A DNA stretch of 64,000 nucleotides from a virus. Taxonomy: Duplodnaviria > Caudoviricetes. The translations under genes and the position numbers were made by a program. How positions within the stretch are numbered: the first letter of the stretch is position 1; the number at the start of each line of letters is the position of its first letter. The notes below the pieces were generated by a model. That model made no database searches. It had not been told where the DNA came from and worked only from the letters and a program-made list of their open reading frames with translations. Positions 1 to 64,000 of this stretch are shown here, piece after piece. Where the stretch lies: positions 1-64,000 of the IMG/VR virus record IMGVR_UViG_3300049988_000245; one strand, given 5' to 3'.

Positions 1-1
1 A

Positions 2-1048
2 CCCCCGGCGATCCCGCTAACCCCGGTCTTGCTCGATGCGATCTCGAAGGAGGACCCGGAGCCTTCGCTCGGAGTCCCTGCAACGATCGGGGTTGCGCCG
101 CTGGTTCCGCAATCCACCGACACGTCGGTTCCCGGTCTGACGATCAAGGAGATCATCGCCGCTGCGTCCAAGCCGACCGCCGTTCCGACCGTCCGGATGA
201 CGATCACCCCGGCGATTGCGAAGAAATTCCTCCAGCACAACAAGACCAATCGCACGATCTCGACCTCGCACGTCCAATGGTTCGCTAAGCAGATCAGCGA
301 CGACGAGTGGGATTCGGAAAATGGCGAGGCGATCAAGTTCTCTCCGGAGGGCAATCTCCTCGACGGCCAGCACCGCCTCATGGGCATCGTCCTGGCCAAC
401 ATCGACGTGGAATGCGATGTTCAGTTCGGCGTCCCCCAGACCTCGCAGGCGACGATCGATGTCGGTCGCAAGCGATCGATCGGCGATCAGCTTGCGATCA
501 GCGGCGAGAAGTACGGAAATCAGGTGGCCTCAACCATCCGCTGGGTCTACGCGATCTCCAACGGTACGATCGCGTACAAGACCTCGACCCCGGAGGTGAA
601 GCGCTTCCTCGCCCGGCACCCTTCTGTGGCGGAGGCGGTCAGCCACGTGAAGAGCCACAAGTTCACGGGTACCAACCCGACCTTGCTGTGCGCGATCTAC
701 TTCATTGCGAAGGACGCGCTTGGCGAGACCGAGAAGGCTGCGGAGTTCGTCAAGGTGTTCACCACCGGCTACCCCTCGTACGAGGGCGACCCTGCCCATC
801 GGGTTCGCGAGATGTACATCGAAGCCCGAACCAAGGGTAATACGATTACGCAGGCCCGGCAGGCGGCCAACCTCATCCACGCGTGGAACCTGTTCCGAAA
901 GGGCGTCAGTGTGAAGGCAATCCGTCTTCCGCACGAGATTCGTATCGATGGATTCGATCCGGCTTCCCTCGGAGTGTCCACGGAAGCCCGCATTCCCGCA
1001 CAGACGGTCCGGTTGGACGACGGGACAGCGGTGTTGGAGCGCGTATGA
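2..1048 (+). CDS. ParB/Srx-like (DGQHR) domain protein, 5'-truncated by the window edge
   Basis: Frame open from nt 2; motifs ITPAIAKKFL..N..NR, GEAIKF, LLDGQHRL, TIDVGRKRS. Confidence 0.7.
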   Translation, partial: PPAIPLTPVLLDAISKEDPEPSLGVPATIGVAPLVPQSTDTSVPGLTIKEIIAAASKPTAVPTVRMTITPAIAKKFLQHNKTNRTISTSHVQWFAKQISDDEWDSENGEAIKFSPEGNLLDGQHRLMGIVLANIDVECDVQFGVPQTSQATIDVGRKRSIGDQLAISGEKYGNQVASTIRWVYAISNGTIAYKTSTPEVKRFLARHPSVAEAVSHVKSHKFTGTNPTLLCAIYFIAKDALGETEKAAEFVKVFTTGYPSYEGDPAHRVREMYIEARTKGNTITQARQAANLIHAWNLFRKGVSVKAIRLPHEIRIDGFDPASLGVSTEARIPAQTVRLDDGTAVLERV

Positions 1049-1323
1049 AGCTCTCAGAATTCCAAATCGATTTGGAATTCTACATGGGGGACAGCAGATG
1101 GCGCGTGACCGATGTTGGGTCACGCGCCGTTTGCGCGATCCACGTGGATGAGGCGGTCATCGCCAATGGGACGACGAAGACCACCTACAACAAGCGACAG
1201 GCCGAAGAGAACGGCTGGTTCAACGGGCCGCCCTACGGAGTGGCGGAGACCGTCATCGACGAATACGACCAAGATGCCTGCACACTCGCGTACGCGTATA
1301 TCCTTGGGATCGACAATGAGTGA
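1045..1323 (+). CDS. Hypothetical protein (92 aa)
   Basis: ATGA overlap with upstream stop; WRVTDVGSR and GPPYGVAETVIDEYD motifs. Confidence 0.7.
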   Translation: MKLSEFQIDLEFYMGDSRWRVTDVGSRAVCAIHVDEAVIANGTTKTTYNKRQAEENGWFNGPPYGVAETVIDEYDQDACTLAYAYILGIDNE

Positions 1324-1522
1324 CCTGATCCACATTGTGTGGTTGACGCATATCAAGAGCATTGCTGAGCGCGCCGAGAAGCAAGGCGAGGCGGCGTTTT
1401 GGCTTTTGCAGAACGTTGGATTGCGGAATGGCGCATGGTCGTCGGAGAGCTATGACCATTACATGGAATATCGGTTCGCCGATCCCAACCATGCGTTCGA
1501 ATTCAAGATGCGTTTCGGCTGA
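1316..1522 (+). CDS. Family-F small paralog (FxDxxxAFxFKMRW/F C-terminus)
   Basis: Ends YRFADPNHAFEFKMRFG. Confidence 0.75.
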   Translation: MSDLIHIVWLTHIKSIAERAEKQGEAAFWLLQNVGLRNGAWSSESYDHYMEYRFADPNHAFEFKMRFG

Positions 1523-1764
1523 TGGGCAGGCTGGTTACGCGCTTTCCGATACGGATACGCGATGAAGCAAGCTGGGTCTTGTTCGATGTCGCCTGCGCCA
1601 ATGCGGATGAGACTCTTGAAGAGATCAACGACTGGATGAAAACCCGTCCGACATACTATGCAATCACCAAGATTTTGAATCAACCCTATAATAGACCAGA
1701 TATCATACAGATCGCAATTACCAATCCTAATACGTCGTTCGAGTTCAAGTTCAAATTTGGCTGA
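1522..1764 (+). CDS. Family-F small paralog
   Basis: Ends IAITNPNTSFEFKFKFG; TGATG coupling. Confidence 0.7.
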   Translation: MGRLVTRFPIRIRDEASWVLFDVACANADETLEEINDWMKTRPTYYAITKILNQPYNRPDIIQIAITNPNTSFEFKFKFG

Positions 1765-1783
1765 CACGACCCCGTTATATTAT

Positions 1784-1815
1784 GGCTAAATACCTCAAAG
1801 CCTTGAGGTATAGCC
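1784..1815 (+). promoter_or_regulatory. Late promoter CTAAATA inside an RBS-sequestering hairpin
   Basis: CTAAATA 1786-1792; ATACCTCAA/TTGAGGTAT stem masks GAGG SD of the GTG at 1816. Confidence 0.6.
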
Positions 1816-3435
1816 GTGAATTTTGAAGCCGCCGCTTCCGAAACCTTCCAGATTCTTCGTTCATACGATTACGAAGTCATTCTGTTCAGCGACGAACACC
1901 AGCAGGTGTTCGAGCCCAGCGAGGCTCGCCGCTTTTTCGCCAAGCCCGTGAATCTCCTCGTATCCCTGGTCGATGACGGGGAGGATTCGGCTGTGCGTCT
2001 TTACCTGTCGAAGTCGATCCGGATTTCCGAAGTCATCGGACTGGTTTCAAGTCTTCGTACCATGGCCACTAAATATAAAATGGTTTTCAACGTGCGCGAG
2101 TACAATAAGGTGCTCAGCCCGAAGGATTTTGCCACGCAAGCATCCGTTACCGAATCTAAGGGGAACACTATGAATCTTGTCGAAGGAATGTACGGGACTT
2201 CTCGCAGTTCGTATTTGAAGCTGGAGAATGCCCGCATGATCGTTCGGCATTCGACCCGCATCAACGAGAACATCCTCGGTGCCCGTGGCCGCAATGTCGA
2301 GACCATCCACATTGAGGACAACCAGGGGCAGCGCTTCCTGATGCCGACCCAGCAGCTTGCTCCGGCCCGCGCCATGGCCCACCACGTGGACAACGGCGGC
2401 TCCTGGGCGGACACCGTGGGCGAGCAAATCTCCCGCATGGCCCAGAACTTTGCCGACCTCGGCGCCGCCTCCCGCCATATCGGCCACTATGCCCCCGAGC
2501 TTCACGAGAGCGCCGTCCAGATTCGCGACACCGTTCGCGAGTGCGCCCGAAACATGCGTCGCACCTTCGAATCACTCGGACGTAAGACCCGATACGCGGA
2601 TGTCGCCGAAGGTCTACGCCAGCTTGGTGAGACCCTGAACGAATCCTCCGACGAGGACTACCAGGGCAAGGTCACCGAACTCGCTGGCATGCTGAACACC
2701 GAGTCGGTCCAGCTTTCCGAGCGCGTGCTCACCACGGTCGCCCGCGTCGTCGAAGGCGCCGCCGCTCAGATCGTCGAGGACACATCGGAGACCATCTCAG
2801 TGCTGGGTCACGCGATCCATAAGGACGCATGGACGGCCTTCAAGGAAGGGCGCATCGATCTGACCCAGCCGGTCGCGGAAGTCCCTGGTAGCCCCGCGAA
2901 GACGTTTAAGGCCATCGTGGCGGCCACACAGGACGACACCCTGACGAACTTCCTTAGCTTCGTCCTGGGCGAGATGCTGAAACCAGTCGATCAGCGAACC
3001 GTAGATACGAAGAATCTCCGCGCCATCACCGCCAAGGTTCTCGCATCTGCGCAGAAGCAAATTGATCCGAACGAGCCTATGTCCGTCCCAGCAGTTCGAG
3101 AGTTCCTAGAATGGGCTGACAAGCACACGGTTCGATCGATTCATGAGACCACCGAGGAAGAAACCGAAACGGTCGAAGAGGACGGCTGCTTAGCCGACCG
3201 CGATCTCATGGGCCTCGATTCCGCACTTGAGGAAGAGACCGTGGATGAAAATTGCGGTGAGTGCGAAGGTGACGACCTGACTCAAGAGGATATCCTTCTG
3301 CCAGCAAAGAATGGCGATCTCAAATCTGAAGTCACAAAGTCTTCCGTAGAGGGAGAGAACGGCGAGCAGGCCCCGGACGATAACTACATTAATAGACTTC
3401 AGTCACTCGCTGGAGTTCGTGGCAGGGGATATTAA
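1816..3435 (+). CDS. Late hypothetical protein (539 aa), probable virion/head protein
   Basis: Long ORF with late promoter; many L/V-x-E sites; acidic tail ending RLQSLAG. Confidence 0.6.
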   Translation: MNFEAAASETFQILRSYDYEVILFSDEHQQVFEPSEARRFFAKPVNLLVSLVDDGEDSAVRLYLSKSIRISEVIGLVSSLRTMATKYKMVFNVREYNKVLSPKDFATQASVTESKGNTMNLVEGMYGTSRSSYLKLENARMIVRHSTRINENILGARGRNVETIHIEDNQGQRFLMPTQQLAPARAMAHHVDNGGSWADTVGEQISRMAQNFADLGAASRHIGHYAPELHESAVQIRDTVRECARNMRRTFESLGRKTRYADVAEGLRQLGETLNESSDEDYQGKVTELAGMLNTESVQLSERVLTTVARVVEGAAAQIVEDTSETISVLGHAIHKDAWTAFKEGRIDLTQPVAEVPGSPAKTFKAIVAATQDDTLTNFLSFVLGEMLKPVDQRTVDTKNLRAITAKVLASAQKQIDPNEPMSVPAVREFLEWADKHTVRSIHETTEEETETVEEDGCLADRDLMGLDSALEEETVDENCGECEGDDLTQEDILLPAKNGDLKSEVTKSSVEGENGEQAPDDNYINRLQSLAGVRGRGY

Positions 3436-3851
3436 TGTCTGATATCCGCAAGCATATAGATTTGATCGCCGAGCGATCATACGATGGGAATAAACTAATC
3501 CCAGGAACCGAAACGGACGCGGTGGTACCAAACTACCATGACGGCGCCCCCGAGATCGGCACAAAATTCACGTTCAAGGATAAGGTCTACGCCTGCGTCG
3601 GGTGGATGGTCGAACAGCGCATTCCAGGCCAATTTGGTAAGCGCGGGGCGAACCTCATCGCTTGCCGTCACGATCAGGCCACCTGGGTGATTGGTATGGG
3701 CGGCGGTGGCCCTGGCACAATTGCGCCAATGTCACAAATTCGGGTTGTAGGACAAATGAAATGGTCCGAGGAGCAACGCTCAAAAGTTGTAGATTCTGCA
3801 ATGTTGGCAATCTCCAAAAAACTCACGTTGGTTAAACCCAATACCCCCTGA
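3435..3851 (+). CDS. Hypothetical protein with capsid-targeting-like N-terminus
   Basis: Starts MSDIRKHIDLIAE; TAATG coupling. Confidence 0.6.
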   Translation: MSDIRKHIDLIAERSYDGNKLIPGTETDAVVPNYHDGAPEIGTKFTFKDKVYACVGWMVEQRIPGQFGKRGANLIACRHDQATWVIGMGGGGPGTIAPMSQIRVVGQMKWSEEQRSKVVDSAMLAISKKLTLVKPNTP

Positions 3852-3912
3852 AAAGCGAACCCAATGCTATCAAAAGAACGTGTTGACGTACACGAAAAAG
3901 TGTACCACTAAT

Positions 3913-3967
3913 TTCGTCGGTTAGCGCCCCGGCGATTACTGCTGCGGTCGGGTCGTTAGCCGATGAA
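3913..3967 (+). ncRNA. Candidate small hairpin RNA
   Basis: 14-bp stem with 3 G-U pairs plus 6-bp inner stem, downstream of TTGACG (3883). Confidence 0.35.
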
Positions 3968-3989
3968 CATTAACTACCAGCCCTTGGGT

Positions 3990-4295
3990 CTAAAAACCCA
4001 AGGGCTTTTTCTTTTCGATCTGCTCAATAGTCATTCTATCTATTGATGAACCACTCCAAAAGGTGACGAACAGAATCATCTCACTCTCCGTAAGGAACGA
4101 GGCACTTTGATTCTCTATTTTAGTTCGTTCATGGGAGAATTGTTCGTGGCACCATTGCAACAGTGTTAGGCATCTTCTGTATGAAACCACACAATCGCCC
4201 GAGCCATTAATTCTGGGCGTCACCCGCCAAGGATTCCCAGGCTTGGGACTGTGATGCCACATGAATCTGTCGTCGGAGAGAGAGGCGTCGGTCAT
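3990..4295 (-). CDS. Divergent family-F-like protein
   Basis: WCHEQF...FLTESEMILFVTFW pattern. Confidence 0.55.
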   Translation of the reverse strand: MTDASLSDDRFMWHHSPKPGNPWRVTPRINGSGDCVVSYRRCLTLLQWCHEQFSHERTKIENQSASFLTESEMILFVTFWSGSSIDRMTIEQIEKKKPLGF

Positions 4296-5062
4296 TTGGA
4301 TTCCTTGCGGGCGCGGAGGATTTCAAAGGCTTGCTGTGGCGTATCATTGGGATTCCGACGTAGGTGCACGGTGATGGCTCCCTCGTTGTAGCCGATTGAT
4401 TTACATGCTGATGCGTATGACATCTGGACTCCGTTCACTTCAACGAATTTATTGTTCCAGGCCGTTCGGACAGGGGAAGGTACAAGACCGAACGCCTGCT
4501 CCAGGGTCCACCCGAGCTTGTTAACCCGCTGGCCAATCATCTTCTCATCAAGCCCGTAGGCGCGGGCGGCATCGCCTCTGCTTGCGTACCTAACTCCCTC
4601 AAGAATAATCACACCGACCTTCCAAGTCGGCATCGGGACGAGCCCAACTGCTTGCTCTGGCGTATGACCAAGACACAGCCGCTTGATCATCTTCTGATAG
4701 GGAACACTATGTGCCTTCGCTGCGGCGGTTTTCGAAGGGTAGACTGTTCCATTGATAGTCCACTCTTTCCGAACACCGTCGATTCCACCATGAGCAGTGT
4801 TGTATCCACATTCACGCGAGTTCAGAATACGAATTAGAATTCTTTCCCTTTCATATGCGTCTGCTAAAAGGTCAAAGCAGGCTACTTCCGACCAGAAGAA
4901 CGCTTCCGGGCCATACTTTCGAATCGCAGAGTGAAACTTGAATCTAGAGCCTGCTGCGGCTTCGCTGACGTGCTTCTTCCATCGATCCTGAATCAGACCG
5001 GTCGTCACGCCTACGTAAATCTTATGATTCTGAATGTTTTGAACAAAATATACCGAAGCCAT
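4292..5062 (-). mobile_element. Free-standing GIY-YIG homing endonuclease (Seg-like)
   Basis: VYFVQN..NHKIYVG, RWKKH, YN motif; two repeated Y.S...AA.A...R...G.T.EQA.GL DNA-binding modules. Confidence 0.85.
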
Positions 5063-5096
5063 GTTTAATATATTGCCCCGGATAGTGCTGGTTTTG

Positions 5097-5104
5097 TATA
5101 AATA
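5097..5104 (+). promoter_or_regulatory. T4-type late promoter TATAAATA upstream of gp32
   Basis: Exact T4 late consensus. Confidence 0.65.
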
Positions 5105-5188
5105 AACATAGGCAGAGAGCAAATTATCTGTCTTGGCAACCAGCACTAACAACCATTTTCATAACAAATTTTTAAAGGACAAATCATC

Positions 5189-6196
5189 ATGGCGAGCATG
5201 GCCGAGATTAGAGCAAAGCTTCTTGAGAAGAACAAGGGCGGCTCAGGCAACAATCAGCGCTCCGGTGGGGACCGAGCGAGCTATCCTTTTTGGAACGCAG
5301 CCGTCAATACGACTGCAACTCTACGCTTCCTTCCCGACGCAGACCCCGACAATACGTTCTTCTGGGTCAAGCGTGAAACTATTCGTCTTCCGTTCGAAGG
5401 CGTCGTCGGCGGCGAATACCCGACGAACAAGCCGGTCACCGTGACCGTACCCTGCAACGAGATGTTCGGCGGCACCTGCCCCATCAACACGGCGATTCGC
5501 CCGTGGTGGAAGGGTACGGATGAAGATAAGCTTCGCGCCCGCCAGTATTGGAAGAAGAAGAGCTACCTTTTCCAGGGATTCGTGACCTCTTCACCTTTCG
5601 AAGAGCAGGATGCACCTGAGAACCCGATCCGTCGCTTCATCATCAATCAGTCGATCTACGACGTGATCGAGAAGTCCATCACTGATCCGGACATGGAAGA
5701 CAACCCGACTGATTACGTCGGCGGCACTGACTTCCGCATCGCCAAGACCCAGAAGGGTGAGTGGGCCAACTACTCGTCCTCGTCCTGGGCTCGCAAGTCC
5801 CGCTCCCTCACCGAGGCCGAAATGGCTGCGGTCGAGAAGTACGGCCTGCACGACCTGAAGCAGTTCCTGGGCCGCAAGCCTGACGCGGACGAGCTTGAGG
5901 CGATCAAGACGATGTTCGAGTGCTCCGTCGCTGGCGAGCCCTACGACATGGAAGCGTTCGGCAAGTACTTCAAGCCGTACGGTTCGCGCGATGACGATGC
6001 CGGTGGTTCGTCCGCCGCTCCGGCCCGCACCGCCGCTCCGGTCTCGCGCGCTCCGGCTCGCGAGGTCGCCGAATCTTCAGGTGATCGATTCTCTGGTTCG
6101 ATCGAAGTTTCTGATGCTCCGGCGGCTCCGGCTTCCGAGACGAAGTCGAACCCGTCCGACATCCTTGAGCGTATTCGTCTCCGTACCCAGAAGTAA
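5189..6196 (+). CDS. gp32: Single-stranded DNA-binding protein (T4 gp32-like)
   Basis: LRFLPD, Zn-site CNEMFGGTCPI, YWKKKSY, GTDFRIAK..KGEWANYSSS; low-complexity C-tail. Confidence 0.9.
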   Translation: MASMAEIRAKLLEKNKGGSGNNQRSGGDRASYPFWNAAVNTTATLRFLPDADPDNTFFWVKRETIRLPFEGVVGGEYPTNKPVTVTVPCNEMFGGTCPINTAIRPWWKGTDEDKLRARQYWKKKSYLFQGFVTSSPFEEQDAPENPIRRFIINQSIYDVIEKSITDPDMEDNPTDYVGGTDFRIAKTQKGEWANYSSSSWARKSRSLTEAEMAAVEKYGLHDLKQFLGRKPDADELEAIKTMFECSVAGEPYDMEAFGKYFKPYGSRDDDAGGSSAAPARTAAPVSRAPAREVAESSGDRFSGSIEVSDAPAAPASETKSNPSDILERIRLRTQK

Positions 6197-6221
6197 GTAA
6201 GGTCTGCTCTAAAGACTGAGA

Positions 6222-6252
6222 GAATCGTGCCTAATTTGGCGCGGTTCTCTTC
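6222..6252 (+). promoter_or_regulatory. Intercistronic hairpin between gp32 and uvsX
   Basis: GAGAATCGTGCC/GGCGCGGTTCTC stem with G-U pairs. Confidence 0.45.
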
Positions 6253-6293
6253 CGCACGCCTGAATTATGCGATTCAATATTTTAAGGACAGTT

Positions 6294-7415
6294 ATGAAGA
6301 AGCCATTTGATCTAGCGAAGCTGCGTAAGAAGGTCGAGAAGTCGATCCCCGGAATGTCTTACGGATTCAGCGACCCCACGGTGTTTCTCGACACCGGCTG
6401 TTACGCGCTGAACTACCTGACCGGTGGTCGATTCTCAGGCGGCGTCCCGCTGGAAGGCAAGACCACCATGTTCGCGGGCGATTCCGGTTCCGGAAAGTCC
6501 TACATCGTCTCGGCGAATCTCATCAAGGATGCCCAGAAGCAGGGCGTGTATCCGATTCTCATCGATACGGAAAACGCCATCGATCTCATGTGGATGCAGA
6601 ACCTTGGCGTGAAGACGGACGAGGATCACCTTGAGAAGTACGTCATCTCGACGGTGGACGACTGCGCCAAGTTCATCGGCGAGACGATCGAACTCTGGAA
6701 GGAAGCCAACATGGAGCTTCCGGCGGCCCAGCGTTCGAAAATCCTTTTCGTAGTGGATTCCGTGGGCATGCTGATCACGCCGAATCAGGAACGTCAGTTC
6801 ATGGAAGGCGACCAGAAGGGCGATCTCGGTCTCAAGGCGAAGCAGGTCTCGAACATGCTCCGCGTGATCCAGGCGAAGATCGCATCGTTGCCGATCGGCG
6901 TGGTCTTTACCAACCACGTGTACGCGTCCCAGGACCAGTACACCCCGGACGTGATTCCAGGCGGTAAGATGCTCGAATTTGCCACCTCGGTGATCGTGCA
7001 GATGAACAAGTTGCTTCTGAAGAAGAACGAGCTTGACGAGAATATTACCGAGGACGGCTCCGCCGCCATGGGTATCCGTTCGTCCTGCGTCGTTCGCAAG
7101 TCGCGCTACTCGAAGCCTTTCGAGAAGCTTCAGATTTACATCCCGTACGACTCCGGAATGGACAAGTACTCCGGCCTCCACGACCTCTTCGTCAAGAAGG
7201 GTGTTCTGGTCCGCGAAGGCACTCGGTACGTCTACACGTCCCCGGTGACTGGTGAGGTGATCAAGAAGTTCAAGAAGGAACTCTATAATGATCGGTCCAC
7301 CTTTGACCAGATCATGGCGGAGTGGAATCATCTCGAAGATACCTCCGAAGTCGGGTTCGATAACATGACTGAAGTTGGCGACATTCTCGACGATCAAGGT
7401 AACGTTACAATCTAA
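6294..7415 (+). CDS. uvsX: RecA-like recombinase UvsX
   Basis: Walker A GDSGSGKS, IDTENA, VVDSVG, NHVY; SD AAGGA before ATG 6294. Confidence 0.92.
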   Translation: MKKPFDLAKLRKKVEKSIPGMSYGFSDPTVFLDTGCYALNYLTGGRFSGGVPLEGKTTMFAGDSGSGKSYIVSANLIKDAQKQGVYPILIDTENAIDLMWMQNLGVKTDEDHLEKYVISTVDDCAKFIGETIELWKEANMELPAAQRSKILFVVDSVGMLITPNQERQFMEGDQKGDLGLKAKQVSNMLRVIQAKIASLPIGVVFTNHVYASQDQYTPDVIPGGKMLEFATSVIVQMNKLLLKKNELDENITEDGSAAMGIRSSCVVRKSRYSKPFEKLQIYIPYDSGMDKYSGLHDLFVKKGVLVREGTRYVYTSPVTGEVIKKFKKELYNDRSTFDQIMAEWNHLEDTSEVGFDNMTEVGDILDDQGNVTI

Positions 7416-7416
7416 G

Positions 7417-7470
7417 TGCACGCATACGTGGTGTTGAATATAAGTAGCATTTCAACACCACGTTGGTGCA
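7417..7470 (+). promoter_or_regulatory. Long inverted repeat after uvsX
   Basis: ACGTGGTGTTGAA/TTCAACACCACGT perfect 13-bp arms; loop contains TATAAGTA. Confidence 0.5.
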
Positions 7471-7484
7471 AACAGAGAAATCAA

Positions 7485-7724
7485 ATGAAATCCGAAAGTA
7501 AGCTTCTTATCGAACTCTGGGATGCTGTTCGCGACCAGATTCAGCCCGCCCGTCGTATTGAGACGGCCTTGTCCTTTGTTCGCACGTTCGAGGAGAACGG
7601 CATGGACGAGCGCGACCTTCAGGATGTCCTTGGTGAGGATGCCTACCTGACCCGCGCCTACCGTGAGGTGTTCGACCTCGAAGAGGATCACAGCGACGGC
7701 GGCGGCTTCGGCGAGGACGAGTAA
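7485..7724 (+). CDS. Small acidic hypothetical protein
   Basis: 79-aa ORF coupled to uvsY by TAATG. Confidence 0.7.
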   Translation: MKSESKLLIELWDAVRDQIQPARRIETALSFVRTFEENGMDERDLQDVLGEDAYLTRAYREVFDLEEDHSDGGGFGEDE

Positions 7725-8191
7725 TGCACTGGTTCCGCGCCATCACGAAAGACGAAAAGAATCTGACGCCTGTCGCGGAAGCGCTTGAGTACTTCCAAGT
7801 TGAGTATGAGGAAGGACAGCGCGAGTTGAAGGTTAAAGGTCGTCGTATTGACGATGTAGCCTGCAAGCTTCCGGGCATTATGGAGTATCGTTTCGCACAG
7901 TATCAGGAGTTGGAGACGATTCTCCAGTATCTTGAGAAGGTCGAGACAAAAGCGTTGATCGAGCAGACGCAGTGGTTCATGTCTAACTATCCTCGGCAGA
8001 TTCCCGAGCATACAGCGCGGAAGTACGCTGAAGTTGAGCCGAACGTGTTTGCGCTGACGAAGATCAAGCTTGAGGTTGCGACGGTCCGCAACAACTTCCT
8101 CGCCCTGTTTAAGGGCATTGAAGCGCTCCACTATCAGGTTCGGAACATCGTAATGCTTCGGACGGCCGGATTCGACGACGCCACATTCTGA
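7724..8191 (+). CDS. uvsY: Recombination mediator UvsY
   Basis: Helical protein, ARKYAEVE, FKGIEALHYQVRNIVMLRTAG; position after uvsX. Confidence 0.75.
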   Translation: MHWFRAITKDEKNLTPVAEALEYFQVEYEEGQRELKVKGRRIDDVACKLPGIMEYRFAQYQELETILQYLEKVETKALIEQTQWFMSNYPRQIPEHTARKYAEVEPNVFALTKIKLEVATVRNNFLALFKGIEALHYQVRNIVMLRTAGFDDATF

Positions 8192-8192
8192 T

Positions 8193-8225
8193 CCGGTATG
8201 GTGGGGATAACCCTCGCCATACCGG
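8193..8225 (+). terminator. Strong hairpin after uvsY
   Basis: CCGGTATGGTGGGG/CCCTCGCCATACCGG. Confidence 0.5.
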
Positions 8226-8260
8226 TTGAACCGCTTTGACGTTTCGTGTAGCGAAAAATC

Positions 8261-8800
8261 ATGACAACATTTTTTACATCCGACACGCATTTCCAGCACG
8301 GGAACATCATCAAGTACTCGAATCGACCGTTCGGAAACGTTCAAGAGATGGACGAGGAGATGATCCGTCGATGGAACGAGACGGTTTCTCCATCAGATAC
8401 GGTCTGGCACCTTGGTGACTTCGCCATGGGCAACCAACAGAACGTTCGCTCGATCCGCCAGCGCCTGAACGGAACCATCCATCTCTGCTGGGGCAATCAC
8501 GATAAGCGTGAGATCGTCGAGAATCAGCACTGTTTCGATTCGATTCAGGACGTGGCGTTCTTCAAGCTGGATGGCGACTTCCTGTTCCTGTCACATTACG
8601 GCCACCGGGTGTGGAACGGCTCCCATAAGGGCACCTATCACCTCTATGGGCACTCCCATGGTGGACTTGAGCCGATCGCCCGCTCCCTGGACGTTGGCGT
8701 GGACGAATGGGACTTCCGTCCGGTCACGATGGGCCAGATCAAGGCCCGCCTCGACTCGATGGGTCTGGCCGAGCCGGTGACCCCACACAATCACCGATGA
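8261..8800 (+). CDS. Calcineurin-like metallophosphoesterase
   Basis: SDTH, HLGD, GNHD, LSHY, HLYGHSH motifs. Confidence 0.9.
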   Translation: MTTFFTSDTHFQHGNIIKYSNRPFGNVQEMDEEMIRRWNETVSPSDTVWHLGDFAMGNQQNVRSIRQRLNGTIHLCWGNHDKREIVENQHCFDSIQDVAFFKLDGDFLFLSHYGHRVWNGSHKGTYHLYGHSHGGLEPIARSLDVGVDEWDFRPVTMGQIKARLDSMGLAEPVTPHNHR

Positions 8801-9045
8801 GCGCTTGGTTCTATCAGGTTCCGGAGACGATGATTGCCCCAGACAACCGTGATCGGGGCTTTCGGTTTCAGTTCAACTACAATTATATGGGTAACGGGCA
8901 TTGGATGGATGTGTTCGAGGCCGTCGCCGAATGGTACGACGAAAACTTCGATGATCCCGAATGGACCCGTGTCGATGGAGGCGGCTTGACGCTGTTCTTC
9001 AAGGACGAAAACACCGCGTTCGAGTTCAAGATGAGGTTCTGCTGA
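8797..9045 (+). CDS. Family-F small paralog
   Basis: Ends LFFKDENTAFEFKMRFC. Confidence 0.8.
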   Translation: MSAWFYQVPETMIAPDNRDRGFRFQFNYNYMGNGHWMDVFEAVAEWYDENFDDPEWTRVDGGGLTLFFKDENTAFEFKMRFC

Positions 9046-9515
9046 TGTCGGATCACCGTGACGAATTGCTTAAGCTCGGGTTCCCCGAGGCAGTCGCCGA
9101 ATCGGCTGATCTCGCCGAGAAATCAGGACTGTTCGATCTCAAGCCGCCAAGCTTGGAATACAAAATGTGGTTGGTCATCCGCACGGACTTGCCCTTGAGC
9201 CAGGGAAAGATGGGCGCGCAGGTAGGGCACGCGTTCGGTCGCCTTTATATGGAAGCGTCTAAATTCCGCCCCGGCCAGTTTGAAGCCTATCTGGCAGATA
9301 ACGAGCCAAAAATTACCGTCAAAGTCTCCGATGAGGCTAAGCTGCTTCGAGTCTATCTGGAGGCGAAGGCCGCTGGAATTCCCTGTCAATTGATCCGGGA
9401 TGCAGGACGCTCGGAAATCGCCGCAAACACACCTACAGTGTGTGCGTTTGGTCCGTCCTATAGGGATGACCTGCCGCCCTATCTACGGCGCCTACAGGTG
9501 CTCAGAGACGAATAG
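9045..9515 (+). CDS. pth2: Peptidyl-tRNA hydrolase, Pth2 family
   Basis: KMWLVIRTDL.LS.GKMGAQVGHA, PKITVKV, IRDAGRSEI...T.T..A.GP. Confidence 0.9.
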   Translation: MSDHRDELLKLGFPEAVAESADLAEKSGLFDLKPPSLEYKMWLVIRTDLPLSQGKMGAQVGHAFGRLYMEASKFRPGQFEAYLADNEPKITVKVSDEAKLLRVYLEAKAAGIPCQLIRDAGRSEIAANTPTVCAFGPSYRDDLPPYLRRLQVLRDE

Positions 9516-9708
9516 ACGTCTTAGTCTCGGTTATCCCACGGGCAATCTCGGCAATGAACGGCTCAGCGGCGGGATTGGCCACTAGAGTCTGTTCGGCTAG
9601 AAGCTGGAAGCTCTGCATCGCTTCCCGCCTAGCTTCTGCGCTCTTCTGCACAAGGACCTTATCCCGCGCTGCTAATAGCAGCGCCATTCCGAGCGTGAAA
9701 TCAGACAT
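9502..9708 (-). CDS. Hypothetical protein (68 aa)
   Basis: ORF with possible GGAAC-N17-GGTT promoter at 9788-9763. Confidence 0.5.
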   Translation of the reverse strand: MSDFTLGMALLLAARDKVLVQKSAEARREAMQSFQLLAEQTLVANPAAEPFIAEIARGITETKTSIRL

Positions 9709-9849
9709 ATCTCAACCCACGTATCAACGTGAGTAGGTCTCTCACATCAAAGCGGACCTATCAACCCTGGGCACCACAAATTGGTTCCACGAAATGGATA
9801 TGAATCCCTCGTTCAGGGTTAGAACTATGGACAAATGGATTCATAGAAG

Positions 9850-10248
9850 TCATCCTGGCGTTTGAGCCAGAATCAACATGGTCATGAAATCTTCACTCGT
9901 GCATGCAACGAAGAACATGTCATCGTTCATGCGAAGAATCACCGAACGTTCGATCAGTTCCGCGCTTGCATCCCGTATTTCGACCCAATCCAAGGTGTTT
10001 GATTCGGCTACCCATTGGGTATTTTTACCAAGGGACGTTGTGGTCGGGGTAAACGCATTGTGCGTAAAGAACACACCCTCGTATTGGGTCTCTACTTCAA
10101 TCGAATGGGCATCAGGTGGAGCATCCGCTGAAACTGAAGCAACGACATCGGCAGCATAACTGAAGTACCGCTCGACCAAGGAACCGGCGGTTACGCCGTA
10201 TTGCACGGGAAGTTCTTCACGATCTAAACTCAACCTTACTGCGCGCAT
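9850..10248 (-). CDS. Hypothetical protein, possibly distant family-F member
   Basis: SD GAGGA; C-terminal WV...FFVACTSEDFMTMLILA. Confidence 0.55.
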   Translation of the reverse strand: MRAVRLSLDREELPVQYGVTAGSLVERYFSYAADVVASVSADAPPDAHSIEVETQYEGVFFTHNAFTPTTTSLGKNTQWVAESNTLDWVEIRDASAELIERSVILRMNDDMFFVACTSEDFMTMLILAQTPG

Positions 10249-10501
10249 GTGAAACAGTTTTCCTCAGCCCGGAATCGTCCCAGCCCCCTCAGGCTAATCG
10301 AGACCGCGCGAACCAATTCGTATCCAACCCAAAGCTTTTCTCAAGAGATAGGTGCCTCCGTAAGAGCTTATTAGGGGTACGGTTAATGAATTGTGAACGC
10401 AAATCGCCGGATGCATGCGACAAAAATTCTCCGTCTCTTTCACTGAGAACGCTAGTCTAGAGAATTTCTACCTCACAAAGCCGTGACCGGATCGACATAA
10501 A

Positions 10502-10535
10502 TGAAGCCACCGCCTTTGACAAGGCGGTGGCTTCA
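10502..10535. terminator. Perfect 15-bp hairpin terminator
   Basis: TGAAGCCACCGCCTT-TGAC-AAGGCGGTGGCTTCA. Confidence 0.7.
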
Positions 10536-10553
10536 CCGTTTTGGTCAAGCGAA

Positions 10554-11984
10554 TCAGTACTTCGCATACGCCTTTTTGAATCCCTCGACGCTGGTCTGCA
10601 AGGGCTCCATCAGAGTAGGCTCAACGTAGGAAGAGGCCGCCATCCGCTTGGTCACCGCATCGATATAGCAGGAGAACTTTCCTTCCGGGCTCGTGGTGAG
10701 CGCGATCGGTGCCCCGAGCAGGCTGGGGATCGACGGGTGCTGATCGAGTAGCGCCGTGTCCACGGACACACTCGCATCTTTGAACGAACTCACCGCCATC
10801 TTGAGGAAAAACGCCACGTCCTGGCCCTCGTCGTGCCGTGTAAACTCCTTCCCGAATCCGACATTCTTGTAGCCAAGCAGTAGGATGGGAATCTTCTTGG
10901 ACAAGGCGGCGTTGATAAATTCCGCCGTGACCCAGAGCGGCTGAGCCCCAACCACGTGCTGAGCCATCACCTTGACCCGCTGCCAGCCCGGATTGACCGT
11001 CGCGTTGATCTCTTCGACCAGGGCGAGACCCTTGGCGGACGAGCAAGAGACGCCAATCGCCTTGACGTATGTCTGCACGGCCTGGAGCTTGGCCGGGTCC
11101 GCGAGCCAGCGGTCCGACAGGGTCGTGAAGTTCGCCACCATCTCGTGCCCTGCGATTTCCTTGAGAATTTCGACGAAATCCGGATGGTCGGTCGGCTCTC
11201 CGCCGCCGATGGCGATCTCGAACACCTTCATCTTGGCGAGAAGATTGATGGTAGACCGAAGCGTCTTCATGCTGGCGTGCTTGCCCGCTTCGGTAGACGA
11301 CTGGTAGCAGAACTTGCACCCGGCGGCGCAGTAGTCGGTGATCTTGAGATCGACTAACTCAGGCACCGACGACTTCAGATAGGGTTCGTCCTTTACGGAC
11401 ATTCGCACCTTGTTACCTGTACGCTTGTCGAAGATCGTAATATGGTTTCCCTCCTCACGGACGGAGTTGTTGTAGCTCGACTTCAGCGTCTCGAACAACT
11501 CCTCTTCTTCGCAGCCATGCATGACGAAGGGATAGTTCGCCGAGTCGTCCCGGCCGCCGACCACGACGATGCGGTTGGACTGGAACAGGTTGATCAGCGT
11601 ATGGACATAGGCAGGGTGAAGTGGATCAGCCGGATGACTGATCTGTGAATTTCCAGAGACGTAGAAGTTGCCGTAGCCGTAGTTGTACTGCTCGTCGTCG
11701 TCCGTCTCCGTGGAGGCCACGAGTTCGGCAATGTTAGACAAATGCGGCGTGAAAATCTCGACAAGCTTCTTCTGATCGCAACCCCCGCCGAGGAGCAGGG
11801 CTGCAAGGTAACGCATCTTATCCTCGGTCGAAACCAAACGAAACTCCGTTTCACCAAAGGCGGTCTCGGTCTCGTTGATCGGCTCGAATTTGCCGACCAT
11901 GTCCTCGGGGATCAGCACGACCGAGTGGGACGAACTCGAATTGGTTGCGAATCCCGCACGAAGGTTATGAATGAAGATCGGCAT
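10554..11984 (-). CDS. Radical SAM protein with N-terminal GFATNSSSSHS domain
   Basis: CxxxCxxC (CAAGCKFC), GGGEP, NFTT; start MPIFIH with SD AAGGAG. Confidence 0.85.
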   Translation of the reverse strand: MPIFIHNLRAGFATNSSSSHSVVLIPEDMVGKFEPINETETAFGETEFRLVSTEDKMRYLAALLLGGGCDQKKLVEIFTPHLSNIAELVASTETDDDEQYNYGYGNFYVSGNSQISHPADPLHPAYVHTLINLFQSNRIVVVGGRDDSANYPFVMHGCEEEELFETLKSSYNNSVREEGNHITIFDKRTGNKVRMSVKDEPYLKSSVPELVDLKITDYCAAGCKFCYQSSTEAGKHASMKTLRSTINLLAKMKVFEIAIGGGEPTDHPDFVEILKEIAGHEMVANFTTLSDRWLADPAKLQAVQTYVKAIGVSCSSAKGLALVEEINATVNPGWQRVKVMAQHVVGAQPLWVTAEFINAALSKKIPILLLGYKNVGFGKEFTRHDEGQDVAFFLKMAVSSFKDASVSVDTALLDQHPSIPSLLGAPIALTTSPEGKFSCYIDAVTKRMAASSYVEPTLMEPLQTSVEGFKKAYAKY

Positions 11985-12011
11985 ATGCACTCCTTGAAAT
12001 CCGTTACCCAT

Positions 12012-12043
12012 GCGATACGCTGAATCATCGAAATGGTCAAACC
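12012..12043 (-). promoter_or_regulatory. Sigma70-type promoter of the recurrent GGTTTGAC class
   Basis: TTGACC-N17-TATCGC; same GGTTTGAC -35 context at 31787-31780, 48810-48803 and 59797-59790 (all minus strand). Confidence 0.55.
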
Positions 12044-12120
12044 AAATTTCGACCAAGGTTAATTTTGACTCTTCGGGTCCTTCACCCGCATGATGGATGA
12101 ATATTCTGTAGGTGGTTTTG

Positions 12121-12777
12121 ATGACCGTAGAAGATGCCATTGAGGCTTTGGCCCATCATGTGAACCGGGGTCTATTTTCGATCCAGCACGAGGACTCGTG
12201 GGCGTTCAAGTTTGTCCAGAACGTCTCCGAGTATATCCGCAGGGACAAGCCTCTTTCGACCGAACAGGGACGAATTATCCTTCGAATCCTCGGAAAGCAC
12301 CGCGCCTATATGATCGAGCATGGCAGCGATGCCGATGCGATTGATAGCCTTCTCCTAAGGCCCCGGTACCGCAACGATCCCTATCCATCGGCGAACGTGC
12401 CGCGAGAGGTTCGCCATCTCGGCGACAACCTGCTGGGATTCCGGTTCAAGCGGAACGACGAGATTTCCCAGGCCCTCCAGGCGCTTGTCGCCTATCGGCC
12501 GTACAAGCTGGATAATCTGTGGTTCCACCGCGAGCATCGGCTCTGGGTGGTCCCGATCACCCGACACAACCTCGAAGGCGCCATGTCGGTGATCCGCGAT
12601 CACCGGTTTGGATTCGACGAAGGCGTGGCCGAGTACCTGACCGCATGCGAGAACAACAAGCGCCGCCCGGCAGAGTTTGCCTCCGACGACTCGATCGGCA
12701 TCATCGCGGGTCAGGTCTATGATTGCGAGATCGTCGCGTGGTGGTCTCGGACTGTCCTCGGAGGATCACTCGCATGA
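12121..12777 (+). CDS. Hypothetical protein resembling the N-terminal part of phage SNF2-type helicases
   Basis: FVQNVSEYI...PLSTEQ, FRFKRN..I, WFHREHRLWVVP (HARP-like pattern). Confidence 0.5.
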   Translation: MTVEDAIEALAHHVNRGLFSIQHEDSWAFKFVQNVSEYIRRDKPLSTEQGRIILRILGKHRAYMIEHGSDADAIDSLLLRPRYRNDPYPSANVPREVRHLGDNLLGFRFKRNDEISQALQALVAYRPYKLDNLWFHREHRLWVVPITRHNLEGAMSVIRDHRFGFDEGVAEYLTACENNKRRPAEFASDDSIGIIAGQVYDCEIVAWWSRTVLGGSLA

Positions 12778-13547
12778 TGCAGGAATACATCTTTCCCTCA
12801 GACCCTTCGGTGGCCCGCAGGCTGGTCCAGTTAAGCCGGGTGACCCAAACACGGATTACCGTGGAGATTGAGGCTCTAGCCACACGCGGGCTTCTCGCAC
12901 CGGAAGACTTTGCCGGAGCACCATCCCTGACGGAGACCCAGCAGAAAGCAGTCCAGAAACTGATCGACTACCGCTTGCGTGGGGTGCTCTTGGGTGACTC
13001 CGACGACGGCGGGCGTAGCGCAATCCTGATGGCGTGCCGCCTCCAGGGGGTTCGGCCGATTCTCGTATGCACCCGGAGGGCCAGCCAGTGGGCACAGTCG
13101 GCCGAACTCTTTGGTCTCACCTGGGGTAGCGATCCCCTGGTGGACACGGACGTGCTGATCCTGAAAGCATCCGATATCCTACGTCAGGACGTGGTCCGGG
13201 ATCGTAGAAACGGCGTTCTGGTGATCGAGCACACTGATAAGTCCGACTTTGTCCAGGGAACGGAGAATAACGATCAGGCGATTACCCGTGAGTTTGCACG
13301 GGTAATCGTTCTAGCGAACTTCGGTTCGCTCACCCGGACGTTCCACTCGTGGACACGACAGTGTGACATCGCCCTTGGCGTGGCTCTCACCTACCTCTGG
13401 CCGGGCGAGATATTGAAGATTCTCAACCAGACCCATGCGAGGGTGATCGACCTAAAGAGCAGGGGATTCACAAAGTACCGCCCGGCAGACTTGTACTTTA
13501 TGTTCAACGTGATCCCCGACCTGCTGGGGGAACGCGGCCCGCGTTAG
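12774..13547 (+). CDS. Degenerate SNF2-like ATPase N-terminal domain
   Basis: LTETQQKAVQKL...VLLGDSDDGGRS aligns to motif I without the Walker A Lys; ILVC..ASQW. Confidence 0.45.
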   Translation: MMQEYIFPSDPSVARRLVQLSRVTQTRITVEIEALATRGLLAPEDFAGAPSLTETQQKAVQKLIDYRLRGVLLGDSDDGGRSAILMACRLQGVRPILVCTRRASQWAQSAELFGLTWGSDPLVDTDVLILKASDILRQDVVRDRRNGVLVIEHTDKSDFVQGTENNDQAITREFARVIVLANFGSLTRTFHSWTRQCDIALGVALTYLWPGEILKILNQTHARVIDLKSRGFTKYRPADLYFMFNVIPDLLGERGPR

Positions 13548-14008
13548 GACCACCGCATCCGGAATTCGAACGCGTCGTCCTGGCGGTGGAAGTCGATTCG
13601 ATCGTGTTTGAACCCCAACACGATATGGCGGCCACGCTGGTTCAGCCACTCCGCGATGTCGTCGCGGAGCTTGCGGTCATTCGATCCGTAGCGGACAGGA
13701 ACCCACATGTCCTTGGTCAAACGCACATGGGGGACCTCGGCACGCATCGTCAGGATCGGCCGGAACCAGAGAATGCGGATCGTCTCCGCATCCTTCGGGC
13801 ACTGCGGATCGTACTGGCCAATCATCCAGCGGGGCTGGCCGCCCTTCTGCTTCCATTCGAGATCGAAGTCCCCGTCGAGGCGCCGCCACGTCTTTCCGGG
13901 CGTCGTCCCCGTGGGGAGGCTCGCACTGTAGTCGGAAAGCTTCATGAACTCCAAGCAGTTCATCCGCATCACCGGGAGACTGTCGATGTACGCACGATGA
14001 TCGTTCAT
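13544..14008 (-). CDS. Family-F domain fused to an N-terminal DYSASLPTGTTPGKTW domain
   Basis: Ends IDFHRQDDAFEFRMRWS. Confidence 0.75.
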   Translation of the reverse strand: MNDHRAYIDSLPVMRMNCLEFMKLSDYSASLPTGTTPGKTWRRLDGDFDLEWKQKGGQPRWMIGQYDPQCPKDAETIRILWFRPILTMRAEVPHVRLTKDMWVPVRYGSNDRKLRDDIAEWLNQRGRHIVLGFKHDRIDFHRQDDAFEFRMRWS

Positions 14009-14241
14009 CCGAATCTCATCTTGAATTCAAATGCGGTGTTTGCATCAGTAAAAAAGAACATAATGATGTCGAAGTCGTCACGTTGATCTTGCACGTCGTA
14101 GGAGAATTCCCCAGCGGTATCGCCCGCGCCGCAGAACCCCATCATGGCGTCCCAACGCTCGTCCTCATCAAAGCCTATCTTCATCGGGACGCGATGGGTA
14201 AGATTCGGATCGAACTCGATCTCACAATTTTCCAGCGCCAT
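14005..14241 (-). CDS. Family-F small paralog
   Basis: Ends FFFTDANTAFEFKMRFG. Confidence 0.8.
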   Translation of the reverse strand: MALENCEIEFDPNLTHRVPMKIGFDEDERWDAMMGFCGAGDTAGEFSYDVQDQRDDFDIIMFFFTDANTAFEFKMRFG

Positions 14242-14480
14242 CAGCCGAACCTCATCTTGAACGCGAATGCCGTGTTCGGGTCGTTGAAGAAGAAGTCTAC
14301 TTCTTCCGGCTCGCCTTCATCGTTATCCACATAATTCCAGTCGAATTCCCCCGGATTGTCCTCGCTCTCACAAAATTCCAGCGCGGCCTCAAGCTTTGCT
14401 TGATCTAGGTCGGTCACACGGACACTGATCGTGTTGTCATCCGGATCGTAATACAGACTCTCGCTATTCTTCGCCATCAT
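14241..14480 (-). CDS. Family-F small paralog
   Basis: Ends FFFNDPNTAFAFKMRFG. Confidence 0.8.
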   Translation of the reverse strand: MMAKNSESLYYDPDDNTISVRVTDLDQAKLEAALEFCESEDNPGEFDWNYVDNDEGEPEEVDFFFNDPNTAFAFKMRFG

Positions 14481-14713
14481 CCGAACCTCATTTTGAAGGC
14501 GAAAGCGGTGTTCTCATTGGAGAAGTAGAACTCTCCCGTGTTGTCCGGACCGATACTAACCAGCCAGTCGAACGTTCCGATCGTATCGGGGTCCTGACAG
14601 AACGCCATCGCTTCTTTCCAGCGCGCGACATTGTCAAGGTCCGGATAAGCCACGGCGTACCCGTACCGCTTTTTCAGAACGTGCCTGTGCAGGGTTGGAT
14701 TGATAAGCGCCAT
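14477..14713 (-). CDS. Family-F small paralog
   Basis: Ends FYFSNENTAFAFKMRFG. Confidence 0.8.
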   Translation of the reverse strand: MALINPTLHRHVLKKRYGYAVAYPDLDNVARWKEAMAFCQDPDTIGTFDWLVSIGPDNTGEFYFSNENTAFAFKMRFG

Positions 14714-14826
14714 CTCCGCATAATGCGCCGAATCGTCGATTAGTCAAGTCTAATTCAACGCCAGAACATCCATTTTGAAGATAAATATACGCATATAACG
14801 ACAAAGCATTTTATAACAAAGGGATT

Positions 14827-16287
14827 ATGGAAAAGTGTATTTTAGAGATTACCGATCAGGTAAACGTTCGCTTTCGTGGGCTTGATGCCCAGACTAGACG
14901 GAAGCTTAACGATAAGCTGAAGTTCTTCGTCCCTTACGCCCGGCATATGCCCGCGTTCAAGCTTGGACGTTGGGACGGCAAGGTCTCGTTCGCCACGGCG
15001 GGCGGGGCAACATACCTGAATCTCCTCGACCGTGTCCTGCCCGTGGTGATGGATGCCGGATACGAGATCGAGATCGACGACAAGCGCCAGCAGTACGACT
15101 TCGAATTCCCTGAGATCACCGACGAACTCGTGGCGGACACGGATTGGCCCAAGGGCCACCCCATGGCGGGGACTCCGATCATGCTGCGCGACTATCAGGT
15201 GGAGGCGATCAAGCGGTACATCGCCAACCCGCAGTCGATCCAGTCGATCTCGACCGGAGCGGGTAAGACCCTGCTGACCGCATGCCTGTCCAAGCTGTGC
15301 CAGAACTTCGGCCGAACCATCGTAATCGTGCCCTCGAAGAGCCTCGTCGAACAGACCGAGGAGGACTACAAGAATCTCGGCCTCGACGTGGGCGTGTACT
15401 ACGGCGACCGCAAGGAATGGGGCCGCACCCACACGATCTCGACGTGGCAGTCCCTGGTCGCTCTGATGAAGCGCGGTTACGTCGAGGATGACGGCCCGAA
15501 CATCATGGAGATGATCGAGGGCGTCGTCTGCGTGATGGTCGATGAGGTGCATTCGGCCAAGGCGGATAAGCTCAAGGAGCTTCTGACCGGCCCCATGGCG
15601 GGCATCCCGCTGCGCTGGGGCCTCACCGGCACGGTGCCGAAGGAGGAGTTCGAATACCTCAGCCTGTACGCGGGTCTCGGTCCGGTGGTGGGCGAGATTC
15701 GTGCGTCCGACCTTCAGGAGAAGGGCGTGCTGGCGAATTGCCACGTGCAGATTCTTCAGCTTCGTGACGAGCACGTGGAGTTCAAGACCTACCCGGAGGA
15801 GACCGCGTTCCTCACTTCGGACAAGGCGCGGCTCAACTGGATCGCCGAGTACTGCACCGCCCTGGCGGAGTCCGGCAACACGCTGATTCTCGTCAACGGG
15901 ATCGAAACGGGAAAGTACCTGACCGACGCGATTCCTGGCGCCGCCTTCGTCTATGGGAACACCAAGTCGAAGGACCGCTCCAAGGAGTACAAAGAGGTCC
16001 AGGGGGCGACGAACAAGGTAATCATCGCCACGTACGGGGTGGCCGCCGTGGGCATCAATATCCCACGAATCTTCAACCTCGTCTTGTTCGAGGCCGGAAA
16101 GAGCTTCACCCGCGTGATTCAGTCGGTTGGACGTGGAATCCGTAAGGCGCAGGACAAAGATTCGGTAAACATCATCGACTTGTGTTCGACTGCGAAGTTC
16201 TCATCTAAGCACTTGGGTGCACGCAAGGTATTCTATTCTGATGCCGAGTACCCATTCAATATTACTAAGGTTGATTACCGTGATTGA
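14827..16287 (+). CDS. uvsW: SF2 DNA helicase UvsW
   Basis: LRDYQ, STGAGKT, VDEVH, GLTGT, TYGVAAVGINIP, QSVGRGIR; ATAAATA at 14781. Confidence 0.92.
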   Translation: MEKCILEITDQVNVRFRGLDAQTRRKLNDKLKFFVPYARHMPAFKLGRWDGKVSFATAGGATYLNLLDRVLPVVMDAGYEIEIDDKRQQYDFEFPEITDELVADTDWPKGHPMAGTPIMLRDYQVEAIKRYIANPQSIQSISTGAGKTLLTACLSKLCQNFGRTIVIVPSKSLVEQTEEDYKNLGLDVGVYYGDRKEWGRTHTISTWQSLVALMKRGYVEDDGPNIMEMIEGVVCVMVDEVHSAKADKLKELLTGPMAGIPLRWGLTGTVPKEEFEYLSLYAGLGPVVGEIRASDLQEKGVLANCHVQILQLRDEHVEFKTYPEETAFLTSDKARLNWIAEYCTALAESGNTLILVNGIETGKYLTDAIPGAAFVYGNTKSKDRSKEYKEVQGATNKVIIATYGVAAVGINIPRIFNLVLFEAGKSFTRVIQSVGRGIRKAQDKDSVNIIDLCSTAKFSSKHLGARKVFYSDAEYPFNITKVDYRD

Positions 16288-16352
16288 TATTGTGTATTAT
16301 AGTTGAACAAACTAAGCTTATTCTAGTTAATTAGCGTATCAGGAGAAAACCA

Positions 16353-16856
16353 ATTCGCATCTTGCTCCCGGAAAATACGTCATTCAATATGGCGGAACTT
16401 CCGAATGAAGTCGATGATCTGCGTTACTGTGTACTCGATTATTCGAATCAGCAGGATGTGGACTTCTACTACATTCCACTTATCTTCCTAGACGTTTTTC
16501 CTCGTCCCGCAGCAGACTTGAAGATCGGTCCCTACCGCATTCGCATGCCGCTGGATTGGTCGATCGTGATCGCGGACAAGGACTTCGGCTTCGTCGAGAT
16601 TCTAGAACTCAAGCATCTCAACGATCGTGAATTTTCGGCCTTCGCGCTGAATCCAATGAAGTCCTACATCCCGTCGTTCTTCGACATCACGATCGAGAAC
16701 GTCTTCCCGGACGCGACATGGCACATGCCGCGTTTGAAATATGGACACATTCTTGCTGTCCCTCTACACGATGGACCTGACCCGTTGTGTGCATTTTTCC
16801 TTCGGGATACCAACAAGATTCCCGAGTCACTCGATATTACCAAGATTTTTACTTAA
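16353..16856 (+). CDS. Hypothetical beta-rich protein after uvsW, probable AUU start
   Basis: AGGAG at 16341-16345, 7 nt before in-frame ATT giving MRILLPEN. Confidence 0.7.
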   Translation: MRILLPENTSFNMAELPNEVDDLRYCVLDYSNQQDVDFYYIPLIFLDVFPRPAADLKIGPYRIRMPLDWSIVIADKDFGFVEILELKHLNDREFSAFALNPMKSYIPSFFDITIENVFPDATWHMPRLKYGHILAVPLHDGPDPLCAFFLRDTNKIPESLDITKIFT

Positions 16857-16865
16857 GGACATACT

Positions 16866-17345
16866 ATGAGCATTCATAAGAAAGACATCGAAGACCTCGT
16901 TGAAGCCTTCACCGCCGCTGCCAAGCGCGGTAACAACTCGGCGATCAATCTGATCCCGAATCTCGTCAAGTCGCTCGTCCACTACGTGGAAGAGGCCACC
17001 GGCTACGTCCCGACCCCGACCCCTGGTCCGAAGGAAGAGCCGAAGATCGCCGTGCTCCCGGTCACCCCGGCCGCGCCTGCTCTGTCCACCGAGGACAAGG
17101 ACTTCGCTGCCGCTGTGGCGGAGAAGAACCTCACCGAGAACGGCAACGCCACGATCGAGACCGACGCGGGCAATTTCACCGTGACGGCGGACGAGTCCAC
17201 CGCTCCGGCTGAGATCGCCAAGGAAGCCATCGCAGAGGCCGAGGCCGAGGGTGCGACGGAGATCACCGCCGTGACCACCCAGGAGGCTGAGGAAGCCCCT
17301 GAGGCTGCGGAAACGGGCAAGAAGAAGCCCACCACGAAGAAGTAA
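16866..17345 (+). CDS. Ala/Glu/Thr-rich protein with basic tail
   Basis: SD AAGGA; strongly biased codons; ends KKKPTTKK. Confidence 0.7.
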   Translation: MSIHKKDIEDLVEAFTAAAKRGNNSAINLIPNLVKSLVHYVEEATGYVPTPTPGPKEEPKIAVLPVTPAAPALSTEDKDFAAAVAEKNLTENGNATIETDAGNFTVTADESTAPAEIAKEAIAEAEAEGATEITAVTTQEAEEAPEAAETGKKKPTTKK

Positions 17346-17349
17346 CAAA

Positions 17350-17375
17350 AAAGCCCCGGAGCGATCCGGGGCTTT
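17350..17375. terminator. Bidirectional intrinsic terminator
   Basis: AAAGCCCCGGA-GCGA-TCCGGGGCTTT between convergent genes. Confidence 0.8.
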
Positions 17376-17381
17376 CTCAAT

Positions 17382-17594
17382 TCAGGCCGGGCGGCCTGTG
17401 GTGGGACGGTCGGTTCCCAGGGTATGCTTGATCGCATCCTTGGCCGACCCAAAGACATTTTCGGCCTTGCCCTTGAGCTTGTCCAGGGTGCCCTCATTCT
17501 TGAGCTTTTCATCGCCCGTGAGGTTGCCGACGCCTTGTTTGATCGAGCCGCCCATTTGCTTGGCCGATCCCGTAATCCGGTTATTGTCTACCAT
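17382..17594 (-). CDS. csbD: CsbD-family general stress protein
   Basis: MVDNNRITGSAKQMGGSIKQGVGNLTGDEKLKNEG..DKLKGKAENVFG.AKD; SD GGAG. Confidence 0.85.
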   Translation of the reverse strand: MVDNNRITGSAKQMGGSIKQGVGNLTGDEKLKNEGTLDKLKGKAENVFGSAKDAIKHTLGTDRPTTGRPA

Positions 17595-17626
17595 AGAGTT
17601 AATCTCCAATCTAGTTGTGATTAGTT

Positions 17627-17651
17627 AACTACTATGTTAGGAAACTGTTCC
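17627..17651 (-). promoter_or_regulatory. EcfG/sigmaT-type general-stress promoter
   Basis: GGAAC-N16-AGTT versus consensus GGAAC-N16/17-CGTT. Confidence 0.55.
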
Positions 17652-17653
17652 AT

Positions 17654-18325
17654 CTAAGCTTTAACGAGCTTCATGCCTAGATTTTCGGCCTGACGCTGCA
17701 ACTCGGCAATCGCCGCCTTACGGGCATCGATCTCCGGCTTATCACCCACGCCGAGGCGAGCGAGACATTCCTTGGCCGTCCGGTGGGCTTCGGCGAGATC
17801 GGACACCGCACGCTTACGGGATTGCTCCGCATGCTCGCGATGATACTCCAGGGCATCTTTCTCCGAGTAGTCGAGAACTGCCTTGCAGAATTCGATCAGC
17901 GCAGCCTTCCACTGCGGCTCCATCGTCTCCAGGGGCAGACGGTTCAATTTGTAGGTAGAGAAGCTGGGAGGGTACTTGAACCTGTTGAAGAAGTCCTCTT
18001 CCGCCATGATCTCGGCGTTCTCGCGGGTAAAGCGGTGCTTCGCATCTTGACGACGACGGAACAGGAGATCGCGACCTTCGACCTTCCGGCCCATCTTTTC
18101 GCACTCCGCAAGATACTTGGCCTCCTGATCGATCGGAGAGGTCGTGCCGAGGCTGTCTTCGAGTTCTGGGTAGGCCCCCTCGGGAGTCTCGATCCAGTCG
18201 CCTGAACAGGTGAACACGCGCGAGAGCGCAGGGAGACGACCCTCAGTGATGCTGGGCCAGTTGTAGATCATTTGGCAGACGGTCTGAGTGACGGTGAGCC
18301 GGGGGGCGATCTGCTTGCTGGCCAT
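17654..18325 (-). CDS. Hypothetical protein
   Basis: SD GGAG before MASKQ; C-terminal coiled coil. Confidence 0.7.
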   Translation of the reverse strand: MASKQIAPRLTVTQTVCQMIYNWPSITEGRLPALSRVFTCSGDWIETPEGAYPELEDSLGTTSPIDQEAKYLAECEKMGRKVEGRDLLFRRRQDAKHRFTRENAEIMAEEDFFNRFKYPPSFSTYKLNRLPLETMEPQWKAALIEFCKAVLDYSEKDALEYHREHAEQSRKRAVSDLAEAHRTAKECLARLGVGDKPEIDARKAAIAELQRQAENLGMKLVKA

Positions 18326-18376
18326 ATTGGGTTCTCCGTTGCCGATGAACCCAATATACACCGAATCAGGAGTAAA

Positions 18377-18721
18377 TCAATCGTTCTCGTGCTGTAAAAC
18401 GACTCCCTCACCCTCGACGGGCTCGCGTCGTTCTTCGCAGTAGATTTTGATGATCTCGGGGATCGTCAGATGCGTCTCCCGGTATCCCGCTCGGTTGTAC
18501 CCACCCATCAGTTCCTCGCCTGTCTCGCCCATCTGGGAACTCGTCCCTTTGGTGAGGGCTCGATCAAGCCGCGAACCAAGGTCGGCAAACCCATGGGCGC
18601 CATACTGATCCCGGTAGTATTCCTTGAACTCGTCCAGTTTCATCCCGAACGTGACCGGCGCGTCCACTACGGTGGACCATTCGAAGAACCACCCCTCATG
18701 GTGGACGATGTATTTGGGCAA
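18377..18721 (-). CDS. Hypothetical protein
   Basis: TTG start with AGGAG; FEWSTVVDAP motif. Confidence 0.7.
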   Translation of the reverse strand: MPKYIVHHEGWFFEWSTVVDAPVTFGMKLDEFKEYYRDQYGAHGFADLGSRLDRALTKGTSSQMGETGEELMGGYNRAGYRETHLTIPEIIKIYCEERREPVEGEGVVLQHEND

Positions 18722-18731
18722 ACTGTTTCTC

Positions 18732-18983
18732 CTACGAATCCACCGAGACCGGTAGACCGAGTTCCTGAATCACTTCGTGGGCCGCATGTTCGCTGCTGAA
18801 CCGGGCGTGAGCGATATATCCGTCTTTGCGTTCGAGAACACGCCCGAAGCAGGATTTCTTCTGCTTGTTGGTCATCTCGATCACGACGACCCAACCATCC
18901 GAGTCGTTAGGTCGTTCGCGTAGGGGAAACGCCGAGATCGGTTTCCATCGGGTATCGTAATAGTATCGAGGCTTCATCTTCAA
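18732..18983 (-). CDS. Hypothetical protein
   Basis: Coupled ORF in minus-strand operon; TAG stop. Confidence 0.6.
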   Translation of the reverse strand: MKMKPRYYYDTRWKPISAFPLRERPNDSDGWVVVIEMTNKQKKSCFGRVLERKDGYIAHARFSSEHAAHEVIQELGLPVSVDS

Positions 18984-19237
18984 TACCGGTATGGGTTCCC
19001 GTTTGTCGGTAGCGGCTGCTGGTTGGTGATCCCCGGTGTGTTGCTGAACGCAGTCGCCTGAGGCTGTGTGCGCCAGTAGCTATGAATGGGAATCCCATTG
19101 CTGCGGAAGTACTCTTCCACCGAGGTCGAGTACGAGGGCACCTCCGGCTGGGCGGAACGATCGCGCTTCTTCGCCTCAGCCGACTGTGCCGAGAGGAGTA
19201 ATGAGAGCGTAAGTAGGCGGACGATTCCGTTGCGCAC
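18980..19237 (-). CDS. Small exported protein
   Basis: AGGAG then GTG; signal-peptide-like LLTLSLLLSAQSAEA. Confidence 0.6.
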   Translation of the reverse strand: MRNGIVRLLTLSLLLSAQSAEAKKRDRSAQPEVPSYSTSVEEYFRSNGIPIHSYWRTQPQATAFSNTPGITNQQPLPTNGNPYRY

Positions 19238-19700
19238 GAACTTCACTCCTATGATCCTTGAGGGCGACCAACAGATTCTCTGCCAAGCCGTCGATTTTGT
19301 CCACCTGACCCTCCCGAACGGCCCATTCCAATAGGGAGTGGCGAATCACCCGGAGCGTTGCGGCATCGCGTCTCTCGCGCCGGTCCGCCTCGGTTTTTGC
19401 GGCCTTGGCTTCGCGATCAGCCTTACGATTGGCCGTACGAATCTCCTCGTTGATCGAGTGGTTCGCCAGAAGAATGAGCGGAAACAGCGATACCGCCACG
19501 ACACTTGCCCCGAAGATCGCTATCATCAGAGCCTGTTCCCCACTGGCGCCATACTTGATACCCCAGGCGAGCCCGAAGATCATGCTGGTCACCAGCATCA
19601 GAAGAAGGGCGTTCGGGACGGCCCTTGCGAGGATCGGCGCGGGGTCATCGTACCACCGATGGGGCAGGCTCTTAGTCTCTTGGCGTTCGGTCTCGTCCAC
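19176..19700 (-). CDS. Two-TM membrane protein with coiled coil
   Basis: Two hydrophobic segments; SD GAGGA before GTG. Confidence 0.65.
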   Translation of the reverse strand: MDETERQETKSLPHRWYDDPAPILARAVPNALLLMLVTSMIFGLAWGIKYGASGEQALMIAIFGASVVAVSLFPLILLANHSINEEIRTANRKADREAKAAKTEADRRERRDAATLRVIRHSLLEWAVREGQVDKIDGLAENLLVALKDHRSEVRAQRNRPPTYALITPLGTVG

Positions 19701-19714
19701 GGTTGATCCTCAAA

Positions 19715-19915
19715 ATTCAGTGGGCGTCGCACTAACCGGGGGACGCCTCCACCGGCTCGGGTCACCGCGAGCGCGTTACTCGCAAGCTGAACCGCGAACA
19801 TCATCCGACCGCTTGCGGGAATGGACCCCATTGCCGGAATCCTCCCCCATCGGCTTCATATGAACCGTTCTGATCCCGACCTGAATGCGAAACCCCTTAC
19901 CCTCAGGAAGGCCAA
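19715..19915 (-). ncRNA. Candidate structured 5' leader or ncRNA
   Basis: TTGACT-N16-TATGTT promoter; long-range stem 19895-19884 with 19733-19722; several internal hairpins. Confidence 0.3.
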
Positions 19916-19943
19916 CCTCAACATAGCCTGAATCGCAACTAAG

Positions 19944-20039
19944 TCAATACTCTTTGCGAGCCAACCAAATGACAAACCATGCCAGAAGAAGTGCACCGAT
20001 CGGAGTGATCAGCATGGTTAAAAATGTTTCGACCGTCAT
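19944..20039 (-). CDS. 31-aa single-TM peptide
   Basis: MTVETFLTMLITPIGALLLAWFVIWLARKEY; ATGA overlap with upstream paralog. Confidence 0.6.
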   Translation of the reverse strand: MTVETFLTMLITPIGALLLAWFVIWLARKEY

Positions 20040-20320
20040 GTCCAAGTCAACCTGAATTCGATCGCGTCGTTCATGCAGCGGAACAGAAATAGCCGATGAG
20101 ATGAGTACCAGCGGGAATTGATGTCGAACGTAGTCCAATCACCGTCTTGGCTGTCGGCGTTCGCTCCATACCGCTCTGCGCACCATTCACGCATCTCGGC
20201 GAGTTCGTTCCGGAACATGGTCGGATGAAGGTCTTCGACCGCGATGAACGCGACCCATCCTTTCGCTCGATATTGATCGACCAGATAGCTGTCGTCTCGA
20301 CGGAGTTTGGCGCTTCTCAT
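20036..20320 (-). CDS. Family-F small paralog
   Basis: EMREWCAERYG...LFLFRCMNDAIEFRLTWT. Confidence 0.75.
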   Translation of the reverse strand: MRSAKLRRDDSYLVDQYRAKGWVAFIAVEDLHPTMFRNELAEMREWCAERYGANADSQDGDWTTFDINSRWYSSHRLFLFRCMNDAIEFRLTWT

Positions 20321-20688
20321 GATCTTTCAATGATTCGGGCCAGATTGATTGCCAGGGCGAGATCGTCCGGCTCCCAATCGTTCCACCATTCCACGGGGAT
20401 GTCCGCGTGCACCTCCCTCAGGTGGGTGGTGAACCCTGGAGAGTAACCGCGCCGGATCATCTCTTCCACCAGAGCGGATTGTCGATTCGCCAGCCATGTC
20501 AGACGGGGATAGAAGAATCTCACGTGGCCACGACCAAGTGTGTACGCGGGGATCGCCATAAGATTTGGAGCTTCCCCGCGTTCGGCGGCTTTCCGAACCA
20601 GATTAAAGATACGAGGAAGCTCACGGTACTCAGCCACGAGATGCTGGCGGGATAGTTCGCTGGGAGCGACAACATTAATTCGGGTCAT
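20317..20688 (-). CDS. denV: Pyrimidine-dimer DNA glycosylase / endonuclease V
   Basis: MTRIN, L..QHLVAEYRELPRIF, YTLGRGHVRFFY, EM..RGY. Confidence 0.93.
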   Translation of the reverse strand: MTRINVVAPSELSRQHLVAEYRELPRIFNLVRKAAERGEAPNLMAIPAYTLGRGHVRFFYPRLTWLANRQSALVEEMIRRGYSPGFTTHLREVHADIPVEWWNDWEPDDLALAINLARIIERS

Positions 20689-20725
20689 CCCCCATTGTAT
20701 TGGGGGACAACGTGATTCGACTATT

Positions 20726-20929
20726 TTAAACGTACCGGCTCAACGTGTCGGTGCCCCGAGTGATGTCTTCGAGACCTTCATCGATCGAATCAGATATACT
20801 CTCGATCTCGCGAGCTAGCTCACGAAGCTTATCGCGGCGATCAGCGATAACTTTAGTGTGCCGATCAACCTGCGCCAACGCTTTCTTGAGGCGTTGGCGG
20901 GCCATGATGGTCAAAACTTCTGATTCCAT
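20726..20929 (-). CDS. Small coiled-coil protein
   Basis: SD AGGAG; heptad pattern. Confidence 0.65.
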   Translation of the reverse strand: MESEVLTIMARQRLKKALAQVDRHTKVIADRRDKLRELAREIESISDSIDEGLEDITRGTDTLSRYV

Positions 20930-21000
20930 AATGATTTCACTCCTACCTTGAGCTTTTTATCGATCGCCCGAAGCTTCATCAGGCGCGAGGATTAGGGTCA

Positions 21001-21183
21001 TTACACGATACCAAACCAGTAATGGTGGCAGTACCAAATCGATAGGCACATGACAAACAATCCAGCAATCTCTGCCGCTATGCACTCGTTCCTGTGAATG
21101 TTTCCATTGCCATATAGGCGAGATAGCGTCCCGGCAGTCGTCAGAAACATACCACCGACAAGAAGTGAAAGCGCCCCGATCAT
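21001..21183 (-). CDS. Small two-TM protein
   Basis: Two hydrophobic segments; ATGA coupling. Confidence 0.55.
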   Translation of the reverse strand: MIGALSLLVGGMFLTTAGTLSRLYGNGNIHRNECIAAEIAGLFVMCLSIWYCHHYWFGIV

Positions 21184-21446
21184 TCCCCGGTCTCCTCACC
21201 GCTCCCCACGATCGTCCACGGGCGTGTGCCCTGCACCGTCTTACGCAGCACATGAATAGACCCAAGCATATCCCGGAACGCTTTCTGGGCTTTCACCTTG
21301 GCACCCGGACGCGGGCGCGGCGCCAGCCCATCCCCGACCTCAGAGGGCCGGTGCGACAGGTCACGCAGCATCTGTTCGGCCGCGAGCGTCACCTTGAGAC
21401 AGCGCTCGTACGTGTAGTGGTCAGGATTGTCCTCGGGATTCGTCAT
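21180..21446 (-). CDS. Hypothetical protein
   Basis: Coupled ORF. Confidence 0.55.
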   Translation of the reverse strand: MTNPEDNPDHYTYERCLKVTLAAEQMLRDLSHRPSEVGDGLAPRPRPGAKVKAQKAFRDMLGSIHVLRKTVQGTRPWTIVGSGEETGE

Positions 21447-21730
21447 ACCAGTCTACCCTCACCGAAGATTCCTCTATCCCAGAGATAGAACTTTCCGCTG
21501 TTCTCTTGCACCGCGATGAGCCCGGCATCTACTAGGAAGTCCATCTCGATGTACAGGGTTTCCCCTGGGGAGAGCGGCCCGGTCAAATTCAGGTAGAGGC
21601 TCCATCCGGCCGCGCGTTCCGATGGATCGACCCGGCAGATACACGAAAACCCCGGAAGGATCGGTTTCATCGAACCGTTCCTCCCGGTGGGGTAGAGCCG
21701 AATGATCGCGGGTATGCTGTCGTGTCTCAC
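21443..21730 (-). CDS. Hypothetical small beta protein (EF-Tu domain III-like pattern)
   Basis: GRNGSMKPI..GFSC; PLSPGET...MDFL; FYLWDRGIFGEG. Confidence 0.5.
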   Translation of the reverse strand: MRHDSIPAIIRLYPTGRNGSMKPILPGFSCICRVDPSERAAGWSLYLNLTGPLSPGETLYIEMDFLVDAGLIAVQENSGKFYLWDRGIFGEGRLV

Positions 21731-21912
21731 GAACGGGTCTGGTTCGGGTCTTCGCAGTAGCCGGAGTCGATCAGGTGGGCGGCGGTGCGCCCGTAGGAAC
21801 CCTGAAGGGTCCAGGCCATGCCGGAGTTGATCAGGCCCTGGAAGAACTCGACCATCTGATCGGAATCCATCTCGCCGTTCTCGTACGCAATGATGTCATC
21901 GACGTTGGGCAT
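21727..21912 (-). CDS. Small hypothetical protein
   Basis: IIAYENGEM...FQGLINSGMAWTLQGSYGRTA; SD GGAG. Confidence 0.75.
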   Translation of the reverse strand: MPNVDDIIAYENGEMDSDQMVEFFQGLINSGMAWTLQGSYGRTAAHLIDSGYCEDPNQTRS

Positions 21913-21996
21913 GTGATTCTCCGCTGCTGATAGATTCAAGATACACTGGAACGAGAAACAAGCAAGCGATCGTCGCACAAATGGTTAAACGAAAAG

Positions 21997-22026
21997 TTGA
22001 CAGCCCATTCCATAGGCAGCTATGGT
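21997..22026 (+). promoter_or_regulatory. Sigma70 promoter of the tRNA
   Basis: TTGACA-N18-TATGGT. Confidence 0.6.
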
Positions 22027-22038
22027 TAACGAATTACC

Positions 22039-22113
22039 GGGGAGGTGGCGGAATGTCATCGCGCCGGGCCGCAAGCCCGGAACATGTAGGTTCAAGTCCT
22101 ACCCTCCCCACCA
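22039..22113 (+). tRNA. Atypical tRNA, anticodon GCA (Cys codon reader)
   Basis: Cloverleaf with GGGGAGG/CCTCCCC acceptor, GGTTCAAGTCC T-arm and encoded CCA; C33, A73, no D-loop GG. Confidence 0.8.
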
Positions 22114-22144
22114 TATTATTCTGTATTTTTGAAAGACATTGCAG

Positions 22145-22780
22145 ATGAAGTACGTGCTCGCCACGCTCCAGAGCGTGCTCACCATTCTATTCGCGTATCG
22201 GTTGTTTCATTCGAGCACGACTTTCTCAGTGCTTCTCGGCCTATTCGGTACCGCATTGTTTGCGACCCTTGCGTTCCGCAACATCATGCAGATTCGTCGG
22301 GATGACGAGAAGTCCCTCTTCGGTGCCCCTCGGGATACGCTTGGGGTGATGCCGATCCATCCGGCTCCCACACCGGTCAATGCAGGTCCGTTTGCCAACG
22401 ATCTCGTGTACACCCCCGCGTACACGGCTACGGCCAACACGGTTCCCACAGGCCATAATTCGACCCTGGGCGCCTCCGTCCCTCAGGCTCCGTGGTCTCA
22501 GGACAGTTCGGGTAACGTCGCTGGGACCATGCTGGGTGGGATGGCCCTCGGTGCGGCCGGATACGCGGTCGCCCAAGCCTGGACCCACGAGTATGCCCCG
22601 TCAGATCATGGTATGCTGGCTCAGGCTCCGTCTTCGGCTCCAGTCACGATCGCATCCGAGCCCTCTATGACCACCGAGCCCTCTTCCGCGCCAACCACGT
22701 CAACCAGCACGGACACCTATACGACCTCAGATAGCTCACCATCGTTCGATTCTTCTCCGAGCGGCGGGTCGTTCGAATGA
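22145..22780 (+). CDS. Membrane protein with Ser/Thr/Pro-rich tail
   Basis: Two N-terminal TM segments; low-complexity C-terminus. Confidence 0.7.
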   Translation: MKYVLATLQSVLTILFAYRLFHSSTTFSVLLGLFGTALFATLAFRNIMQIRRDDEKSLFGAPRDTLGVMPIHPAPTPVNAGPFANDLVYTPAYTATANTVPTGHNSTLGASVPQAPWSQDSSGNVAGTMLGGMALGAAGYAVAQAWTHEYAPSDHGMLAQAPSSAPVTIASEPSMTTEPSSAPTTSTSTDTYTTSDSSPSFDSSPSGGSFE

Positions 22781-22950
22781 AGCGCCTCATCCGCATGTTC
22801 GAAGAACGTCCGGTGCGCGTCACCTTGTCGATGTTCGCCGGAGTTTGGCTGACCGCCGCCGCCTTCAGCGGGATTTATAGCGGTCTCACCTCCGGCCTCA
22901 TGGTAGTAGCCGCCCTCGCCATTATTACCGACATTTTTCTCATCACCTGA
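22777..22950 (+). CDS. 57-aa two-TM protein (not in ORF track)
   Basis: MKRLIRMFEERPVRVTLSMFAGVWLTAAAF...; ATGA overlap. Confidence 0.6.
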   Translation: MKRLIRMFEERPVRVTLSMFAGVWLTAAAFSGIYSGLTSGLMVVAALAIITDIFLIT

Positions 22951-22961
22951 AAGACTTTTTC

Positions 22962-23258
22962 ATGATCGCTGTTCTATCCCTACTGGCGCTTCTCGCCACC
23001 CCGGCGGAAGCCTCCTCACGTTCCGGATTCTGCGCCGCTCTGGTTAAGGGCAACGTCTACATCACCATGGCTAAGGAGACCCCGAGCAAGGAGTCGATCG
23101 AGCACGATTTTCGTACGCGCCTTGTCAGGACCGACAAGTTCGCTTCTCTCAGCGGCTGTCTCGTAGCAGAAACGGCGGATGAAGCCTCCGAACTGATGCG
23201 GAAGAAAGCTCTTGAGATCAGCAAGGCAGGTTACGAGATCGAACTTCTCGGCTGGTAA
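22962..23258 (+). CDS. Small exported protein
   Basis: Signal peptide MIAVLSLLALLATPAEA; two Cys. Confidence 0.65.
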   Translation: MIAVLSLLALLATPAEASSRSGFCAALVKGNVYITMAKETPSKESIEHDFRTRLVRTDKFASLSGCLVAETADEASELMRKKALEISKAGYEIELLGW

Positions 23259-23276
23259 GTCGAATTCCATTCCCGT

Positions 23277-23305
23277 AAAAAGGTCACCTCCGGGTGGCCT
23301 TTTTT
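23277..23305. terminator. Intrinsic terminator
   Basis: AAAAAGGTCACC-TCCG-GGTGGCCTTTTTT. Confidence 0.8.
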
Positions 23306-23315
23306 GTGAGCGCAT

Positions 23316-23639
23316 ATGCCGAACTACGTCTTTGTGGAGAAAACCGGGAAGGCGATCCGTCGTATTCTTGAGGTCAACTATCCGCACATCATTCACATCC
23401 CCGGATACCGGGGGTTCAAGGAGATGAACGAATGGTGCATAGTGCGATTCGGTAATAGCGCGTTGTTCGACGACACGCCCGATCGAACATACCAAACCAG
23501 CCTGTTCACTAGGGACCTGGGTCAGCCAACCCGAATCGACGTGTCCTGCATGTGGGCGGTACGATCGTCCGCATCCGATCTGATGTTCTACTTCAAGGAA
23601 CCCGACATGGCGTTCGAGTTCAAGGTTCGCTGGCGTTGA
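23316..23639 (+). CDS. Family-F small paralog
   Basis: EMNEWCIVRFG...FYFKEPDMAFEFKVRWR. Confidence 0.8.
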   Translation: MPNYVFVEKTGKAIRRILEVNYPHIIHIPGYRGFKEMNEWCIVRFGNSALFDDTPDRTYQTSLFTRDLGQPTRIDVSCMWAVRSSASDLMFYFKEPDMAFEFKVRWR

Positions 23640-23640
23640 A

Positions 23641-24159
23641 TTACTTCGCGGCGAACATCTTGGCCGTGCAGGGACGGACGAACAGGGTTGCGCGGACCTT
23701 GAGGAACTTCTGATACTTGTTCAGCGACGGAATATAGAAGTAGACGATCGAGATACCCGGCTCCTTAGGAATCTCAAGGCGCGGAGGGGTGTTTTCGAAA
23801 CCGAAGCCGAATGCGTCGTATTTCTGCTGGATTGAAAACGCAATCTTGCTCTCCCACTGTCGCGAATCTGCAACACCCGCCGCACGATCAACATCACCGC
23901 CGCCGTAGGTGATCCCGTGGAGATAGAAATATGCTTGCGGAGTTGCGCAGACCCTTGGTAGGGTCATGAAGCGCGCACAGGCACTCGTGCAAGACCCGTC
24001 AATGACAATTTGATCCGACGATTCGCTGTATTGCTTCCAACGAGCGTTATACTCCGTGACGCGACCACCGTTGTCGTTTTTGATAACGATTGGCTGTGCC
24101 ATCGACAAGGTCGAAGTCAGTGCCAAAAGAGCCATCGATAGTAGAGAATTGCGCATCAA
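23641..24159 (-). CDS. Exported ClpP/crotonase-like protein
   Basis: Signal peptide; NDNGG, IVIDGSCTSAC, YFYLHG. Confidence 0.55.
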   Translation of the reverse strand: MMRNSLLSMALLALTSTLSMAQPIVIKNDNGGRVTEYNARWKQYSESSDQIVIDGSCTSACARFMTLPRVCATPQAYFYLHGITYGGGDVDRAAGVADSRQWESKIAFSIQQKYDAFGFGFENTPPRLEIPKEPGISIVYFYIPSLNKYQKFLKVRATLFVRPCTAKMFAAK

Positions 24160-24188
24160 TATTATTTAAAAGCCATGAGAGCCAAATA

Positions 24189-24497
24189 ATGACCGCATTT
24201 ACGGAACAGAAAGAGCCTGAGGAGCGTTGGCTTTCTCTTGGTTTAGAAAAGGACTACTATAAGTCCATGTACCCGTACTGGTTCTCAGTACCCGAGACAT
24301 CCCGTTTTCCGTGCACAATTTTTCCGGAGGTGCACGAATGGTGCTCTGAACAATGGGGTGGACAATCGGCACGCCGCTGGTCGCAATCACGCGGAGCATG
24401 GCGGGTCCGCGATGATTCCACCTGGGCGTATTTTCGTGAGGTATTTTACTTCAAGGACCCCGACCACTGCGTGCTGTTTCAGCTACGGTGGCGCTGA
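24189..24497 (+). CDS. Family-F small paralog
   Basis: EVHEWCSEQWG...FYFKDPDHCVLFQLRWR. Confidence 0.8.
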   Translation: MTAFTEQKEPEERWLSLGLEKDYYKSMYPYWFSVPETSRFPCTIFPEVHEWCSEQWGGQSARRWSQSRGAWRVRDDSTWAYFREVFYFKDPDHCVLFQLRWR

Positions 24498-24787
24498 TGG
24501 CAAAGCAGCGCGTATGGAGGATTGGGATTGATTCGGACCCTCCGGCGGACTGGACCAGCGTGTACGTCGATGTCTCAAGAGTCCATCGAGGACGCTTCGA
24601 ACGTACCGAACCAGAATATCGAAACATTTCTTGGTGGGAGAATATGACAACTTGGATCGGCATGCAGCCGGGTGAGTACTGCTACGCCTTTGGGAATCGT
24701 AAACCAGAGTTCGACGGAGACAATCGCTACCTGTTCAAGTTCTCCGACCCTTTGGTAGCGTTTGAGTTCAAGATCGTATGGAGTTGA
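24497..24787 (+). CDS. Family-F small paralog
   Basis: Ends YLFKFSDPLVAFEFKIVWS; TGATG coupling. Confidence 0.75.
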   Translation: MAKQRVWRIGIDSDPPADWTSVYVDVSRVHRGRFERTEPEYRNISWWENMTTWIGMQPGEYCYAFGNRKPEFDGDNRYLFKFSDPLVAFEFKIVWS

Positions 24788-24932
24788 AACGAAACGGACC
24801 CCCACAACGCGGTCGAGGCGTCATGAGGGTCCGGAGCAACCGAGCTACCCTGGAGGAGCGCTCGTATATTTTGACCTTGCGTCTGAAATTATTTAGTCTT
24901 CACCTTATCGACATTTAAAGAGATGTTTTTCA

Positions 24933-25454
24933 TTGGCCTATAAATTGGATATGTTCGCGGAGGTTTTGCCCGCGATCGACCGGCACGATTACGGATTTCT
25001 GGAGCGCCAGGACGAAGATGCCCGCAAGGGGTTCTCACCTCCGGTGGTTCTCCGATTCGCATCAGCCGCCAAGGGCCAGCACACTGACCTGATGCTTCTG
25101 ATGGTTAACGGACGGGCCAACCTCGACTTCTACGACCTTGGTGCGCACCCGGAGCTTCAGTGGCGCCTTCTGGCCTCGTGCGGTCTCGGCGCGGGTATGC
25201 GGCACGAATGGATCGCCATGCCCACCAGTGCCCGCTCCAAGAGCACCGTACACGGGTTCCTGTGGGGGTATTGGCCGGACGCGAGCGAGTCTGAGATCAC
25301 CTTTCTGCTCAACCAATTCACGCGTGAAACGTTTATCGACTTCACCAAGGAATGCGGCCTAAATCCGGCCGATGAAAAGGCGGCTCTCGATGCATATGAT
25401 AAGTACACCGGCCATGCCCCCAAGAAAAAAGCCAGCAAGCCCAAAAAGCGCTGA
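24933..25454 (+). CDS. Possible clamp-loader small subunit (gp62-like)
   Basis: AID..D..F, FSP.V..R, N...N..FY.L..HPELQW.LL, HEWI pattern. Confidence 0.45.
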   Translation: MAYKLDMFAEVLPAIDRHDYGFLERQDEDARKGFSPPVVLRFASAAKGQHTDLMLLMVNGRANLDFYDLGAHPELQWRLLASCGLGAGMRHEWIAMPTSARSKSTVHGFLWGYWPDASESEITFLLNQFTRETFIDFTKECGLNPADEKAALDAYDKYTGHAPKKKASKPKKR

Positions 25455-26133
25455 TCTAGTCGATTTTCCGTGCCCCTATTGCACCCGGAGATTCAAGAGG
25501 GAGGCTAGTCTGTTCGCCCATATGTGCGCGAAGAAGCAGCGGCATGTCGATCGGGATGAACGGTATGTCAAGCTAGGATTTCAAATTTTCCAGAAATTCT
25601 ATTCGCTTCATTACAAGTCGTCTAAGCCGCGAACGTACGATGACTTCGCGTCGAATCAGTTCTACGGAGCGTTTACGAAATTCTCCAAATATCTACTTGC
25701 GATCAACGCAGTGAATCCCAACGGGTTCGTGGACTTTCTGCTGAAGATCAATCTGAAGATCGACCAGTGGCATCTGCCTCCGGTGTATGAACTCTACCTG
25801 CGCGAACTCACCAAGAAGGAAACCGCAGACGCCGCGCTGGAGCGGAACTTCCGGGTGATGGAGCGCTGGGGGACCGAGTACGGCGAGGACTGGAAGGACT
25901 TCTTCCGCAAGGTCGCTCCGTCAGAGGCCGTCCTGATGATCACCGCAGGGAGAATCAGTCCCTGGGTCCTTTATACGGCGCAATCCTCGGCCGATCTGTT
26001 CTCCCGGATGTCGTCGGAGCAGATCGACCTCATCCAACCCGCGTTGGACCCGCAATTTTGGGAGCGCAAGCTCTCTGACCATGCCGAAGAAGTGTCGGCG
26101 ATTCGTGAAGTATTGGAAGAGGTTGGAATCTGA
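25414..26133 (+). CDS. C2H2 zinc-finger-containing protein (start uncertain)
   Basis: FPCPYCTRRFKREASLFAHMC. Confidence 0.7.
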   Translation: MPPRKKPASPKSADLVDFPCPYCTRRFKREASLFAHMCAKKQRHVDRDERYVKLGFQIFQKFYSLHYKSSKPRTYDDFASNQFYGAFTKFSKYLLAINAVNPNGFVDFLLKINLKIDQWHLPPVYELYLRELTKKETADAALERNFRVMERWGTEYGEDWKDFFRKVAPSEAVLMITAGRISPWVLYTAQSSADLFSRMSSEQIDLIQPALDPQFWERKLSDHAEEVSAIREVLEEVGI

Positions 26134-26366
26134 TGGAAATCTGGAGAGGAATAGACGGGAAAGTTCTCGGATGGCGGGCAGATGCACGCAAGGACACCGG
26201 GTTCGTCCACAAAGCCTGGGACGCGTTCGATGCCCGCCTCACACCCGAGGCTGAGCTTTGGTTCGAACAGTCAGAGAGCGCCAATTATACGACGCTTGGT
26301 TTACATGCATTCATTCATATTAGTTCACCCAATGATCGGCTTCACTTCAAACTTAAATGGCTGTAA
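26133..26366 (+). CDS. Family-F small paralog
   Basis: Ends IHISSPNDRLHFKLKWL. Confidence 0.65.
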   Translation: MEIWRGIDGKVLGWRADARKDTGFVHKAWDAFDARLTPEAELWFEQSESANYTTLGLHAFIHISSPNDRLHFKLKWL

Positions 26367-26409
26367 TTGAAGTATTGCGTTAGACTGCATTTAAATAAGG
26401 ACGTATTTT

Positions 26410-26700
26410 ATGAGTGATTCTGAAGAGTCCATGCGACTCGCGCTGATGTATCAGTCCGACGATGAGGACGAGGTTGTCGAGGACAAGCCGAAGCCCGATC
26501 GCGGTTACGGCATTATGAACATGCCCGCGATGTCCGCCTCGATCCGCAAGATGCAGGAAACGATCGAAGCGCAGGACCGGGTCATCAAGCGTCTGAATCA
26601 GCGTGTGCGCAATCTGGAACGTCAGGCGGGCAACTTGACCCGCGAGATCAACCAGATGGGCACTGAGATGGAATCCAAGGTAGAACGCAGCTTCCGATGA
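26410..26700 (+). CDS. Coiled-coil protein
   Basis: TTAAATA at 26391; heptads. Confidence 0.65.
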   Translation: MSDSEESMRLALMYQSDDEDEVVEDKPKPDRGYGIMNMPAMSASIRKMQETIEAQDRVIKRLNQRVRNLERQAGNLTREINQMGTEMESKVERSFR

Positions 26701-27155
26701 GCACCACGGTCGTCATCATCAAGGACCATACCCAGAGCCTCGCCATGACGCTCGTATACGGTCTGAATCACAAGGAGACGATTGAAGCCCGGTTCGAGCA
26801 GGAAGACGCCCTCCTGGCCCGCCTACAGGGGAATCCGATGTTCAAGGGCGTGCTCCGGCTGGGTCAGCTTGAGCCACAGCATTATCGGGCGCTCCTGTCC
26901 CTTCATCTCTCCCTGGTGGCCGATCTCAGCCCGGAGAAGCGACGCAACACCCTGCACCCGCTGATGCGTTCCCTGGACATTCTCATGCTCGGGTTGATCC
27001 TATGCACGGAGAAGAGGATTCAGGGGTCGATCACCATGATGACGGTGAATCGCACGAACGATACCGTGCTGTTCGACATCAACGCGTCTCTGGACGAGTA
27101 CGAGATTCCAAAACCGAAACCGTCAGGGCTTCGCGTCATCGTGGACAACGCGTGA
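26697..27155 (+). CDS. Hypothetical protein
   Basis: ATGA-coupled ORF. Confidence 0.65.
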   Translation: MSTTVVIIKDHTQSLAMTLVYGLNHKETIEARFEQEDALLARLQGNPMFKGVLRLGQLEPQHYRALLSLHLSLVADLSPEKRRNTLHPLMRSLDILMLGLILCTEKRIQGSITMMTVNRTNDTVLFDINASLDEYEIPKPKPSGLRVIVDNA

Positions 27156-27266
27156 AGGGCATGGCCGCCGGATTATCCAGGCGGACAGCACACCGATCCC
27201 GAGAGTCCCGAACAGGGCCGTCAGCGGAAGGATGATGAACAGAAACGTATCGGCGGAGACCATCAT
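27123..27266 (-). CDS. 47-aa single-TM peptide (not in ORF track)
   Basis: MMVSADTFLFIILPLTALFGTLGIGVLSAWIIRR...; TGATG coupling to paralog. Confidence 0.5.
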   Translation of the reverse strand: MMVSADTFLFIILPLTALFGTLGIGVLSAWIIRRPCPSRVVHDDAKP

Positions 27267-27526
27267 CACGACCACCTGATCCTGAATTCGAACGCGTCAT
27301 CGTCGTCTCGAAAAACGAACGTCGTGCCACCGTGCTGGTCGATAAAGCCCCAGCGACCCTGAGACTCTTTCTCACGCCGACGCCATGTCTTACCGATCAT
27401 GCTGCGGTCACCGAAATGCTCAAGGCACCACAGATGGACAATGGCTTTATTGTCCCACGGGCCTTTGAACACGTGGTAGTAGCCGGGATACCAGAGGGCA
27501 TCGCTCAGGCTGTAGGTGTATGCCAT
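27266..27526 (-). CDS. Family-F small paralog
   Basis: LWCLEHFG...FVFRDDDDAFEFRIRWS. Confidence 0.8.
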   Translation of the reverse strand: MAYTYSLSDALWYPGYYHVFKGPWDNKAIVHLWCLEHFGDRSMIGKTWRRREKESQGRWGFIDQHGGTTFVFRDDDDAFEFRIRWS

Positions 27527-27858
27527 CGAAGCTTGAACTCGATCGCCTCATGGGCGTGCTCGAACAGGTAATCGTGCGTCAGGTGCGACTCCGAGACGAC
27601 GATCCATGTCCCGGTTGACCACGACACGTACGCGGTGTCCATGGCATTCGAAATCAGGCAGGGCGTGCCGATCCGCTCCCATATCCAGCGGGTAATCTCC
27701 TCATCGAGATCGCTCGTTGGCACTTTGATCGTGACCACGTGGGGGAATTTTTCCCGTAAAAACGGAATCATAAGAATGTGATTCGACCTCGGCGAAATCC
27801 ATTCCTCGTTGCGCTCCCAACTGCGCTCGAACTTGGTATCGTCGAGGCTCAGCATCAT
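27505..27858 (-). CDS. Family-F paralog
   Basis: Ends YLFEHAHEAIEFKLRWHTPTA. Confidence 0.75.
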   Translation of the reverse strand: MMLSLDDTKFERSWERNEEWISPRSNHILMIPFLREKFPHVVTIKVPTSDLDEEITRWIWERIGTPCLISNAMDTAYVSWSTGTWIVVSESHLTHDYLFEHAHEAIEFKLRWHTPTA

Positions 27859-28076
27859 CCCCACATGATCCTCACGGCGCTCGCCATGCCCCGGTCGGAG
27901 CAATGGAAGGTGATCGTCTCACCCAAAGTGAAACAGAACGAGAGGCGTTCCGGAGGCTTGTCCGGCTTCGCCTCCCATGTGAGATGCACCCAATCTTGCA
28001 TCTCCCAAATCGGGGGATGTCCTGGCTTCATGGGCACCTGATAGATCAGTTTGGCGTTATGTCCGATCGGCGGCAT
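27855..28076 (-). CDS. Family-F small paralog
   Basis: Ends FHCSDRGMASAVRIMWG. Confidence 0.65.
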   Translation of the reverse strand: MPPIGHNAKLIYQVPMKPGHPPIWEMQDWVHLTWEAKPDKPPERLSFCFTLGETITFHCSDRGMASAVRIMWG

Positions 28077-28459
28077 CAGTCGTGGTACATCTCGAAGCTG
28101 GCGTGGTTGCCCGCGTTGTCGAAGGTGAGAGCAAGGCTCTCTTTTTCGCGGCGGTTCAAGGGAAATTTCGAACCCGTGCGCTGCACCCGGAGGTACTTCG
28201 CGGTGTCACCGCCGACCGACTGGAGACGGTCGAACTCCTCGTGCGCCAGGGCGCTCGGGATACCGTCGCGGGCGGTAAACATCACGAAGATGCGGCGGCG
28301 GATCGCGACGAAGGCGGGGTCGATCACCATGGCGGCCTTTTCGATCTCCGCCGGAGTCATGCCGATCCGATAGTTGCCGATCTCACGGCCCTCGATCATC
28401 TGACGAGCAACGTCGTCGGCGACGGAGAGGGCGGGGACCAGGGTCAGGGTGATCGACAT
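28076..28459 (-). CDS. Hypothetical protein, divergent family-F-like C-terminus
   Basis: Ends LTFDNAGNHASFEMYHD; SD GGAG. Confidence 0.6.
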   Translation of the reverse strand: MSITLTLVPALSVADDVARQMIEGREIGNYRIGMTPAEIEKAAMVIDPAFVAIRRRIFVMFTARDGIPSALAHEEFDRLQSVGGDTAKYLRVQRTGSKFPLNRREKESLALTFDNAGNHASFEMYHD

Positions 28460-28510
28460 GTGGGGCTCTCCGTTGCTGATTTCCCTAATATACAGCAATC
28501 AGAGATAACG

Positions 28511-28876
28511 TCAACTACCTAGCTGGACCGAGAGCGACCCGAACATCATTTTGAACGCAAACGCCGTATTGGCATCACTGAACGAGAATCGATGCCGGTA
28601 TCCGACGATCGGAAAGACCACGTCCATCTGACTGTAGACGTGGAAGATTTCTTCCTCGTTGGTGAAGTAGACGTTATCCACCGTGTTGTGGCGAATCTTC
28701 CTCTCCCGGTGGACGTATGAGCCGGGCAACGCGACATCATCCAACCAAGCTTCGATCTCGGGCATGCATGCGTACCGGTGGGGTCGCATCGGGTTGGGTC
28801 CGGTAAAAATCTCGTCGATTTCTACCTCGGCCGTTTGGTCACCCAACCGGTACAGGTCGTCCAGGCGGCGCGCCAT
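28511..28876 (-). CDS. Family-F paralog
   Basis: EIEAWL...FSFSDANTAFAFKMMFG. Confidence 0.75.
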   Translation of the reverse strand: MARRLDDLYRLGDQTAEVEIDEIFTGPNPMRPHRYACMPEIEAWLDDVALPGSYVHRERKIRHNTVDNVYFTNEEEIFHVYSQMDVVFPIVGYRHRFSFSDANTAFAFKMMFGSLSVQLGS

Positions 28877-29904
28877 CAGGCAGCGAGACCGTTCTTCACC
28901 ACGACCATGGCCTTCTTGTTGTGCAGGTGGTTGTGGCCGGAGCGGACGTACTTGCCCACGCAGGTCTTGTACTCGGAGTAGGCGAATCTCCGGCTCACCC
29001 GAAGGACATAGCCTTCGTCGCGCTTGAAATCCATCTTCTCCTGCACCTTCATGATCGCCGTGCGATCGAAATACCCTTCCCACAGGGTCTCCACCGGGGC
29101 GATACCGAGCAGCTTGAACCAATCGTTCGTCTCGTCCACGCTCAGGCACTCGTTCTGCTCGTTCCACACTTGAAAACCGAGGAAGTACGAGGAGAGATCG
29201 TCGTACCGGATCGAGTGCTGTGCGAACAGGTTCTCACCCACCACGCGCCATTCCGGGGGAATGTCGTGGGCAATACCGGACCAGAAGCTCTTCACCCAAT
29301 GCATCTGCGGGTGATCACGACCATCGAGCGCCCGGCCGTGGATGTGGTCGGAGTACAGCGAGGTGTTCCCGCCGTCCATCTTCCGGGTCATCGTGCAGTG
29401 CTGGCCCTGGAACGCGTTCATCGTCGCGAGCACGCGGTCATCCGGGTTCATTCCGGGGGACCACGGCAGATGCCATGTCCGAGGAGCCTTCACGTGATGG
29501 GTGAAGCTGTCGAGATGATCGGCGATGATCTTCTGGACCGAGCCGTCGAAGAACAACTCTCCACGCAGACGGCGACCGCCCGGCATGACGATGTTACCCC
29601 ATTTGTCGTAGACCTGATCCTCGTACAGGTGCTCGGGCAGAACCACCCGCTGAATACCAGCGGCCTCACGAACCTCTTCCGTCGAGATGTCGGTGCGCTC
29701 GCAGGCGAGATGGTGCTTCTCGCAGACACTGGCGCCGTTATCGAGGAAGTACCCACCCAACTCATGCGGGGCCGTGAAAAGACGGCGTTCGAGGATGTGG
29801 TGGGCGTCCTTCGCAGGCGCCGAGCAGAACACGCATGTATGGTTGTCGCGTGCGAATACGCCGTTGCGGAAGTCGTCCCGGAGTAGAAGCTTACTGTTTT
29901 TCAT
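28876..29904 (-). CDS. HNH-domain / ATP-dependent RNA ligase fusion
   Basis: N-terminal CxxC..DAHH...NG...C..HH; ligase motifs KMDG, GEN, EGYV, KYVR; PRTWHLPWSPG. Confidence 0.85.
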   Translation of the reverse strand: MKNSKLLLRDDFRNGVFARDNHTCVFCSAPAKDAHHILERRLFTAPHELGGYFLDNGASVCEKHHLACERTDISTEEVREAAGIQRVVLPEHLYEDQVYDKWGNIVMPGGRRLRGELFFDGSVQKIIADHLDSFTHHVKAPRTWHLPWSPGMNPDDRVLATMNAFQGQHCTMTRKMDGGNTSLYSDHIHGRALDGRDHPQMHWVKSFWSGIAHDIPPEWRVVGENLFAQHSIRYDDLSSYFLGFQVWNEQNECLSVDETNDWFKLLGIAPVETLWEGYFDRTAIMKVQEKMDFKRDEGYVLRVSRRFAYSEYKTCVGKYVRSGHNHLHNKKAMVVVKNGLAA

Positions 29905-29954
29905 GGTGCCCTCCCCTGGTTGATTCGCCTAATATACGCGGATTCGTTCAAACG

Positions 29955-30227
29955 TCAAGCCATCGGGAAGTCGCACTTCTGGAAGCCCGTCATGGTGTCG
30001 TGCCAGCCTAGAAGCTCGTTGCCGATCTGCAAGAACCGGACGATATTGGCCTTGTCAAACATGTCGCCGTTCTGATGCGCGCGGGCAAAAATCAGAAAAA
30101 TCTGCTCGGATTCCTTGTAGATCGCTCGAACTTCTTTCTCGTTTGAAGGCATTGCCGTGATAATCTCTTGGGCCATCACCGCATAGGACTTCATCTTCGA
30201 GCTTAAATCGATTTTCTCACCCATCAT
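29955..30227 (-). CDS. Hypothetical protein
   Basis: ATGA-coupled ORF with SD GAGGTGG. Confidence 0.6.
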   Translation of the reverse strand: MMGEKIDLSSKMKSYAVMAQEIITAMPSNEKEVRAIYKESEQIFLIFARAHQNGDMFDKANIVRFLQIGNELLGWHDTMTGFQKCDFPMA

Positions 30228-30460
30228 ACCCACCTCATTTTAAATGCCGTTGCATCGTCTAAACGCTTAAAATACCAATCGTATCCAGACTTTGCGTCGA
30301 GAAACACATCGGTAATCAGACGATTACCGAGCAGGTCTTGCAGCCAATTCTCCATTTCGGGCTGCATACTGTTGTAACTGCGCTTCGCCTTCACGTGGAA
30401 GTCATAGCGGTTCATCCATTCGGTCGGGTCGATCGAGTCGTCCGCGTCTGGCTCCCTCAC
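30224..30460 (-). CDS. Family-F small paralog
   Basis: GTGA overlap with serS stop; ends WYFKRLDDATAFKMRWV. Confidence 0.7.
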   Translation of the reverse strand: MREPDADDSIDPTEWMNRYDFHVKAKRSYNSMQPEMENWLQDLLGNRLITDVFLDAKSGYDWYFKRLDDATAFKMRWV

Positions 30461-31749
30461 GTGGGCTCCTCCCGATTGATCTTCGTGACCCCACCCATGT
30501 AGGGGGCCAGGACGCTCGGCACGTTGATCGAGCCGTCCGTGTTCTGGTGGTTCTCCATGATCGCGATCAGCGTGCGACCGACCGCGAGGCCGGAGCCGTT
30601 CAGGGTATGCAAGAACTGTGTCTTGCCGTCCGGACCACGGTGGCGCGCGCCCATGCGGCGGGCCTGGAAGTCCCCGCACCACGAGATGGACGAGATTTCC
30701 CGGAACGTCGCCTGACCGGGCATCCACACCTCGACATCGTACGTGCGAGCGGCCGAGAACCCCATGTCCCCGGTGGACAACTTCATCACCCGGTGGGGAA
30801 GCTCCAACAGCTTCAGCAGGTCGGTAGCCGCGCCCAGCATCTCCATGTGCTCGAACGGCGCCCGCTCGTACGAGCAGATCGACACGAGTTCACACTTCAT
30901 GAACTGGTGCTGGCGCAGCATTCCGCGCACGTCACGCCCGGCCGATCCCGCCTCCGCGCGGAAGCACGGGGTGAGTGCGGTCAGCCGCATCGGCAGGCGG
31001 CTCTCCTCGACAATTTGATCGGCAACCAGATTGGTCAATGGGACTTCAGCCGTGGGGATGAGGAATTGCCCGGCTTCGAAGTCTGACGCGCTGCCAACTC
31101 CATAGAGATCATCTACGAACTTCGGTAGCTGACCGGTGTTGAACAGGGCGGATTCATTCACGATCAGTGGGACCGAGACCTCGCGGTAGCCCTTGCCCGT
31201 GTTGTGGTCGATCATGAACTGCCCGATGGCACGTTCCAGGCGCGCCAGAGCCCCGTACAGGACGGTGTAGCGTGATCCGGACAGCCGAGCCGCCGTCTCG
31301 AAGTCCATCAGCCCCAGGGACGGCCCTAGCTCGTAGTGAGGCCGCCCCAGGGTCCCGGAAGCACCCCAGGTGCTCACCACGACGTTCGCGGTCTCGTCCG
31401 GACCCACCGGCACGTCCCTGGCCGGGTAGTTGGGGACCTCTGCGAAGGTTTCGTGCGCCTTCAGGGCGATGTCCGCGTGCTGGTACTCCAGCGCGGTCAG
31501 CCGCTCCTTGATCGCCTGGACCTGGGTCTTCAGCAAGTCTGCGAGATTTCGATCCCCTGCCTTCATCGCCGCCCCGATTTGTCCGGACAGCGCGTTACGG
31601 GCAGACTGCTCCGCCTGAATCTGCGTGGCAAGCTGGCGACGAAGGTCATCGAGAACCAGCAAGGGGGAGGCACGGAAGGCCGATCCACGCGAGGCCATTT
31701 GGGCATCGAATTGGTCGGGATTCGCACGGACGTACTGAATGTCAATCAT
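30457..31749 (-). CDS. serS: Seryl-tRNA synthetase (alphaproteobacterial type)
   Basis: N-terminal coiled-coil arm; LIPTAEVPL, FRAEAGSAGRD.RGMLRQHQF, EISSIS, HTLNGSGLAVGR. Confidence 0.97.
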   Translation of the reverse strand: MIDIQYVRANPDQFDAQMASRGSAFRASPLLVLDDLRRQLATQIQAEQSARNALSGQIGAAMKAGDRNLADLLKTQVQAIKERLTALEYQHADIALKAHETFAEVPNYPARDVPVGPDETANVVVSTWGASGTLGRPHYELGPSLGLMDFETAARLSGSRYTVLYGALARLERAIGQFMIDHNTGKGYREVSVPLIVNESALFNTGQLPKFVDDLYGVGSASDFEAGQFLIPTAEVPLTNLVADQIVEESRLPMRLTALTPCFRAEAGSAGRDVRGMLRQHQFMKCELVSICSYERAPFEHMEMLGAATDLLKLLELPHRVMKLSTGDMGFSAARTYDVEVWMPGQATFREISSISWCGDFQARRMGARHRGPDGKTQFLHTLNGSGLAVGRTLIAIMENHQNTDGSINVPSVLAPYMGGVTKINREEPT

Positions 31750-31856
31750 GTCGCCCCAGGTAGCCGAACTGGCTTTTTTGTCAAACCAAATTGGGATTGT
31801 TGGTTAAGTCATCCCCGTGTAAGGCAGGTGCGTACCAACACGTCTGGGTTCAACCA

Positions 31857-32123
31857 ATGCCCCTGTATCAGTATACGGCCACAGCCGATTCGGAGCCCAC
31901 CCTGGTGTTCGTCGCTGCCACCTCGATACAGGAGGCCGCGCACGCCCTGGCCGACTCTGACCTCGGTGACACCGATTGGGAATCGCTGAAGCCGTACATC
32001 GACGGGGAGAAGCGTCCGCGTCCGATCAAGGCGTTGGAGACGATCCCGGACGAATATCACGACGTTGTCTACTTTGGTGATAACGACAACGAGCAGACCG
32101 TACAGGAATTCTTCGACGAATGA
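31857..32123 (+). CDS. Small acidic hypothetical protein
   Basis: ORF divergent from serS. Confidence 0.55.
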   Translation: MPLYQYTATADSEPTLVFVAATSIQEAAHALADSDLGDTDWESLKPYIDGEKRPRPIKALETIPDEYHDVVYFGDNDNEQTVQEFFDE

Positions 32124-32180
32124 TTTAGGGATTCCATAAGGGCGCATGGTAGAACGGATTGTTCATCAATCGATTCTCCC

Positions 32181-32798
32181 ATGGCCCTTGTTAATACTGA
32201 CATCGACATTGACTTCGCGAATCGTGATCATGCCCTGAAGGGGCTGCATCATATTCCAGCCACCGTTCGGGATTCGATCGGACGCCACACCCGGCACGTC
32301 TCGGGGGTCTATTTCCAGCCCGTCCCGATCGACCCCCTCAGCGGGCTGTCCGCGTACGCCTATGACGAGGCGGCCGAACGCGGCTATTTTAAAATCGATT
32401 TCCTGAACAACTCGATCTATCAGGGCATTCGGGACGAAGCCCATCTGGACGAACTCCTCGCGAAGGAAGTCGAGTGGGAGTTATTTGATGAATCAACCTT
32501 CGTGGAGGAGCTTCCTCATATTGGGAATCACTTCGGCACAGTCCAATCGATCAAGCCGCGCTCGATCGAAGACCTCGCGGTGATTCTCGCCCTGATGCGT
32601 CCGGGCAAGCGCTACCTGATTGGTCAGCCCCGGTCGAAGGTGGACGAGGAAATCTGGAAGCCTGACCCGAAGGGGTACCACTTCAAGCGCGCCCACGCCA
32701 TCGCATACTCAGTATCCATTATCGTGAAACTCCATTTGCTTATTGAACAGCTTGGTTCTTCGATCGATGCGGAAAAAGCCAACGATGCCCTCTTCTAG
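32181..32798 (+). CDS. dnaE: Short DNA polymerase III alpha (DnaE)-like catalytic-core protein
   Basis: DIDIDF, RHVSGVY, GYFKIDFL, LALMRPG, FKRAHAIAY; no PHP domain. Confidence 0.75.
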   Translation: MALVNTDIDIDFANRDHALKGLHHIPATVRDSIGRHTRHVSGVYFQPVPIDPLSGLSAYAYDEAAERGYFKIDFLNNSIYQGIRDEAHLDELLAKEVEWELFDESTFVEELPHIGNHFGTVQSIKPRSIEDLAVILALMRPGKRYLIGQPRSKVDEEIWKPDPKGYHFKRAHAIAYSVSIIVKLHLLIEQLGSSIDAEKANDALF

Positions 32799-33165
32799 CC
32801 TACACGCGGGCTATCCCCGGTGGGGGGACGATCTCTACTTGGTCGGCGACGTGTATGATTCTGAAACGAGCAAGCAGATTTGGACCTGCCTGATCATGCG
32901 AATCTATGATCACGAGAAAGACCTCGATCGTGGCCGATTCGAAAATTTCAAGCGCGAAACTCGGGAGTTCACCGTCTCGTTCAAGCTGACCAATCAGTCC
33001 CAACCCTGGGCCACCCTCATCGGACCGATGATCAACTGGATCGCCGAGATCGGCAATCAGCCATGGAGCTTGGACATCGACATCCTACACGTGGGCGAGG
33101 GGCGGTTCGACTTCAGCTTCGACGAACTCGATGTGGCGACGATGTTCAAGCTGGTGTTCGCATGA
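32785..33165 (+). CDS. Family-F paralog
   Basis: Ends FSFDELDVATMFKLVFA. Confidence 0.7.
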   Translation: MPSSSLHAGYPRWGDDLYLVGDVYDSETSKQIWTCLIMRIYDHEKDLDRGRFENFKRETREFTVSFKLTNQSQPWATLIGPMINWIAEIGNQPWSLDIDILHVGEGRFDFSFDELDVATMFKLVFA

Positions 33166-33404
33166 ACTACCAGTTCGACGTCGAGAGCGCGTGGTTTCCC
33201 GTCCACGAGAGCCCGAAGCCGCGCAAGGATTGGTTCCGGAAGCGCTACGAGGTGCTGGCCGAATGGCTGGACGAAAACACCCCGGAGTGGAAGTTCAGGG
33301 CGGAACTAGACAATTACGAGTACGACTCGATCTACTCGTTCTATCGAATCGTCGTTCAGTTCGATGAAGAGGATGACGCATTCCTCTATAAGATGCGCTG
33401 GTGA
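33162..33404 (+). CDS. Family-F small paralog
   Basis: LAEWLDEN...VQFDEEDDAFLYKMRW. Confidence 0.8.
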   Translation: MNYQFDVESAWFPVHESPKPRKDWFRKRYEVLAEWLDENTPEWKFRAELDNYEYDSIYSFYRIVVQFDEEDDAFLYKMRW

Positions 33405-33439
33405 TTCTATAGGGTGTTTATAAGGCTTTAAATAGCTTT

Positions 33440-33884
33440 ATGACCTATCAGAACCCTCCCCGTGGCGGTATCGTCCAGCCAAACTCAAAGCATAGCTATC
33501 GTGTCAAGTTTCGCGGTGGCTTCATCGATACCTCGGAATCCTACCTTGATTTCATGCAAAACATGATCTCGGTAGACCTAGACCTTGTCGCGAAGCGCAT
33601 CACCCTGGTGCCGGGACGACATTCTGGCGCTCGCCTCACAGCATATCGCAAAAATGCTGAAGCTGTCTGAATCCGATATCTGCATCGAGCATCTGTCGAA
33701 CTGTGCCGACGTGGTCTCGGTGAAGTCGTTCTCTCACTGCGAGGCGGTCTCGCACACGTACAAGCTCGATTATGCCGAGGCGGGTGCTGCCACACACACG
33801 CTGGTGTTCTCCTATTACGACTTTCGCACCTATCTGGCGCGCAAGCCCATCGATCCGGTTGAAGAGTTCGATCCGGTCATTTAG
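33440..33884 (+). pseudogene. Late gene apparently split by a +1 frameshift (33440-33670 and 33585-33884)
   Basis: TTAAATA promoter; second frame reads as a natural continuation and has no SD. Confidence 0.4.
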
Positions 33885-34144
33885 CACCAGCGCATCTTGA
33901 AATCGAACGCGTCGATTTCTTCGCGGAACATGATCTTTGGCGCCTCATGGTGCCAGAGCTTCTTTCGCTTCATCCGGTCCTCACACCACTGGACGACCTC
34001 AGAGAACTCTTTGGGCAACATACCTCTAGGTCCGATGAACCGGTACGGGTAATGACGATCCAAAGGAGACCCACCGATCCACCGACCGGTCTGGCGGTCA
34101 TAATAGTTATAGCTCCCTCGTTTCATCTCGATGAATTTTAGCAT
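33881..34144 (-). CDS. Family-F small paralog
   Basis: EVVQWCE...IMFREEIDAFDFKMRWC. Confidence 0.8.
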   Translation of the reverse strand: MLKFIEMKRGSYNYYDRQTGRWIGGSPLDRHYPYRFIGPRGMLPKEFSEVVQWCEDRMKRKKLWHHEAPKIMFREEIDAFDFKMRWC

Positions 34145-34145
34145 C

Positions 34146-34589
34146 TCAGTACCACTGCATCTTGAACCACATGGCTTCGTTCGGGTCCTCAAACCACAGG
34201 ATCGCTTCGGACAGTTGATGATCCGAAAACGGCAGCATCGTCCATTGCGAGACGAGATTCGACTTACACCATTCCCGTACGTCCTTACGCAGGGAATGCC
34301 GCTTCGCCAAACCATCCAAGATGGACCGCGCTGATCCGTAGAGTTCTCGCCGTCCATCCGCCTCCAGATTGAGGCGCGCCCCTCCGGCGTACCGAATCTC
34401 ATGATCCTCGTGAAACGCAGCGAGGCGAGCAGCATAATCCTGGCTCGCAAGAATGCGCCGTTGGTGTTCTTCCGCTTCCCGTTCGATCCACTGCTGGGTT
34501 TCATACCGCGCCGCCTTGACCCCGGCAATGACGAACGTGATTAGCATTCCCATACACAGCAGGAAAACAATGAATCCTGCCACGTTCAT
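34146..34589 (-). CDS. Family-F domain with N-terminal TM anchor and coiled coil
   Basis: TM helix; DVREWCKSN...LWFEDPNEAMWFKMQWY. Confidence 0.8.
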   Translation of the reverse strand: MNVAGFIVFLLCMGMLITFVIAGVKAARYETQQWIEREAEEHQRRILASQDYAARLAAFHEDHEIRYAGGARLNLEADGRRELYGSARSILDGLAKRHSLRKDVREWCKSNLVSQWTMLPFSDHQLSEAILWFEDPNEAMWFKMQWY

Positions 34590-34642
34590 TTGGGGTCCCT
34601 CCGACTCAGGAGAAGCTGAAACATCGTCGAGGACGGGTCCAT
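34586..34642 (-). CDS. 18-aa peptide coupled to downstream gene
   Basis: SD GGAG, MDPSSTMFQLLLSRRDPK, ATGA overlap. Confidence 0.35.
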   Translation of the reverse strand: MDPSSTMFQLLLSRRDPK

Positions 34643-34655
34643 GAAATCTCCAAAC

Positions 34656-34681
34656 AAAAAGCCGCTAGAACTCTAGCGGCT
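34656..34681 (-). terminator. Intrinsic terminator
   Basis: AGCCGCTAGA/TCTAGCGGCT followed by T-run on minus strand. Confidence 0.7.
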
Positions 34682-34706
34682 CAATGTAACCCAATCCATA
34701 TTAATT

Positions 34707-35084
34707 TCAATCAGGACGACGAAGTAGGGTTACCTGCCGCTTGCGAACACGTCGAGCGATCGTCTCCTGAAGCGAGACCGAGGGTCCAGAGATTAGGTTA
34801 AAGTCTTTTCGGGCGAAGTGCTTGAGGAAGGGGCGGAACTGGCGGAACGTGGGGTCCTTCGTGAAGATGTTGATCGGCACCATACGGTTCGATCCCCACC
34901 ACCATGCCTCTCCAAAACGAAGAAACAGAGCCCGCTGAGCTTCATCTGGAATCAGGTCAAGCACATACATCGACAGCAACTGATTGTCGCTATTCTGAAT
35001 AATACCCAAATAATGCGTTTCCTGTAGACACCCGTAACTAAGGAACGGGAATGTCTCTAGAATCTTCTCAATTCGTTCATCCAT
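34707..35084 (-). CDS. Late hypothetical protein
   Basis: CTAAATA on minus strand at 35117-35111; FPFLS, YLGIIQN, WWW.SNR..PINIF. Confidence 0.75.
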   Translation of the reverse strand: MDERIEKILETFPFLSYGCLQETHYLGIIQNSDNQLLSMYVLDLIPDEAQRALFLRFGEAWWWGSNRMVPINIFTKDPTFRQFRPFLKHFARKDFNLISGPSVSLQETIARRVRKRQVTLLRRPD

Positions 35085-35198
35085 CTCATTGTACGCCAGT
35101 TATGTACTACTATTTAGTTAAGCGTACTCAAGCTACAACTTTATTAAATCTTACAACATAATCGGCCCCTCAGCCTCCTATATTGATCTGACATAAAT

Positions 35199-36086
35199 AT
35201 GACTATGTCGGTCGTGCACGTCTATAATATTCCGCAAGTTGTAATCCTGTGCACCGGCACTGGAGCCAACACAATGAACTTTCCTGTTTCGCGAACGGAC
35301 ATCAAGCTGTCCAAAAACGTCGAGAATGTCATCGATATCTACGTTCGTGACATAGATCGAAAGCCTACTGCACCGGGCGGCATTCTGACGCTGCGAATCT
35401 TAGACCGCAAGAATCGTCGGGTTGTTGCATCCGCACCACTACTGCTGGTGGACCCGAAGAAGGTTCAGTACACCGCGACAATCTCTGGTCTCGACCTAAT
35501 CGAGGTCGATGTCGGGTACTACGACTATGTGGTCTCCTATACGGCCCCGAACGGATTGGAGAGCCTACTCTTCACAGACCGCGACCGGACCGAGATTTCC
35601 ACCGCCGAGGTCCGTCAGGGGCCGTTCCCCGATTACGTCGATGCGGTTCTCCTAACCAAGGACGGGATGCTCTCCCGCGATGTGACCACGCTGTATTCGG
35701 AGCCCCTGGATGGCGCCGCACGCGTGCGCAACGTCTCGGGAATCTCCTCGTTCGTCGTCCTGGGCAACCACTACACGGGCAAGATCACCGTGCAGGCGCT
35801 GCTCGATGCGATGCCGACCAACGATGACACGCAGTGGTTCGACGTAGCCTCGTACGAGTTCGACGATCTCACCGGGAATCAGGCGTTCACGTTCGAGGGG
35901 AACTTCGTCTGGGTCCGCTTCAAGCTGACCGACCGTTTGCCCTTGGTGATCCCGAAGGATGACGGCTGCTGCACCTCGTGCTTGGTCGGATGCCCCGAGG
36001 ATGACAAGCACAATTCACTGACCACCCCGATCGACTGGCCCGCCGAGACTCAGGTTGGTCTGCTTGAGATTCAGTTTAGAGCCTGA
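35199..36086 (+). CDS. Probable virion structural beta-sandwich protein (start uncertain)
   Basis: ATAAATA at 35193; all-beta composition. Confidence 0.6.
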   Translation: MTMSVVHVYNIPQVVILCTGTGANTMNFPVSRTDIKLSKNVENVIDIYVRDIDRKPTAPGGILTLRILDRKNRRVVASAPLLLVDPKKVQYTATISGLDLIEVDVGYYDYVVSYTAPNGLESLLFTDRDRTEISTAEVRQGPFPDYVDAVLLTKDGMLSRDVTTLYSEPLDGAARVRNVSGISSFVVLGNHYTGKITVQALLDAMPTNDDTQWFDVASYEFDDLTGNQAFTFEGNFVWVRFKLTDRLPLVIPKDDGCCTSCLVGCPEDDKHNSLTTPIDWPAETQVGLLEIQFRA

Positions 36087-36088
36087 AG

Positions 36089-36547
36089 ATGCGATATTTC
36101 GACCTACTGGAAGGCCAGACAAAATTTCATTTGAGCGTCGCTCCGCAAGACCAGAAAATCTGCATTCGGGCTCTGCGCGTCGCCACAAAGATACTTGCTG
36201 AGCGAAACTTAGCTCACATTCTTGATTGCGAGATACGTTTTTCGCCAGATCGTTCTGAATACTGGAGGGAACGCGACATCATCATTATCGATTCGCGTCG
36301 TGATGCCGAACACATGGTCAACTCCTTGCTTCATGAAGCAGGGCATCGCTTGCAGATCACAAGTTTCTCTCTACTCAGAAATTTAAAGCTTATATTTGCT
36401 CACTTTAGAGGAAAGCTCGCACCAAACGATTACTCTCGCCAAAATCACTACGAGTTGTTCGCAGAACTATTCCGTCTCTGGTCGCTTAACGAGCTTTCTG
36501 ACGAAAAGTCTCAATGGATGACAGCGGTCATCTCTAAGTATACCTGA
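36089..36547 (+). CDS. HExxH zinc metallopeptidase-like protein
   Basis: LLHEAGH and downstream ELFAE; N-terminus MRYFDLLE. Confidence 0.65.
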   Translation: MRYFDLLEGQTKFHLSVAPQDQKICIRALRVATKILAERNLAHILDCEIRFSPDRSEYWRERDIIIIDSRRDAEHMVNSLLHEAGHRLQITSFSLLRNLKLIFAHFRGKLAPNDYSRQNHYELFAELFRLWSLNELSDEKSQWMTAVISKYT

Positions 36548-36990
36548 TGCCACGCCGTTCCCGCCCAAAGCGCACTACCAAGACCGTATCCCACCGCGTC
36601 CCACCGAAACCCGCAAGCTGGTTCTGCGATCGTGGCACCTGTCGGTTCTGCGGCGAGCCGATCATCGAGAACGGTAAGGTCAACGGCCGGAAGCACTGGC
36701 ATACGCCATGCGCGCTCGTCTGGAATGTAATGAACAACCCCTCGGAGGCGCGCCTCCATGTGACGCGCCGTGAGAACTTTACCTGCGAGGAATGCGGCTA
36801 CCACAACGTGGACGGTCGATTCGAGGTCGATCACATCAAGCCTCTATTTGAGGCGAAGGGCGACCCCACCTATTGGCAATCACCCAACCTGATGCTGCTC
36901 TGCCTGGATTGCCACAAGATCAAAACCAAGGCCGACATGATCCGGTTTCGAGCGATGATCACCTGCGATGATCCGTTGACACCTGACTGA
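36547..36990 (+). CDS. HNH endonuclease with extra Zn ribbon
   Basis: CRFC..HWHTPC; CEEC..EVDHIKPL...NL.LLC.DCH..KT. Confidence 0.85.
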   Translation: MPRRSRPKRTTKTVSHRVPPKPASWFCDRGTCRFCGEPIIENGKVNGRKHWHTPCALVWNVMNNPSEARLHVTRRENFTCEECGYHNVDGRFEVDHIKPLFEAKGDPTYWQSPNLMLLCLDCHKIKTKADMIRFRAMITCDDPLTPD

Positions 36991-37028
36991 ATCAGTGTAC
37001 ATTGAGTACATCAGCAAGGAGAGCCCGC

Positions 37029-37310
37029 ATGTCGATCGAACGCGCTATCCGCTACGCCACCTCGCGCATGGACGCCGGGCGCGTCGCTCGTGATTATGGC
37101 GAGTTCTCCATGTGGCGCAGCCGAATGAAGTGGCTTCGCGAGAAAGTCCGCCTCTACAAGTCCGCAGCCGCTGAGATTGCTCGGGACGAACTCCACATCC
37201 TCGTTGAGGAGAATGCTCGCCGGTCTCCCGACCTTCACCCGAAAATCCTCGCCTACCGGATCAGGTCGTCCGCTGCGGCCGAGGAAATGCTTTTGAGACT
37301 CGGCGGATGA
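37029..37310 (+). CDS. Hypothetical protein
   Basis: SD AGGAG; basic helical protein. Confidence 0.6.
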   Translation: MSIERAIRYATSRMDAGRVARDYGEFSMWRSRMKWLREKVRLYKSAAAEIARDELHILVEENARRSPDLHPKILAYRIRSSAAAEEMLLRLGG

Positions 37311-37609
37311 AGTTTCGCCCGACCAGCCCGACCATGTTCATGCTGGACCTACCATTCGTCGGACCGAACGAGTGGGAATCCAAACTGATCCGGAAGAACG
37401 ATACCCTCAAGGCGGTATTCGACGCTGGCTGGTGGTGGTGCGTCCGTCAGCATGGCGAGCCGAAGTCGATTGGAGTACGCGATTCCGACGATGACTGGAT
37501 TTGGTCGTTCTTCGGGTTCTATCCCCTCCGGCGCGAAGGAACGCTTCGTTCAGGCATCTACTTCAAGGACCCGAATGCGGCGTTCCACTTTCGGCTGGCC
37601 TGCTGTTAA
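37307..37609 (+). CDS. Family-F small paralog
   Basis: WWCVRQHG...IYFKDPNAAFHFRLACC. Confidence 0.75.
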   Translation: MKFRPTSPTMFMLDLPFVGPNEWESKLIRKNDTLKAVFDAGWWWCVRQHGEPKSIGVRDSDDDWIWSFFGFYPLRREGTLRSGIYFKDPNAAFHFRLACC

Positions 37610-37683
37610 CCATCTCGAATCAACTTAGTTGACGTTCTCCTGAGTTGCTGTACATTGTGGACATCAGCGCAGGAGAGACACCG

Positions 37684-38151
37684 ATGTCCGACAACAAGCC
37701 CACCCGCATGATTCACGGCGCCGAGCAGGGCAAGATGGTCCGCGCCGCTCTCAAGCAGGCGTTCCCCGGCATCAAGTTCTCGGTGACCTCGAAGGGCGCG
37801 ATCAACGTGTCGTGGACCAACGGCCCGACCAAAAAGGCAGTTGCGGCGATCGTCGATACGTTCCGGGGCGGCGACTTCGACGGCATGCAGGACTTGATGA
37901 TCCCCCGTAACACCTACCTGGGTGACGAGCAGATCAGCTTCATCAACGATTGCGTGTTCTGCGACCGCACGATCACCCCGGAGTTCATCGAAACCACCCG
38001 CAAGGCCCTGGCGACCCTCGACGGGCAGACCGTGTGTGATCTGCTCAACCAGTCGCCCTTCCCGAACGAGCAGGACGTGGCCAAGCGCATCGCCTACATC
38101 CTCCCGGTGGTCGTGGCCCAGCCGGTCAATGGGCTCCCCACGGTGAAGTGA
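37684..38151 (+). CDS. LPD29-like protein (polyvalent-protein-associated domain)
   Basis: KMVRAALKQAFPGIKFSV...VSWTNGP...V......F.G..FDGMQD; promoter TTGACG-N16-TACATT at 37629. Confidence 0.7.
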   Translation: MSDNKPTRMIHGAEQGKMVRAALKQAFPGIKFSVTSKGAINVSWTNGPTKKAVAAIVDTFRGGDFDGMQDLMIPRNTYLGDEQISFINDCVFCDRTITPEFIETTRKALATLDGQTVCDLLNQSPFPNEQDVAKRIAYILPVVVAQPVNGLPTVK

Positions 38152-38162
38152 GGAGAGACCCG

Positions 38163-38309
38163 ATGACCTACGAGTTTTACCCAACCATCTCCACCTACGG
38201 GTGCCATGCGATCGTCTACCGGCCGATGGAACGGATTCGGCCTGGACCGGAATGCAACGAGTCCACGCGTATCTGGATTTTCCCGGATTCGAATCTCGAC
38301 GACGATTAG
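38163..38309 (+). CDS. 48-aa hypothetical peptide
   Basis: SD GAGGAG; TAG stop. Confidence 0.45.
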   Translation: MTYEFYPTISTYGCHAIVYRPMERIRPGPECNESTRIWIFPDSNLDDD

Positions 38310-39004
38310 TACCGGCCACCCCAACGATCGCCGTTATCGCGCTCCCGGTACTGCTGGGCCTTGTGGTTGTCCAGAATCTCGATCACGTCCTTCGCGCAGA
38401 CCGGATCGGTCACGACAATCTCGCCCGTAACCTTCTGGAGGAAGTTGCGCGGGCCGATGTCGATGGCAAACTGGCTGGCGTCGTAATTCGAGATGAACGA
38501 CCAGAACTCGTACAGCAGATGATTCTCATCCTCTGAGAAGTGCACGCACGCCTCGCGCACGCAAAGTTCGTGGGCCTCGCGATTGCTCATGCGGTAGCCG
38601 AACTTCGCCCGAGCCTTGCTCAGCACGTCGCCGACCTCCTTGCAGGCGCGGCGCACCAGCCGGATGTTCGGTCCGGAAATCTTCTCCAGCTTCGGCATCT
38701 CCAGCACGATGATCTCGATGTCGCGCATTTCCGGCACCGGGTGCATGTGAGAGTCGAACGCGTCGATGTAGCGGGCAATCCCGCAGTCGCGCATGTACTC
38801 GGCCTTGATCACGTCGCGGGTGAAGATCAGAACGGTCTCCGGGTCCTTCTCGAACACCAGACTGGTCATACCGCGACCGAGCAGCTTCAGCCCACGGTAC
38901 TTAGCCGGAATCTCACGCTTCCACACGGCAGAGGCGCGCGGACCCTCGTCTAGAATCTCTTCTTCAATAGCAGATTCGTTGATTAGGTTGATGAACTGTC
39001 TCAT
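38306..39004 (-). CDS. Protein-kinase-like protein with capsid-targeting-like N-terminus
   Basis: LGRGMTSLVF Gly loop, DIGPRN catalytic loop, VTDP; ATAAATA promoter; MRQFINLINE. Confidence 0.65.
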   Translation of the reverse strand: MRQFINLINESAIEEEILDEGPRASAVWKREIPAKYRGLKLLGRGMTSLVFEKDPETVLIFTRDVIKAEYMRDCGIARYIDAFDSHMHPVPEMRDIEIIVLEMPKLEKISGPNIRLVRRACKEVGDVLSKARAKFGYRMSNREAHELCVREACVHFSEDENHLLYEFWSFISNYDASQFAIDIGPRNFLQKVTGEIVVTDPVCAKDVIEILDNHKAQQYRERDNGDRWGGRY

Positions 39005-39030
39005 GCCAATATTTATTGATAACAACAAAA

Positions 39031-39056
39031 AAGGCACCGCATCATCGCGGTGCCTT
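39031..39056. terminator. Intrinsic terminator
   Basis: AAGGCACCGC-ATCATC-GCGGTGCCTT with flanking A/T runs. Confidence 0.75.
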
Positions 39057-39144
39057 TTCTCTGGCGTCAGACTGCTTTAGGTTCGGGTAGCAACTTTCTG
39101 TAATATATCTTTAATCTCAAGGACTGACAATTTCTAAATAACCG

Positions 39145-39789
39145 ATGTTATATTCTGTTTATAAGATCAAGAACACCCTGAACAATAAGGTATACATTGG
39201 AATCACAAGACGGCCAATGAAGATTCGGTGGAAGTGCCACGTCGGCGATGCCCGCCGGGGATCGAAATTTCATTTCCATCGTGCTATTAACAAGTACGGA
39301 TCGGATTTTTTTCAAGTCGAGATTCTTCTGTCTGGATTGACCAGCACTGAAGCTGGCGAAGCTGAAATACGTTTGATTCGAGAGCATGACTCTTACCGCA
39401 ATGGATACAACGAAACACAGGGCGGCGACATCGTTGAATGGTTCGAGAAGGCAACCCCCGAGGTTCGATCGGCCATAATTGAGCGCCGACGCAACGGGTT
39501 TCTTCGATATCTAGCTGCACGGTCTGAAGAAGAGATTCAAGCTCATCGAGATCGCACCGCCGAACAGTGGAGGAATCAGGACCCCATAGACCGAAATGCC
39601 ATGTCGAAGAAAATGGCATCTCGAAAGGCAAAGCGGTATCGTGTGACATCACCAGAAGGTCTCGTCACTGATGTACTGAATCTCAAGGCGTTTTGTCTGG
39701 AGATGAATCTTAATCAGAGTCATATGACTGGAGTCGCAAAGGGGCGTCTTCGATCATATCGTGGCTGGAAGGCTGAGTATCTTGATTGA
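39145..39789 (+). mobile_element. Free-standing GIY-YIG homing endonuclease
   Basis: VYKIKN..NNKVYIG, RWKCH, GYN; C-terminal NLKAFC.E..L...M..VA.G....Y.GW module; CTAAATA at 39134. Confidence 0.88.
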
Positions 39790-39801
39790 GTAGCATTTTT
39801 A

Positions 39802-40872
39802 ATGTCATACGTCGAAAAGCTTATTAGTGATGACTTCGTTTGGACCTCGATAACGAATCATGTAACTGGTCCGCGTAAGCGTAACAGCGGTGGTGGATTC
39901 CATATCAACTGTCCCATGTGTACGTCCCGTGGCGAAGGCGTTGATACGCGTATGCGTTGTGGTGCCAAGCCTGATCAGGGCGGCGTGGTGATCTTCTGCT
40001 TCAACTGCTCGTTCAAAACGCGTTGGAAGCCCGGCGAACTCCTCTCCCGCAACATGCAGGCGTTTCTCCAGGCGATCGGCGTCTCCTCGTCTGAGGTGGC
40101 CCGGCTGAATCACAAGGCGTTCACGTACCGCTCGATTTTCGAGAAGAGCCCGGACGCGATGAACCTCATTCCCGAGGTGACCCGCCCGAGCTTCCATACG
40201 ACCCCACTACCGGACGGCGCCAAGTCGTTCGAGGAATGGGCTGCAATGGCCGAACCACCTCAGGATTTCCTTGAGGTGGCCGACTACCTGTTCTCGCGCG
40301 GTGATGAGATCGCCCTGTCCTCGACGTTCTACTGGACGCCCGAGCCGGGTCGGCATGACCTGAACCGCCGCGTGATCATCCCGCTGAGGTTCGAGGATCG
40401 CATCGTCGGGTATACGGCCCGACACATCGATAAGGAGGCCCGTCCGCGCTACCAGATGCAGACGCAGCCGAACTTCTTGTTCAACTCCCACGCGCTCACC
40501 GCACCGAAGCGTAAATACGCCGTCCTCGTGGAAGGCGTCCTCGACGCCCTCGCGATCGACGGTGTCGGGCTCCTCGGAGCCCATCTCAACCCACAGCAGA
40601 TCGCCTGGATCAAGAGCCACGGCAAGCAGGTCATTCTGGTCCCCGATCGGGACCGACAGGGTGCCGCGCTGATCGACGTGGCCCTGGCCAATAACTGGCG
40701 GGTCGCGTTCCCGGCTTTGAAAAGCTCCGGAGGATCGTGGTGGGAGGAGGATGTGAAGGACTGCGCCGAGGCCGTTAAGCGATACGGCCGGGCGTGGACT
40801 CTTCTGTCAGTTATTGAAAGTTCGACTGACAGTAAGCTAGAGATCAATTTGAAGCGCAAGTTTTACGTCTGA
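39802..40872 (+). CDS. gp61: DNA primase (T4 gp61-like)
   Basis: CPMC..CFNC Zn finger, R.IIP, TOPRIM VEGVLDA and VPDRD. Confidence 0.9.
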   Translation: MSYVEKLISDDFVWTSITNHVTGPRKRNSGGGFHINCPMCTSRGEGVDTRMRCGAKPDQGGVVIFCFNCSFKTRWKPGELLSRNMQAFLQAIGVSSSEVARLNHKAFTYRSIFEKSPDAMNLIPEVTRPSFHTTPLPDGAKSFEEWAAMAEPPQDFLEVADYLFSRGDEIALSSTFYWTPEPGRHDLNRRVIIPLRFEDRIVGYTARHIDKEARPRYQMQTQPNFLFNSHALTAPKRKYAVLVEGVLDALAIDGVGLLGAHLNPQQIAWIKSHGKQVILVPDRDRQGAALIDVALANNWRVAFPALKSSGGSWWEEDVKDCAEAVKRYGRAWTLLSVIESSTDSKLEINLKRKFYV

Positions 40873-40940
40873 ATTTCTAAAGCATCATTTTCGCAGAATC
40901 GCTCATTTTATCTGTCCGTTTGCTAGGAAAATAATAATCA

Positions 40941-42434
40941 ATGAATACCAATGAACAATACTCGTCTGCGATTCAAGAAATGCTGTTTCAATATATGATC
41001 ACGGACACTAATGCGTTCCTGATTAGCCGTGGAATTATCAAGCCAGAATACTTCCATGACCGCTTGAAGTCGGCGGTTCGCTACGTCCTTGAGCACACCG
41101 AGAAGGGTCGGCCGCTACCGAGCCCTGAGATGATCACCGCCTATACGGGCGTGCCGGTAAACAAGTTCGTCGATCCTCACCTGCATTACGACTGGTACAT
41201 GGAGAATATCGAGGGATTCGCCCGTTACAAGGCCCTCGAACTCACCATCATGGAATCCGTGGACCTGCTGGAGAACGGCGAAGGCGGAGAGGTTGAGCGT
41301 CGCATCAAGGAGGCGATGTCCATCTCCCTTCAGACCGATTTGGGCACCGATTACTTCCACGATCCCCTGGGTCGGCTGGAGCGGATGCGTGACCGGTCCA
41401 ACTACGTCAGCACGGGTTGGAAAGACCTCGACGATAAGCTGCTCGGAGGATTCACCCGTGGGGCGCTGAACGTCTGGGCGGGCGGCTCTGGATCGGGCAA
41501 GTCCCTGTGGCTCCAGAACATCGCCCTCAATTGGGTCTTTGCCGGGCTCAACGTGGTCTATTTCACGCTGGAGCTTTCCGAAGACCTCGTCTCGGTGCGC
41601 CTGGACGCGATGGTGTCCGATCGCGGCACCAAGGACGTGATGCGGGACATCAAGGGCGCGGCGGTTGCGATCAAGGCCCGACACAAGCGAGCCAACGCGC
41701 ACCCGGACAACAAGCCGGGCACGCTCATCGTCAAGAAGATGCCCGAGGCGGGCACCACGGCGAATGACCTTCGGGCGTTCCTGAAGGAGTTCGAGATCAA
41801 GAACGGCTACAAGCCGGACGCCCTGGTGATCGACTACCTCGATCTGATGAATCCGAACAACCGGAAAATCGATGCGACCAACGCGTTTGCCAAGGACAAG
41901 TACACATCCGAGGAGATGCGCGCACTCGCGGGTGAGTACAATTGCCTTCTGGCGACGGCGTCGCAGTTGAACCGCCAGTCCGTGGAGGCGACCGAGTTCG
42001 ACCATTCGCACATTGCGGGCGGCATCTCGAAGATCAATACGGCCGATAACGTGTTCGGCATCTTCACGAGCGCACCCATGCGGGAGCGCGGTGTCTACCA
42101 GATTCAGTTTCTGAAGACCCGCTCGTCATCCGCCGTGGGATCGAAGATCGAGCTTCAGTACAATCCCGAATCCATGCGGATCACCGACGCCGATGGCGGG
42201 GAGGCCGAACAGCGCCCCCTCTCGGCAGAGGAGCAGCGGGCCACGGCTCAGCGAATGGTTGCCGAGGTTCAAAAGCCCGGCACGTTGCCGCGCGGGATGT
42301 CACAACAGAGATTCGAGAATCAGGCGGAGCTTGCCAAGCCTGCCGCAGAAGCACCACCGAGTTCGGCCAGCGGCAAAGACATGCTCGCGCTGATGGCGAA
42401 GCTGAAGAATAACAACAAAACGAACGATCGCTGA
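40941..42434 (+). CDS. gp41: Replicative helicase (T4 gp41/DnaB-like)
   Basis: GGSGSGKS, FTLE, IDYLD, TASQLNR, LKTRSS. Confidence 0.93.
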   Translation: MNTNEQYSSAIQEMLFQYMITDTNAFLISRGIIKPEYFHDRLKSAVRYVLEHTEKGRPLPSPEMITAYTGVPVNKFVDPHLHYDWYMENIEGFARYKALELTIMESVDLLENGEGGEVERRIKEAMSISLQTDLGTDYFHDPLGRLERMRDRSNYVSTGWKDLDDKLLGGFTRGALNVWAGGSGSGKSLWLQNIALNWVFAGLNVVYFTLELSEDLVSVRLDAMVSDRGTKDVMRDIKGAAVAIKARHKRANAHPDNKPGTLIVKKMPEAGTTANDLRAFLKEFEIKNGYKPDALVIDYLDLMNPNNRKIDATNAFAKDKYTSEEMRALAGEYNCLLATASQLNRQSVEATEFDHSHIAGGISKINTADNVFGIFTSAPMRERGVYQIQFLKTRSSSAVGSKIELQYNPESMRITDADGGEAEQRPLSAEEQRATAQRMVAEVQKPGTLPRGMSQQRFENQAELAKPAAEAPPSSASGKDMLALMAKLKNNNKTNDR

Positions 42435-42458
42435 AATTGCCAACCGACTAAATAGTCG

Positions 42459-42740
42459 ATGATGATGGAAGAATCAATGCGTAACTTCATCGTTCTCGCC
42501 GAAGCTTATATTGCAGCACCAGAGGACGATGTGGTTGAAACCGTTCAGGAGACCGTGGTTGAGCCTGCGCCGAGCGCATTGATTCTCCACGATCTCGATA
42601 TTCTTGTCACGCGCATGCGCACGTTTATGGAGTCCGAGTCGGGCGATTTCGGTCTGGGCGTGGAGACGGGCATGCAACAGGCGGCAGATATGATCGATAA
42701 TCTGATTCGTCGATATAATACAGGTGATCACGTTGAATAA
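42459..42740 (+). CDS. Late acidic protein, capsid-targeting-like N-terminus
   Basis: CTAAATA at 42448; MRNFIVLAE. Confidence 0.65.
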   Translation: MMMEESMRNFIVLAEAYIAAPEDDVVETVQETVVEPAPSALILHDLDILVTRMRTFMESESGDFGLGVETGMQQAADMIDNLIRRYNTGDHVE

Positions 42741-42987
42741 GAAATTCTCTGGTCTACTCGAAGAGTTGACGAACTATGCACCAACGCGAGATCGCGATCT
42801 ATTCATTGAAAGTCGCGCCCAACAGGTGATTGCGTCAGCATCACATCTCATCAATCTTATCGATGAGAACTACGACGACCAGACTGCGGATGAACTAAAA
42901 CGCAGACTGTTTAACTCGATCAAGAGCGGAGACGAAGGCAAGTTCCGCAGAAAGATTGGACAAATTCGCGAATCCAAGAAGGGGTAA
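42724..42987 (+). CDS. Small helical hypothetical protein
   Basis: IESRA..VI.SA..LI.LI.E.Y...A.EL.RR..NSIK..D..KF.R. Confidence 0.7.
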   Translation: MITLNKKFSGLLEELTNYAPTRDRDLFIESRAQQVIASASHLINLIDENYDDQTADELKRRLFNSIKSGDEGKFRRKIGQIRESKKG

Positions 42988-42992
42988 ACTCC

Positions 42993-44120
42993 GTGAAGAC
43001 TGACGAAGAACTCGTAAACGAGATCATGGAAGCCGGTTACGGCCACTCCAAGCCGAGCCTTCTCGGCACGGCGGCCCATTACGGTGCAAAGATGGCCGCC
43101 AAGGGTATCTACAAGGGCGTCAAGGCGGCCAAGAACGCCTACGACAGCCACCCGAACGTGCAGATGGCCAATCAGGCTGAGCTTCGTCAGAACGTCTACA
43201 GGAAATTGAATCAGGATTTCGCCCATTGGGAGCAGCGCATCTCCGGCTCGACCGGCGTTGAGCCGACCGAGGCAAATCTCCTGGCCTTCGCCAAGGAAGT
43301 CTACGGGTTCGATGCCACTTCGGTGCTGAGCACGATCCGGACCGCACCGAAGACGGCTACTACCCCGAAGGCGGCGCCTGCCGCTCCCGGTAAGGCTCCG
43401 GCGGCCCAGGCTGGGGAGATCGCACCCGCGCCCGCACCTGCCGCCAAGAACCCCAGGGTCGTGCAGCAGGACAAGGACGGCAAGCCGTTCTACAAGCACG
43501 ATTCCCGTGGGATCAACTTCGACGATCCGACGCTGAATGATCCGACAAACTCTCCGATCACCACGAACCAGCAGCGCAACCAGCAGCGCTTCCCCGAGAA
43601 GCCCCAGCAGTCCAAGAAGGGCAAGCCACACAAGAAGGAGTCGATCGATCTCTCGAAGTCGTTCAGCCAGATCGTCAAGGAGGCGGATGCGGCGGCGGTG
43701 AAGGCTCAAGCGGCCGAGACCGACAAGCTCAATACCGAGCAGACCCATGCGTTCTTCGACGGCATGGCTCGCCTCGTCCTGGGCAACCCCCAGATGGCCC
43801 AGAACTTCATCCAGAACGGCCAGATTGGCGCACCAACGGCGACGAACACCCAGGCGAGCGCTCCCGCGCAGAAGGGCGCTGGCAAGGCTCCTACGGCTCC
43901 GGCTGAAGCTGGTCCGGGCAACTCCGCACTCAAGGCGGAACTGAACAAGATCATCACCAAGATGGGTGCAAAGATCGACCCCTCGGTGATCCAGTCGCTC
44001 ACCGCGAAGCTCAAGGAGACGCCCGACCTGAAATCGGCCGTCGATCTGGTCGATTCTCCCCAGGAGATCGCAGCGGCCCGTGCCATCATGATCGCCGTGA
44101 TCATCGCGACGGAAATGTAA
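42993..44120 (+). CDS. Ala/Pro/Lys-rich late protein, probable internal head protein
   Basis: MKTDEELVNEIME; low-complexity linkers. Confidence 0.6.
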   Translation: MKTDEELVNEIMEAGYGHSKPSLLGTAAHYGAKMAAKGIYKGVKAAKNAYDSHPNVQMANQAELRQNVYRKLNQDFAHWEQRISGSTGVEPTEANLLAFAKEVYGFDATSVLSTIRTAPKTATTPKAAPAAPGKAPAAQAGEIAPAPAPAAKNPRVVQQDKDGKPFYKHDSRGINFDDPTLNDPTNSPITTNQQRNQQRFPEKPQQSKKGKPHKKESIDLSKSFSQIVKEADAAAVKAQAAETDKLNTEQTHAFFDGMARLVLGNPQMAQNFIQNGQIGAPTATNTQASAPAQKGAGKAPTAPAEAGPGNSALKAELNKIITKMGAKIDPSVIQSLTAKLKETPDLKSAVDLVDSPQEIAAARAIMIAVIIATEM

Positions 44121-44722
44121 TGGATTTCCTCAAGACCCTCTGCGAGAGCAAGCTATTCCCCTCGCAGAAAAGCCTCGAATCTAAGTCTCGCTCGCAGATC
44201 GCCGATCTCGCATTCCGGTACATCCTGATCTTGCGGATTCTTCTGCTGGAAGAGGAGACCCATGATTTCGCCAAGGGCTACGTGAAGAAGTCCGCCGAAT
44301 GGGGCAACTTCCACAAGTGGCACCCGAACGCGAACGACTTCTATCTACTCCTTCACGGCCTGTCCGAGGTCGATCACCCGGCAAAGACCAAGGATCACTT
44401 TCCGCTCAACCTCGATACGATCCAGCGCTGGCTCAACGCGCTTGGTCGTGGCCAGGGCAACGAGGCGACCACACGCCGGATTTTCATGCGGCTCGACTCC
44501 GACCTCAAGATTCAGAACCAGACACTGCGCGGCCAACGCCGAATCGTGATGAATTGGGAAGACCAGACCACGCGCGAGCGCGCCGATACGTCGGAGAAGC
44601 TGTTCAAGGCCCTTCGGCACGATGCCCCGCGCAGCGAGATTCTAAAACCCCTGATGAAGATCGTCGATCAGTATCAGAAAGAACGCGACGACGAGATTAA
44701 CAAAACGGAGACCGACCAATGA
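44120..44722 (+). CDS. Late hypothetical protein
   Basis: MDFLKTLCE; TAATG coupling. Confidence 0.65.
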   Translation: MDFLKTLCESKLFPSQKSLESKSRSQIADLAFRYILILRILLLEEETHDFAKGYVKKSAEWGNFHKWHPNANDFYLLLHGLSEVDHPAKTKDHFPLNLDTIQRWLNALGRGQGNEATTRRIFMRLDSDLKIQNQTLRGQRRIVMNWEDQTTRERADTSEKLFKALRHDAPRSEILKPLMKIVDQYQKERDDEINKTETDQ

Positions 44723-44931
44723 ACGTACAAGACCTTCTTGGTCGTTCGATCCGCAAGGTGATCGAGAACGCCACGTCCGGCGCTACAAGCGCGGCCAGCA
44801 TCGCAACCAGCACCGCAGGCACCGGAAAAGGTGCAATCGGTGTTGGATTCGACCCCAATGGGAACAAGGGAATCTACCAGGGCAAGCTGAAAAAGCAGTC
44901 CTCCAAAGGATCGAACATTATTCGTCGATAA
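44719..44931 (+). CDS. Small basic late protein
   Basis: IENATSGATSAASIAT motif; basic tail. Confidence 0.65.
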   Translation: MNVQDLLGRSIRKVIENATSGATSAASIATSTAGTGKGAIGVGFDPNGNKGIYQGKLKKQSSKGSNIIRR

Positions 44932-44996
44932 TTGTCACCCCTTTTAACCCTTTTGCATAAATACTTTCACAACAACCTTTTGATGAGGTAATTCAC

Positions 44997-45329
44997 ATGT
45001 ACGCAAACAAGGTCAATGGTAAGGTTTTCGCAGGCGACTTCCTCGGCGCGAATCTTCAGTTCTACGCAGTCACCACTTCGGTTGACATTACCGGCGCTTC
45101 CGCTCAGTCGCAGGCTGCTCTGGACAAGCTCGTCGAGGTCATCTCCCTGAACGGCCAGCCGGTCATCATGGGCGCCCCGACCGGTACCGGTCCGTACGTT
45201 CTGCGCTTCGCCGTCGAGCACACCAACGCCTGGGGCGACAACGCCGCTCTCGTTGCCGCGATCAAGCAGCACGCTCCGGTTGAGTTCGGCGCGTCCACCA
45301 CGACCGCCGTCATCGGCGAGACCCTCTAA
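44997..45329 (+). CDS. Small late protein, probable virion component
   Basis: ATAAATA at 44957; SD GAGG; own terminator; biased codons. Confidence 0.7.
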   Translation: MYANKVNGKVFAGDFLGANLQFYAVTTSVDITGASAQSQAALDKLVEVISLNGQPVIMGAPTGTGPYVLRFAVEHTNAWGDNAALVAAIKQHAPVEFGASTTTAVIGETL

Positions 45330-45357
45330 GTCAATACTCCCTAACGGGAATTGATTG

Positions 45358-45386
45358 AACCCGGCGCTTCGGCGTCGGGTTTTTTT
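45358..45386 (+). terminator. Intrinsic terminator with UUCG loop
   Basis: AACCCGGCGC-TTCG-GCGTCGGGTT-T run. Confidence 0.85.
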
Positions 45387-45418
45387 ATAAATACAGTAGA
45401 ATTTAATGTTGAGTACCC

Positions 45419-45574
45419 ATGATTATTCACGATCTATTTGAGCTTGCATCACCAAAGCCCAAGCATGTTTGGTCCAAACGCGGGAAAGCGGTTGAGAAGC
45501 GTGTCGAGCGCGAGCCGGATACGCGCATCACGGGTCGTACTCAGCTTGCTGTGAAGGACAATAAGAATGGCTGA
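45419..45574 (+). CDS. 51-aa basic late peptide (not in ORF track)
   Basis: TATAAATA at 45386; MIIHDLFELASPKPKHVWSKRGK. Confidence 0.55.
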   Translation: MIIHDLFELASPKPKHVWSKRGKAVEKRVEREPDTRITGRTQLAVKDNKNG

Positions 45575-46430
45575 TTCTGACGCAATCAACAAGGCCGCCA
45601 AGCTGCTCGGCATCGACCGGGATGAGGTCACCAAGCGGATGGAGAAGATGCCCGTCAACGCGGTGATCGACGCACTCGATGCGGTTGCATCCGGTGACGA
45701 AGAGCGCGTTCGCGAACTCCTCGGGAATGATGTGGATGAGGACGGCGGTCTGGAATCTCCTGAGAAGAACGTCGAGGATGACGACGAGTTCGAGATCAAC
45801 CCTCTCTTCATGAAGCGGAACAACGCGAAGAAGAAGCAGTCCGAAAAGGAGGTTGAGGAGGAAGCCTTCTCCCCCAACATCGGCGACGAGGTCCGTGTGA
45901 ACGGAGAAGAGGGAATCGTTAAGGTCGTTCATGGCCCGAATGATACGACCGGCGTGATGATCGACGGTCAGACTACCATGGTTAAGAAAGCACAGGTGAA
46001 GCGCGTGAAGACTCAGGAAAGTGTTATTGAAGAAGGTCTAATGGGAATGACCCCGATGATCGACCTGCGTCGCATGCAGGAACTCGCCGGTATGACCCCA
46101 GGGGCGTCGCCGCTCTCCCCAGGTCGTGTGGACTTGGCTGGTTCCTCGGATGCCGTGGAAGGCCCTCCAGCGCCCGTGGACGCCGTCGAGGTGTCTGTGG
46201 AGCCCGCACCAGCACCGATTCCACCGATGCCCGCCCCTGTGGCTCCTACGGCGGCTCCTGAGGCGAATCTGACCGCTGTTAGCATCGACGGCGTCATGTC
46301 GTCGTTCGATCAGATCGAGGCGGCTCTTCCGAACATCGCTCTGGGCGACGCCAAGACGGTCCGTGAGCGCATCAATGCGATCATGGCCCTGCTCAACGAA
46401 GGTCTTGACGGTCGCAAGCGCAAAATCTAA
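45567..46430 (+). CDS. Acidic late protein, scaffold/core-like
   Basis: KOW-like PNIGDEV module; IEE then LRRMQELAG motif. Confidence 0.55.
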   Translation: MADSDAINKAAKLLGIDRDEVTKRMEKMPVNAVIDALDAVASGDEERVRELLGNDVDEDGGLESPEKNVEDDDEFEINPLFMKRNNAKKKQSEKEVEEEAFSPNIGDEVRVNGEEGIVKVVHGPNDTTGVMIDGQTTMVKKAQVKRVKTQESVIEEGLMGMTPMIDLRRMQELAGMTPGASPLSPGRVDLAGSSDAVEGPPAPVDAVEVSVEPAPAPIPPMPAPVAPTAAPEANLTAVSIDGVMSSFDQIEAALPNIALGDAKTVRERINAIMALLNEGLDGRKRKI

Positions 46431-46492
46431 ACCCCCGCTGGGCTCCGGCCACTGTGCAAAAGCATACGCTCGCCCTGAATTGACAGGGGGTC

Positions 46493-46658
46493 CCCGGTGA
46501 GTAGCTACCTCGAAACCGGGATGGGAGTTTTTCAATTTGACTGTTCCGAATCTACGGAATAGTCTGACTAGGTCACCCAGGCAGGCACTGGATTCGTCCA
46601 TCCTCCACCAGTGAGCTTACACAACGGTCGCTCGGTGAGTTGCAACCTCGAAGCCGAG
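46493..46658 (+). repeat. Two copies of a 28-nt structured motif (46493-46520, 46631-46658)
   Basis: 23/28 identical; all 5 differences preserve complementarity. Confidence 0.7.
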
Positions 46659-46703
46659 ATGTGGGTATTTGTGAGGGGGTTTGGCCGCAAGGCTGGACCC
46701 CCT
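46571..46703 (+). ncRNA. Candidate structured ncRNA (~133 nt)
   Basis: TTGACT-N17-TAGTCT promoter 46537-46565; stems CACTGG/CCAGTG, GGA-TTCG-TCC, CTCGG/CCGAG; terminal 13-bp stem with GCAA loop and 3 G-U pairs. Confidence 0.5.
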
Positions 46704-46709
46704 TAAAGT

Positions 46710-47042
46710 TTACAGGCACACCCTGAGCATGACGAAGTCGCGCTGGCAGTCTTCGACGGAGCCGCCGAACGAGGTCACGTCGAATCCCTCACCGCTGAAG
46801 AGTCCCCGGACGCCCCAGGTGGACGTGTAGAGGCGTTGGGTCCAGTGGCGGCGCAGATCGGCGATCACCCATATTCCCCCAGCATAAGCCTTCCAGCGAC
46901 GAGCCGAATACTTGCTCTTTTCGTAGTCCGAATGAGCCTTGGGAATCGCGTTCATCAGCCCGGTGAAATCGAGTGCCGCGATCTCAGGCGGCGGATCGAT
47001 GTACTTGAGAGCGTACGAGGGTTTTGGTCTGGTCTCTGACAT
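46710..47042 (-). CDS. Hypothetical protein
   Basis: SD GAGG; 110-aa ORF. Confidence 0.6.
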   Translation of the reverse strand: MSETRPKPSYALKYIDPPPEIAALDFTGLMNAIPKAHSDYEKSKYSARRWKAYAGGIWVIADLRRHWTQRLYTSTWGVRGLFSGEGFDVTSFGGSVEDCQRDFVMLRVCL

Positions 47043-47071
47043 GCCTCATTATAAGGCATGTCGTGAGGAAA

Positions 47072-47683
47072 TCAAACCTTACGCTTGGTGACGAAGAAGC
47101 GGCTTTCCTCGAACTCGATCTCATATCCCCAGGTCCCGAGGCTCTGGACCCATTCCTGAACGTTGCCACCGCCGAATACCTGGGCGTCGCCATCGTCAGT
47201 GATGTATCCGACCGTGAATCCCTTATGGACGGCCTCGGACATCCGCGCGATCCAGTAGGCTTTTCCCGCCTGGGTATGAGTCTTATCCGAGAGGATCGTA
47301 TCGTAATTCTGAATCATCGGTCCCCAGAACATCTTCTGGGCGATATCTTTAACCGGGCAATCGGGTGACTTCCACAGCATGTAGGTTGAACAGCACCGAC
47401 CAAGACCATCGAGCTTGTAAATTTCGTACTGCGCGGTATAGCAGACCTTCTTGTTGACGATATCCAACAGGAAGAGTTCGCCCTCATGCTCCTCAACAAT
47501 GTTGCCGATCACATAGTGATCATTCTCCACCAGGGGATTGTATTGGCTTCGAATCAAGCGCTGATACTCTAACGTGTTCACCTCCGGGTGATTCACGTTG
47601 ACATCATCGGCCTGAGACTGTGGGACGAGTGCTGGCATCTCCGTAAGCGGGACGACAGCTTCCATAAGATCGCGCATATTCAT
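47072..47683 (-). CDS. Late protein, possible GNAT-like fold
   Basis: ATAAATA at 47695-47689; MNMRDLME..LTE; ILSDKTHTQAGKAYW. Confidence 0.5.
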   Translation of the reverse strand: MNMRDLMEAVVPLTEMPALVPQSQADDVNVNHPEVNTLEYQRLIRSQYNPLVENDHYVIGNIVEEHEGELFLLDIVNKKVCYTAQYEIYKLDGLGRCCSTYMLWKSPDCPVKDIAQKMFWGPMIQNYDTILSDKTHTQAGKAYWIARMSEAVHKGFTVGYITDDGDAQVFGGGNVQEWVQSLGTWGYEIEFEESRFFVTKRKV

Positions 47684-47691
47684 GCGCTTAT

Positions 47692-48549
47692 TTATCGGAA
47701 TCCCAATTGCAAGTAGGTCGCCATGGTCTCACTCGACGCCAGCATGAGCAGCCGATACATTACCGGAACCTGCGGGTACACCGGCTCAGGCGTATCGATA
47801 GCGATTTTCTTCTGGGCCAGGAAGGCTTTTTGGATCGGCTCGCACAATGCGTAGGTCTCGGCCTGATCGTCGTTTCGGAATCGGCATACGACGGCACCTC
47901 CCCCGAGGGTACGGACGACAAGAAGCTCGAACGACGGTAAGGCGCGATCGTCCTTCAGGTAGCGTTTAAGGTGAAGCGTTCGAGCGTTTGACAGCCGATC
48001 ACACAGGGTAAAGCCGTCGTCCGGGCGGTAGCCGCGATCCAGCACCTTATTCAGCGGGTTGTGCGCGGCAGCATCTCCTTCGATCCAGCCCGTATCGGCG
48101 ACAAACGGCTGCTTCTCGGCCTCTAGCAAGGCCGCGCTGACCAGCCGGGCGGTTTCTGAACTGATCTGGGCAAGTTTCTTCCGTTCTTCCTTAGCGAAAT
48201 AGCCACGTCCGGTTGACCGTAGCGCCGGGCGCGGCTTCTGCAATTGAAACCGCCCATACGGGTCGCGCAGCCACGTCTCAATCCGGGCGTCCTCCAGAGA
48301 GGGCGTGGGTAGAACATGGCGATTCGCAGTCAAGACAATCCGCCCTGATGCGGTGATCTCGAACGCCGTGTGGGTCTTATTCGCGTAGACGACCCGAGTC
48401 TGTTTCAGATGACCATCGTGAACGAGCTTACGCAGGTCGCGATTGGTCGAAGCCATCCCACCCTGACAGTTCACCTCGATCGGCTTGGTCTCCGCCTTCG
48501 ACAGAAGCTCAACCCGGCGGACCAGAGACCGGGCCTTATCTGCACTCAC
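47692..48549 (-). CDS. Hypothetical protein
   Basis: 285-aa ORF; winged-helix-like N-terminus. Confidence 0.6.
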   Translation of the reverse strand: MSADKARSLVRRVELLSKAETKPIEVNCQGGMASTNRDLRKLVHDGHLKQTRVVYANKTHTAFEITASGRIVLTANRHVLPTPSLEDARIETWLRDPYGRFQLQKPRPALRSTGRGYFAKEERKKLAQISSETARLVSAALLEAEKQPFVADTGWIEGDAAAHNPLNKVLDRGYRPDDGFTLCDRLSNARTLHLKRYLKDDRALPSFELLVVRTLGGGAVVCRFRNDDQAETYALCEPIQKAFLAQKKIAIDTPEPVYPQVPVMYRLLMLASSETMATYLQLGFR

Positions 48550-48752
48550 GAGGTGGTCTCCGGAAAGATCGCAAATCCGCCATCATGGGAGTCGGTATCG
48601 GAAAAATAGAACCCTCCGAGGTCATGTCCAGCCTCGACACGCTCGGCGATATTACGCAGAAGTCGCGACGCAACAGCAGCGTGCTCAGGTCCAATGACTT
48701 CACCCTCGCCAATGACGACGGAGACTTCAAGCTTGATACGGGGCTTCTTCAC
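48546..48752 (-). CDS. Small hypothetical protein
   Basis: GTG start; coupled ORF; GGTTTGACC upstream. Confidence 0.55.
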   Translation of the reverse strand: MKKPRIKLEVSVVIGEGEVIGPEHAAVASRLLRNIAERVEAGHDLGGFYFSDTDSHDGGFAIFPETTS

Positions 48753-48853
48753 GCGACGATCCTATAGTGATTCAGATTACAATCCCACAAATTTCAAATT
48801 TGGTCAAACCGTTTTTAAGATGGTAAATAGTAGTAGTTAATGAAAGGTCAGAC

Positions 48854-49606
48854 ATGCTTACTGTTGCGTGCGTATTTAAGACATTTACCCAGGGAATCTA
48901 CGGCGGCGCCTATAACGATGCTTGGATTCAGAAACTCCAGAGGAGCGTTGCCAAGCACCTGTCGGTCCCGCACCGGTTTGTCTGCCTCAGCAACAGCTTT
49001 ATCCCGCATGTGGACGTAATTCCTCTCCAGAATGATTGGGAAGGTTGGTGGTCGAAGATCGAGATGTTCCGTCCCGGCCTATTCAAGGGTCCGGTTCTAT
49101 CGTTCGATCTTGATGTTACAGTGTTGAGTTCGATCGACCACATGGCCGGACCGTTTCCGAACATGATGATGCTCCGGGATATTATCCCGACGATCAACAA
49201 CTCTACCTGCATGTGGTGGGACGCCTCGGACCCCGCATACGGTAAGATTTACGAAACGTTCAAGGCCGACCCGGATGGGCTGAAGAAGAAGCACCACGTG
49301 TTCAACACGCAGTCGATGGGAGACCAGGGCTTCATCAACGAGATTGTCACCGGCCAGGGTAAGCAGATCGACATTTGGCAGGACAAATTCGGTGACGAGC
49401 AGTTCGTACCATTTTCGTTCTTCAGCCGTTTGAATCCGATCATGAACGATATTAAGCCGTCGCCCGATCCATTCTCGTTCCTTAATACCCTGAAGGAACC
49501 ACAGATGAATCCAGAACTTCAACGGGCCAAGCTAGTATACTGCCTTGGTAAACCAAAATTTGATTCTTATAATGATCTTGTTGTTGTTAAAAAGAATTGG
49601 GTGTAA
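48854..49606 (+). CDS. GT-A fold glycosyltransferase
   Basis: TVACV, FVCLS, GWWSKIEMFRP, DLD (DxD), NST.M.W, GDQGFI; GTAAATA at 48823. Confidence 0.8.
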   Translation: MLTVACVFKTFTQGIYGGAYNDAWIQKLQRSVAKHLSVPHRFVCLSNSFIPHVDVIPLQNDWEGWWSKIEMFRPGLFKGPVLSFDLDVTVLSSIDHMAGPFPNMMMLRDIIPTINNSTCMWWDASDPAYGKIYETFKADPDGLKKKHHVFNTQSMGDQGFINEIVTGQGKQIDIWQDKFGDEQFVPFSFFSRLNPIMNDIKPSPDPFSFLNTLKEPQMNPELQRAKLVYCLGKPKFDSYNDLVVVKKNWV

Positions 49607-49703
49607 GATAACATGCTATCAGGATCACATATATTTGACAATGTGACTGCTGATATATTCATTTTTTATACTATAAATACTTCGCAAATATTTGAGGTCA
49701 TTA

Positions 49704-52700
49704 ATGAGAATCACCGGAGGAATCAAGCCGTTCAGCCAGCAGAAGGTGCGGCTTGGGCAAACGTCGGGTGTTAAAATTGATTGGGACAACCCAACGGGAA
49801 CGCTTGGATCGGTCAACGCCGGAGATGCTTTCAACTTCAATTTTTCTGCCCGCTCATCCGACAACAACGTTGTCAGGTTCTACCTAAAGTCTGGCTCTCT
49901 GCCGGATGGTATGACGCTGTCTGAAAACGGGACGCTGTCGGGGACATCAAACTCTCCGGGCATGTATGCGTTCGTCATCAAGGCGGTTGCAGGTCTCTTC
50001 TCTGTCGAGCGAACCTTCTCAGTCCTCACGAAGGCTATCACGGTCGCTTGGACCTCTCCAGCCACGCTCGGTACGATTCCAGCTTCTATTTCCACCCTGA
50101 CGACCCTGTCCGCAACGGCATCGGATGGCGGCGCGGTCGATTACCAGTTGGTTTCAGGAAGCCCGCCCTCGGGAATGGAGTTTGTCACTTCTGGTGCGGT
50201 CCTTGGCAAGCCCAGCACGGGAGGCACGGCGGCTTTCACCGTTCGAGCCACTCGAAAGGCCAACATCTTCACCGACCGTACGTTCACGCTTGCGGTTGCG
50301 GCACCAATGATCACGTGGACCACGGGTTCGCTTCCGATGACCACCGGAGGAAACGTTTACGATCAAACCGTAGTCGCTACTTCCAACCAAACAAACGCGG
50401 TCCTATCGTACTCAGTCGTTTATGGATCGCTGCCCGCTGGACTTAGCCTTAACTCGGCAACAGGTCGAATCACGGGAGCAGCGTCGAACGTCGGTGGCTC
50501 CTCGGTATTCCGAATTCGTGCGAACGACGGGTATACGTATCTGGACAAAGAATTCACCATTACGGTGAATGAAGACATCATCTCTTGGAACACCCCGTCA
50601 GGCTCTTTTGCTTCGCTCAATGGCGGACAGACCTTCATGGGTACACTCGCGTCTGTTTCTAACATCACAGGCCGTTTGGTTAATCAGTATCGGGTCGTAT
50701 CCGGCGCACTCCCTGCGGGATTGACCCTCGACCCCGTTTCGGGATCGATCTCGGGAACTGCGCAGAACGTCAACGGCCTGTCATCGTTCATCGTTCGTGC
50801 ATCAGACGGGTTTGGATTCGCGGATCGCTCATTCCAGATCACAGTTCTGGCCGACGTCATTACGTGGCAGACTCCGACCCAGGTTACATTCAACGCTGGG
50901 GATGGCGACACGAGCATTCAGCTTAATGCGACTGCGCTTTCTGGAAGCCCAATCACGTATACGGTCGTCTCGGGCACGGTTCCAACTGGATTCTCGTTCA
51001 ATCCCACGACGGCGATTATCAGGGGATCGTCCAGCACGACAGTAACTTCGGCGATCACCATTCGGGCAAGTAATTCGATTACTTCGTCTGAGCGCACGTT
51101 TACGGTTTCCGTCAACGGGGCGCCGGTCTGGTCAACCGTCTCGGGCTCGATCGGTTCGGTTCTTCCGGGTCAGCAGATCAGCTTCTCGTTGATCGCATCC
51201 GATCCGGACGGCATTCAATCATACACGGTCATCCCAGAGGGGTCGCTTGCCGAAACCGTGTCGATTCGCAAGATGGGTAACACCGGCTACCTAACCGGCA
51301 CATTCCCAACTCCCTCGGATCAGTTCCCGCCCACATGGACGACGGATCGTGCCATTCCCACGGTCAACGAGGGCGTGATTCAGCCCATCTCGCTTGCTGC
51401 GGCGCCTAGCTCGGGACGTACGATCTCTCGTTACCTCACCGTGGGTGGCACGCTGCCCTGGGGTCTGGCGATGGCCGCAAATGGTGTCGTATCTGGCTCG
51501 GCTTTCAACCAGATTGACGAGCCCTTCACGCCACTTGCTCCCGCCCCGTTGTTTGCGACTGCGACCGACCTTGGCACGAAGTCCGAAGGCGATTCAGTTT
51601 CCCTAACGATGAATGCCACCTCGGTCGCCGGTAGTTCGATTTCGAACTACTCGTTCGTATCTGGAACCATGCCATGGGGAATCGTTCTGAACGGCTCTAC
51701 CGGTGTGCTATCGGGTACGATCGGCGACATCGAACCGGTCTCTGAAAATGTTGCAGCCGGTCCGGCACCCCGTTGGATGACATCCAATGCGGTCTCTCTG
51801 GCCGTCTTGAACGAGAACGATCCCGTCTCGGGCGTGAAGTTCGAGGCCCTGTCAAATTCCGCGTCGGGTATCCGTGGGTACGTGCTTCAGTCGGGTGCGC
51901 TCCCCTGGGGACTTACGTTGAGCGCAAACACCGGAGACGTCTCGGGTAACCTCGTGTTCGATCTCATGGACACGCCATTCGTATCTGCGCCCGGTCCGAC
52001 CTTCATCACGGCTTCCGACATGGGCACGGCCAGTGAAGGAACTCCGCTATCCGCAACGATCAAGGCGACACCCGTCACCGGTAATGCCGTGACCTCTTAC
52101 GCCCTAGTCGGCGGAATCCTCCCATGGGGTATCACGGTTAATTTGAACGGCGTGATCTCTGGAACGATCGATAACATCGAACCAATCTCGGACGCCCCTG
52201 CGAATCTTCTGCCTCCGACGTGGATGACCAACGCCTCGCTGCTCTACTCGGGTGACGAGAACTCCACGTTCACCATGAACGTCTCCGCGACCCCGTCGAG
52301 CAATCGTACGGTAGTGTCCTACAACATCGCCAATGGTGCGATTCCGTGGGGCGTAACGCTGAACAATCTTGGTACTCTCTCGGGCACGATCTCGAACATC
52401 GAACCGGTCCGTGATCCCGTTGTGATTCCGGAAGGCCCGATCTGGCAGACCTCGAATGCGACCGTGCTGTTCGCGGGCGACGAAATCATGTCGTTCAACG
52501 CTACCGTAGTCGCGAATTCCGCTACGAATACGGGCATCGCCGCATACACGATCACCAAGGGTGGAGCCCCGTGGGGCGTCTCTCTCAATTCGAAGACCGG
52601 CCAGTTCACCGGAAACGTTACGTTGATCGAGCAGGACGACCCGTTCGTGGTCACGAACACTCCGGTATTCGTAACCCCGGCGGGTAGCCTGGGTACGGTC

Positions 52701-53831
52701 GATGAAGGCACTGTCATGACGACGCCAATCATTGTTACGCCTGGACCACGCTCGGCCCCCGTGAGTGGTTATTCGGTTGTTGCTGGCGCGATCCCTTGGG
52801 GCCTCACTCTGAGCCAGACCGGTGTCCTTTCGGGAACGATCGATAACATCGAGCCGATCGTCGAAATGACCGCGAATCTTAATCCCCCGGTATGGCAGAC
52901 GAACGCCGCAACCCTCTACTCGGGCGATGAGCTTAGCTCATTCTCGACTACTGTGATGGCGAACGCCGCGACCAACAAGACCGTCGTTTCGTACACCGTC
53001 ATGAATGGGACGATTCCGTGGGGAACGACCCTGAACAGTGCGGGCGTCCTCACCGGAACCATCTGGGGAATCGAGCCAGTATCCGATCCAGTGGCGATTC
53101 CGGCTGCTCCAGTCTGGATCACCGCAAACACCTCGGTGCTCTTCTCGGGTGACGAGATCATGCCGTTCACCGCCACCGTGGTTGCGAACTCCGCCACGAA
53201 TACGGGGATCGCCGCCTACATGATTGCGAACGGCACCGTCCCCTGGGGCGTAACGCTGAACTCGAAGACCGGTCAGTTCACCGGCAACGTGACGCTGATC
53301 GAGCGCGATGACCCGTTCATCGTGACCACCCCGCCGGTATTCACCACCCCCGGCGATCTGGGGACGGTCAACGAAGGCGCTCTGATCTCTCAGAGCATCG
53401 TGGCGCTCCCAGGGGCGGCTTCCATCCCTGTGGCTACCTACGCGGTCTCTGGTGGAGCTATGCCGTGGGGAATCACCCTGAGCCCATCTGGTACGCTATC
53501 TGGAACGATCGATAACATCGAGCCAGTCAGCGAAGGAATCGTTCTTGGGACACCCCCATCGTTTACGACTCCGGCGGGCTCGCTCGGAACGTTCTCGAAC
53601 TCAGCAACCGTCAGCACCTCTGTGAGTGCGACTCTAGCAGGTTCATCCATCTCTTATGGAGTTCAATCGGGCACGCTTCCTTGGGGTGTTGTCCTAAATC
53701 AAACGAACGGTTCTATTTCTGGATCATTGAATCCTACTGATGATTCAAATCGTACATTTGCTTTCTCAATTAGAGCTTTTTCGTCAAATGCAGGTTATAT
53801 TGACCGTGCATTCTCTATTACTGTTCAGTAA
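49704..53831 (+). CDS. Giant Ig-like (He_PIG-type) repeat fibre protein, 17 repeats
   Basis: TATAAATA at 49672; SD GAGG; repeats P.W.T...LG...G.LP.G.TL...G.ISG. Confidence 0.85.
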   Translation: MRITGGIKPFSQQKVRLGQTSGVKIDWDNPTGTLGSVNAGDAFNFNFSARSSDNNVVRFYLKSGSLPDGMTLSENGTLSGTSNSPGMYAFVIKAVAGLFSVERTFSVLTKAITVAWTSPATLGTIPASISTLTTLSATASDGGAVDYQLVSGSPPSGMEFVTSGAVLGKPSTGGTAAFTVRATRKANIFTDRTFTLAVAAPMITWTTGSLPMTTGGNVYDQTVVATSNQTNAVLSYSVVYGSLPAGLSLNSATGRITGAASNVGGSSVFRIRANDGYTYLDKEFTITVNEDIISWNTPSGSFASLNGGQTFMGTLASVSNITGRLVNQYRVVSGALPAGLTLDPVSGSISGTAQNVNGLSSFIVRASDGFGFADRSFQITVLADVITWQTPTQVTFNAGDGDTSIQLNATALSGSPITYTVVSGTVPTGFSFNPTTAIIRGSSSTTVTSAITIRASNSITSSERTFTVSVNGAPVWSTVSGSIGSVLPGQQISFSLIASDPDGIQSYTVIPEGSLAETVSIRKMGNTGYLTGTFPTPSDQFPPTWTTDRAIPTVNEGVIQPISLAAAPSSGRTISRYLTVGGTLPWGLAMAANGVVSGSAFNQIDEPFTPLAPAPLFATATDLGTKSEGDSVSLTMNATSVAGSSISNYSFVSGTMPWGIVLNGSTGVLSGTIGDIEPVSENVAAGPAPRWMTSNAVSLAVLNENDPVSGVKFEALSNSASGIRGYVLQSGALPWGLTLSANTGDVSGNLVFDLMDTPFVSAPGPTFITASDMGTASEGTPLSATIKATPVTGNAVTSYALVGGILPWGITVNLNGVISGTIDNIEPISDAPANLLPPTWMTNASLLYSGDENSTFTMNVSATPSSNRTVVSYNIANGAIPWGVTLNNLGTLSGTISNIEPVRDPVVIPEGPIWQTSNATVLFAGDEIMSFNATVVANSATNTGIAAYTITKGGAPWGVSLNSKTGQFTGNVTLIEQDDPFVVTNTPVFVTPAGSLGTVDEGTVMTTPIIVTPGPRSAPVSGYSVVAGAIPWGLTLSQTGVLSGTIDNIEPIVEMTANLNPPVWQTNAATLYSGDELSSFSTTVMANAATNKTVVSYTVMNGTIPWGTTLNSAGVLTGTIWGIEPVSDPVAIPAAPVWITANTSVLFSGDEIMPFTATVVANSATNTGIAAYMIANGTVPWGVTLNSKTGQFTGNVTLIERDDPFIVTTPPVFTTPGDLGTVNEGALISQSIVALPGAASIPVATYAVSGGAMPWGITLSPSGTLSGTIDNIEPVSEGIVLGTPPSFTTPAGSLGTFSNSATVSTSVSATLAGSSISYGVQSGTLPWGVVLNQTNGSISGSLNPTDDSNRTFAFSIRAFSSNAGYIDRAFSITVQ
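51117..53543 (+). repeat. Eleven tandem strand-incomplete Ig repeats
   Basis: Repeats 6-16 (about 70-76 aa) lack the F.IRA...DR.F.I.V hairpin present in repeats 1-5 and 17 (about 90 aa). Confidence 0.75.
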
Positions 53832-53848
53832 ATTTAAAGGATCAATTT

Positions 53849-54910
53849 ATGGCGACTTATAACTTTACGATTCGCGCTACCGATAACGTTGGCGCCTATG
53901 CGGATCGCAACTTCTCGATCAATGTCAACAACACGATTTATGACCGATTCGTTGCTGTCGGCAACGCCGGTCTCGCCCGTTCACCCGATGGTGTGAATTG
54001 GCTTTGGGAAGCTGGTCTGTCGGGAGAGGGCGTTGCTTTTGGTGGCGGCAAATGGCTGGTTTGGAACGGCACAACGTTTCGCTCTTCACCCGATGGAACC
54101 TCTTGGACCAACTATACCCCGACGTTTACCGGCGCGAGCGTTGGTGGTGTCTCCCGTATCAAATACCGTATCGCGAATAGCACGTGGGTCGCGCACACTT
54201 ACTATTTCAATGGGTCGAGCTATTCATATGATGAATTTAGTTCCACCGATGCCGTAACATGGGCGAGATCAACAAATATCTTTACCGGCGGTGGCAACAC
54301 TCTGTCGTATGCAACCTGTGACTTCGATCATGACGCCGCAGGTAATTGCGTTGCTTATCTCAATGGTGGAGCAACTTTCTACAAGCCAGCCGCTTCATCT
54401 ACATGGACAAGCCAGTCAATTAGCGGCCTCGGTCAAATTTCTGCCAGCACTTTTTGGGGAAATGTTCGAAACTATAACGGCTTGTGGATCATTTCGGCTG
54501 GCTCATCAAACGTTGCCACGTCAGTTGATGGTACCAATTGGGTCGGGCGCGCCACCGGTGCCGCTCAGTATGGTCTGCTGTATCTGAACGGTCGAATCCT
54601 TTCTCTTCCTACGAATACTGGAGCCAACACGTCCGCGACAATCCGAGAAAGCCTTACTGCGGGTCGTTCATGGGCAGGCCGCACTGGAGCAACTGCATCC
54701 AATAATCTTCCGTACGGACTGCTTACCGGCACGGGTGGAAATACGTATAAGCAGCCTATGTGCTATTTCGGCGGCACGCTACTGGCTCACTCAAACGGCA
54801 ACACTGCACTTTCTAGAAGCGTGGATGATGGTCTTACGTTTACGAGCTTTGCACCGGCCGGTTCATCAGGGGTATTCAACGCAATTGCTGCTCGTGACGG
54901 TATTAGCTAA
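53849..54910 (+). CDS. Beta-propeller-like receptor-binding protein with N-terminal Ig-completing hairpin
   Basis: Starts MATYNFTIRATDNVGAYADRNFSINVNN; repeated S.DG..W (BNR/Asp-box-like) motifs. Confidence 0.75.
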   Translation: MATYNFTIRATDNVGAYADRNFSINVNNTIYDRFVAVGNAGLARSPDGVNWLWEAGLSGEGVAFGGGKWLVWNGTTFRSSPDGTSWTNYTPTFTGASVGGVSRIKYRIANSTWVAHTYYFNGSSYSYDEFSSTDAVTWARSTNIFTGGGNTLSYATCDFDHDAAGNCVAYLNGGATFYKPAASSTWTSQSISGLGQISASTFWGNVRNYNGLWIISAGSSNVATSVDGTNWVGRATGAAQYGLLYLNGRILSLPTNTGANTSATIRESLTAGRSWAGRTGATASNNLPYGLLTGTGGNTYKQPMCYFGGTLLAHSNGNTALSRSVDDGLTFTSFAPAGSSGVFNAIAARDGIS

Positions 54911-54928
54911 GATTTTGAGGTAAAATAA

Positions 54929-56092
54929 ATGGCAACCTATAACTTTACAGTCCGTGCGATTGATAATTCTGGTGCATTTTCAGATCGCAACTTTGCGATG
55001 ACTGTGAATAACACTCAGGTAGATCGTTTTATCATTTCCACTTATAATGGATTCCTTCGTTCTACCGATGGGACTACTTGGAATCTCGACCAGAATATTT
55101 ATAGCGAACAGGTTCGTTGGGAAAATAACCAATGGATTGGATACTCGTCAAATGCGTACGCCTATACTGGAACTATTCGCACATCTGTCGATGGCTTGAA
55201 TTGGAAAAGCATCACACCCACAGTTCCCTTCAGAGCGGCAATCACTTCGACTGAAGGATTTAGCAACCTTTTGTTTCAGGGTTGGAATTCTATCAAATAC
55301 CGCAAGGGTGCTTGGAGAGGTTTTGCGATCGTCTATGCAACACTCAATTCTACTGGTGTGGTTTGGTACTTGTACGAAGAGTACTCATCTCCTGATCTTG
55401 TTAATTGGACTCCGGTGGGACAAGTAACTGCCAGAGTTGGTACGTCGGTAAATCTTGGCAACGGCGTTGTGGACTTTGATTATGATCCTGCTACGGATAC
55501 GACTGTGGCGTTGTTTTCTAATTATCAACAAGGCGGATGTTTTGGTTATCGTAGAGTTGGCACAGGAGCTTGGGGAAATATTTATATCACAGGTACCAGC
55601 CTGGGAGGTACTGTTCCCCTAGAGTCTTCACGAACCGGTTTTACTTCTTCGACCAGAACAGGAAAAGTGTTCTTCCAAAACGGCGTATGGATTATTTCGA
55701 TCGGTGCGATTCTTGTTTGGACCAGCACGGATGGGAATAATTTTATTACGCGAGACCTGTCTATTTCTTCGGCTGGTATCGGTAATGTGATATACTCGAA
55801 CGGTCGGCTACTTGCATATCCGATGAACTCAACGGGCCTAACCAACCCGCTTCTGCAAAGCACGAATGCGGGCCATACTTGGACAACCCGACCGATCACT
55901 TCGACGCAGAAACTTTTGTCTACTTTTACTTCAAATCAAATGAATCGCCAGAATATTGCTTCCTATGGTGGCACGATTATCGCGATCTCGCCAGCAGAGG
56001 CAAACATCGTCGTTTCGAAGGACGACGGTTTAAACTGGTCTCTGATTAATGTGGGTGGCACTCCAATTAGCATCGCCTCCCGCGAGAGCTAA
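54929..56092 (+). CDS. Second beta-propeller-like receptor-binding protein with N-terminal Ig-completing hairpin
   Basis: Starts MATYNFTVRAIDNSGAFSDRNFAMTVNN; STDG..W, SVDG.NW, SKDDG.NW; AT-rich DNA. Confidence 0.75.
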   Translation: MATYNFTVRAIDNSGAFSDRNFAMTVNNTQVDRFIISTYNGFLRSTDGTTWNLDQNIYSEQVRWENNQWIGYSSNAYAYTGTIRTSVDGLNWKSITPTVPFRAAITSTEGFSNLLFQGWNSIKYRKGAWRGFAIVYATLNSTGVVWYLYEEYSSPDLVNWTPVGQVTARVGTSVNLGNGVVDFDYDPATDTTVALFSNYQQGGCFGYRRVGTGAWGNIYITGTSLGGTVPLESSRTGFTSSTRTGKVFFQNGVWIISIGAILVWTSTDGNNFITRDLSISSAGIGNVIYSNGRLLAYPMNSTGLTNPLLQSTNAGHTWTTRPITSTQKLLSTFTSNQMNRQNIASYGGTIIAISPAEANIVVSKDDGLNWSLINVGGTPISIASRES

Positions 56093-56099
56093 TCCATAC

Positions 56100-56127
56100 A
56101 ACTCCGGGTCCTACGGGACCCGGAGTT
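56100..56127. terminator. Bidirectional hairpin with UACG loop
   Basis: AACTCCGGGTCC-TACG-GGACCCGGAGTT. Confidence 0.75.
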
Positions 56128-56158
56128 TCCGCCTACTGGAGGCTGAAAATGGAGAGAG

Positions 56159-56413
56159 TCAACCCCATCGCATCTTGAAGGCGAACGCGTCATTCTCATC
56201 GGAAAAATAGAATGCGTCGCCTGCATCGATCCAGCGATTGCAATAGGTGGACCTGTGGGACGGGTACAAGACGGGTCCGAACTGCTCCGTGCACCACTCA
56301 ATCATCTCGGGGCTGGCCCCGTCATTAGTCCAGATCAGATGAGGGAATTGCCGATAGAGGTTCTTTTCCCTGATGGCTTGGCGCTTGGCCAACACGCTAT
56401 CCCAAAGGCTCAT
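56159..56413 (-). CDS. Family-F small paralog
   Basis: EMIEWCTEQFG...FYFSDENDAFAFKMRWG. Confidence 0.82.
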   Translation of the reverse strand: MSLWDSVLAKRQAIREKNLYRQFPHLIWTNDGASPEMIEWCTEQFGPVLYPSHRSTYCNRWIDAGDAFYFSDENDAFAFKMRWG

Positions 56414-56631
56414 CAGCCCCACCGCATCTTGCAGGCAAATGCCGTATTTTTATCGGTGAAGTATAGACGCTGGCACTTCTCGGTCGAGTCATATGCCAGC
56501 GTCCACTTACCCTTTTGTTCGGGAAGAGTTAACCAATCCCGAACATAACCGAGATACTTGATTTTCTCTCGATCGAGGATGAAGCTCTCCGGCATCTCGG
56601 TATGTCGATGATGCGGGAGATACTTCGCCAT
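56413..56631 (-). CDS. Family-F small paralog
   Basis: Ends LYFTDKNTAFACKMRWG. Confidence 0.8.
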   Translation of the reverse strand: MAKYLPHHRHTEMPESFILDREKIKYLGYVRDWLTLPEQKGKWTLAYDSTEKCQRLYFTDKNTAFACKMRWG

Positions 56632-57104
56632 CAGATGACGCCGTGCGCCTTCAGGAATGCGATGCACTTCTGCGCGTCGCCGTCGTACCGATAGGCGCGA
56701 CCCCCTGCCTTCTCCCACCGCTTGGTGTTCTTCGACATGTCGTCCACGAGCCAGTCACCGGGCTGCTTCATGTGAAGAGCCTTGTTCTTGGACAGGCAGG
56801 TGATGACCTTCTTGTGCGCGAAGTGGCCATTGGCCCACCACGACATCTTGGACTCGGCAGCGCGCTCGTAGTCCCCCTTGGGGCATCCGGTGAGGACAGT
56901 CGGCTCGACATGCTTGATCGCGTCCCAAAGCTCGATCGCTCCGGGCTTCATCGGCATGTGGGACCAGAACGTGTCCGAGGCGTTCGCCTTGGCCCACATC
57001 TCGTCATCATTCATATCTTTTGGATATTGGCCGAACAGATCGAAGATGTGCTGGTCGAAATCCGCAAAAACGCCGTCAGAATCTACGAATAAGTGGTTTG
57101 ACAT
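56631..57104 (-). CDS. HAD-family 5'(3')-deoxyribonucleotidase
   Basis: FVDSDGVFADF, VLTG, K..W, LVDD..KN...W. Confidence 0.85.
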   Translation of the reverse strand: MSNHLFVDSDGVFADFDQHIFDLFGQYPKDMNDDEMWAKANASDTFWSHMPMKPGAIELWDAIKHVEPTVLTGCPKGDYERAAESKMSWWANGHFAHKKVITCLSKNKALHMKQPGDWLVDDMSKNTKRWEKAGGRAYRYDGDAQKCIAFLKAHGVI

Positions 57105-57181
57105 AATTCCTCCAAAGTCAATTGATGTGCGGATTAAGCACCGTTGTCAACCCTGGAGGCAATTTTCGTGTTACGAAAAAT

Positions 57182-57910
57182 TCACTTGCGGCGAGTCAGT
57201 CTGTCGAGTTCCGCATTCAGGTTGATCACCTTCGGGCGGGAGCCATATGGCTTTCCAGAGATTCGAGCGCGTTCCTGCTCATCTCGGAGCATGGATTGAA
57301 TCTTCTTGATCCGAGCCTTGACCGTTTCGTCTTCTGATTCGTTTTCCACAAGAGCATCATTCAGGTCGGTAATCTTCGGAACCGGGAGTTTTCCACGCTC
57401 CGCGACCATCGCAACCTCCTCGACACCGCGCATGAGGTATTCCTTACCACCCGTGGCGGTGCGGACCTTCAGCGCACAATTCTGAAGCTCGCCGCCCTGG
57501 TCCTCGAAGAACACGCGCATGAGCTTGATCAACTGCGACGCGCTGGCGCCCTCGAAGATCATGTACTGATTCGGGTTGTTCCGATTTTGAGAGGCAACGC
57601 GAATCCAACCTTTGGCGCAGACCGCGTTCATCACGACAGGGTCGCGATCCTTGCCGGTGGCACCATGAAGTTCCTCGGCGGTGACACCGAACTCTTCCGG
57701 GTTCTTCATGACCTGCTGGACGTGGTTGTTGATGCCCACAACAGGGACGAACTCGCCGTTGGCGGAATTGTACCAGCTACGGTAGGCGTACTTGTAAGAG
57801 AGCTTCCAGGCCGCCTCAAGTAGGGACTGGTACTTGCGGCGCTGTTCCGGCTGATGCTCAGCGGCTTCTGCTGTCGAACCAAGTAGGTTCAAAATGCTAC
57901 GAATGTCCAC
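57182..57910 (-). CDS. Late hypothetical protein
   Basis: ATAAATA at 57947-57941; GTG with GGGAG; MDIRSILNLL; LVENES. Confidence 0.65.
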   Translation of the reverse strand: MDIRSILNLLGSTAEAAEHQPEQRRKYQSLLEAAWKLSYKYAYRSWYNSANGEFVPVVGINNHVQQVMKNPEEFGVTAEELHGATGKDRDPVVMNAVCAKGWIRVASQNRNNPNQYMIFEGASASQLIKLMRVFFEDQGGELQNCALKVRTATGGKEYLMRGVEEVAMVAERGKLPVPKITDLNDALVENESEDETVKARIKKIQSMLRDEQERARISGKPYGSRPKVINLNAELDRLTRRK

Positions 57911-58088
57911 AAATAGGACTCCCAAAATGAAATGACTTAATATTTATCCGTTTGGGAGGTTTGGACGGGCTACCAGCCCCACCCAGGGGGCTGGCCCGGT
58001 TTTCCCAGGGAGGGCCAATGGCTGTCCCTGGGTCCTGATGTCGGGGCCGCGTAACTCCGGAGAGCAGAGGGGGCGCACCGACTATTCG

Positions 58089-58319
58089 TCATCCATGCAT
58101 GATCGCGATAACCGCCTGGGTCTCATCGCGGTACCACACCCGAATACGGTACTTGTCGAACGGCTCGATCACCTGCTTTGCGCGGGTAGCCCATTCGATC
58201 TTGTAGATATGCGTGAACCTCTGGAGGTAGTCGAGGGCGTCGAACAGATTTAGACCGACCAGATCGAGGTCGTCCAGGGCACATTGAAGCCCATAGTTCT
58301 TCTGCATTTCCGCGTTCAT
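58089..58319 (-). CDS. Divergent family-F-like protein
   Basis: Ends IRVWYRDETQAVIAIMHG. Confidence 0.55.
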   Translation of the reverse strand: MNAEMQKNYGLQCALDDLDLVGLNLFDALDYLQRFTHIYKIEWATRAKQVIEPFDKYRIRVWYRDETQAVIAIMHG

Positions 58320-58873
58320 GCGGCCACCACGTGGGCATTGTACCCGACATAGCGGAAAAACAGCTTGGTTCCGTAGGAGAGCCACCCCAGATTCTCTTCC
58401 GAGAGCGCCTTGTACGTGAGCGGGTAATCGACCGGCTTCAGATCGACCGTCGCAATGGCCGTCTCATGATCACGCTCGATCACGAACCCGAGGGCGAGCA
58501 GGCGGCGCATCATCCAGCGATTCTGGGTCAGGCATTGAGAAGAGAATCGTTTGGCACGAAAGCGGGACCATTCAACCGCTCTGGCCAGGAGGTTCGCGCC
58601 GTTTCCGGCTTTCCGGAAGGGCTCTTCCACGGACAGGCCGAGGTCGGCGGTTCCGTGGGCAAACGCGACGTGCGCGGCGGCGCGAAGCGTACAGTTTTCG
58701 TCGAAGAATCCGAAAATCGCGTCTTGGGTCAGATCGATCCCAGAGACATACCGGTTGATAGCCTCGTCCGTAGTGGACGATTCGAATCGCATCATGCGAT
58801 CGTTATAATCGAGGCGCTTCAGATGCTCCTCAAATTTCCACCGCTCCATAGGAAGCAGCATACGAATGGTCAT
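58316..58873 (-). CDS. GNAT-family acetyltransferase
   Basis: RMMRF, ADLGLSVE..FRKAG.GA.LL, N..M..L...LGF. Confidence 0.8.
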   Translation of the reverse strand: MTIRMLLPMERWKFEEHLKRLDYNDRMMRFESSTTDEAINRYVSGIDLTQDAIFGFFDENCTLRAAAHVAFAHGTADLGLSVEEPFRKAGNGANLLARAVEWSRFRAKRFSSQCLTQNRWMMRRLLALGFVIERDHETAIATVDLKPVDYPLTYKALSEENLGWLSYGTKLFFRYVGYNAHVVAA

Positions 58874-58973
58874 TGGAAATGCCTCGAAAAATAGCTGAGT
58901 ACCGCTGGGGAAAGCGGAGTATTTATTCAACTACATTTCAAGGCGCAGCCGCAATATTTTCGCGACGTGAATT

Positions 58974-59342
58974 CTAGTTGGCTGGATCGTTGTAGTAATT
59001 CGATACGTACTGGAAGTCGTCCGCCGACATCCGAATCTTCCCGTCCTTCGCGCCGATCGCCAAGGCGAGCAGGACTTTCATCTCTCGGATGTGGTGACCG
59101 TGCCAGTAATAAGTCGCGTTCACACCTGCGAGTTCTCTGAGATTCTTGTCGGCCTTTTGGGTCGCTTGATCCGCCGTGAGGGTCACATCGAGCCCGAAGA
59201 ACTTGCGTGGCTTACTGTACTCAGCGATCCTCTCCTGACGCAACCGGACGCGCTCGGCCTCCCGCCACTCGATGGCGTCTTTCAGAGCCGCAACAACGCG
59301 CGGGGCGCTGACTTCGGCCGAGGTGAATGCCTTGTCGGTCAT
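58974..59342 (-). CDS. Hypothetical protein
   Basis: SD GGAG; TAG stop. Confidence 0.6.
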   Translation of the reverse strand: MTDKAFTSAEVSAPRVVAALKDAIEWREAERVRLRQERIAEYSKPRKFFGLDVTLTADQATQKADKNLRELAGVNATYYWHGHHIREMKVLLALAIGAKDGKIRMSADDFQYVSNYYNDPAN

Positions 59343-59575
59343 CTGTGCTCTCCATAGTCGTTGAATTCGATCCGGCGGGTCTTCCAGGGCTTCCACATGA
59401 GGAGATCGGCGCAGCAGAAGCCGACGCCCCCGGCGAGGTAGGAGTACCAGTTGATCCCGCCAGCCGCCCAGGGAAGCCACGAGATGGCAAAACCGATTGG
59501 CGCGGTCACCGAGGTTCCGATGAGGAATAGCGCGGTCTGCCGGTAAATCTCGTACTTGAGCGGCGTGTTCAACAT
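59339..59575 (-). CDS. Two-TM membrane protein
   Basis: Two hydrophobic segments; ATGA coupling. Confidence 0.6.
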   Translation of the reverse strand: MLNTPLKYEIYRQTALFLIGTSVTAPIGFAISWLPWAAGGINWYSYLAGGVGFCCADLLMWKPWKTRRIEFNDYGEHR

Positions 59576-59597
59576 GAAATACCCCGGATGAATAAAA

Positions 59598-59672
59598 TGG
59601 CGTCCCCTCAGGGATTCGAACCCTGGATCGCGGAGTTAGAAGCCGCTGCCTTAACCGCTTGGCTAAGGGGAC
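59598..59672 (-). tRNA. tRNA with CUA anticodon on a tRNA-Glu-like body
   Basis: GTCCCCT/AGGGGAC acceptor, G73, CCA, 4-nt variable loop; anticodon arm GCGGC-TTCTAAC-TCCGC. Confidence 0.8.
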
Positions 59673-59678
59673 ATACGG

Positions 59679-59752
59679 TGTCTCTGGTCGGGCTCGAACC
59701 GACGACCAATGGAGTTAGAAGCCACCGCTCTGACCAACTGAGCTACAGAGAC
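59679..59752 (-). tRNA. Second tRNA with CUA anticodon, A73, CCA not fully encoded
   Basis: GTCTCTG/CAGAGAC acceptor; GCTC/GAGC D-arm; GTGGC-TTCTAAC-TCCAT; GGTTCGAGCCC T-arm. Confidence 0.8.
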
Positions 59753-59881
59753 ATCCCGTACTTATGTGCTAAACGATCCGGTGATTTTCGTCAAACCAAT
59801 CTGATCTGGATGGTTAACGACCCACCTGAATCTCAAACGATTGCCGCTTAAATATTAGAGACATCCAACTGAGGTATTACC

Positions 59882-60004
59882 ATGGATTCACTGTTTAACG
59901 TCTTCATTGCCGACAAGCTGATCTTCTACCCGTTCGCCGCACTGGTGTTCTACTTCCTCTGCCTCGAAGCAGTCCACAAGACGAAGATCGTTCTACGTCG
60001 CTAA
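59882..60004 (+). CDS. 40-aa late single-TM peptide (not in ORF track)
   Basis: TTAAATA at 59848; SD GAGG; MDSLFNVFIADKLIFYPFAALVFYFLCLEAVHKTKIVLRR. Confidence 0.6.
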   Translation: MDSLFNVFIADKLIFYPFAALVFYFLCLEAVHKTKIVLRR

Positions 60005-60011
60005 AACGACA

Positions 60012-60042
60012 AGCCCGACCAAAGCAATGCTCTGGCCGGGCT
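60012..60042. terminator. Hairpin between convergent small genes
   Basis: AGCCCGACCAAAGC/GCTCTGGCCGGGCT. Confidence 0.65.
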
Positions 60043-60086
60043 ACACTCAGTACGACGTACAGTTCCGTCGAATTTGTATTGCAGTC

Positions 60087-60176
60087 TTAGTTGAAGGTGT
60101 CGATCTCAGCCGAATCGTAGCTGGTGACTTCCATACCAACGCAGACTTCCTGAACGATAGGGGCAGACCACTTCAT
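60087..60176 (-). CDS. pqqA: PQQ precursor peptide PqqA (29 aa; not in ORF track)
   Basis: MKWSAPIVQEVCVGMEVTSYDSAEIDTFN with ExxxY (EVTSY); SD AAGGAG. Confidence 0.95.
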   Translation of the reverse strand: MKWSAPIVQEVCVGMEVTSYDSAEIDTFN

Positions 60177-60214
60177 AGCGTTTCTCCTTAGTGACGTATG
60201 TTAACGTCTCGTAC

Positions 60215-60243
60215 ATAATAAGGTTGCGCGCAATTCTTTTCAA
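60215..60243 (-). promoter_or_regulatory. Near-consensus sigma70 promoter of pqqA
   Basis: TTGAAA-N17-TATTAT; spacer contains palindrome TTGCGCGCAA. Confidence 0.7.
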
Positions 60244-60397
60244 GCACAAAGATTCTTAGGAAATCATTATTTTCGCATTCCCATCAAATGATGAATTTTG
60301 CGACAAAATGCCATCTTTTGATGCACCCCAAATATCTGATTTTGGAGATAACGGGCGTCCGCATCGACCCTGCTGCACATGGTGTTGCAGGCGCCCG

Positions 60398-60428
60398 GAC
60401 CGCTCCCAGAGTCGTTTTGGGAGCGGTC
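60398..60428. terminator. Hairpin downstream of the 60466-61041 gene
   Basis: GACCGCTCCCAGA/TTTGGGAGCGGTC. Confidence 0.55.
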
Positions 60429-60465
60429 ACTAGGGGGTCAGCCAACCTAAGGCTGGACGCCTCCG

Positions 60466-61041
60466 TTACGCGGCGAGAGCCACATCCTTGACCTCCTTCG
60501 GTGTGATCCGAGCCGAACCGTCTGCGTTCAGTGTCAGCGTACAGTGGCGGAAACGGATCGCACCCTTGGTGGAGGGGTGATCGGGGGTCTCTCGGGTGGT
60601 CCCGGTGGTGGCCGAGAAGTCCACGTGATGGACGTAGTAGGATTTGCCCTTCGTCTTGAGCACCCAGGCGGGGAGCGAGGGGAACTCAATCGAGCCCTTG
60701 TTGAAGTGGAAGTCCACCATGGGGCAGTTTTCCACCGTCAGGGGGAAGCTTGCCATCTGATCGGCCATCTGCTGGTCCATCGCCAGGATACGCGCCCAGC
60801 GCTGCTTGGCCGAGTCGAGAAGCGTCATCGTCTTGAACGCCATGATGGATTGGAAATGAAGCTCGCGCTGGAGCTTGCGCGTGGCATCCGCACCGGGGTT
60901 GGTCCGGGCCATCCGCTTGAGCTTCGCCCGATCGGCGCGAATCTTCTTTGTCTGGTGCGCGTAGAGGGCGCGCCACGTCTGGCGCCAGGACTTGTACTGC
61001 TCGGGGGTGGTGAAGGTCGGGTGCATTGCGTGAGCGGACAT
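60466..61041 (-). CDS. Hypothetical protein
   Basis: SD AAGGA; N-terminal helices, C-terminal VDFHFNK...YYVHHV...TRETPD.P.TKGAIRF. Confidence 0.7.
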   Translation of the reverse strand: MSAHAMHPTFTTPEQYKSWRQTWRALYAHQTKKIRADRAKLKRMARTNPGADATRKLQRELHFQSIMAFKTMTLLDSAKQRWARILAMDQQMADQMASFPLTVENCPMVDFHFNKGSIEFPSLPAWVLKTKGKSYYVHHVDFSATTGTTRETPDHPSTKGAIRFRHCTLTLNADGSARITPKEVKDVALAA

Positions 61042-61051
61042 GGTCGATTCC

Positions 61052-61321
61052 TTACTGTGTGATCGTGGGGTTCTTGATTCCGGCCCACCGAATACGAAAA
61101 TGGAAGGCCGTGTTCTCATCGCTGAAGTAATACAACTCGTATCCATCAGCGTGGTACCAGTATCCGGGCTGATCGGTACACCATTCCCGGAGTTCTTTAC
61201 TGTAGTTGAAGTTCCTTTTTCCCAAATAGACTTTGTGGACTTTTCCCCACTTCTTTCGAATGTGGTTAAGGAGAAAATCTTTGTGCCGCATCTCTGGTGG
61301 TCGGTTCTCGTAATTCGTCAT
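61052..61321 (-). CDS. Family-F small paralog
   Basis: ELREWC...YYFSDENTAFHFRIRWA. Confidence 0.8.
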   Translation of the reverse strand: MTNYENRPPEMRHKDFLLNHIRKKWGKVHKVYLGKRNFNYSKELREWCTDQPGYWYHADGYELYYFSDENTAFHFRIRWAGIKNPTITQ

Positions 61322-61323
61322 GA

Positions 61324-61899
61324 TCACTTCCACCTCAGTGTGTACATGATCGCGTCATGCTGGTACTCGAACGCGATACCTACGGTGGTGGAACAGCCCG
61401 AGGCCCATCCCACACGCTTGTGCTGGCCCATGCAGGTGTCGGCCAACCAAACTTCGATTTCCTGAAGCTTCTTCACGTCGAAGCGGATGACCTTCATCAG
61501 GTACCAACTTGGGTCGATCTGGAGCGTCGCCTTCAGGGAGGCCATCTGCGCCTGATCCTCCCATTTCTCAGTGCCGACGAAGTTCGAATCCGTGTAGCCG
61601 TATTCGCCCGGCTCCCACTGATCCGCCTCGGGTAGCGCACAGATGCGCGTCAGGCCCTCGTGGAGCTTGGCGAGCAGTTCCGGGTCATTGGCGTTGCCTT
61701 CTTCCTCGAACGCCACGCCAGGGCTGTCGAAGGTCACCTGAAGGTAGGCGTCCTTCGTGAGGGAGAAGAACAGGGAGGAATTGTACTGACGGTCGATCGA
61801 ACACCCGATCTCGGTGTCCTCCGCGTCGAGTTCGGCGTCGTCTGGTAGGGCTGGAAGGCGGGCGAGCAGAGTCGCCCAATCTCTTTCGAGATCAGTCAT
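61324..61899 (-). CDS. Family-F domain with acidic N-terminal extension
   Basis: EIEVWL...IAFEYQHDAIMYTLRWK; SD GGAG. Confidence 0.75.
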   Translation of the reverse strand: MTDLERDWATLLARLPALPDDAELDAEDTEIGCSIDRQYNSSLFFSLTKDAYLQVTFDSPGVAFEEEGNANDPELLAKLHEGLTRICALPEADQWEPGEYGYTDSNFVGTEKWEDQAQMASLKATLQIDPSWYLMKVIRFDVKKLQEIEVWLADTCMGQHKRVGWASGCSTTVGIAFEYQHDAIMYTLRWK

Positions 61900-62102
61900 G
61901 GAGGTCTCCGGAATGTGATGGGGTTGAAACGCAGAAACGCCCGCCGCCGGAATCAACCGGTGACGAGCGTCAGATAGGCAAACTGTGGGCGAGCAGGCGA
62001 AACGGCCGGTGATCCGGGCCAGGAACGCGATGATCGCGGAAAGGCGGTTCTACAAGGTCATGAGGGGAATCTAGCGCAGCCGTGTCGGACTGGCAATATG
62101 AT

Positions 62103-62540
62103 TTATCTGCCTGTGCACCACGTAATTTTGAACTGCATCGCGGTTGCCAAATCCTCGAACAGATAGTGTTTGCGAACGGCGTCACCTCGCCAAAGCGTAG
62201 GTGGATTCCCGGCAATGGCGCGAGACCCTAGGCGCTGCCTCATCGTGCGCTCATCCGTAGTCAGATCGACGAGCGTTTCCCAGCGCTTTACCACACCGGT
62301 TCCGCAATCATACGCCCAGCTTTCAGGCGTATCGAAGCCGCTAGATCGAGATGGGAAGCGGCGCGTTGTCATGAACCTATCGAGACGAGAAACTTCGTGG
62401 AAATGGTGTTGATTCTGGATCAGCGCGATAACCTGTGCATCCAAATCCCATTCGTCTGCCCACATGATCCGGCAAGGGTTTGGTCGGTCTCGGTCGCCAC
62501 GCTCGGTGCGCCAAACACCATCCGAACCCTGCCACCACAT
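62103..62540 (-). CDS. Family-F domain protein
   Basis: Ends YLFEDLATAMQFKITWCTGR. Confidence 0.7.
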   Translation of the reverse strand: MWWQGSDGVWRTERGDRDRPNPCRIMWADEWDLDAQVIALIQNQHHFHEVSRLDRFMTTRRFPSRSSGFDTPESWAYDCGTGVVKRWETLVDLTTDERTMRQRLGSRAIAGNPPTLWRGDAVRKHYLFEDLATAMQFKITWCTGR

Positions 62541-62746
62541 CAGCGTGCCTTTACGACGAACATCCTACCCACGGAATCCCGGTGTAGCGTATCACCCTTA
62601 CGACAGACAATGCGGCCCTCCCAATCGTGCACGATGATCTTTTCGGCATCAGCACCGAAATTCAGAAAGATCACCCACCTGGGCCATTCGCTCGTTGGAG
62701 TGTCGGTGCCCGGATAAACCCAGGAGACTGTAGGAAGCGTGCTCAT
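62540..62746 (-). CDS. Small hypothetical protein
   Basis: TGATG coupling to downstream gene. Confidence 0.5.
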   Translation of the reverse strand: MSTLPTVSWVYPGTDTPTSEWPRWVIFLNFGADAEKIIVHDWEGRIVCRKGDTLHRDSVGRMFVVKAR

Positions 62747-62782
62747 CAACATACAATAATTGGCTTAAGCGTTTACGGACAA

Positions 62783-62796
62783 TATTTATCTAAATA
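62783..62796. promoter_or_regulatory. Back-to-back late promoters
   Basis: ATAAATA (minus, 62789-62783) abutting CTAAATA (plus, 62790-62796). Confidence 0.5.
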
Positions 62797-62819
62797 AAAG
62801 CATTGTTTAGGAGAACACA

Positions 62820-63476
62820 ATGCATTCGATGCGAGAAATCATGACGCTCATGGAGGCACCTCGTAAGAAGGCCGCTGCCTTCCCGACCGTCAATCCTGAC
62901 GAGCTTCTTGGACGCGTGATGAATCTCATGGCCGTCCTCCAGGGCATGAACTTCCAGTTTACCGCCGATTGGGTCTTCGCCATGGTAGAGCAGGCCAAGC
63001 AGCAGAAGCTCGCGTTCGAGCGCCAAGCGGCGGAGGATCACGAGCGCTACGGGGACGAGCACGACCCGGCAGATTGGACCTTCGACGTGAAGGATGCCTA
63101 TCGGGACCTCGCCGAGCCGTTCTACCGTAAGGCCACCCACGCGTTCAACATTCTGGCGGACGCCCAGGTGGCCCAGCGGGTCTATCAGGACTCCATGGTA
63201 ACCAACCCGGACGACCCCATGGATATGGTCGAAGATTCCGATTACCTGCGTTGTCTCCAGGCTCAGCGGAATCTCGGACAGGCGATCGAGGCGATCAATC
63301 CGTCTCGCCCCTCGACGTTTGTTGCCGTGCTCGACGGCATCGAGAGCGTCCTCCAGACGTTCAAAAGCGCAATGAGCGGGGGCGAGCAGCGTATTCCACC
63401 GGAATGGCTTGATAGTGTGGAAAAGGAACTGGAACATCTTCTCCCACTAATGCGTTTTACTCTTAAGAACCTTTGA
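62820..63476 (+). CDS. Late helical protein with capsid-targeting-like N-terminus
   Basis: SD AGGAG; MREIMTLME. Confidence 0.7.
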   Translation: MHSMREIMTLMEAPRKKAAAFPTVNPDELLGRVMNLMAVLQGMNFQFTADWVFAMVEQAKQQKLAFERQAAEDHERYGDEHDPADWTFDVKDAYRDLAEPFYRKATHAFNILADAQVAQRVYQDSMVTNPDDPMDMVEDSDYLRCLQAQRNLGQAIEAINPSRPSTFVAVLDGIESVLQTFKSAMSGGEQRIPPEWLDSVEKELEHLLPLMRFTLKNL

Positions 63477-63503
63477 GGCTTTAGGTTTGACGAATTCCAA
63501 GTA

Positions 63504-63531
63504 AAAAGGGCGCCCGGCGGGGCGCCCTTTT
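63504..63531. terminator. Bidirectional intrinsic terminator
   Basis: AAAAGGGCGCCC-GGCG-GGGCGCCCTTTT. Confidence 0.85.
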
Positions 63532-63579
63532 CGTTATACGGGAATGCGTATATTTGGGTTTTATACGGATTTGCGTATA

Positions 63580-63999
63580 TCAGTTGGATTCGTTCAGCCA
63601 GGGCGCAACGACGTGGACCACGTTGCCGTACTTGCTCAGGTGTCGCTCCATGGGTCCGCCGATCTTCCCGTCCGTGAGGATGAACGAGAGCGTGTGGTCG
63701 AACTCCAACATGCCACGGTGATCGAAGAAGCCGTCCGTGAACACGAACACCTTCCGAACCCCCTGGGGACCGTCATGATTCCGAACAAAGGTTAGCGGAG
63801 CAGCGATGTTGGTCCCACCCCCACACTGGAGACCCTTGACGCGCGTCAGCACATGGAAGTTGCCGGTCACGTCGAACACCTCCAGCACGGATGCGTCGAA
63901 CGTGCACACAACGACACGCTTCACTCCGTGGGCGATGCAGGCCAGGGCGATGTTCTTGAACTGTGCGGCCACGTCGTCGAAGCGCGTGGCACCAGAAAC
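63580..63999 (-). CDS. vWA (MIDAS) domain protein, 5'-truncated by the window edge
   Basis: Frame open to window end; VSG, FDA, GGGTN, VFTDG. Confidence 0.8.
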   Translation of the reverse strand, partial: VSGATRFDDVAAQFKNIALACIAHGVKRVVVCTFDASVLEVFDVTGNFHVLTRVKGLQCGGGTNIAAPLTFVRNHDGPQGVRKVFVFTDGFFDHRGMLEFDHTLSFILTDGKIGGPMERHLSKYGNVVHVVAPWLNESN

Positions 64000-64000
64000 A

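What the first reader, a model, noticed from the sequence alone, without database searches (positions are those of the whole stretch)
49704..56092. Candidate donor-strand-complemented branched adhesin: Ig sockets plus plug-in propeller proteins
Seen: the 1375-aa protein has 17 Ig-like repeats. Repeats 1-5 and 17 end with a two-strand element (e.g. SSFIVRASDGFGFADRSFQITV, TFAFSIRAFSSNAGYIDRAFSITVQ). Repeats 6-16 (51117-53543) stop after the G-x-I/L-S-G strand and lack it, and repeats 7-17 carry PWG where earlier repeats have P-x-G. The next two genes each begin with just that element (ATYNFTIRATDNVGAYADRNFSINVN; ATYNFTVRAIDNSGAFSDRNFAMTVN) fused to different propeller-like domains. Established: chaperone-usher pili assemble by donor-strand complementation of incomplete Ig folds. 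Inference: the fibre offers up to 11 sockets that are completed in trans by interchangeable receptor-binding heads, giving a multivalent, modular host-range device. I know of no phage precedent.
Basis: partly seen in the sequence, partly recalled or inferred. Interest (0 to 1): 0.9.

Follow-up and report, generated by a model that had tools for sequence, protein, structure and literature searches.

The report
Phage stalk with plug-in propeller heads
A giant phage encodes a stalk of cadherin-like domains, eleven of which lack their last two beta-strands, followed by two propeller proteins that each begin with exactly those two strands; this suggests, but does not prove, that the heads snap onto the stalk by completing its unfinished domains, as pilus subunits do.

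Summary
P0001 (49704-53831) has 17 He_PIG (cadherin-like Ig) repeats. R1-R5 and R17 are complete. R6-R16 stop after strand E: they cover Pfam profile positions ~3-69 of 96. Residues 3-27 of the next two proteins cover positions 72-96, the missing F-G hairpin, and are followed by Asp-box beta-propellers.

The arrangement is conserved. All 11 truncated-repeat loci I examined carry a hairpin-led propeller gene adjacent or within about 3 kb. The free hairpin is far better conserved than the propeller bodies or the stalk's own terminal hairpin. AF2 models the short repeats confidently as half-sandwiches with strand C unpaired. A repeat-plus-peptide complex prediction gave only weak support (ipSAE 0.45, best control 0.01).

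In the cultured relative Atu_ph07, all three homologues (gp239-241) were found in virions by published mass spectrometry.

The donor-hairpin mechanism is plausible but unproven. No contacts were returned, stoichiometry is unknown, and an aromatic enriched in short repeats could instead let them stand alone. I found no described phage precedent. Verdict: partly supported, a new variant of donor-strand complementation, high interest.

The parts
49704..53831 (+). Stalk gene (P0001, 1375 aa): 22-aa N-terminal leader followed by 17 He_PIG / cadherin-like repeats. SD GAGGT at 49694-49698; stop TAA.
49770..51119 (+). Repeats R1-R5 (aa 23-472): complete seven-strand He_PIG domains with their own F-G hairpin and P-x-G with a small x.
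51120..53555 (+). Repeats R6-R16 (aa 473-1284): eleven truncated repeats with strands A-E only, covering He_PIG profile ~3-69/96. Each is followed by a ~13-17 aa Pro-rich linker. PWG is present in R7-R16. R11-13 and R14-16 form a period-3 super-repeat. These are the candidate sockets.
53556..53828 (+). Repeat R17 (aa 1285-1375): a PWG-type repeat that keeps its F-G hairpin in cis (RTFAFSIRAFSSNAGYIDRAFSITVQ). AF2 pLDDT ~97, seven strands. It shows what a filled socket would look like.
53849..54910 (+). Head protein A (P0002, 353 aa): N-terminal F-G hairpin followed by an Asp-box beta-propeller. SD AAGGA at 53837-53841; stop TAA.
53852..53929 (+). Free F-G hairpin of P0002 (aa 2-27, ATYNFTIRATDNVGAYADRNFSINVN). 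Matches He_PIG profile 72-96/96.
54929..56092 (+). Head protein B (P0003, 387 aa): N-terminal F-G hairpin followed by an Asp-box beta-propeller, 34% identical to P0002. SD GAGGT at 54917-54921; stop TAA.
54932..55009 (+). Free F-G hairpin of P0003 (aa 2-27, ATYNFTVRAIDNSGAFSDRNFAMTVN). Matches He_PIG profile 72-96/96.

Best explanation
The three genes encode one virion appendage of a jumbo phage. P0001 is a beads-on-a-string stalk of cadherin-like (He_PIG) domains. Its eleven central domains are half-sandwiches: they have strands A-E, but strands F and G are missing, so strand C has no partner. P0002 and P0003 are Asp-box beta-propeller heads, probably glycan-binding. Each starts at residue 2-3 with a free F-G hairpin. 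After independent translation, the hairpin inserts into an F-G-less repeat and supplies the missing half of its second sheet. This is two-strand donor complementation, and it leaves the propeller tethered by ~6 residues at the junction with the next repeat. One conserved plug would fit many diverged sockets, which would explain why the hairpin is nearly invariant. Shown: the anatomy, the exact profile complementarity, the conserved gene linkage, the virion presence of the homologues, and the propeller fold. Inferred: that the hairpin binds the stalk, that it occupies the F-G slot, how many sockets are filled, and that the heads bind the host surface.
For: (1) Truncated repeats cover He_PIG profile 3-69 and plug residues 3-27 cover 72-96 of 96. 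(2) AF2 with a 25-row alignment models R14-R16 at pLDDT 82-92 with strands B, D and E but no DSSP strand at the C segment. R17 has all seven strands, and the linkers fall below 50. (3) All 11 truncated-repeat loci examined carry a hairpin-led propeller gene. It lies directly 3' in 10: window, L004, L005/6, L007, L008, L009, L010, L011 (three socket/plug pairs), L012 and L013. In L022 it lies ~3 kb 5'. The one control locus with complete repeats only (L023) has none. (4) Truncated repeats occur in 79 of 153 He_PIG relatives. Of the 36 giant (>1500 aa) He_PIG proteins, only P0025 has any, and it is itself followed by two plug genes. (5) Across 17 plug proteins, 14 of 32 N-terminal positions are invariant and mean column identity is 82%, while the bodies are 33-51% identical. 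Between the same genome pairs, the trans hairpin is 69% identical and the cis R17 hairpin 43%. (6) R17 combines a PWG-type core with a cis hairpin 46% identical to the plug, so that core accepts this hairpin type. (7) Each gene has its own SD. The hairpin-coding DNA is only 44-46% (R17 vs plugs) and 70% (plug vs plug) identical, so selection is on the peptide. (8) Atu_ph07 gp239, gp240 and gp241, the homologues of the base, socket and plug proteins, are all in the virion proteome (PMC6102473, Suppl. Table S5). (9) In the short forms a He_PIG repeat is split between two genes at the B-C loop in four lineages, so this family apparently builds sandwiches from separate chains.
Against: No contacts or interface were returned for the predicted complex, so the hairpin's position in the F-G slot is unverified. 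Any such prediction could also reflect likeness to intact He_PIG domains rather than binding. Aromatic residues at P-x-G are strongly enriched in truncated repeats: 54% of 325 against 5% of 438 complete repeats (the counts are not phylogenetically independent). They might fill the core and make the short repeats stable alone. AF2 models the short repeats confidently without any partner. Socket and plug numbers do not match: 11 sockets and 2 plug genes here, about 3-4 sockets per plug gene in L011. No fused form (repeat core + hairpin + propeller in one chain) was found (weak evidence). Nothing places the protein on a tail or capsid site, and the neighbouring genes are not structural.
Confidence: 0.5

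Rival explanations
1. Adaptor without fold completion. The conserved N-terminal hairpin anchors the propeller proteins to the appendage, but by edge-strand augmentation on a complete repeat (for example R17) or by binding another virion protein. The short repeats would be self-sufficient five-strand spacer domains whose core is capped by the PWG tryptophan.
For: Aromatics at P-x-G are enriched in truncated repeats, odds ratio ~23. AF2 gives the truncated repeats a high pLDDT on their own. Sockets far outnumber plug genes. The complex prediction returned no contacts.
Against: It does not explain why the anchor is precisely the part of the He_PIG profile that the short repeats lack. It does not explain why plug genes are found only alongside truncated repeats. 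The C segment lacks any beta partner in the models. R17 shows that PWG and an F-G hairpin coexist.
Confidence: 0.27
2. Self-association. The exposed faces of the short repeats are buried by packing against each other, between neighbours in one chain or between chains of an oligomeric fibre. The plug hairpin would have a role internal to the propeller protein, such as a folding nucleus or oligomerisation element.
For: R11-13 and R14-16 form a period-3 super-repeat. A block of three short repeats plus one complete repeat is conserved in the short forms. Phage fibres are commonly trimers (my own knowledge).
Against: AF2 shows no inter-repeat packing: pTM is 0.37 and the linkers fall below pLDDT 50. 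In the P0002 monomer model the hairpin has a lower pLDDT (67-79) than the propeller (>90). This reading does not explain the homology of the hairpin to the missing strands.
Confidence: 0.13
3. Genetic rather than structural meaning. The shared hairpin-coding segments would be recombination sites for swapping heads onto the stalk's 3' end, or recoding (frameshift or readthrough) would fuse the ORFs, or the hairpin is a relic of gene fission.
For: The stalk ends with the same element with which the next two genes begin. The P0002 frame is open 15 codons upstream of its ATG and overlaps the end of the stalk gene.
Against: DNA identity is 44-46% (R17 vs plugs) and 70% (plug vs plug), with the longest exact match 11 nt. 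All three genes have their own SD and TAA stops. A fusion after the complete R17 would still leave an orphan hairpin. Near-invariance across phages whose bodies are 33-51% identical rules out a relic.
Confidence: 0.04

Closest known systems
Donor-strand complementation/exchange in chaperone-usher pili (my own knowledge; cf. PMC10104325, listed)
   Same: An Ig-like domain encoded without part of its C-terminal sheet is proposed to be completed by an N-terminal extension of another polypeptide, giving a non-covalent but very stable joint.
   Different: Two strands (an F-G hairpin) are missing and donated here, not the single G strand. The donor is a propeller head, not the next pilin. Many acceptor domains lie in one chain, so the product would be a side-branched stalk rather than a head-to-tail polymer. 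No chaperone or usher is present, and assembly would occur in the cytoplasm of an infected cell. The domain family is He_PIG/cadherin-like, not pilin.
Type V pili of Bacteroidia and archaeal Tafi fimbriae (my own knowledge; Tafi donor-strand exchange is mentioned in bioRxiv 10.64898/2026.09.13.751334)
   Same: These are further cases of strand donation between subunits outside the chaperone-usher system. They show that the principle has arisen repeatedly.
   Different: They are cellular filaments built by polymerisation of like subunits. Here a viral protein array would accept unlike head proteins.
Branched receptor-binding complexes of phages such as CBA120 and G7C (my own knowledge)
   Same: Several different receptor-binding proteins share a conserved N-terminal attachment module and hang from a common scaffold protein encoded next to them.
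   Different: Those use folded adaptor domains docking onto folded domains. Here the attachment module is a 26-residue hairpin that corresponds to the missing part of the scaffold's own repeats.
Agrobacterium phage Atu_ph07 gp239-gp241 and the equivalent genes of Sinorhizobium phage Phosso
   Same: This is the homologous module. It consists of a base protein with one complete repeat plus strands A-B, a socket protein with 3-4 truncated repeats plus one complete repeat, and a plug-propeller protein. All three Atu_ph07 proteins were detected in virions.
   Different: It is the short, split form: the stalk lies in two genes and there is one head. In the window the stalk is one fused 1375-aa protein with 11 short repeats and two heads. 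The proteins are annotated only as hypothetical or 'EF hand/PKD domain'; no function or mechanism is described.
Classical cadherin strand-swap dimerisation (my own knowledge); cadherin ectodomains are the top Foldseek hits of the stalk model
   Same: A cadherin-type beta-sandwich exchanges a strand with a partner domain.
   Different: There the swap is reciprocal, involves the N-terminal A strand, and occurs between two complete domains. It is not a completion of an incomplete domain.

Membership tests
He_PIG (PF05345) cadherin-like Ig domain | Match to the Pfam model above the gathering score | tested here: met
   P0001 scores 262 bits against a cut-off of 24, in 14 stretches. Single repeats R16, R15, R10, R17 and R4 score 25.5-42.6 bits.
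He_PIG (PF05345) cadherin-like Ig domain | Full-length domain (profile ~1-96, seven strands including F and G) | tested here: not met
   This feature is met by R1-R5 and R17 (profile to 95-96; seven strands in AF2 for R17). It is not met by R6-R16, which end at profile 64-69 and lack F-G.
Chaperone-usher type donor-strand complementation | Acceptor Ig fold lacking its C-terminal G strand, completed by a single N-terminal donor strand | tested here: not met
   Two strands (F and G) are missing and are offered as a hairpin. This is a functional analogy only.
Chaperone-usher type donor-strand complementation | Dedicated periplasmic chaperone and outer-membrane usher encoded with the subunits | tested here: not met
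   None of the 10 neighbouring ORFs (42993-61146) matches either in Pfam or PHROGs. None of the three proteins has an evident signal peptide by reading their N-termini.
Chaperone-usher type donor-strand complementation | Physical completion of the acceptor fold by the donor | tested here: inconclusive
   Complex prediction gave ipSAE 0.45 against a best control of 0.01 and rated this 'weak support'. Partner pLDDT was 70-71 and the three runs agreed in at least 92% of contacts. No contacts were returned. A structure or binding assay is needed.
BNR/Asp-box beta-propeller | Repeated S-x-D-x-G-x-T/x-W motifs on a propeller fold | tested here: met
   Motifs are readable in P0002 and P0003: RSPDGVNW, SSPDGTSW, TSVDGTNW and TSTDGNNF. 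The AF2 propeller has pTM 0.83. The best PDB matches are Ycf48 and sortilin Vps10, and BNR/DUF6242 phage proteins appear in BFVD.
BNR/Asp-box beta-propeller | Match to a curated BNR/sialidase family model or presence of sialidase catalytic residues | tested here: not met
   There is no Pfam or PHROG hit at E<=0.1. Homologues have only faint precomputed DUF6242_C/BNR_2 hits. Catalytic residues were not examined.
Phage virion appendage (fibre/whisker) protein | Presence in purified virions | not testable with these tools
   This cannot be tested for the uncultured phage of the window. The homologues gp239, gp240 and gp241 of Atu_ph07 were detected by ESI-MS/MS of virions (PMC6102473, Table S5).

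The most novel reading that the evidence does not exclude
A virion appendage assembled entirely from split cadherin-like domains. A base protein ends in strands A-B, a shaft begins with strands C-E and continues as a row of F-G-less repeats, and head proteins bring the F-G hairpin. Single beta-sandwiches would then be built from two or three polypeptides. One stalk could carry many propeller heads, up to eleven here, of two kinds. This would be a side-branching form of donor-strand assembly that needs no chaperone and is not known in any virus.
Probability: 0.25. Interest if true: 0.9.

Novelty: new variant of a known kind. Interest (0 to 1): 0.78.

Why it matters
If the hairpin does complete the short repeats, this would be, as far as I could find, the first viral use of donor-strand complementation. 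It would differ from the known cases in three ways: two strands are donated, the acceptors lie in a row within one chain, and the donors are receptor-type heads.

It would explain how some jumbo phages build their poorly understood 'hairy' appendages, and how one short conserved plug lets different heads share a scaffold. It would also offer a small, genetically encoded, probably very stable plug-and-socket pair for protein engineering.

The question is directly testable. Two cultured phages, Atu_ph07 and Phosso, carry the module, and its three proteins are already known to be in Atu_ph07 virions.

Tried and rejected
**Similarity searches that found little**
- Megablast of 40000-60000 against the phage collection found no match.
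- Scans of viral contigs with P0002 and P0003 found no relatives.
- A word-indexed search with only residues 1-40 of P0002 returned just five known relatives.
- A search for longer proteins, meant to find a stalk-propeller fusion, returned only an unrelated bacterial propeller, P0172. Absence of a fused form is weak evidence.

**Complex prediction**
- It scored ipSAE 0.45 in three runs (0.44-0.46) against a best control of 0.01 and was rated 'weak support'.
- That mark was reached by 58 of 80 solved complexes and 2 of 110 mismatched pairs. Scores of 0.60 or under came from only 7 of the 80 and from both mismatches that passed.
- Partner pLDDT was 70-71 and the runs agreed in at least 92% of contacts.
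- No interface was given, and a pass could also come from likeness to intact He_PIG domains.

**Ideas rejected**
- Recombination cassette or recoding is rejected on DNA identity, the separate SD sites and the stops.
- Recent tandem amplification of the repeats is rejected. TRF finds nothing at the DNA level, and the repeats are 26-59% identical apart from R12/R15 at 76%.

**Uninformative results**
- Stop-codon reassignment was checked because of the two tRNA(CUA) genes. The crude ORF statistics did not settle it, and all three genes end in TAA.
- Pfam and PHROGs gave nothing structural for the 10 neighbouring ORFs.
- Literature searches for a phage precedent for strand complementation found none in the held library. 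The library lacks most subscription journals, so this is weak evidence.
Full report
**Setting**

The window is the first 64 kb of a 265,895-bp IMG/VR virus record, estimated 57% complete. It carries jumbo-phage replication and translation genes: a gp32-like SSB, a RecA/UvsX-like protein, helicases, DnaB, RNA ligase, seryl-tRNA synthetase and a radical-SAM enzyme. It also carries three tRNA genes. It has no close DNA relative in the phage collection.

- The gene at 49704-53831(+) encodes 1375 aa (P0001) and has its own Shine-Dalgarno site.
- Pfam sees He_PIG, the 'putative Ig' cadherin-like domain, at E 2.9e-79.
- I cut the protein into 17 repeats:
  - R1-R5 (aa 23-472) are 89-93 aa and end in the pattern F.F.[IV]RA......DR.F.[IV].V.
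  - R6-R16 (aa 473-1284, nt 51120-53555) are 69-76 aa. They stop after the G.[IL]SG strand, and a 13-17-residue Pro-rich linker follows.
  - R17 is again complete.
- PWG occurs in R7-R17 only.
- An HMM census reproduces 6 complete + 11 truncated repeats.
- A hairpin HMM hits P0001 only in R2-R5 and R17.
- P0002 (53849-54910) and P0003 (54929-56092) begin MATYNFT[IV]RA.DN.GA..DRNF...VN.

Measured against Pfam, the truncated repeats cover He_PIG profile positions 3-69, 5-69, 5-66 and 8-64 of 96. Residues 3-27 of both downstream proteins cover 72-96. Complete repeats run to 95. The two parts are therefore exactly complementary pieces of one domain model.

**The heads**

- AF2 with 15 relatives folds P0002 at pLDDT 83 and pTM 0.83. 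The hairpin (strands 2-11 and 17-26) has pLDDT 67-79, and the body exceeds 90.
- Foldseek finds beta-propellers. Ycf48 and sortilin Vps10 rank first in the PDB. In the viral library an uncharacterised Atu_ph07 protein ranks first, and BNR/DUF6242 phage proteins also appear.
- Asp-box motifs (S.D.G..W) can be read in both proteins.
- No Pfam or PHROG family matches.

**The short repeats in a model**

- AF2 on R14-R17, with 25 homologous blocks of 'three short + one complete', gives mean pLDDT 86.
- Each short repeat scores 82-92 and shows strands B, D and E, but the C segment is not a strand because it has no partner.
- R17 scores about 97 with seven strands, in which C pairs with F.
- The linkers fall below 50, and pTM 0.37 shows no fixed packing between repeats.
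- The short repeats are therefore modelled as half-sandwiches.

**Conservation**

- P0002 has 13 relatives of similar length. All begin at M1 with the hairpin, and the N-terminal 34 residues are almost invariant while the bodies are 33-51% identical.
- Over 17 plug proteins, 14 of 32 positions are invariant.
- Between the same pairs of genomes, the free hairpin is on average 69% identical and the stalk's own terminal hairpin 43%.
- A search of 1.8 billion representatives with R13-R17 gave 630 hits.
- Among the 153 of these with scorable He_PIG cores, truncated repeats occur in 79. All 79 are in proteins of about 200-1700 aa.
- Of the 36 giant (>1500 aa) He_PIG proteins, only P0025 has truncated repeats, and it is itself followed by plug genes.

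**Gene linkage**

- I examined 11 loci with truncated repeats, and every one has a hairpin-led propeller gene.
- It lies directly 3' in the window, L004, L005/6, L007, L008, L009, L010, L011, L012 and L013. In L022 it lies 3 kb 5'.
- L011 has three successive socket-protein/plug-protein pairs.
- L005 has three plug genes.
- One control locus, whose giant He_PIG protein has only complete repeats, has no such ORF.

**Virion association**

tblastn found the module in two cultured jumbo phages, Agrobacterium phage Atu_ph07 and Sinorhizobium phage Phosso. In Atu_ph07 the three genes are:

| Protein | Size | Role in the module |
|---|---|---|
| gp239 | 143 aa | base |
| gp240 | 338 aa as annotated ('EF hand/PKD domain') | socket protein |
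| gp241 | 401 aa | plug-propeller |

The published virion ESI-MS/MS lists all three: 3, 2 and 6 unique peptides, with 40.6, 13.9 and 18.2% coverage respectively (PMC6102473, Supplementary Table S5). That paper describes tail fibres and mainly capsid-associated 'hairy whiskers'. Which structure these proteins form is not known.

**A second split**

- In the short forms the stalk itself is divided between two genes inside a repeat.
- The base protein ends with strands A-B, and the next gene begins with strands C-D-E. Its start overlaps or abuts the preceding stop (ATGA in L008, TTGA in L011).
- I saw this in L008, L011, Phosso and Atu_ph07.
- In Atu_ph07 the deposited gp240 start seems too far downstream.
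- In the window these parts are fused in one chain.
- This suggests that the family routinely assembles sandwiches from separate chains. Ribosomal frameshifting was not excluded.

**The direct test**

- R16 plus P0002 residues 1-32, both supplied as alignments, scored ipSAE 0.45 (three runs, 0.44-0.46) against a best control of 0.01.
- Partner pLDDT was 70-71, against 36-42 in the controls. The runs agreed in at least 92% of contacts.
- The tool rates this as weak support. The mark was reached by 58 of 80 solved complexes and 2 of 110 mismatched pairs, but scores of 0.60 or under came from only 7 of the 80 and from both mismatches that passed.
- No contacts were returned, and likeness to intact He_PIG domains could contribute.
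- The score is compatible with the idea and does not establish it.

**Rivals**

- *Genetic reading (recombination cassette, recoding, relic).* This is disfavoured.
  - The hairpin-coding DNA is only 44-46% (R17 vs plugs) and 70% (plug vs plug) identical, with no exact match over 11 nt.
  - Each gene has its own SD and a TAA stop.
  - The peptide is under strong purifying selection.
- *Self-sufficient short repeats.* This is the serious rival.
  - An aromatic residue, mostly Trp, at P-x-G is found in 54% of 325 truncated repeats against 5% of 438 complete ones (not corrected for relatedness). It could fill the vacated core.
  - Against this, R17 and most terminal complete repeats of the family carry the aromatic together with a cis hairpin, so the two are compatible.
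  - This rival also leaves unexplained why the anchor is exactly the missing piece.
- *Self-packing of short repeats.* The period-3 super-repeat hints at this (R11/R14 59%, R12/R15 76%, R13/R16 55% identical). I could not test it.

**What remains open**

- How many sockets are filled is unknown.
- The two heads are a conserved paralogue pair in the window, L004, L009 and a Verrucomicrobiaceae-labelled contig. They are not freely shuffled cassettes.
- Host binding is inferred from the fold only.

**Verdict**

The anatomy and its conservation are solid. The donor-hairpin mechanism is the best single explanation, at about 0.5. No phage precedent turned up in the held literature. I rate it a new variant of donor-strand complementation, of high interest, and testable in Atu_ph07 or Phosso.

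Noticed in passing
window 59598-59672 and 59677-59752 (- strand); also 22039-22113 (+): There are two tandem tRNA genes with anticodon CUA (amber suppressors; ARAGORN calls them tRNA-Pyl), plus a tRNA-Cys. Sinorhizobium phage Phosso also has a tRNA(cta) about 6 kb from its copy of the module (L025 1317-1392). Crude ORF statistics did not show whether TAG is reassigned. TAG ends 98 of 435 long frames in the record.
   Followed up: partly
L008 7537-8004 / 8001-9098; L011 1004-1450 / 1447-2547; L025 5388-5852 / 5849-6991; L024 5479-5910 / ~5912-6998: In the short forms of the module one He_PIG repeat is split between two genes at the B-C loop. The upstream protein ends with strands A-B, and the next gene starts with strands C-D-E at an overlapping or abutting start codon. 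The two genes may be separate chains that reassemble, or they may be joined by frameshifting; this was not resolved.
   Followed up: partly
L024 (Atu_ph07 MF403008.1) around 5912-5982: The deposited start of gp240 (AUZ95022) looks too far downstream. The frame is open to an ATG two bases after the gp239 stop, which adds MTTLPSPYPIKYSLINGELPEGLHL, strands C-D of a He_PIG repeat.
   Followed up: partly
L011 1004-8283: One metagenomic contig carries three consecutive pairs of a socket protein (366, 355 and 369 aa) and a plug-propeller protein (388, 393 and 406 aa), with 4-nt gene overlaps. The second and third socket proteins also begin with strands C-D-E.
   Followed up: partly
G000 (same virus record, outside the window) 210658-212688 (+) = L018 586-2613: A second He_PIG-bearing protein (676 aa) has one complete and one partial repeat and a large C-terminal domain. 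It weakly matches a PHROG 'virion structural protein' (E 0.003). It could be the attachment site of the stalk.
   Followed up: partly
window 52215-53555 (R11-R16): The last six short repeats form a duplicated triplet: R11/R14 are 59% identical, R12/R15 76% and R13/R16 55%, against 26-50% for most other repeat pairs. The same 'three short + one complete' block is the conserved unit of the short-form socket proteins.
   Followed up: yes
window 48854-49606 (+): The gene directly upstream of the stalk matches a PHROG glycosyltransferase family (phrog_1962, E 2.8e-26). Whether it modifies the appendage is unknown.
   Followed up: no
window 30457-31749 (-), 28876-29904 (-), 10554-12140 (-): The phage encodes a seryl-tRNA synthetase, an RNA ligase and a radical-SAM protein, in keeping with a very large phage genome.
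   Followed up: no
L022 2090-3181: A paralogue of the plug-propeller protein has an N-terminal element that has decayed (MKHGITFTVAENVEQIDARTVCFDQVF). It lies next to an intact plug gene (L022 891-1976). In this locus the stalk proteins have no complete repeat at all.
   Followed up: no

Follow-up and report, generated by a model that had tools for sequence, protein, structure and literature searches.

Phages carry auxiliary genes for short-lived or limiting components of their hosts, cyanophage psbA and phage pmoC among them. The closest described systems to the locus reported here are phage genes for PqqA, the peptide precursor of the cofactor PQQ. Coutinho et al. (2020, Microbiome 8:163) reported a virus-encoded PqqA in methylotroph phages of Lake Baikal, population VP_266, and that pqqA was proposed to be an auxiliary metabolic gene raising PQQ for methanol dehydrogenase (PMC7678222); a 2026 paper places viral pqqA among phosphorus-cycling auxiliary genes (PMC13188868). 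The pqqA gene described below was first noticed in a sequence-only reading, made by a model without database searches, which was not aware of any reported phage pqqA. That expectation of novelty was not borne out, viral pqqA having been published in 2020 (PMC7678222) and relisted in 2026 (PMC13188868).

We analysed a 64,000-nt stretch of DNA (the window, to which positions refer unless stated otherwise) that forms bases 1-64000 of a 265,895-bp IMG/VR virus record. CheckV rates the record 57% complete, and the genome should therefore be roughly 460 kb, placing the phage in the ~450-kb class of jumbo phages.

The pqqA gene and its neighbouring signals

The gene is a 29-codon minus-strand ORF (ATG at 60176-60174, TAA at 60089-60087), translating exactly as the sequence-only reading had written it. 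Candidate expression signals lie on both sides:

60087..60176, minus strand: pqqA, 29-residue PQQ precursor, above the cut-offs of TIGR02107 and PF08042
60177..60214, minus strand: 5' leader with a small hairpin (GACGU...ACGUC) and the ribosome-binding site, read from the sequence
60215..60243, minus strand: sigma-70-like promoter, TTGAAA-17 nt-TATTAT, 10/12 matches in a consensus scan
60002..60042, minus strand: intrinsic terminator with a 14-bp G+C-rich stem, 3-nt loop and T-rich tail, from a terminator scan and RNA folding
60397..60429, minus strand: hairpin after the upstream 226-aa ORF (60466-61146), from RNA folding

Homology searches confirmed that the ORF is, as judged from its sequence, a genuine pqqA gene, far beyond chance. 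The peptide scores 35.1 bits against TIGR02107 (cut-off 20), the model by which the sequence-only reading had proposed to check its identity, and 34.9 bits against PF08042 (cut-off 21.1), with E = 1.9e-8 for the ORF in a six-frame model search of the whole 266-kb record. Reading the translation, we found both cross-link residues, E16 and Y20, intact (E-V-T-S-Y), in columns that are invariant in 173 host copies. The leader, K2-W3-S-A-P6, retains W-x2-P, which is the part of PqqA that PqqD recognises. The gene is a stand-alone small ORF (29 aa) of 50% G+C and GC3 0.69 with its own translation signal; as had been claimed, this is an AAGGAG ribosome-binding site (60189-60184), which stands 7 nt from the start codon.

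The promoter described by the sequence-only reading, TTGAAA-N17-TATTAT, was found at 60243-60215, where it is the top promoter-like match in the 1.9 kb scanned (59400-61300); the evidence for it is modest, because the scan returned 3 sites against 1.1 +/- 1.1 in shuffles. Its spacer contains GAATTGCGCGCAA, which is similar to GAATTGCGCCCAA, part of the control region that precedes orphan pqqA arrays in hosts. The likeness is limited to 13-nt blocks, with a score that 0.1-3% of mononucleotide shuffles reach in most host pairs before any correction for multiple tests, and homology between the phage promoter region and the host array control region is suggestive only. Within the leader, RNA folding gives the hairpin little stability (-6.2 kcal/mol, z = -1.5), and the final ~12-21 nt, ribosome-binding site included, are homologous to host pqqA leaders. 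The downstream terminator is present too, though its hairpin occupies 60042-60012, beyond the stretch that the reading had delimited; its centroid fold has an energy of -33 kcal/mol (z = -4.3), a stability that none of 200 shuffles matches. The hairpin at 60397-60429 has an 11-bp stem (-25 kcal/mol, z = -3.1) and no clear T-run, and may be a terminator bounding the pqqA unit upstream. With its own promoter-like site, a strong terminator and this hairpin behind the upstream 226-aa ORF, pqqA looks like a self-contained promoter-to-terminator transcription unit.

An Rfam search of 58-62 kb returned two tRNAs and nothing else:

59598-59672, minus strand: first of two tandem tRNA genes, Rfam 57.7 bits
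59677-59752, minus strand: second tandem tRNA gene, Rfam 64 bits

This pair lies ~260 nt downstream of the pqqA terminator, and ARAGORN gives both tRNAs a CUA (amber-reading) anticodon. They are ~78% identical to Methylobacterium tRNA-Arg(UCU), with an anticodon loop shifted by one base (CUUCUAA in the host, UUCUAAC in the phage) and closed by a C-U mismatch; the record also has three tRNA-Glu, one tRNA-Asp and one tRNA-Cys. Stop-codon recoding, suspected from the two tRNA-CUA genes, was rejected: code 11 gives a coding density of 0.81, compared with 0.845 when TAG is read through and 0.84 when TAA is. TAG ends 39 of 270 long ORFs, with no sign of genome-wide TAG recoding.

Integrity of the locus and its viral context

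Host-chimeric misassembly was the danger to which the sequence-only reading had pointed, and host-type pqqA contigs are indeed very abundant in the same samples, with an assembly break inside pqqA in one run. We nevertheless regard chimerism or contamination, in which the pqqA segment would come from co-assembled Methylobacterium DNA, as extremely improbable. When 59000-61500 was compared with the retrieved bacterial loci by blastn, bacterial homology was confined to 60081-60197 (the ORF and its ribosome-binding site; ~110 bp), and the flanks are unlike bacterial DNA. An independent 452-nt leaf-metagenome contig from a different study covers 59915-60366 with 0 mismatches and bridges both junctions; because it spans the gene and both phage flanks without mismatch, the locus is not an assembly chimera. 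The composition of pqqA is also unlike that of host copies, and phage genes reach 60 kb in one direction from it and 200 kb in the other.

A silage strain whose flanks have diverged by ~4% still has a nearly unchanged 5' part of pqqA. Its contig skips window positions 58972-59290 and 59369-59581 (317 and 211 nt), with the tRNA pair kept; the skipped stretches are strain-level indels downstream of pqqA.

PHROG matches support the earlier view that the contig, an IMG/VR virus record, is viral on both sides of the gene. One side carries a virion structural protein, a UvsX-like recombinase, helicases, a primase and DnaB; the other, beyond 64 kb, carries NrdA, tail and tail-fibre proteins, topoisomerase II, RIIA and virion proteins. 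A further large gene stands out in the window:

49692-53831, plus strand: 1379-aa protein with 13 He_PIG Ig-like domain matches

It is followed by two ORFs (353 and 387 aa) without a family match, and the region of the 1379-aa protein is probably a fibre or adhesin module.

The virion protein has its best cultured relative in Sinorhizobium phage Phosso (469 kb; 30% identity), followed by Rak2-like jumbo phages. Phosso, the nearest isolate, gave no match to the PqqA model, nor did tblastn of the PqqA peptide against 50,697 cultured phage records. Searching for relatives through the upstream 226-aa ORF or the SerRS-like protein returned none, or only the contig of L123, the second viral copy discussed below; the phage clade is thinly sampled, and a literature search found no paper on Methylobacterium jumbo phages.

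HMM searches of the 266-kb record found no PqqB, PqqC, PqqD, PqqE or PQQ-dependent alcohol dehydrogenase, and tblastn of verified Methylobacterium PqqB, PqqCD and PqqE against it found none of these; the earlier remark that the window lacks any further pqq gene is correct and applies equally to the entire record. The canonical operon context of adjacent pqqB-E is absent from the phage locus, which is not disqualifying because 70 of 157 classifiable host copies are also orphans.

Origin of the gene, its host and other viral copies

Using a back-translated degenerate DNA pattern for long-tailed PqqA, we searched 185,579 species genomes and found at least 120 bacterial loci of this subtype. Among the matches listed, nearly all are Methylobacterium or Methylorubrum, and the few others are Salinarimonas, Microvirga, Methylocystis and Beijerinckiaceae. 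One orphan M. thuringiense copy, among 174 bacterial copies retrieved, encodes a 29/29 identical peptide, and in the same set an M. adhaesivum copy matches phage pqqA at 86/90 nt; overall, the phage gene is 92-96% identical to host genes at the nucleotide level. The peptide that the sequence-only reading had given as a putative M. extorquens PqqA proved to be a real sequence, present in 23 fetched bacterial copies (for example the M. fujisawaense operon copy, L133) and 25/29 identical to the phage peptide.

Host copies form two classes, those linked to pqqB, mostly S9/A9, and orphans, often in tandem arrays of 2-4 and mostly Q9. The phage peptide is of the Q9 type, which among host copies counts 46 orphan and 6 pqqB-linked members, and the pqqB-linked copies reach at most 25/29 identity with it. 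Judged from these sequence classes, phage pqqA appears to derive from the orphan (non-operon) class of the host. The orphan arrays of M. thuringiense, M. adhaesivum, M. oxalidis and M. segetis have the same subtype (Q9, V11) and ribosome-binding-site context as the phage gene, and likewise no adjacent pqqB. They differ in standing as arrays of 2-4 copies downstream of a conserved control region, TATGAGAAATATAAGTGTAG...CTTGAATTGCGCCCAA...CCTATGTT, whereas the phage gene is present once, with no more than an apparent 13-nt remnant of the control region, hexamers nearer the sigma-70 consensus and a lower GC3. Operon-linked pqqA (pqqA-pqqB-pqqC/D-pqqE in Methylobacterium/Methylorubrum) shares the family, the E-x3-Y core and the C-terminal tail with the phage copy, at 25/29; these host copies are mostly S9/A9, with pqqB within ~130 nt downstream, in contrast to the Q9 phage copy without pqqB.

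Mean GC3 is 0.87 in host copies and 0.84 in those of the Q9 type, only 5% of which are as low as the phage's 0.69; the lower value may reflect a shift of pqqA towards phage composition. Genomes hold several copies (4 in M. thuringiense, 3 in M. adhaesivum and 5 in M. segetis), and pqqA dosage seems to matter in hosts, with 3-5 copies per genome, often in tandem arrays. Before the first copy of the orphan arrays in group-A Methylobacterium we observed a strongly conserved ~60-nt element (TATGAGAAATATAAGTGTAG...CTTGWATTGCGCCCAA...CCTATSTT; L242 3600-3690, L205 3490-3560, L144, L149, L178 and L124) that looks like a promoter plus regulator site, and later copies in the arrays have a hairpin and ribosome-binding site only.

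The phage stretch occurs in leaf metagenomes of three studies (0.90-1.00 word share) and partially in silage metagenomes. In all four metagenome runs compared, host-type pqqA contigs stack up on the phage gene, and Methylobacterium-like bacteria therefore co-occur with the phage. ARAGORN identified a permuted (two-piece) tmRNA at 91133-91526 of the record, minus strand and outside the window, with the tag VNDNVAMEVRLAA; permuted tmRNA is the alphaproteobacterial form. Gene similarity, habitat and tmRNA type together make a leaf-dwelling Methylobacterium the most likely host. Genomes of Methylobacterium contain pqqB, pqqCD and pqqE.

The subtype pattern matched only one other viral contig in IMG/VR with a Methylobacterium-type pqqA, L123 (18 kb, CheckV 4% complete, 62% G+C). 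Its relationship to the window phage by tblastx includes the region of one annotated gene:

30457-31749, minus strand: seryl-tRNA synthetase with Seryl_tRNA_N and class II core domains

L123 is collinear with 30.9-35.3 kb of the window, this gene included, and also matches 57.4-57.8 kb; the phage synthetase is 45% identical to its L123 counterpart. The pqqA of L123 sits between homologues of window positions ~31.7 and ~32.2 kb, ~28 kb off the position in the window. Over 105 nt, the window copy shares 97 positions with its best host matches (M. oxalidis and M. adhaesivum) and the L123 copy 102 with its own (M. dankookense), compared with 93 between the two phage copies. Because each phage copy lies nearer to host copies than the two lie to one another, independent capture is favoured, and the simplest reading of these sequences is that the two phages acquired pqqA separately; relocation combined with exchange with host genes could instead have produced the same pattern.

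A general PqqA-core pattern scan of IMG/VR yielded at least 120 viral contigs (L003-L122 listed). All matches listed hold a true pqqA mini-ORF of 23-25 aa, mostly of one subtype that is unlike the window's, on contigs with a median G+C of 37%. No pqqB, pqqCD or pqqE was found in the ~1 Mb of these listed contigs, whose commonest protein clusters are a phage exonuclease, a Sak-like annealing protein, an endolysin and a DNA polymerase subunit, with a major head protein, a primase-helicase and a terminase also common. The suspicion voiced in the sequence-only reading that short-ORF filters hide phage pqqA is thus well founded, at least 120 viral contigs having lone pqqA mini-ORFs. Surveys of viral metabolic genes undercount, since routine phage annotation misses genes of 23-29 codons.

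Proposed function and comparison with known systems

Leaves emit much methanol, and Methylobacterium, the main consumer there, has methanol dehydrogenases that need PQQ. We consider it probable that a jumbo phage of leaf Methylobacterium captured a bona fide orphan-class pqqA and kept it as its own unit to sustain PQQ supply. During infection, host RNA polymerase would transcribe the phage gene, host PqqD (fused to PqqC in Methylobacterium) would bind the peptide, PqqE would cross-link it at E16-Y20, and PqqB and PqqC would carry out trimming and completion. The host enzymes should accept the phage peptide because its motif and leader are intact and it is identical to a native host peptide. 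One peptide would give one PQQ, and since the peptide alone is consumed in the pathway, a phage copy could keep up or raise PQQ synthesis once host pqqA transcripts fade. The PQQ would then feed periplasmic methanol/alcohol dehydrogenases and so provide the energy needed to make a very large burst of virions. Methanol dehydrogenase binds PQQ tightly as a prosthetic group and does not use it up, and a benefit is therefore expected only if PQQ or the holo-enzyme is limiting or lost during infection. In a methylotroph production strain with five pqqA copies, pqqA transcripts rise 3.5-4.3-fold at the peak of PQQ synthesis (PMC9851590). None of the sequencing runs that contain the phage stretch is an RNA run.

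Signs of selection on the phage gene are L123's own copy, the 5' part retained by the silage strain and the lone pqqA of at least 120 other viral contigs; as a counterpoint, 92-96% identity to host genes also fits a recent, still neutral capture. Every phage codon is found in some host copy, with 3 synonymous and 1 non-synonymous codon differences from the nearest; given this absence of phage-specific codons, a dN/dS-type test is uninformative and purifying selection on the phage branch is not demonstrable. These features would suit a passenger without benefit, a ~110-bp piece of a multi-copy host gene recently acquired by illegitimate or short-homology recombination, as would the lack of pqqA in Phosso, the closest cultured relative, and the tolerance of jumbo phages for cargo. 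We think this rather unlikely, given the gene's own promoter-like site and strong terminator between flanks that are not host-like, a GC3 within the lowest 5% of Q9-type host copies, the second, apparently independent capture in a related phage, retention in the diverged silage strain and recurrence of lone pqqA in unrelated viral contigs.

The peptide could also serve some other purpose, such as titration of PqqD/PqqE, a signal, a substrate for a phage radical-SAM enzyme or a homology patch for recombination at host pqqA loci. Two observations lend themselves to such roles: recombination could proceed through the ~110 bp that match several host loci at 92-96% identity, and the phage encodes a radical-SAM protein of unassigned role:

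10554-12140, minus strand: 528-aa radical-SAM protein, with the domain in residues ~255-513 and a 250-aa N-terminal half without a family

The best named neighbours of this protein, the sole radical-SAM protein of the record, fall far below their cut-offs, and it was rejected as a phage PqqE, matching only the generic Radical_SAM family and scoring 17-19 bits on the PqqE model (cut-off 381). It is encoded 48 kb away from pqqA, no PqqD-like domain was found in the record, and the peptide, being the native host precursor, should simply be processed; nothing else indicates a role outside PQQ synthesis, and we judge these other purposes distinctly improbable.

Returning to a role in sustaining PQQ supply, the presence of a PQQ precursor gene in a phage suggests that cofactor supply limits phage production in Methylobacterium. 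It is quite possible, though we propose it tentatively, that unrelated phages of distant methylotrophs (Methylophilaceae-type in water, Methylobacterium on leaves) have repeatedly captured a lone pqqA, with two apparently separate captures in the related jumbo phages here. If true, precursor supply would be a general bottleneck in infected methylotrophs, and phages would tune cofactor production, and hence methanol turnover, in the phyllosphere. The locus in any case extends a little-known class of auxiliary genes from phages of aquatic Betaproteobacteria to those of leaf-surface Alphaproteobacteria.

Like the window phage, Baikal population VP_266 is associated with methanol-oxidising bacteria and carries the precursor-peptide gene alone (PMC7678222). 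Its predicted host belongs to the Methylophilaceae (Betaproteobacteria), it carries a methanol dehydrogenase gene, and a related Baikal population beside it has about 35% G+C (PMC7678222). The window phage, unlike VP_266, has a probable Methylobacterium-type host (Alphaproteobacteria) on the leaf surface, no dehydrogenase gene, the 29-aa long-tailed peptide subtype and a ~450-kb-class jumbo genome. The listed 23-25-aa viral pqqA genes resemble it in being hidden mini-ORFs without pqqB-E beside phage replication, lysis and head genes, and differ in lacking the long tail, in subtype and in belonging to phage lineages unrelated to it. With cyanophage psbA and phage pmoC, the locus has in common that the phage provides the one part of the host's energy-yielding pathway that is consumed or subject to turnover; those genes encode enzyme or reaction-centre subunits, whereas phage pqqA encodes a stoichiometrically consumed 29-residue cofactor precursor. 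The window gene is a well-supported new example of the already known viral pqqA, its host group, long peptide subtype and phage class being what is new.
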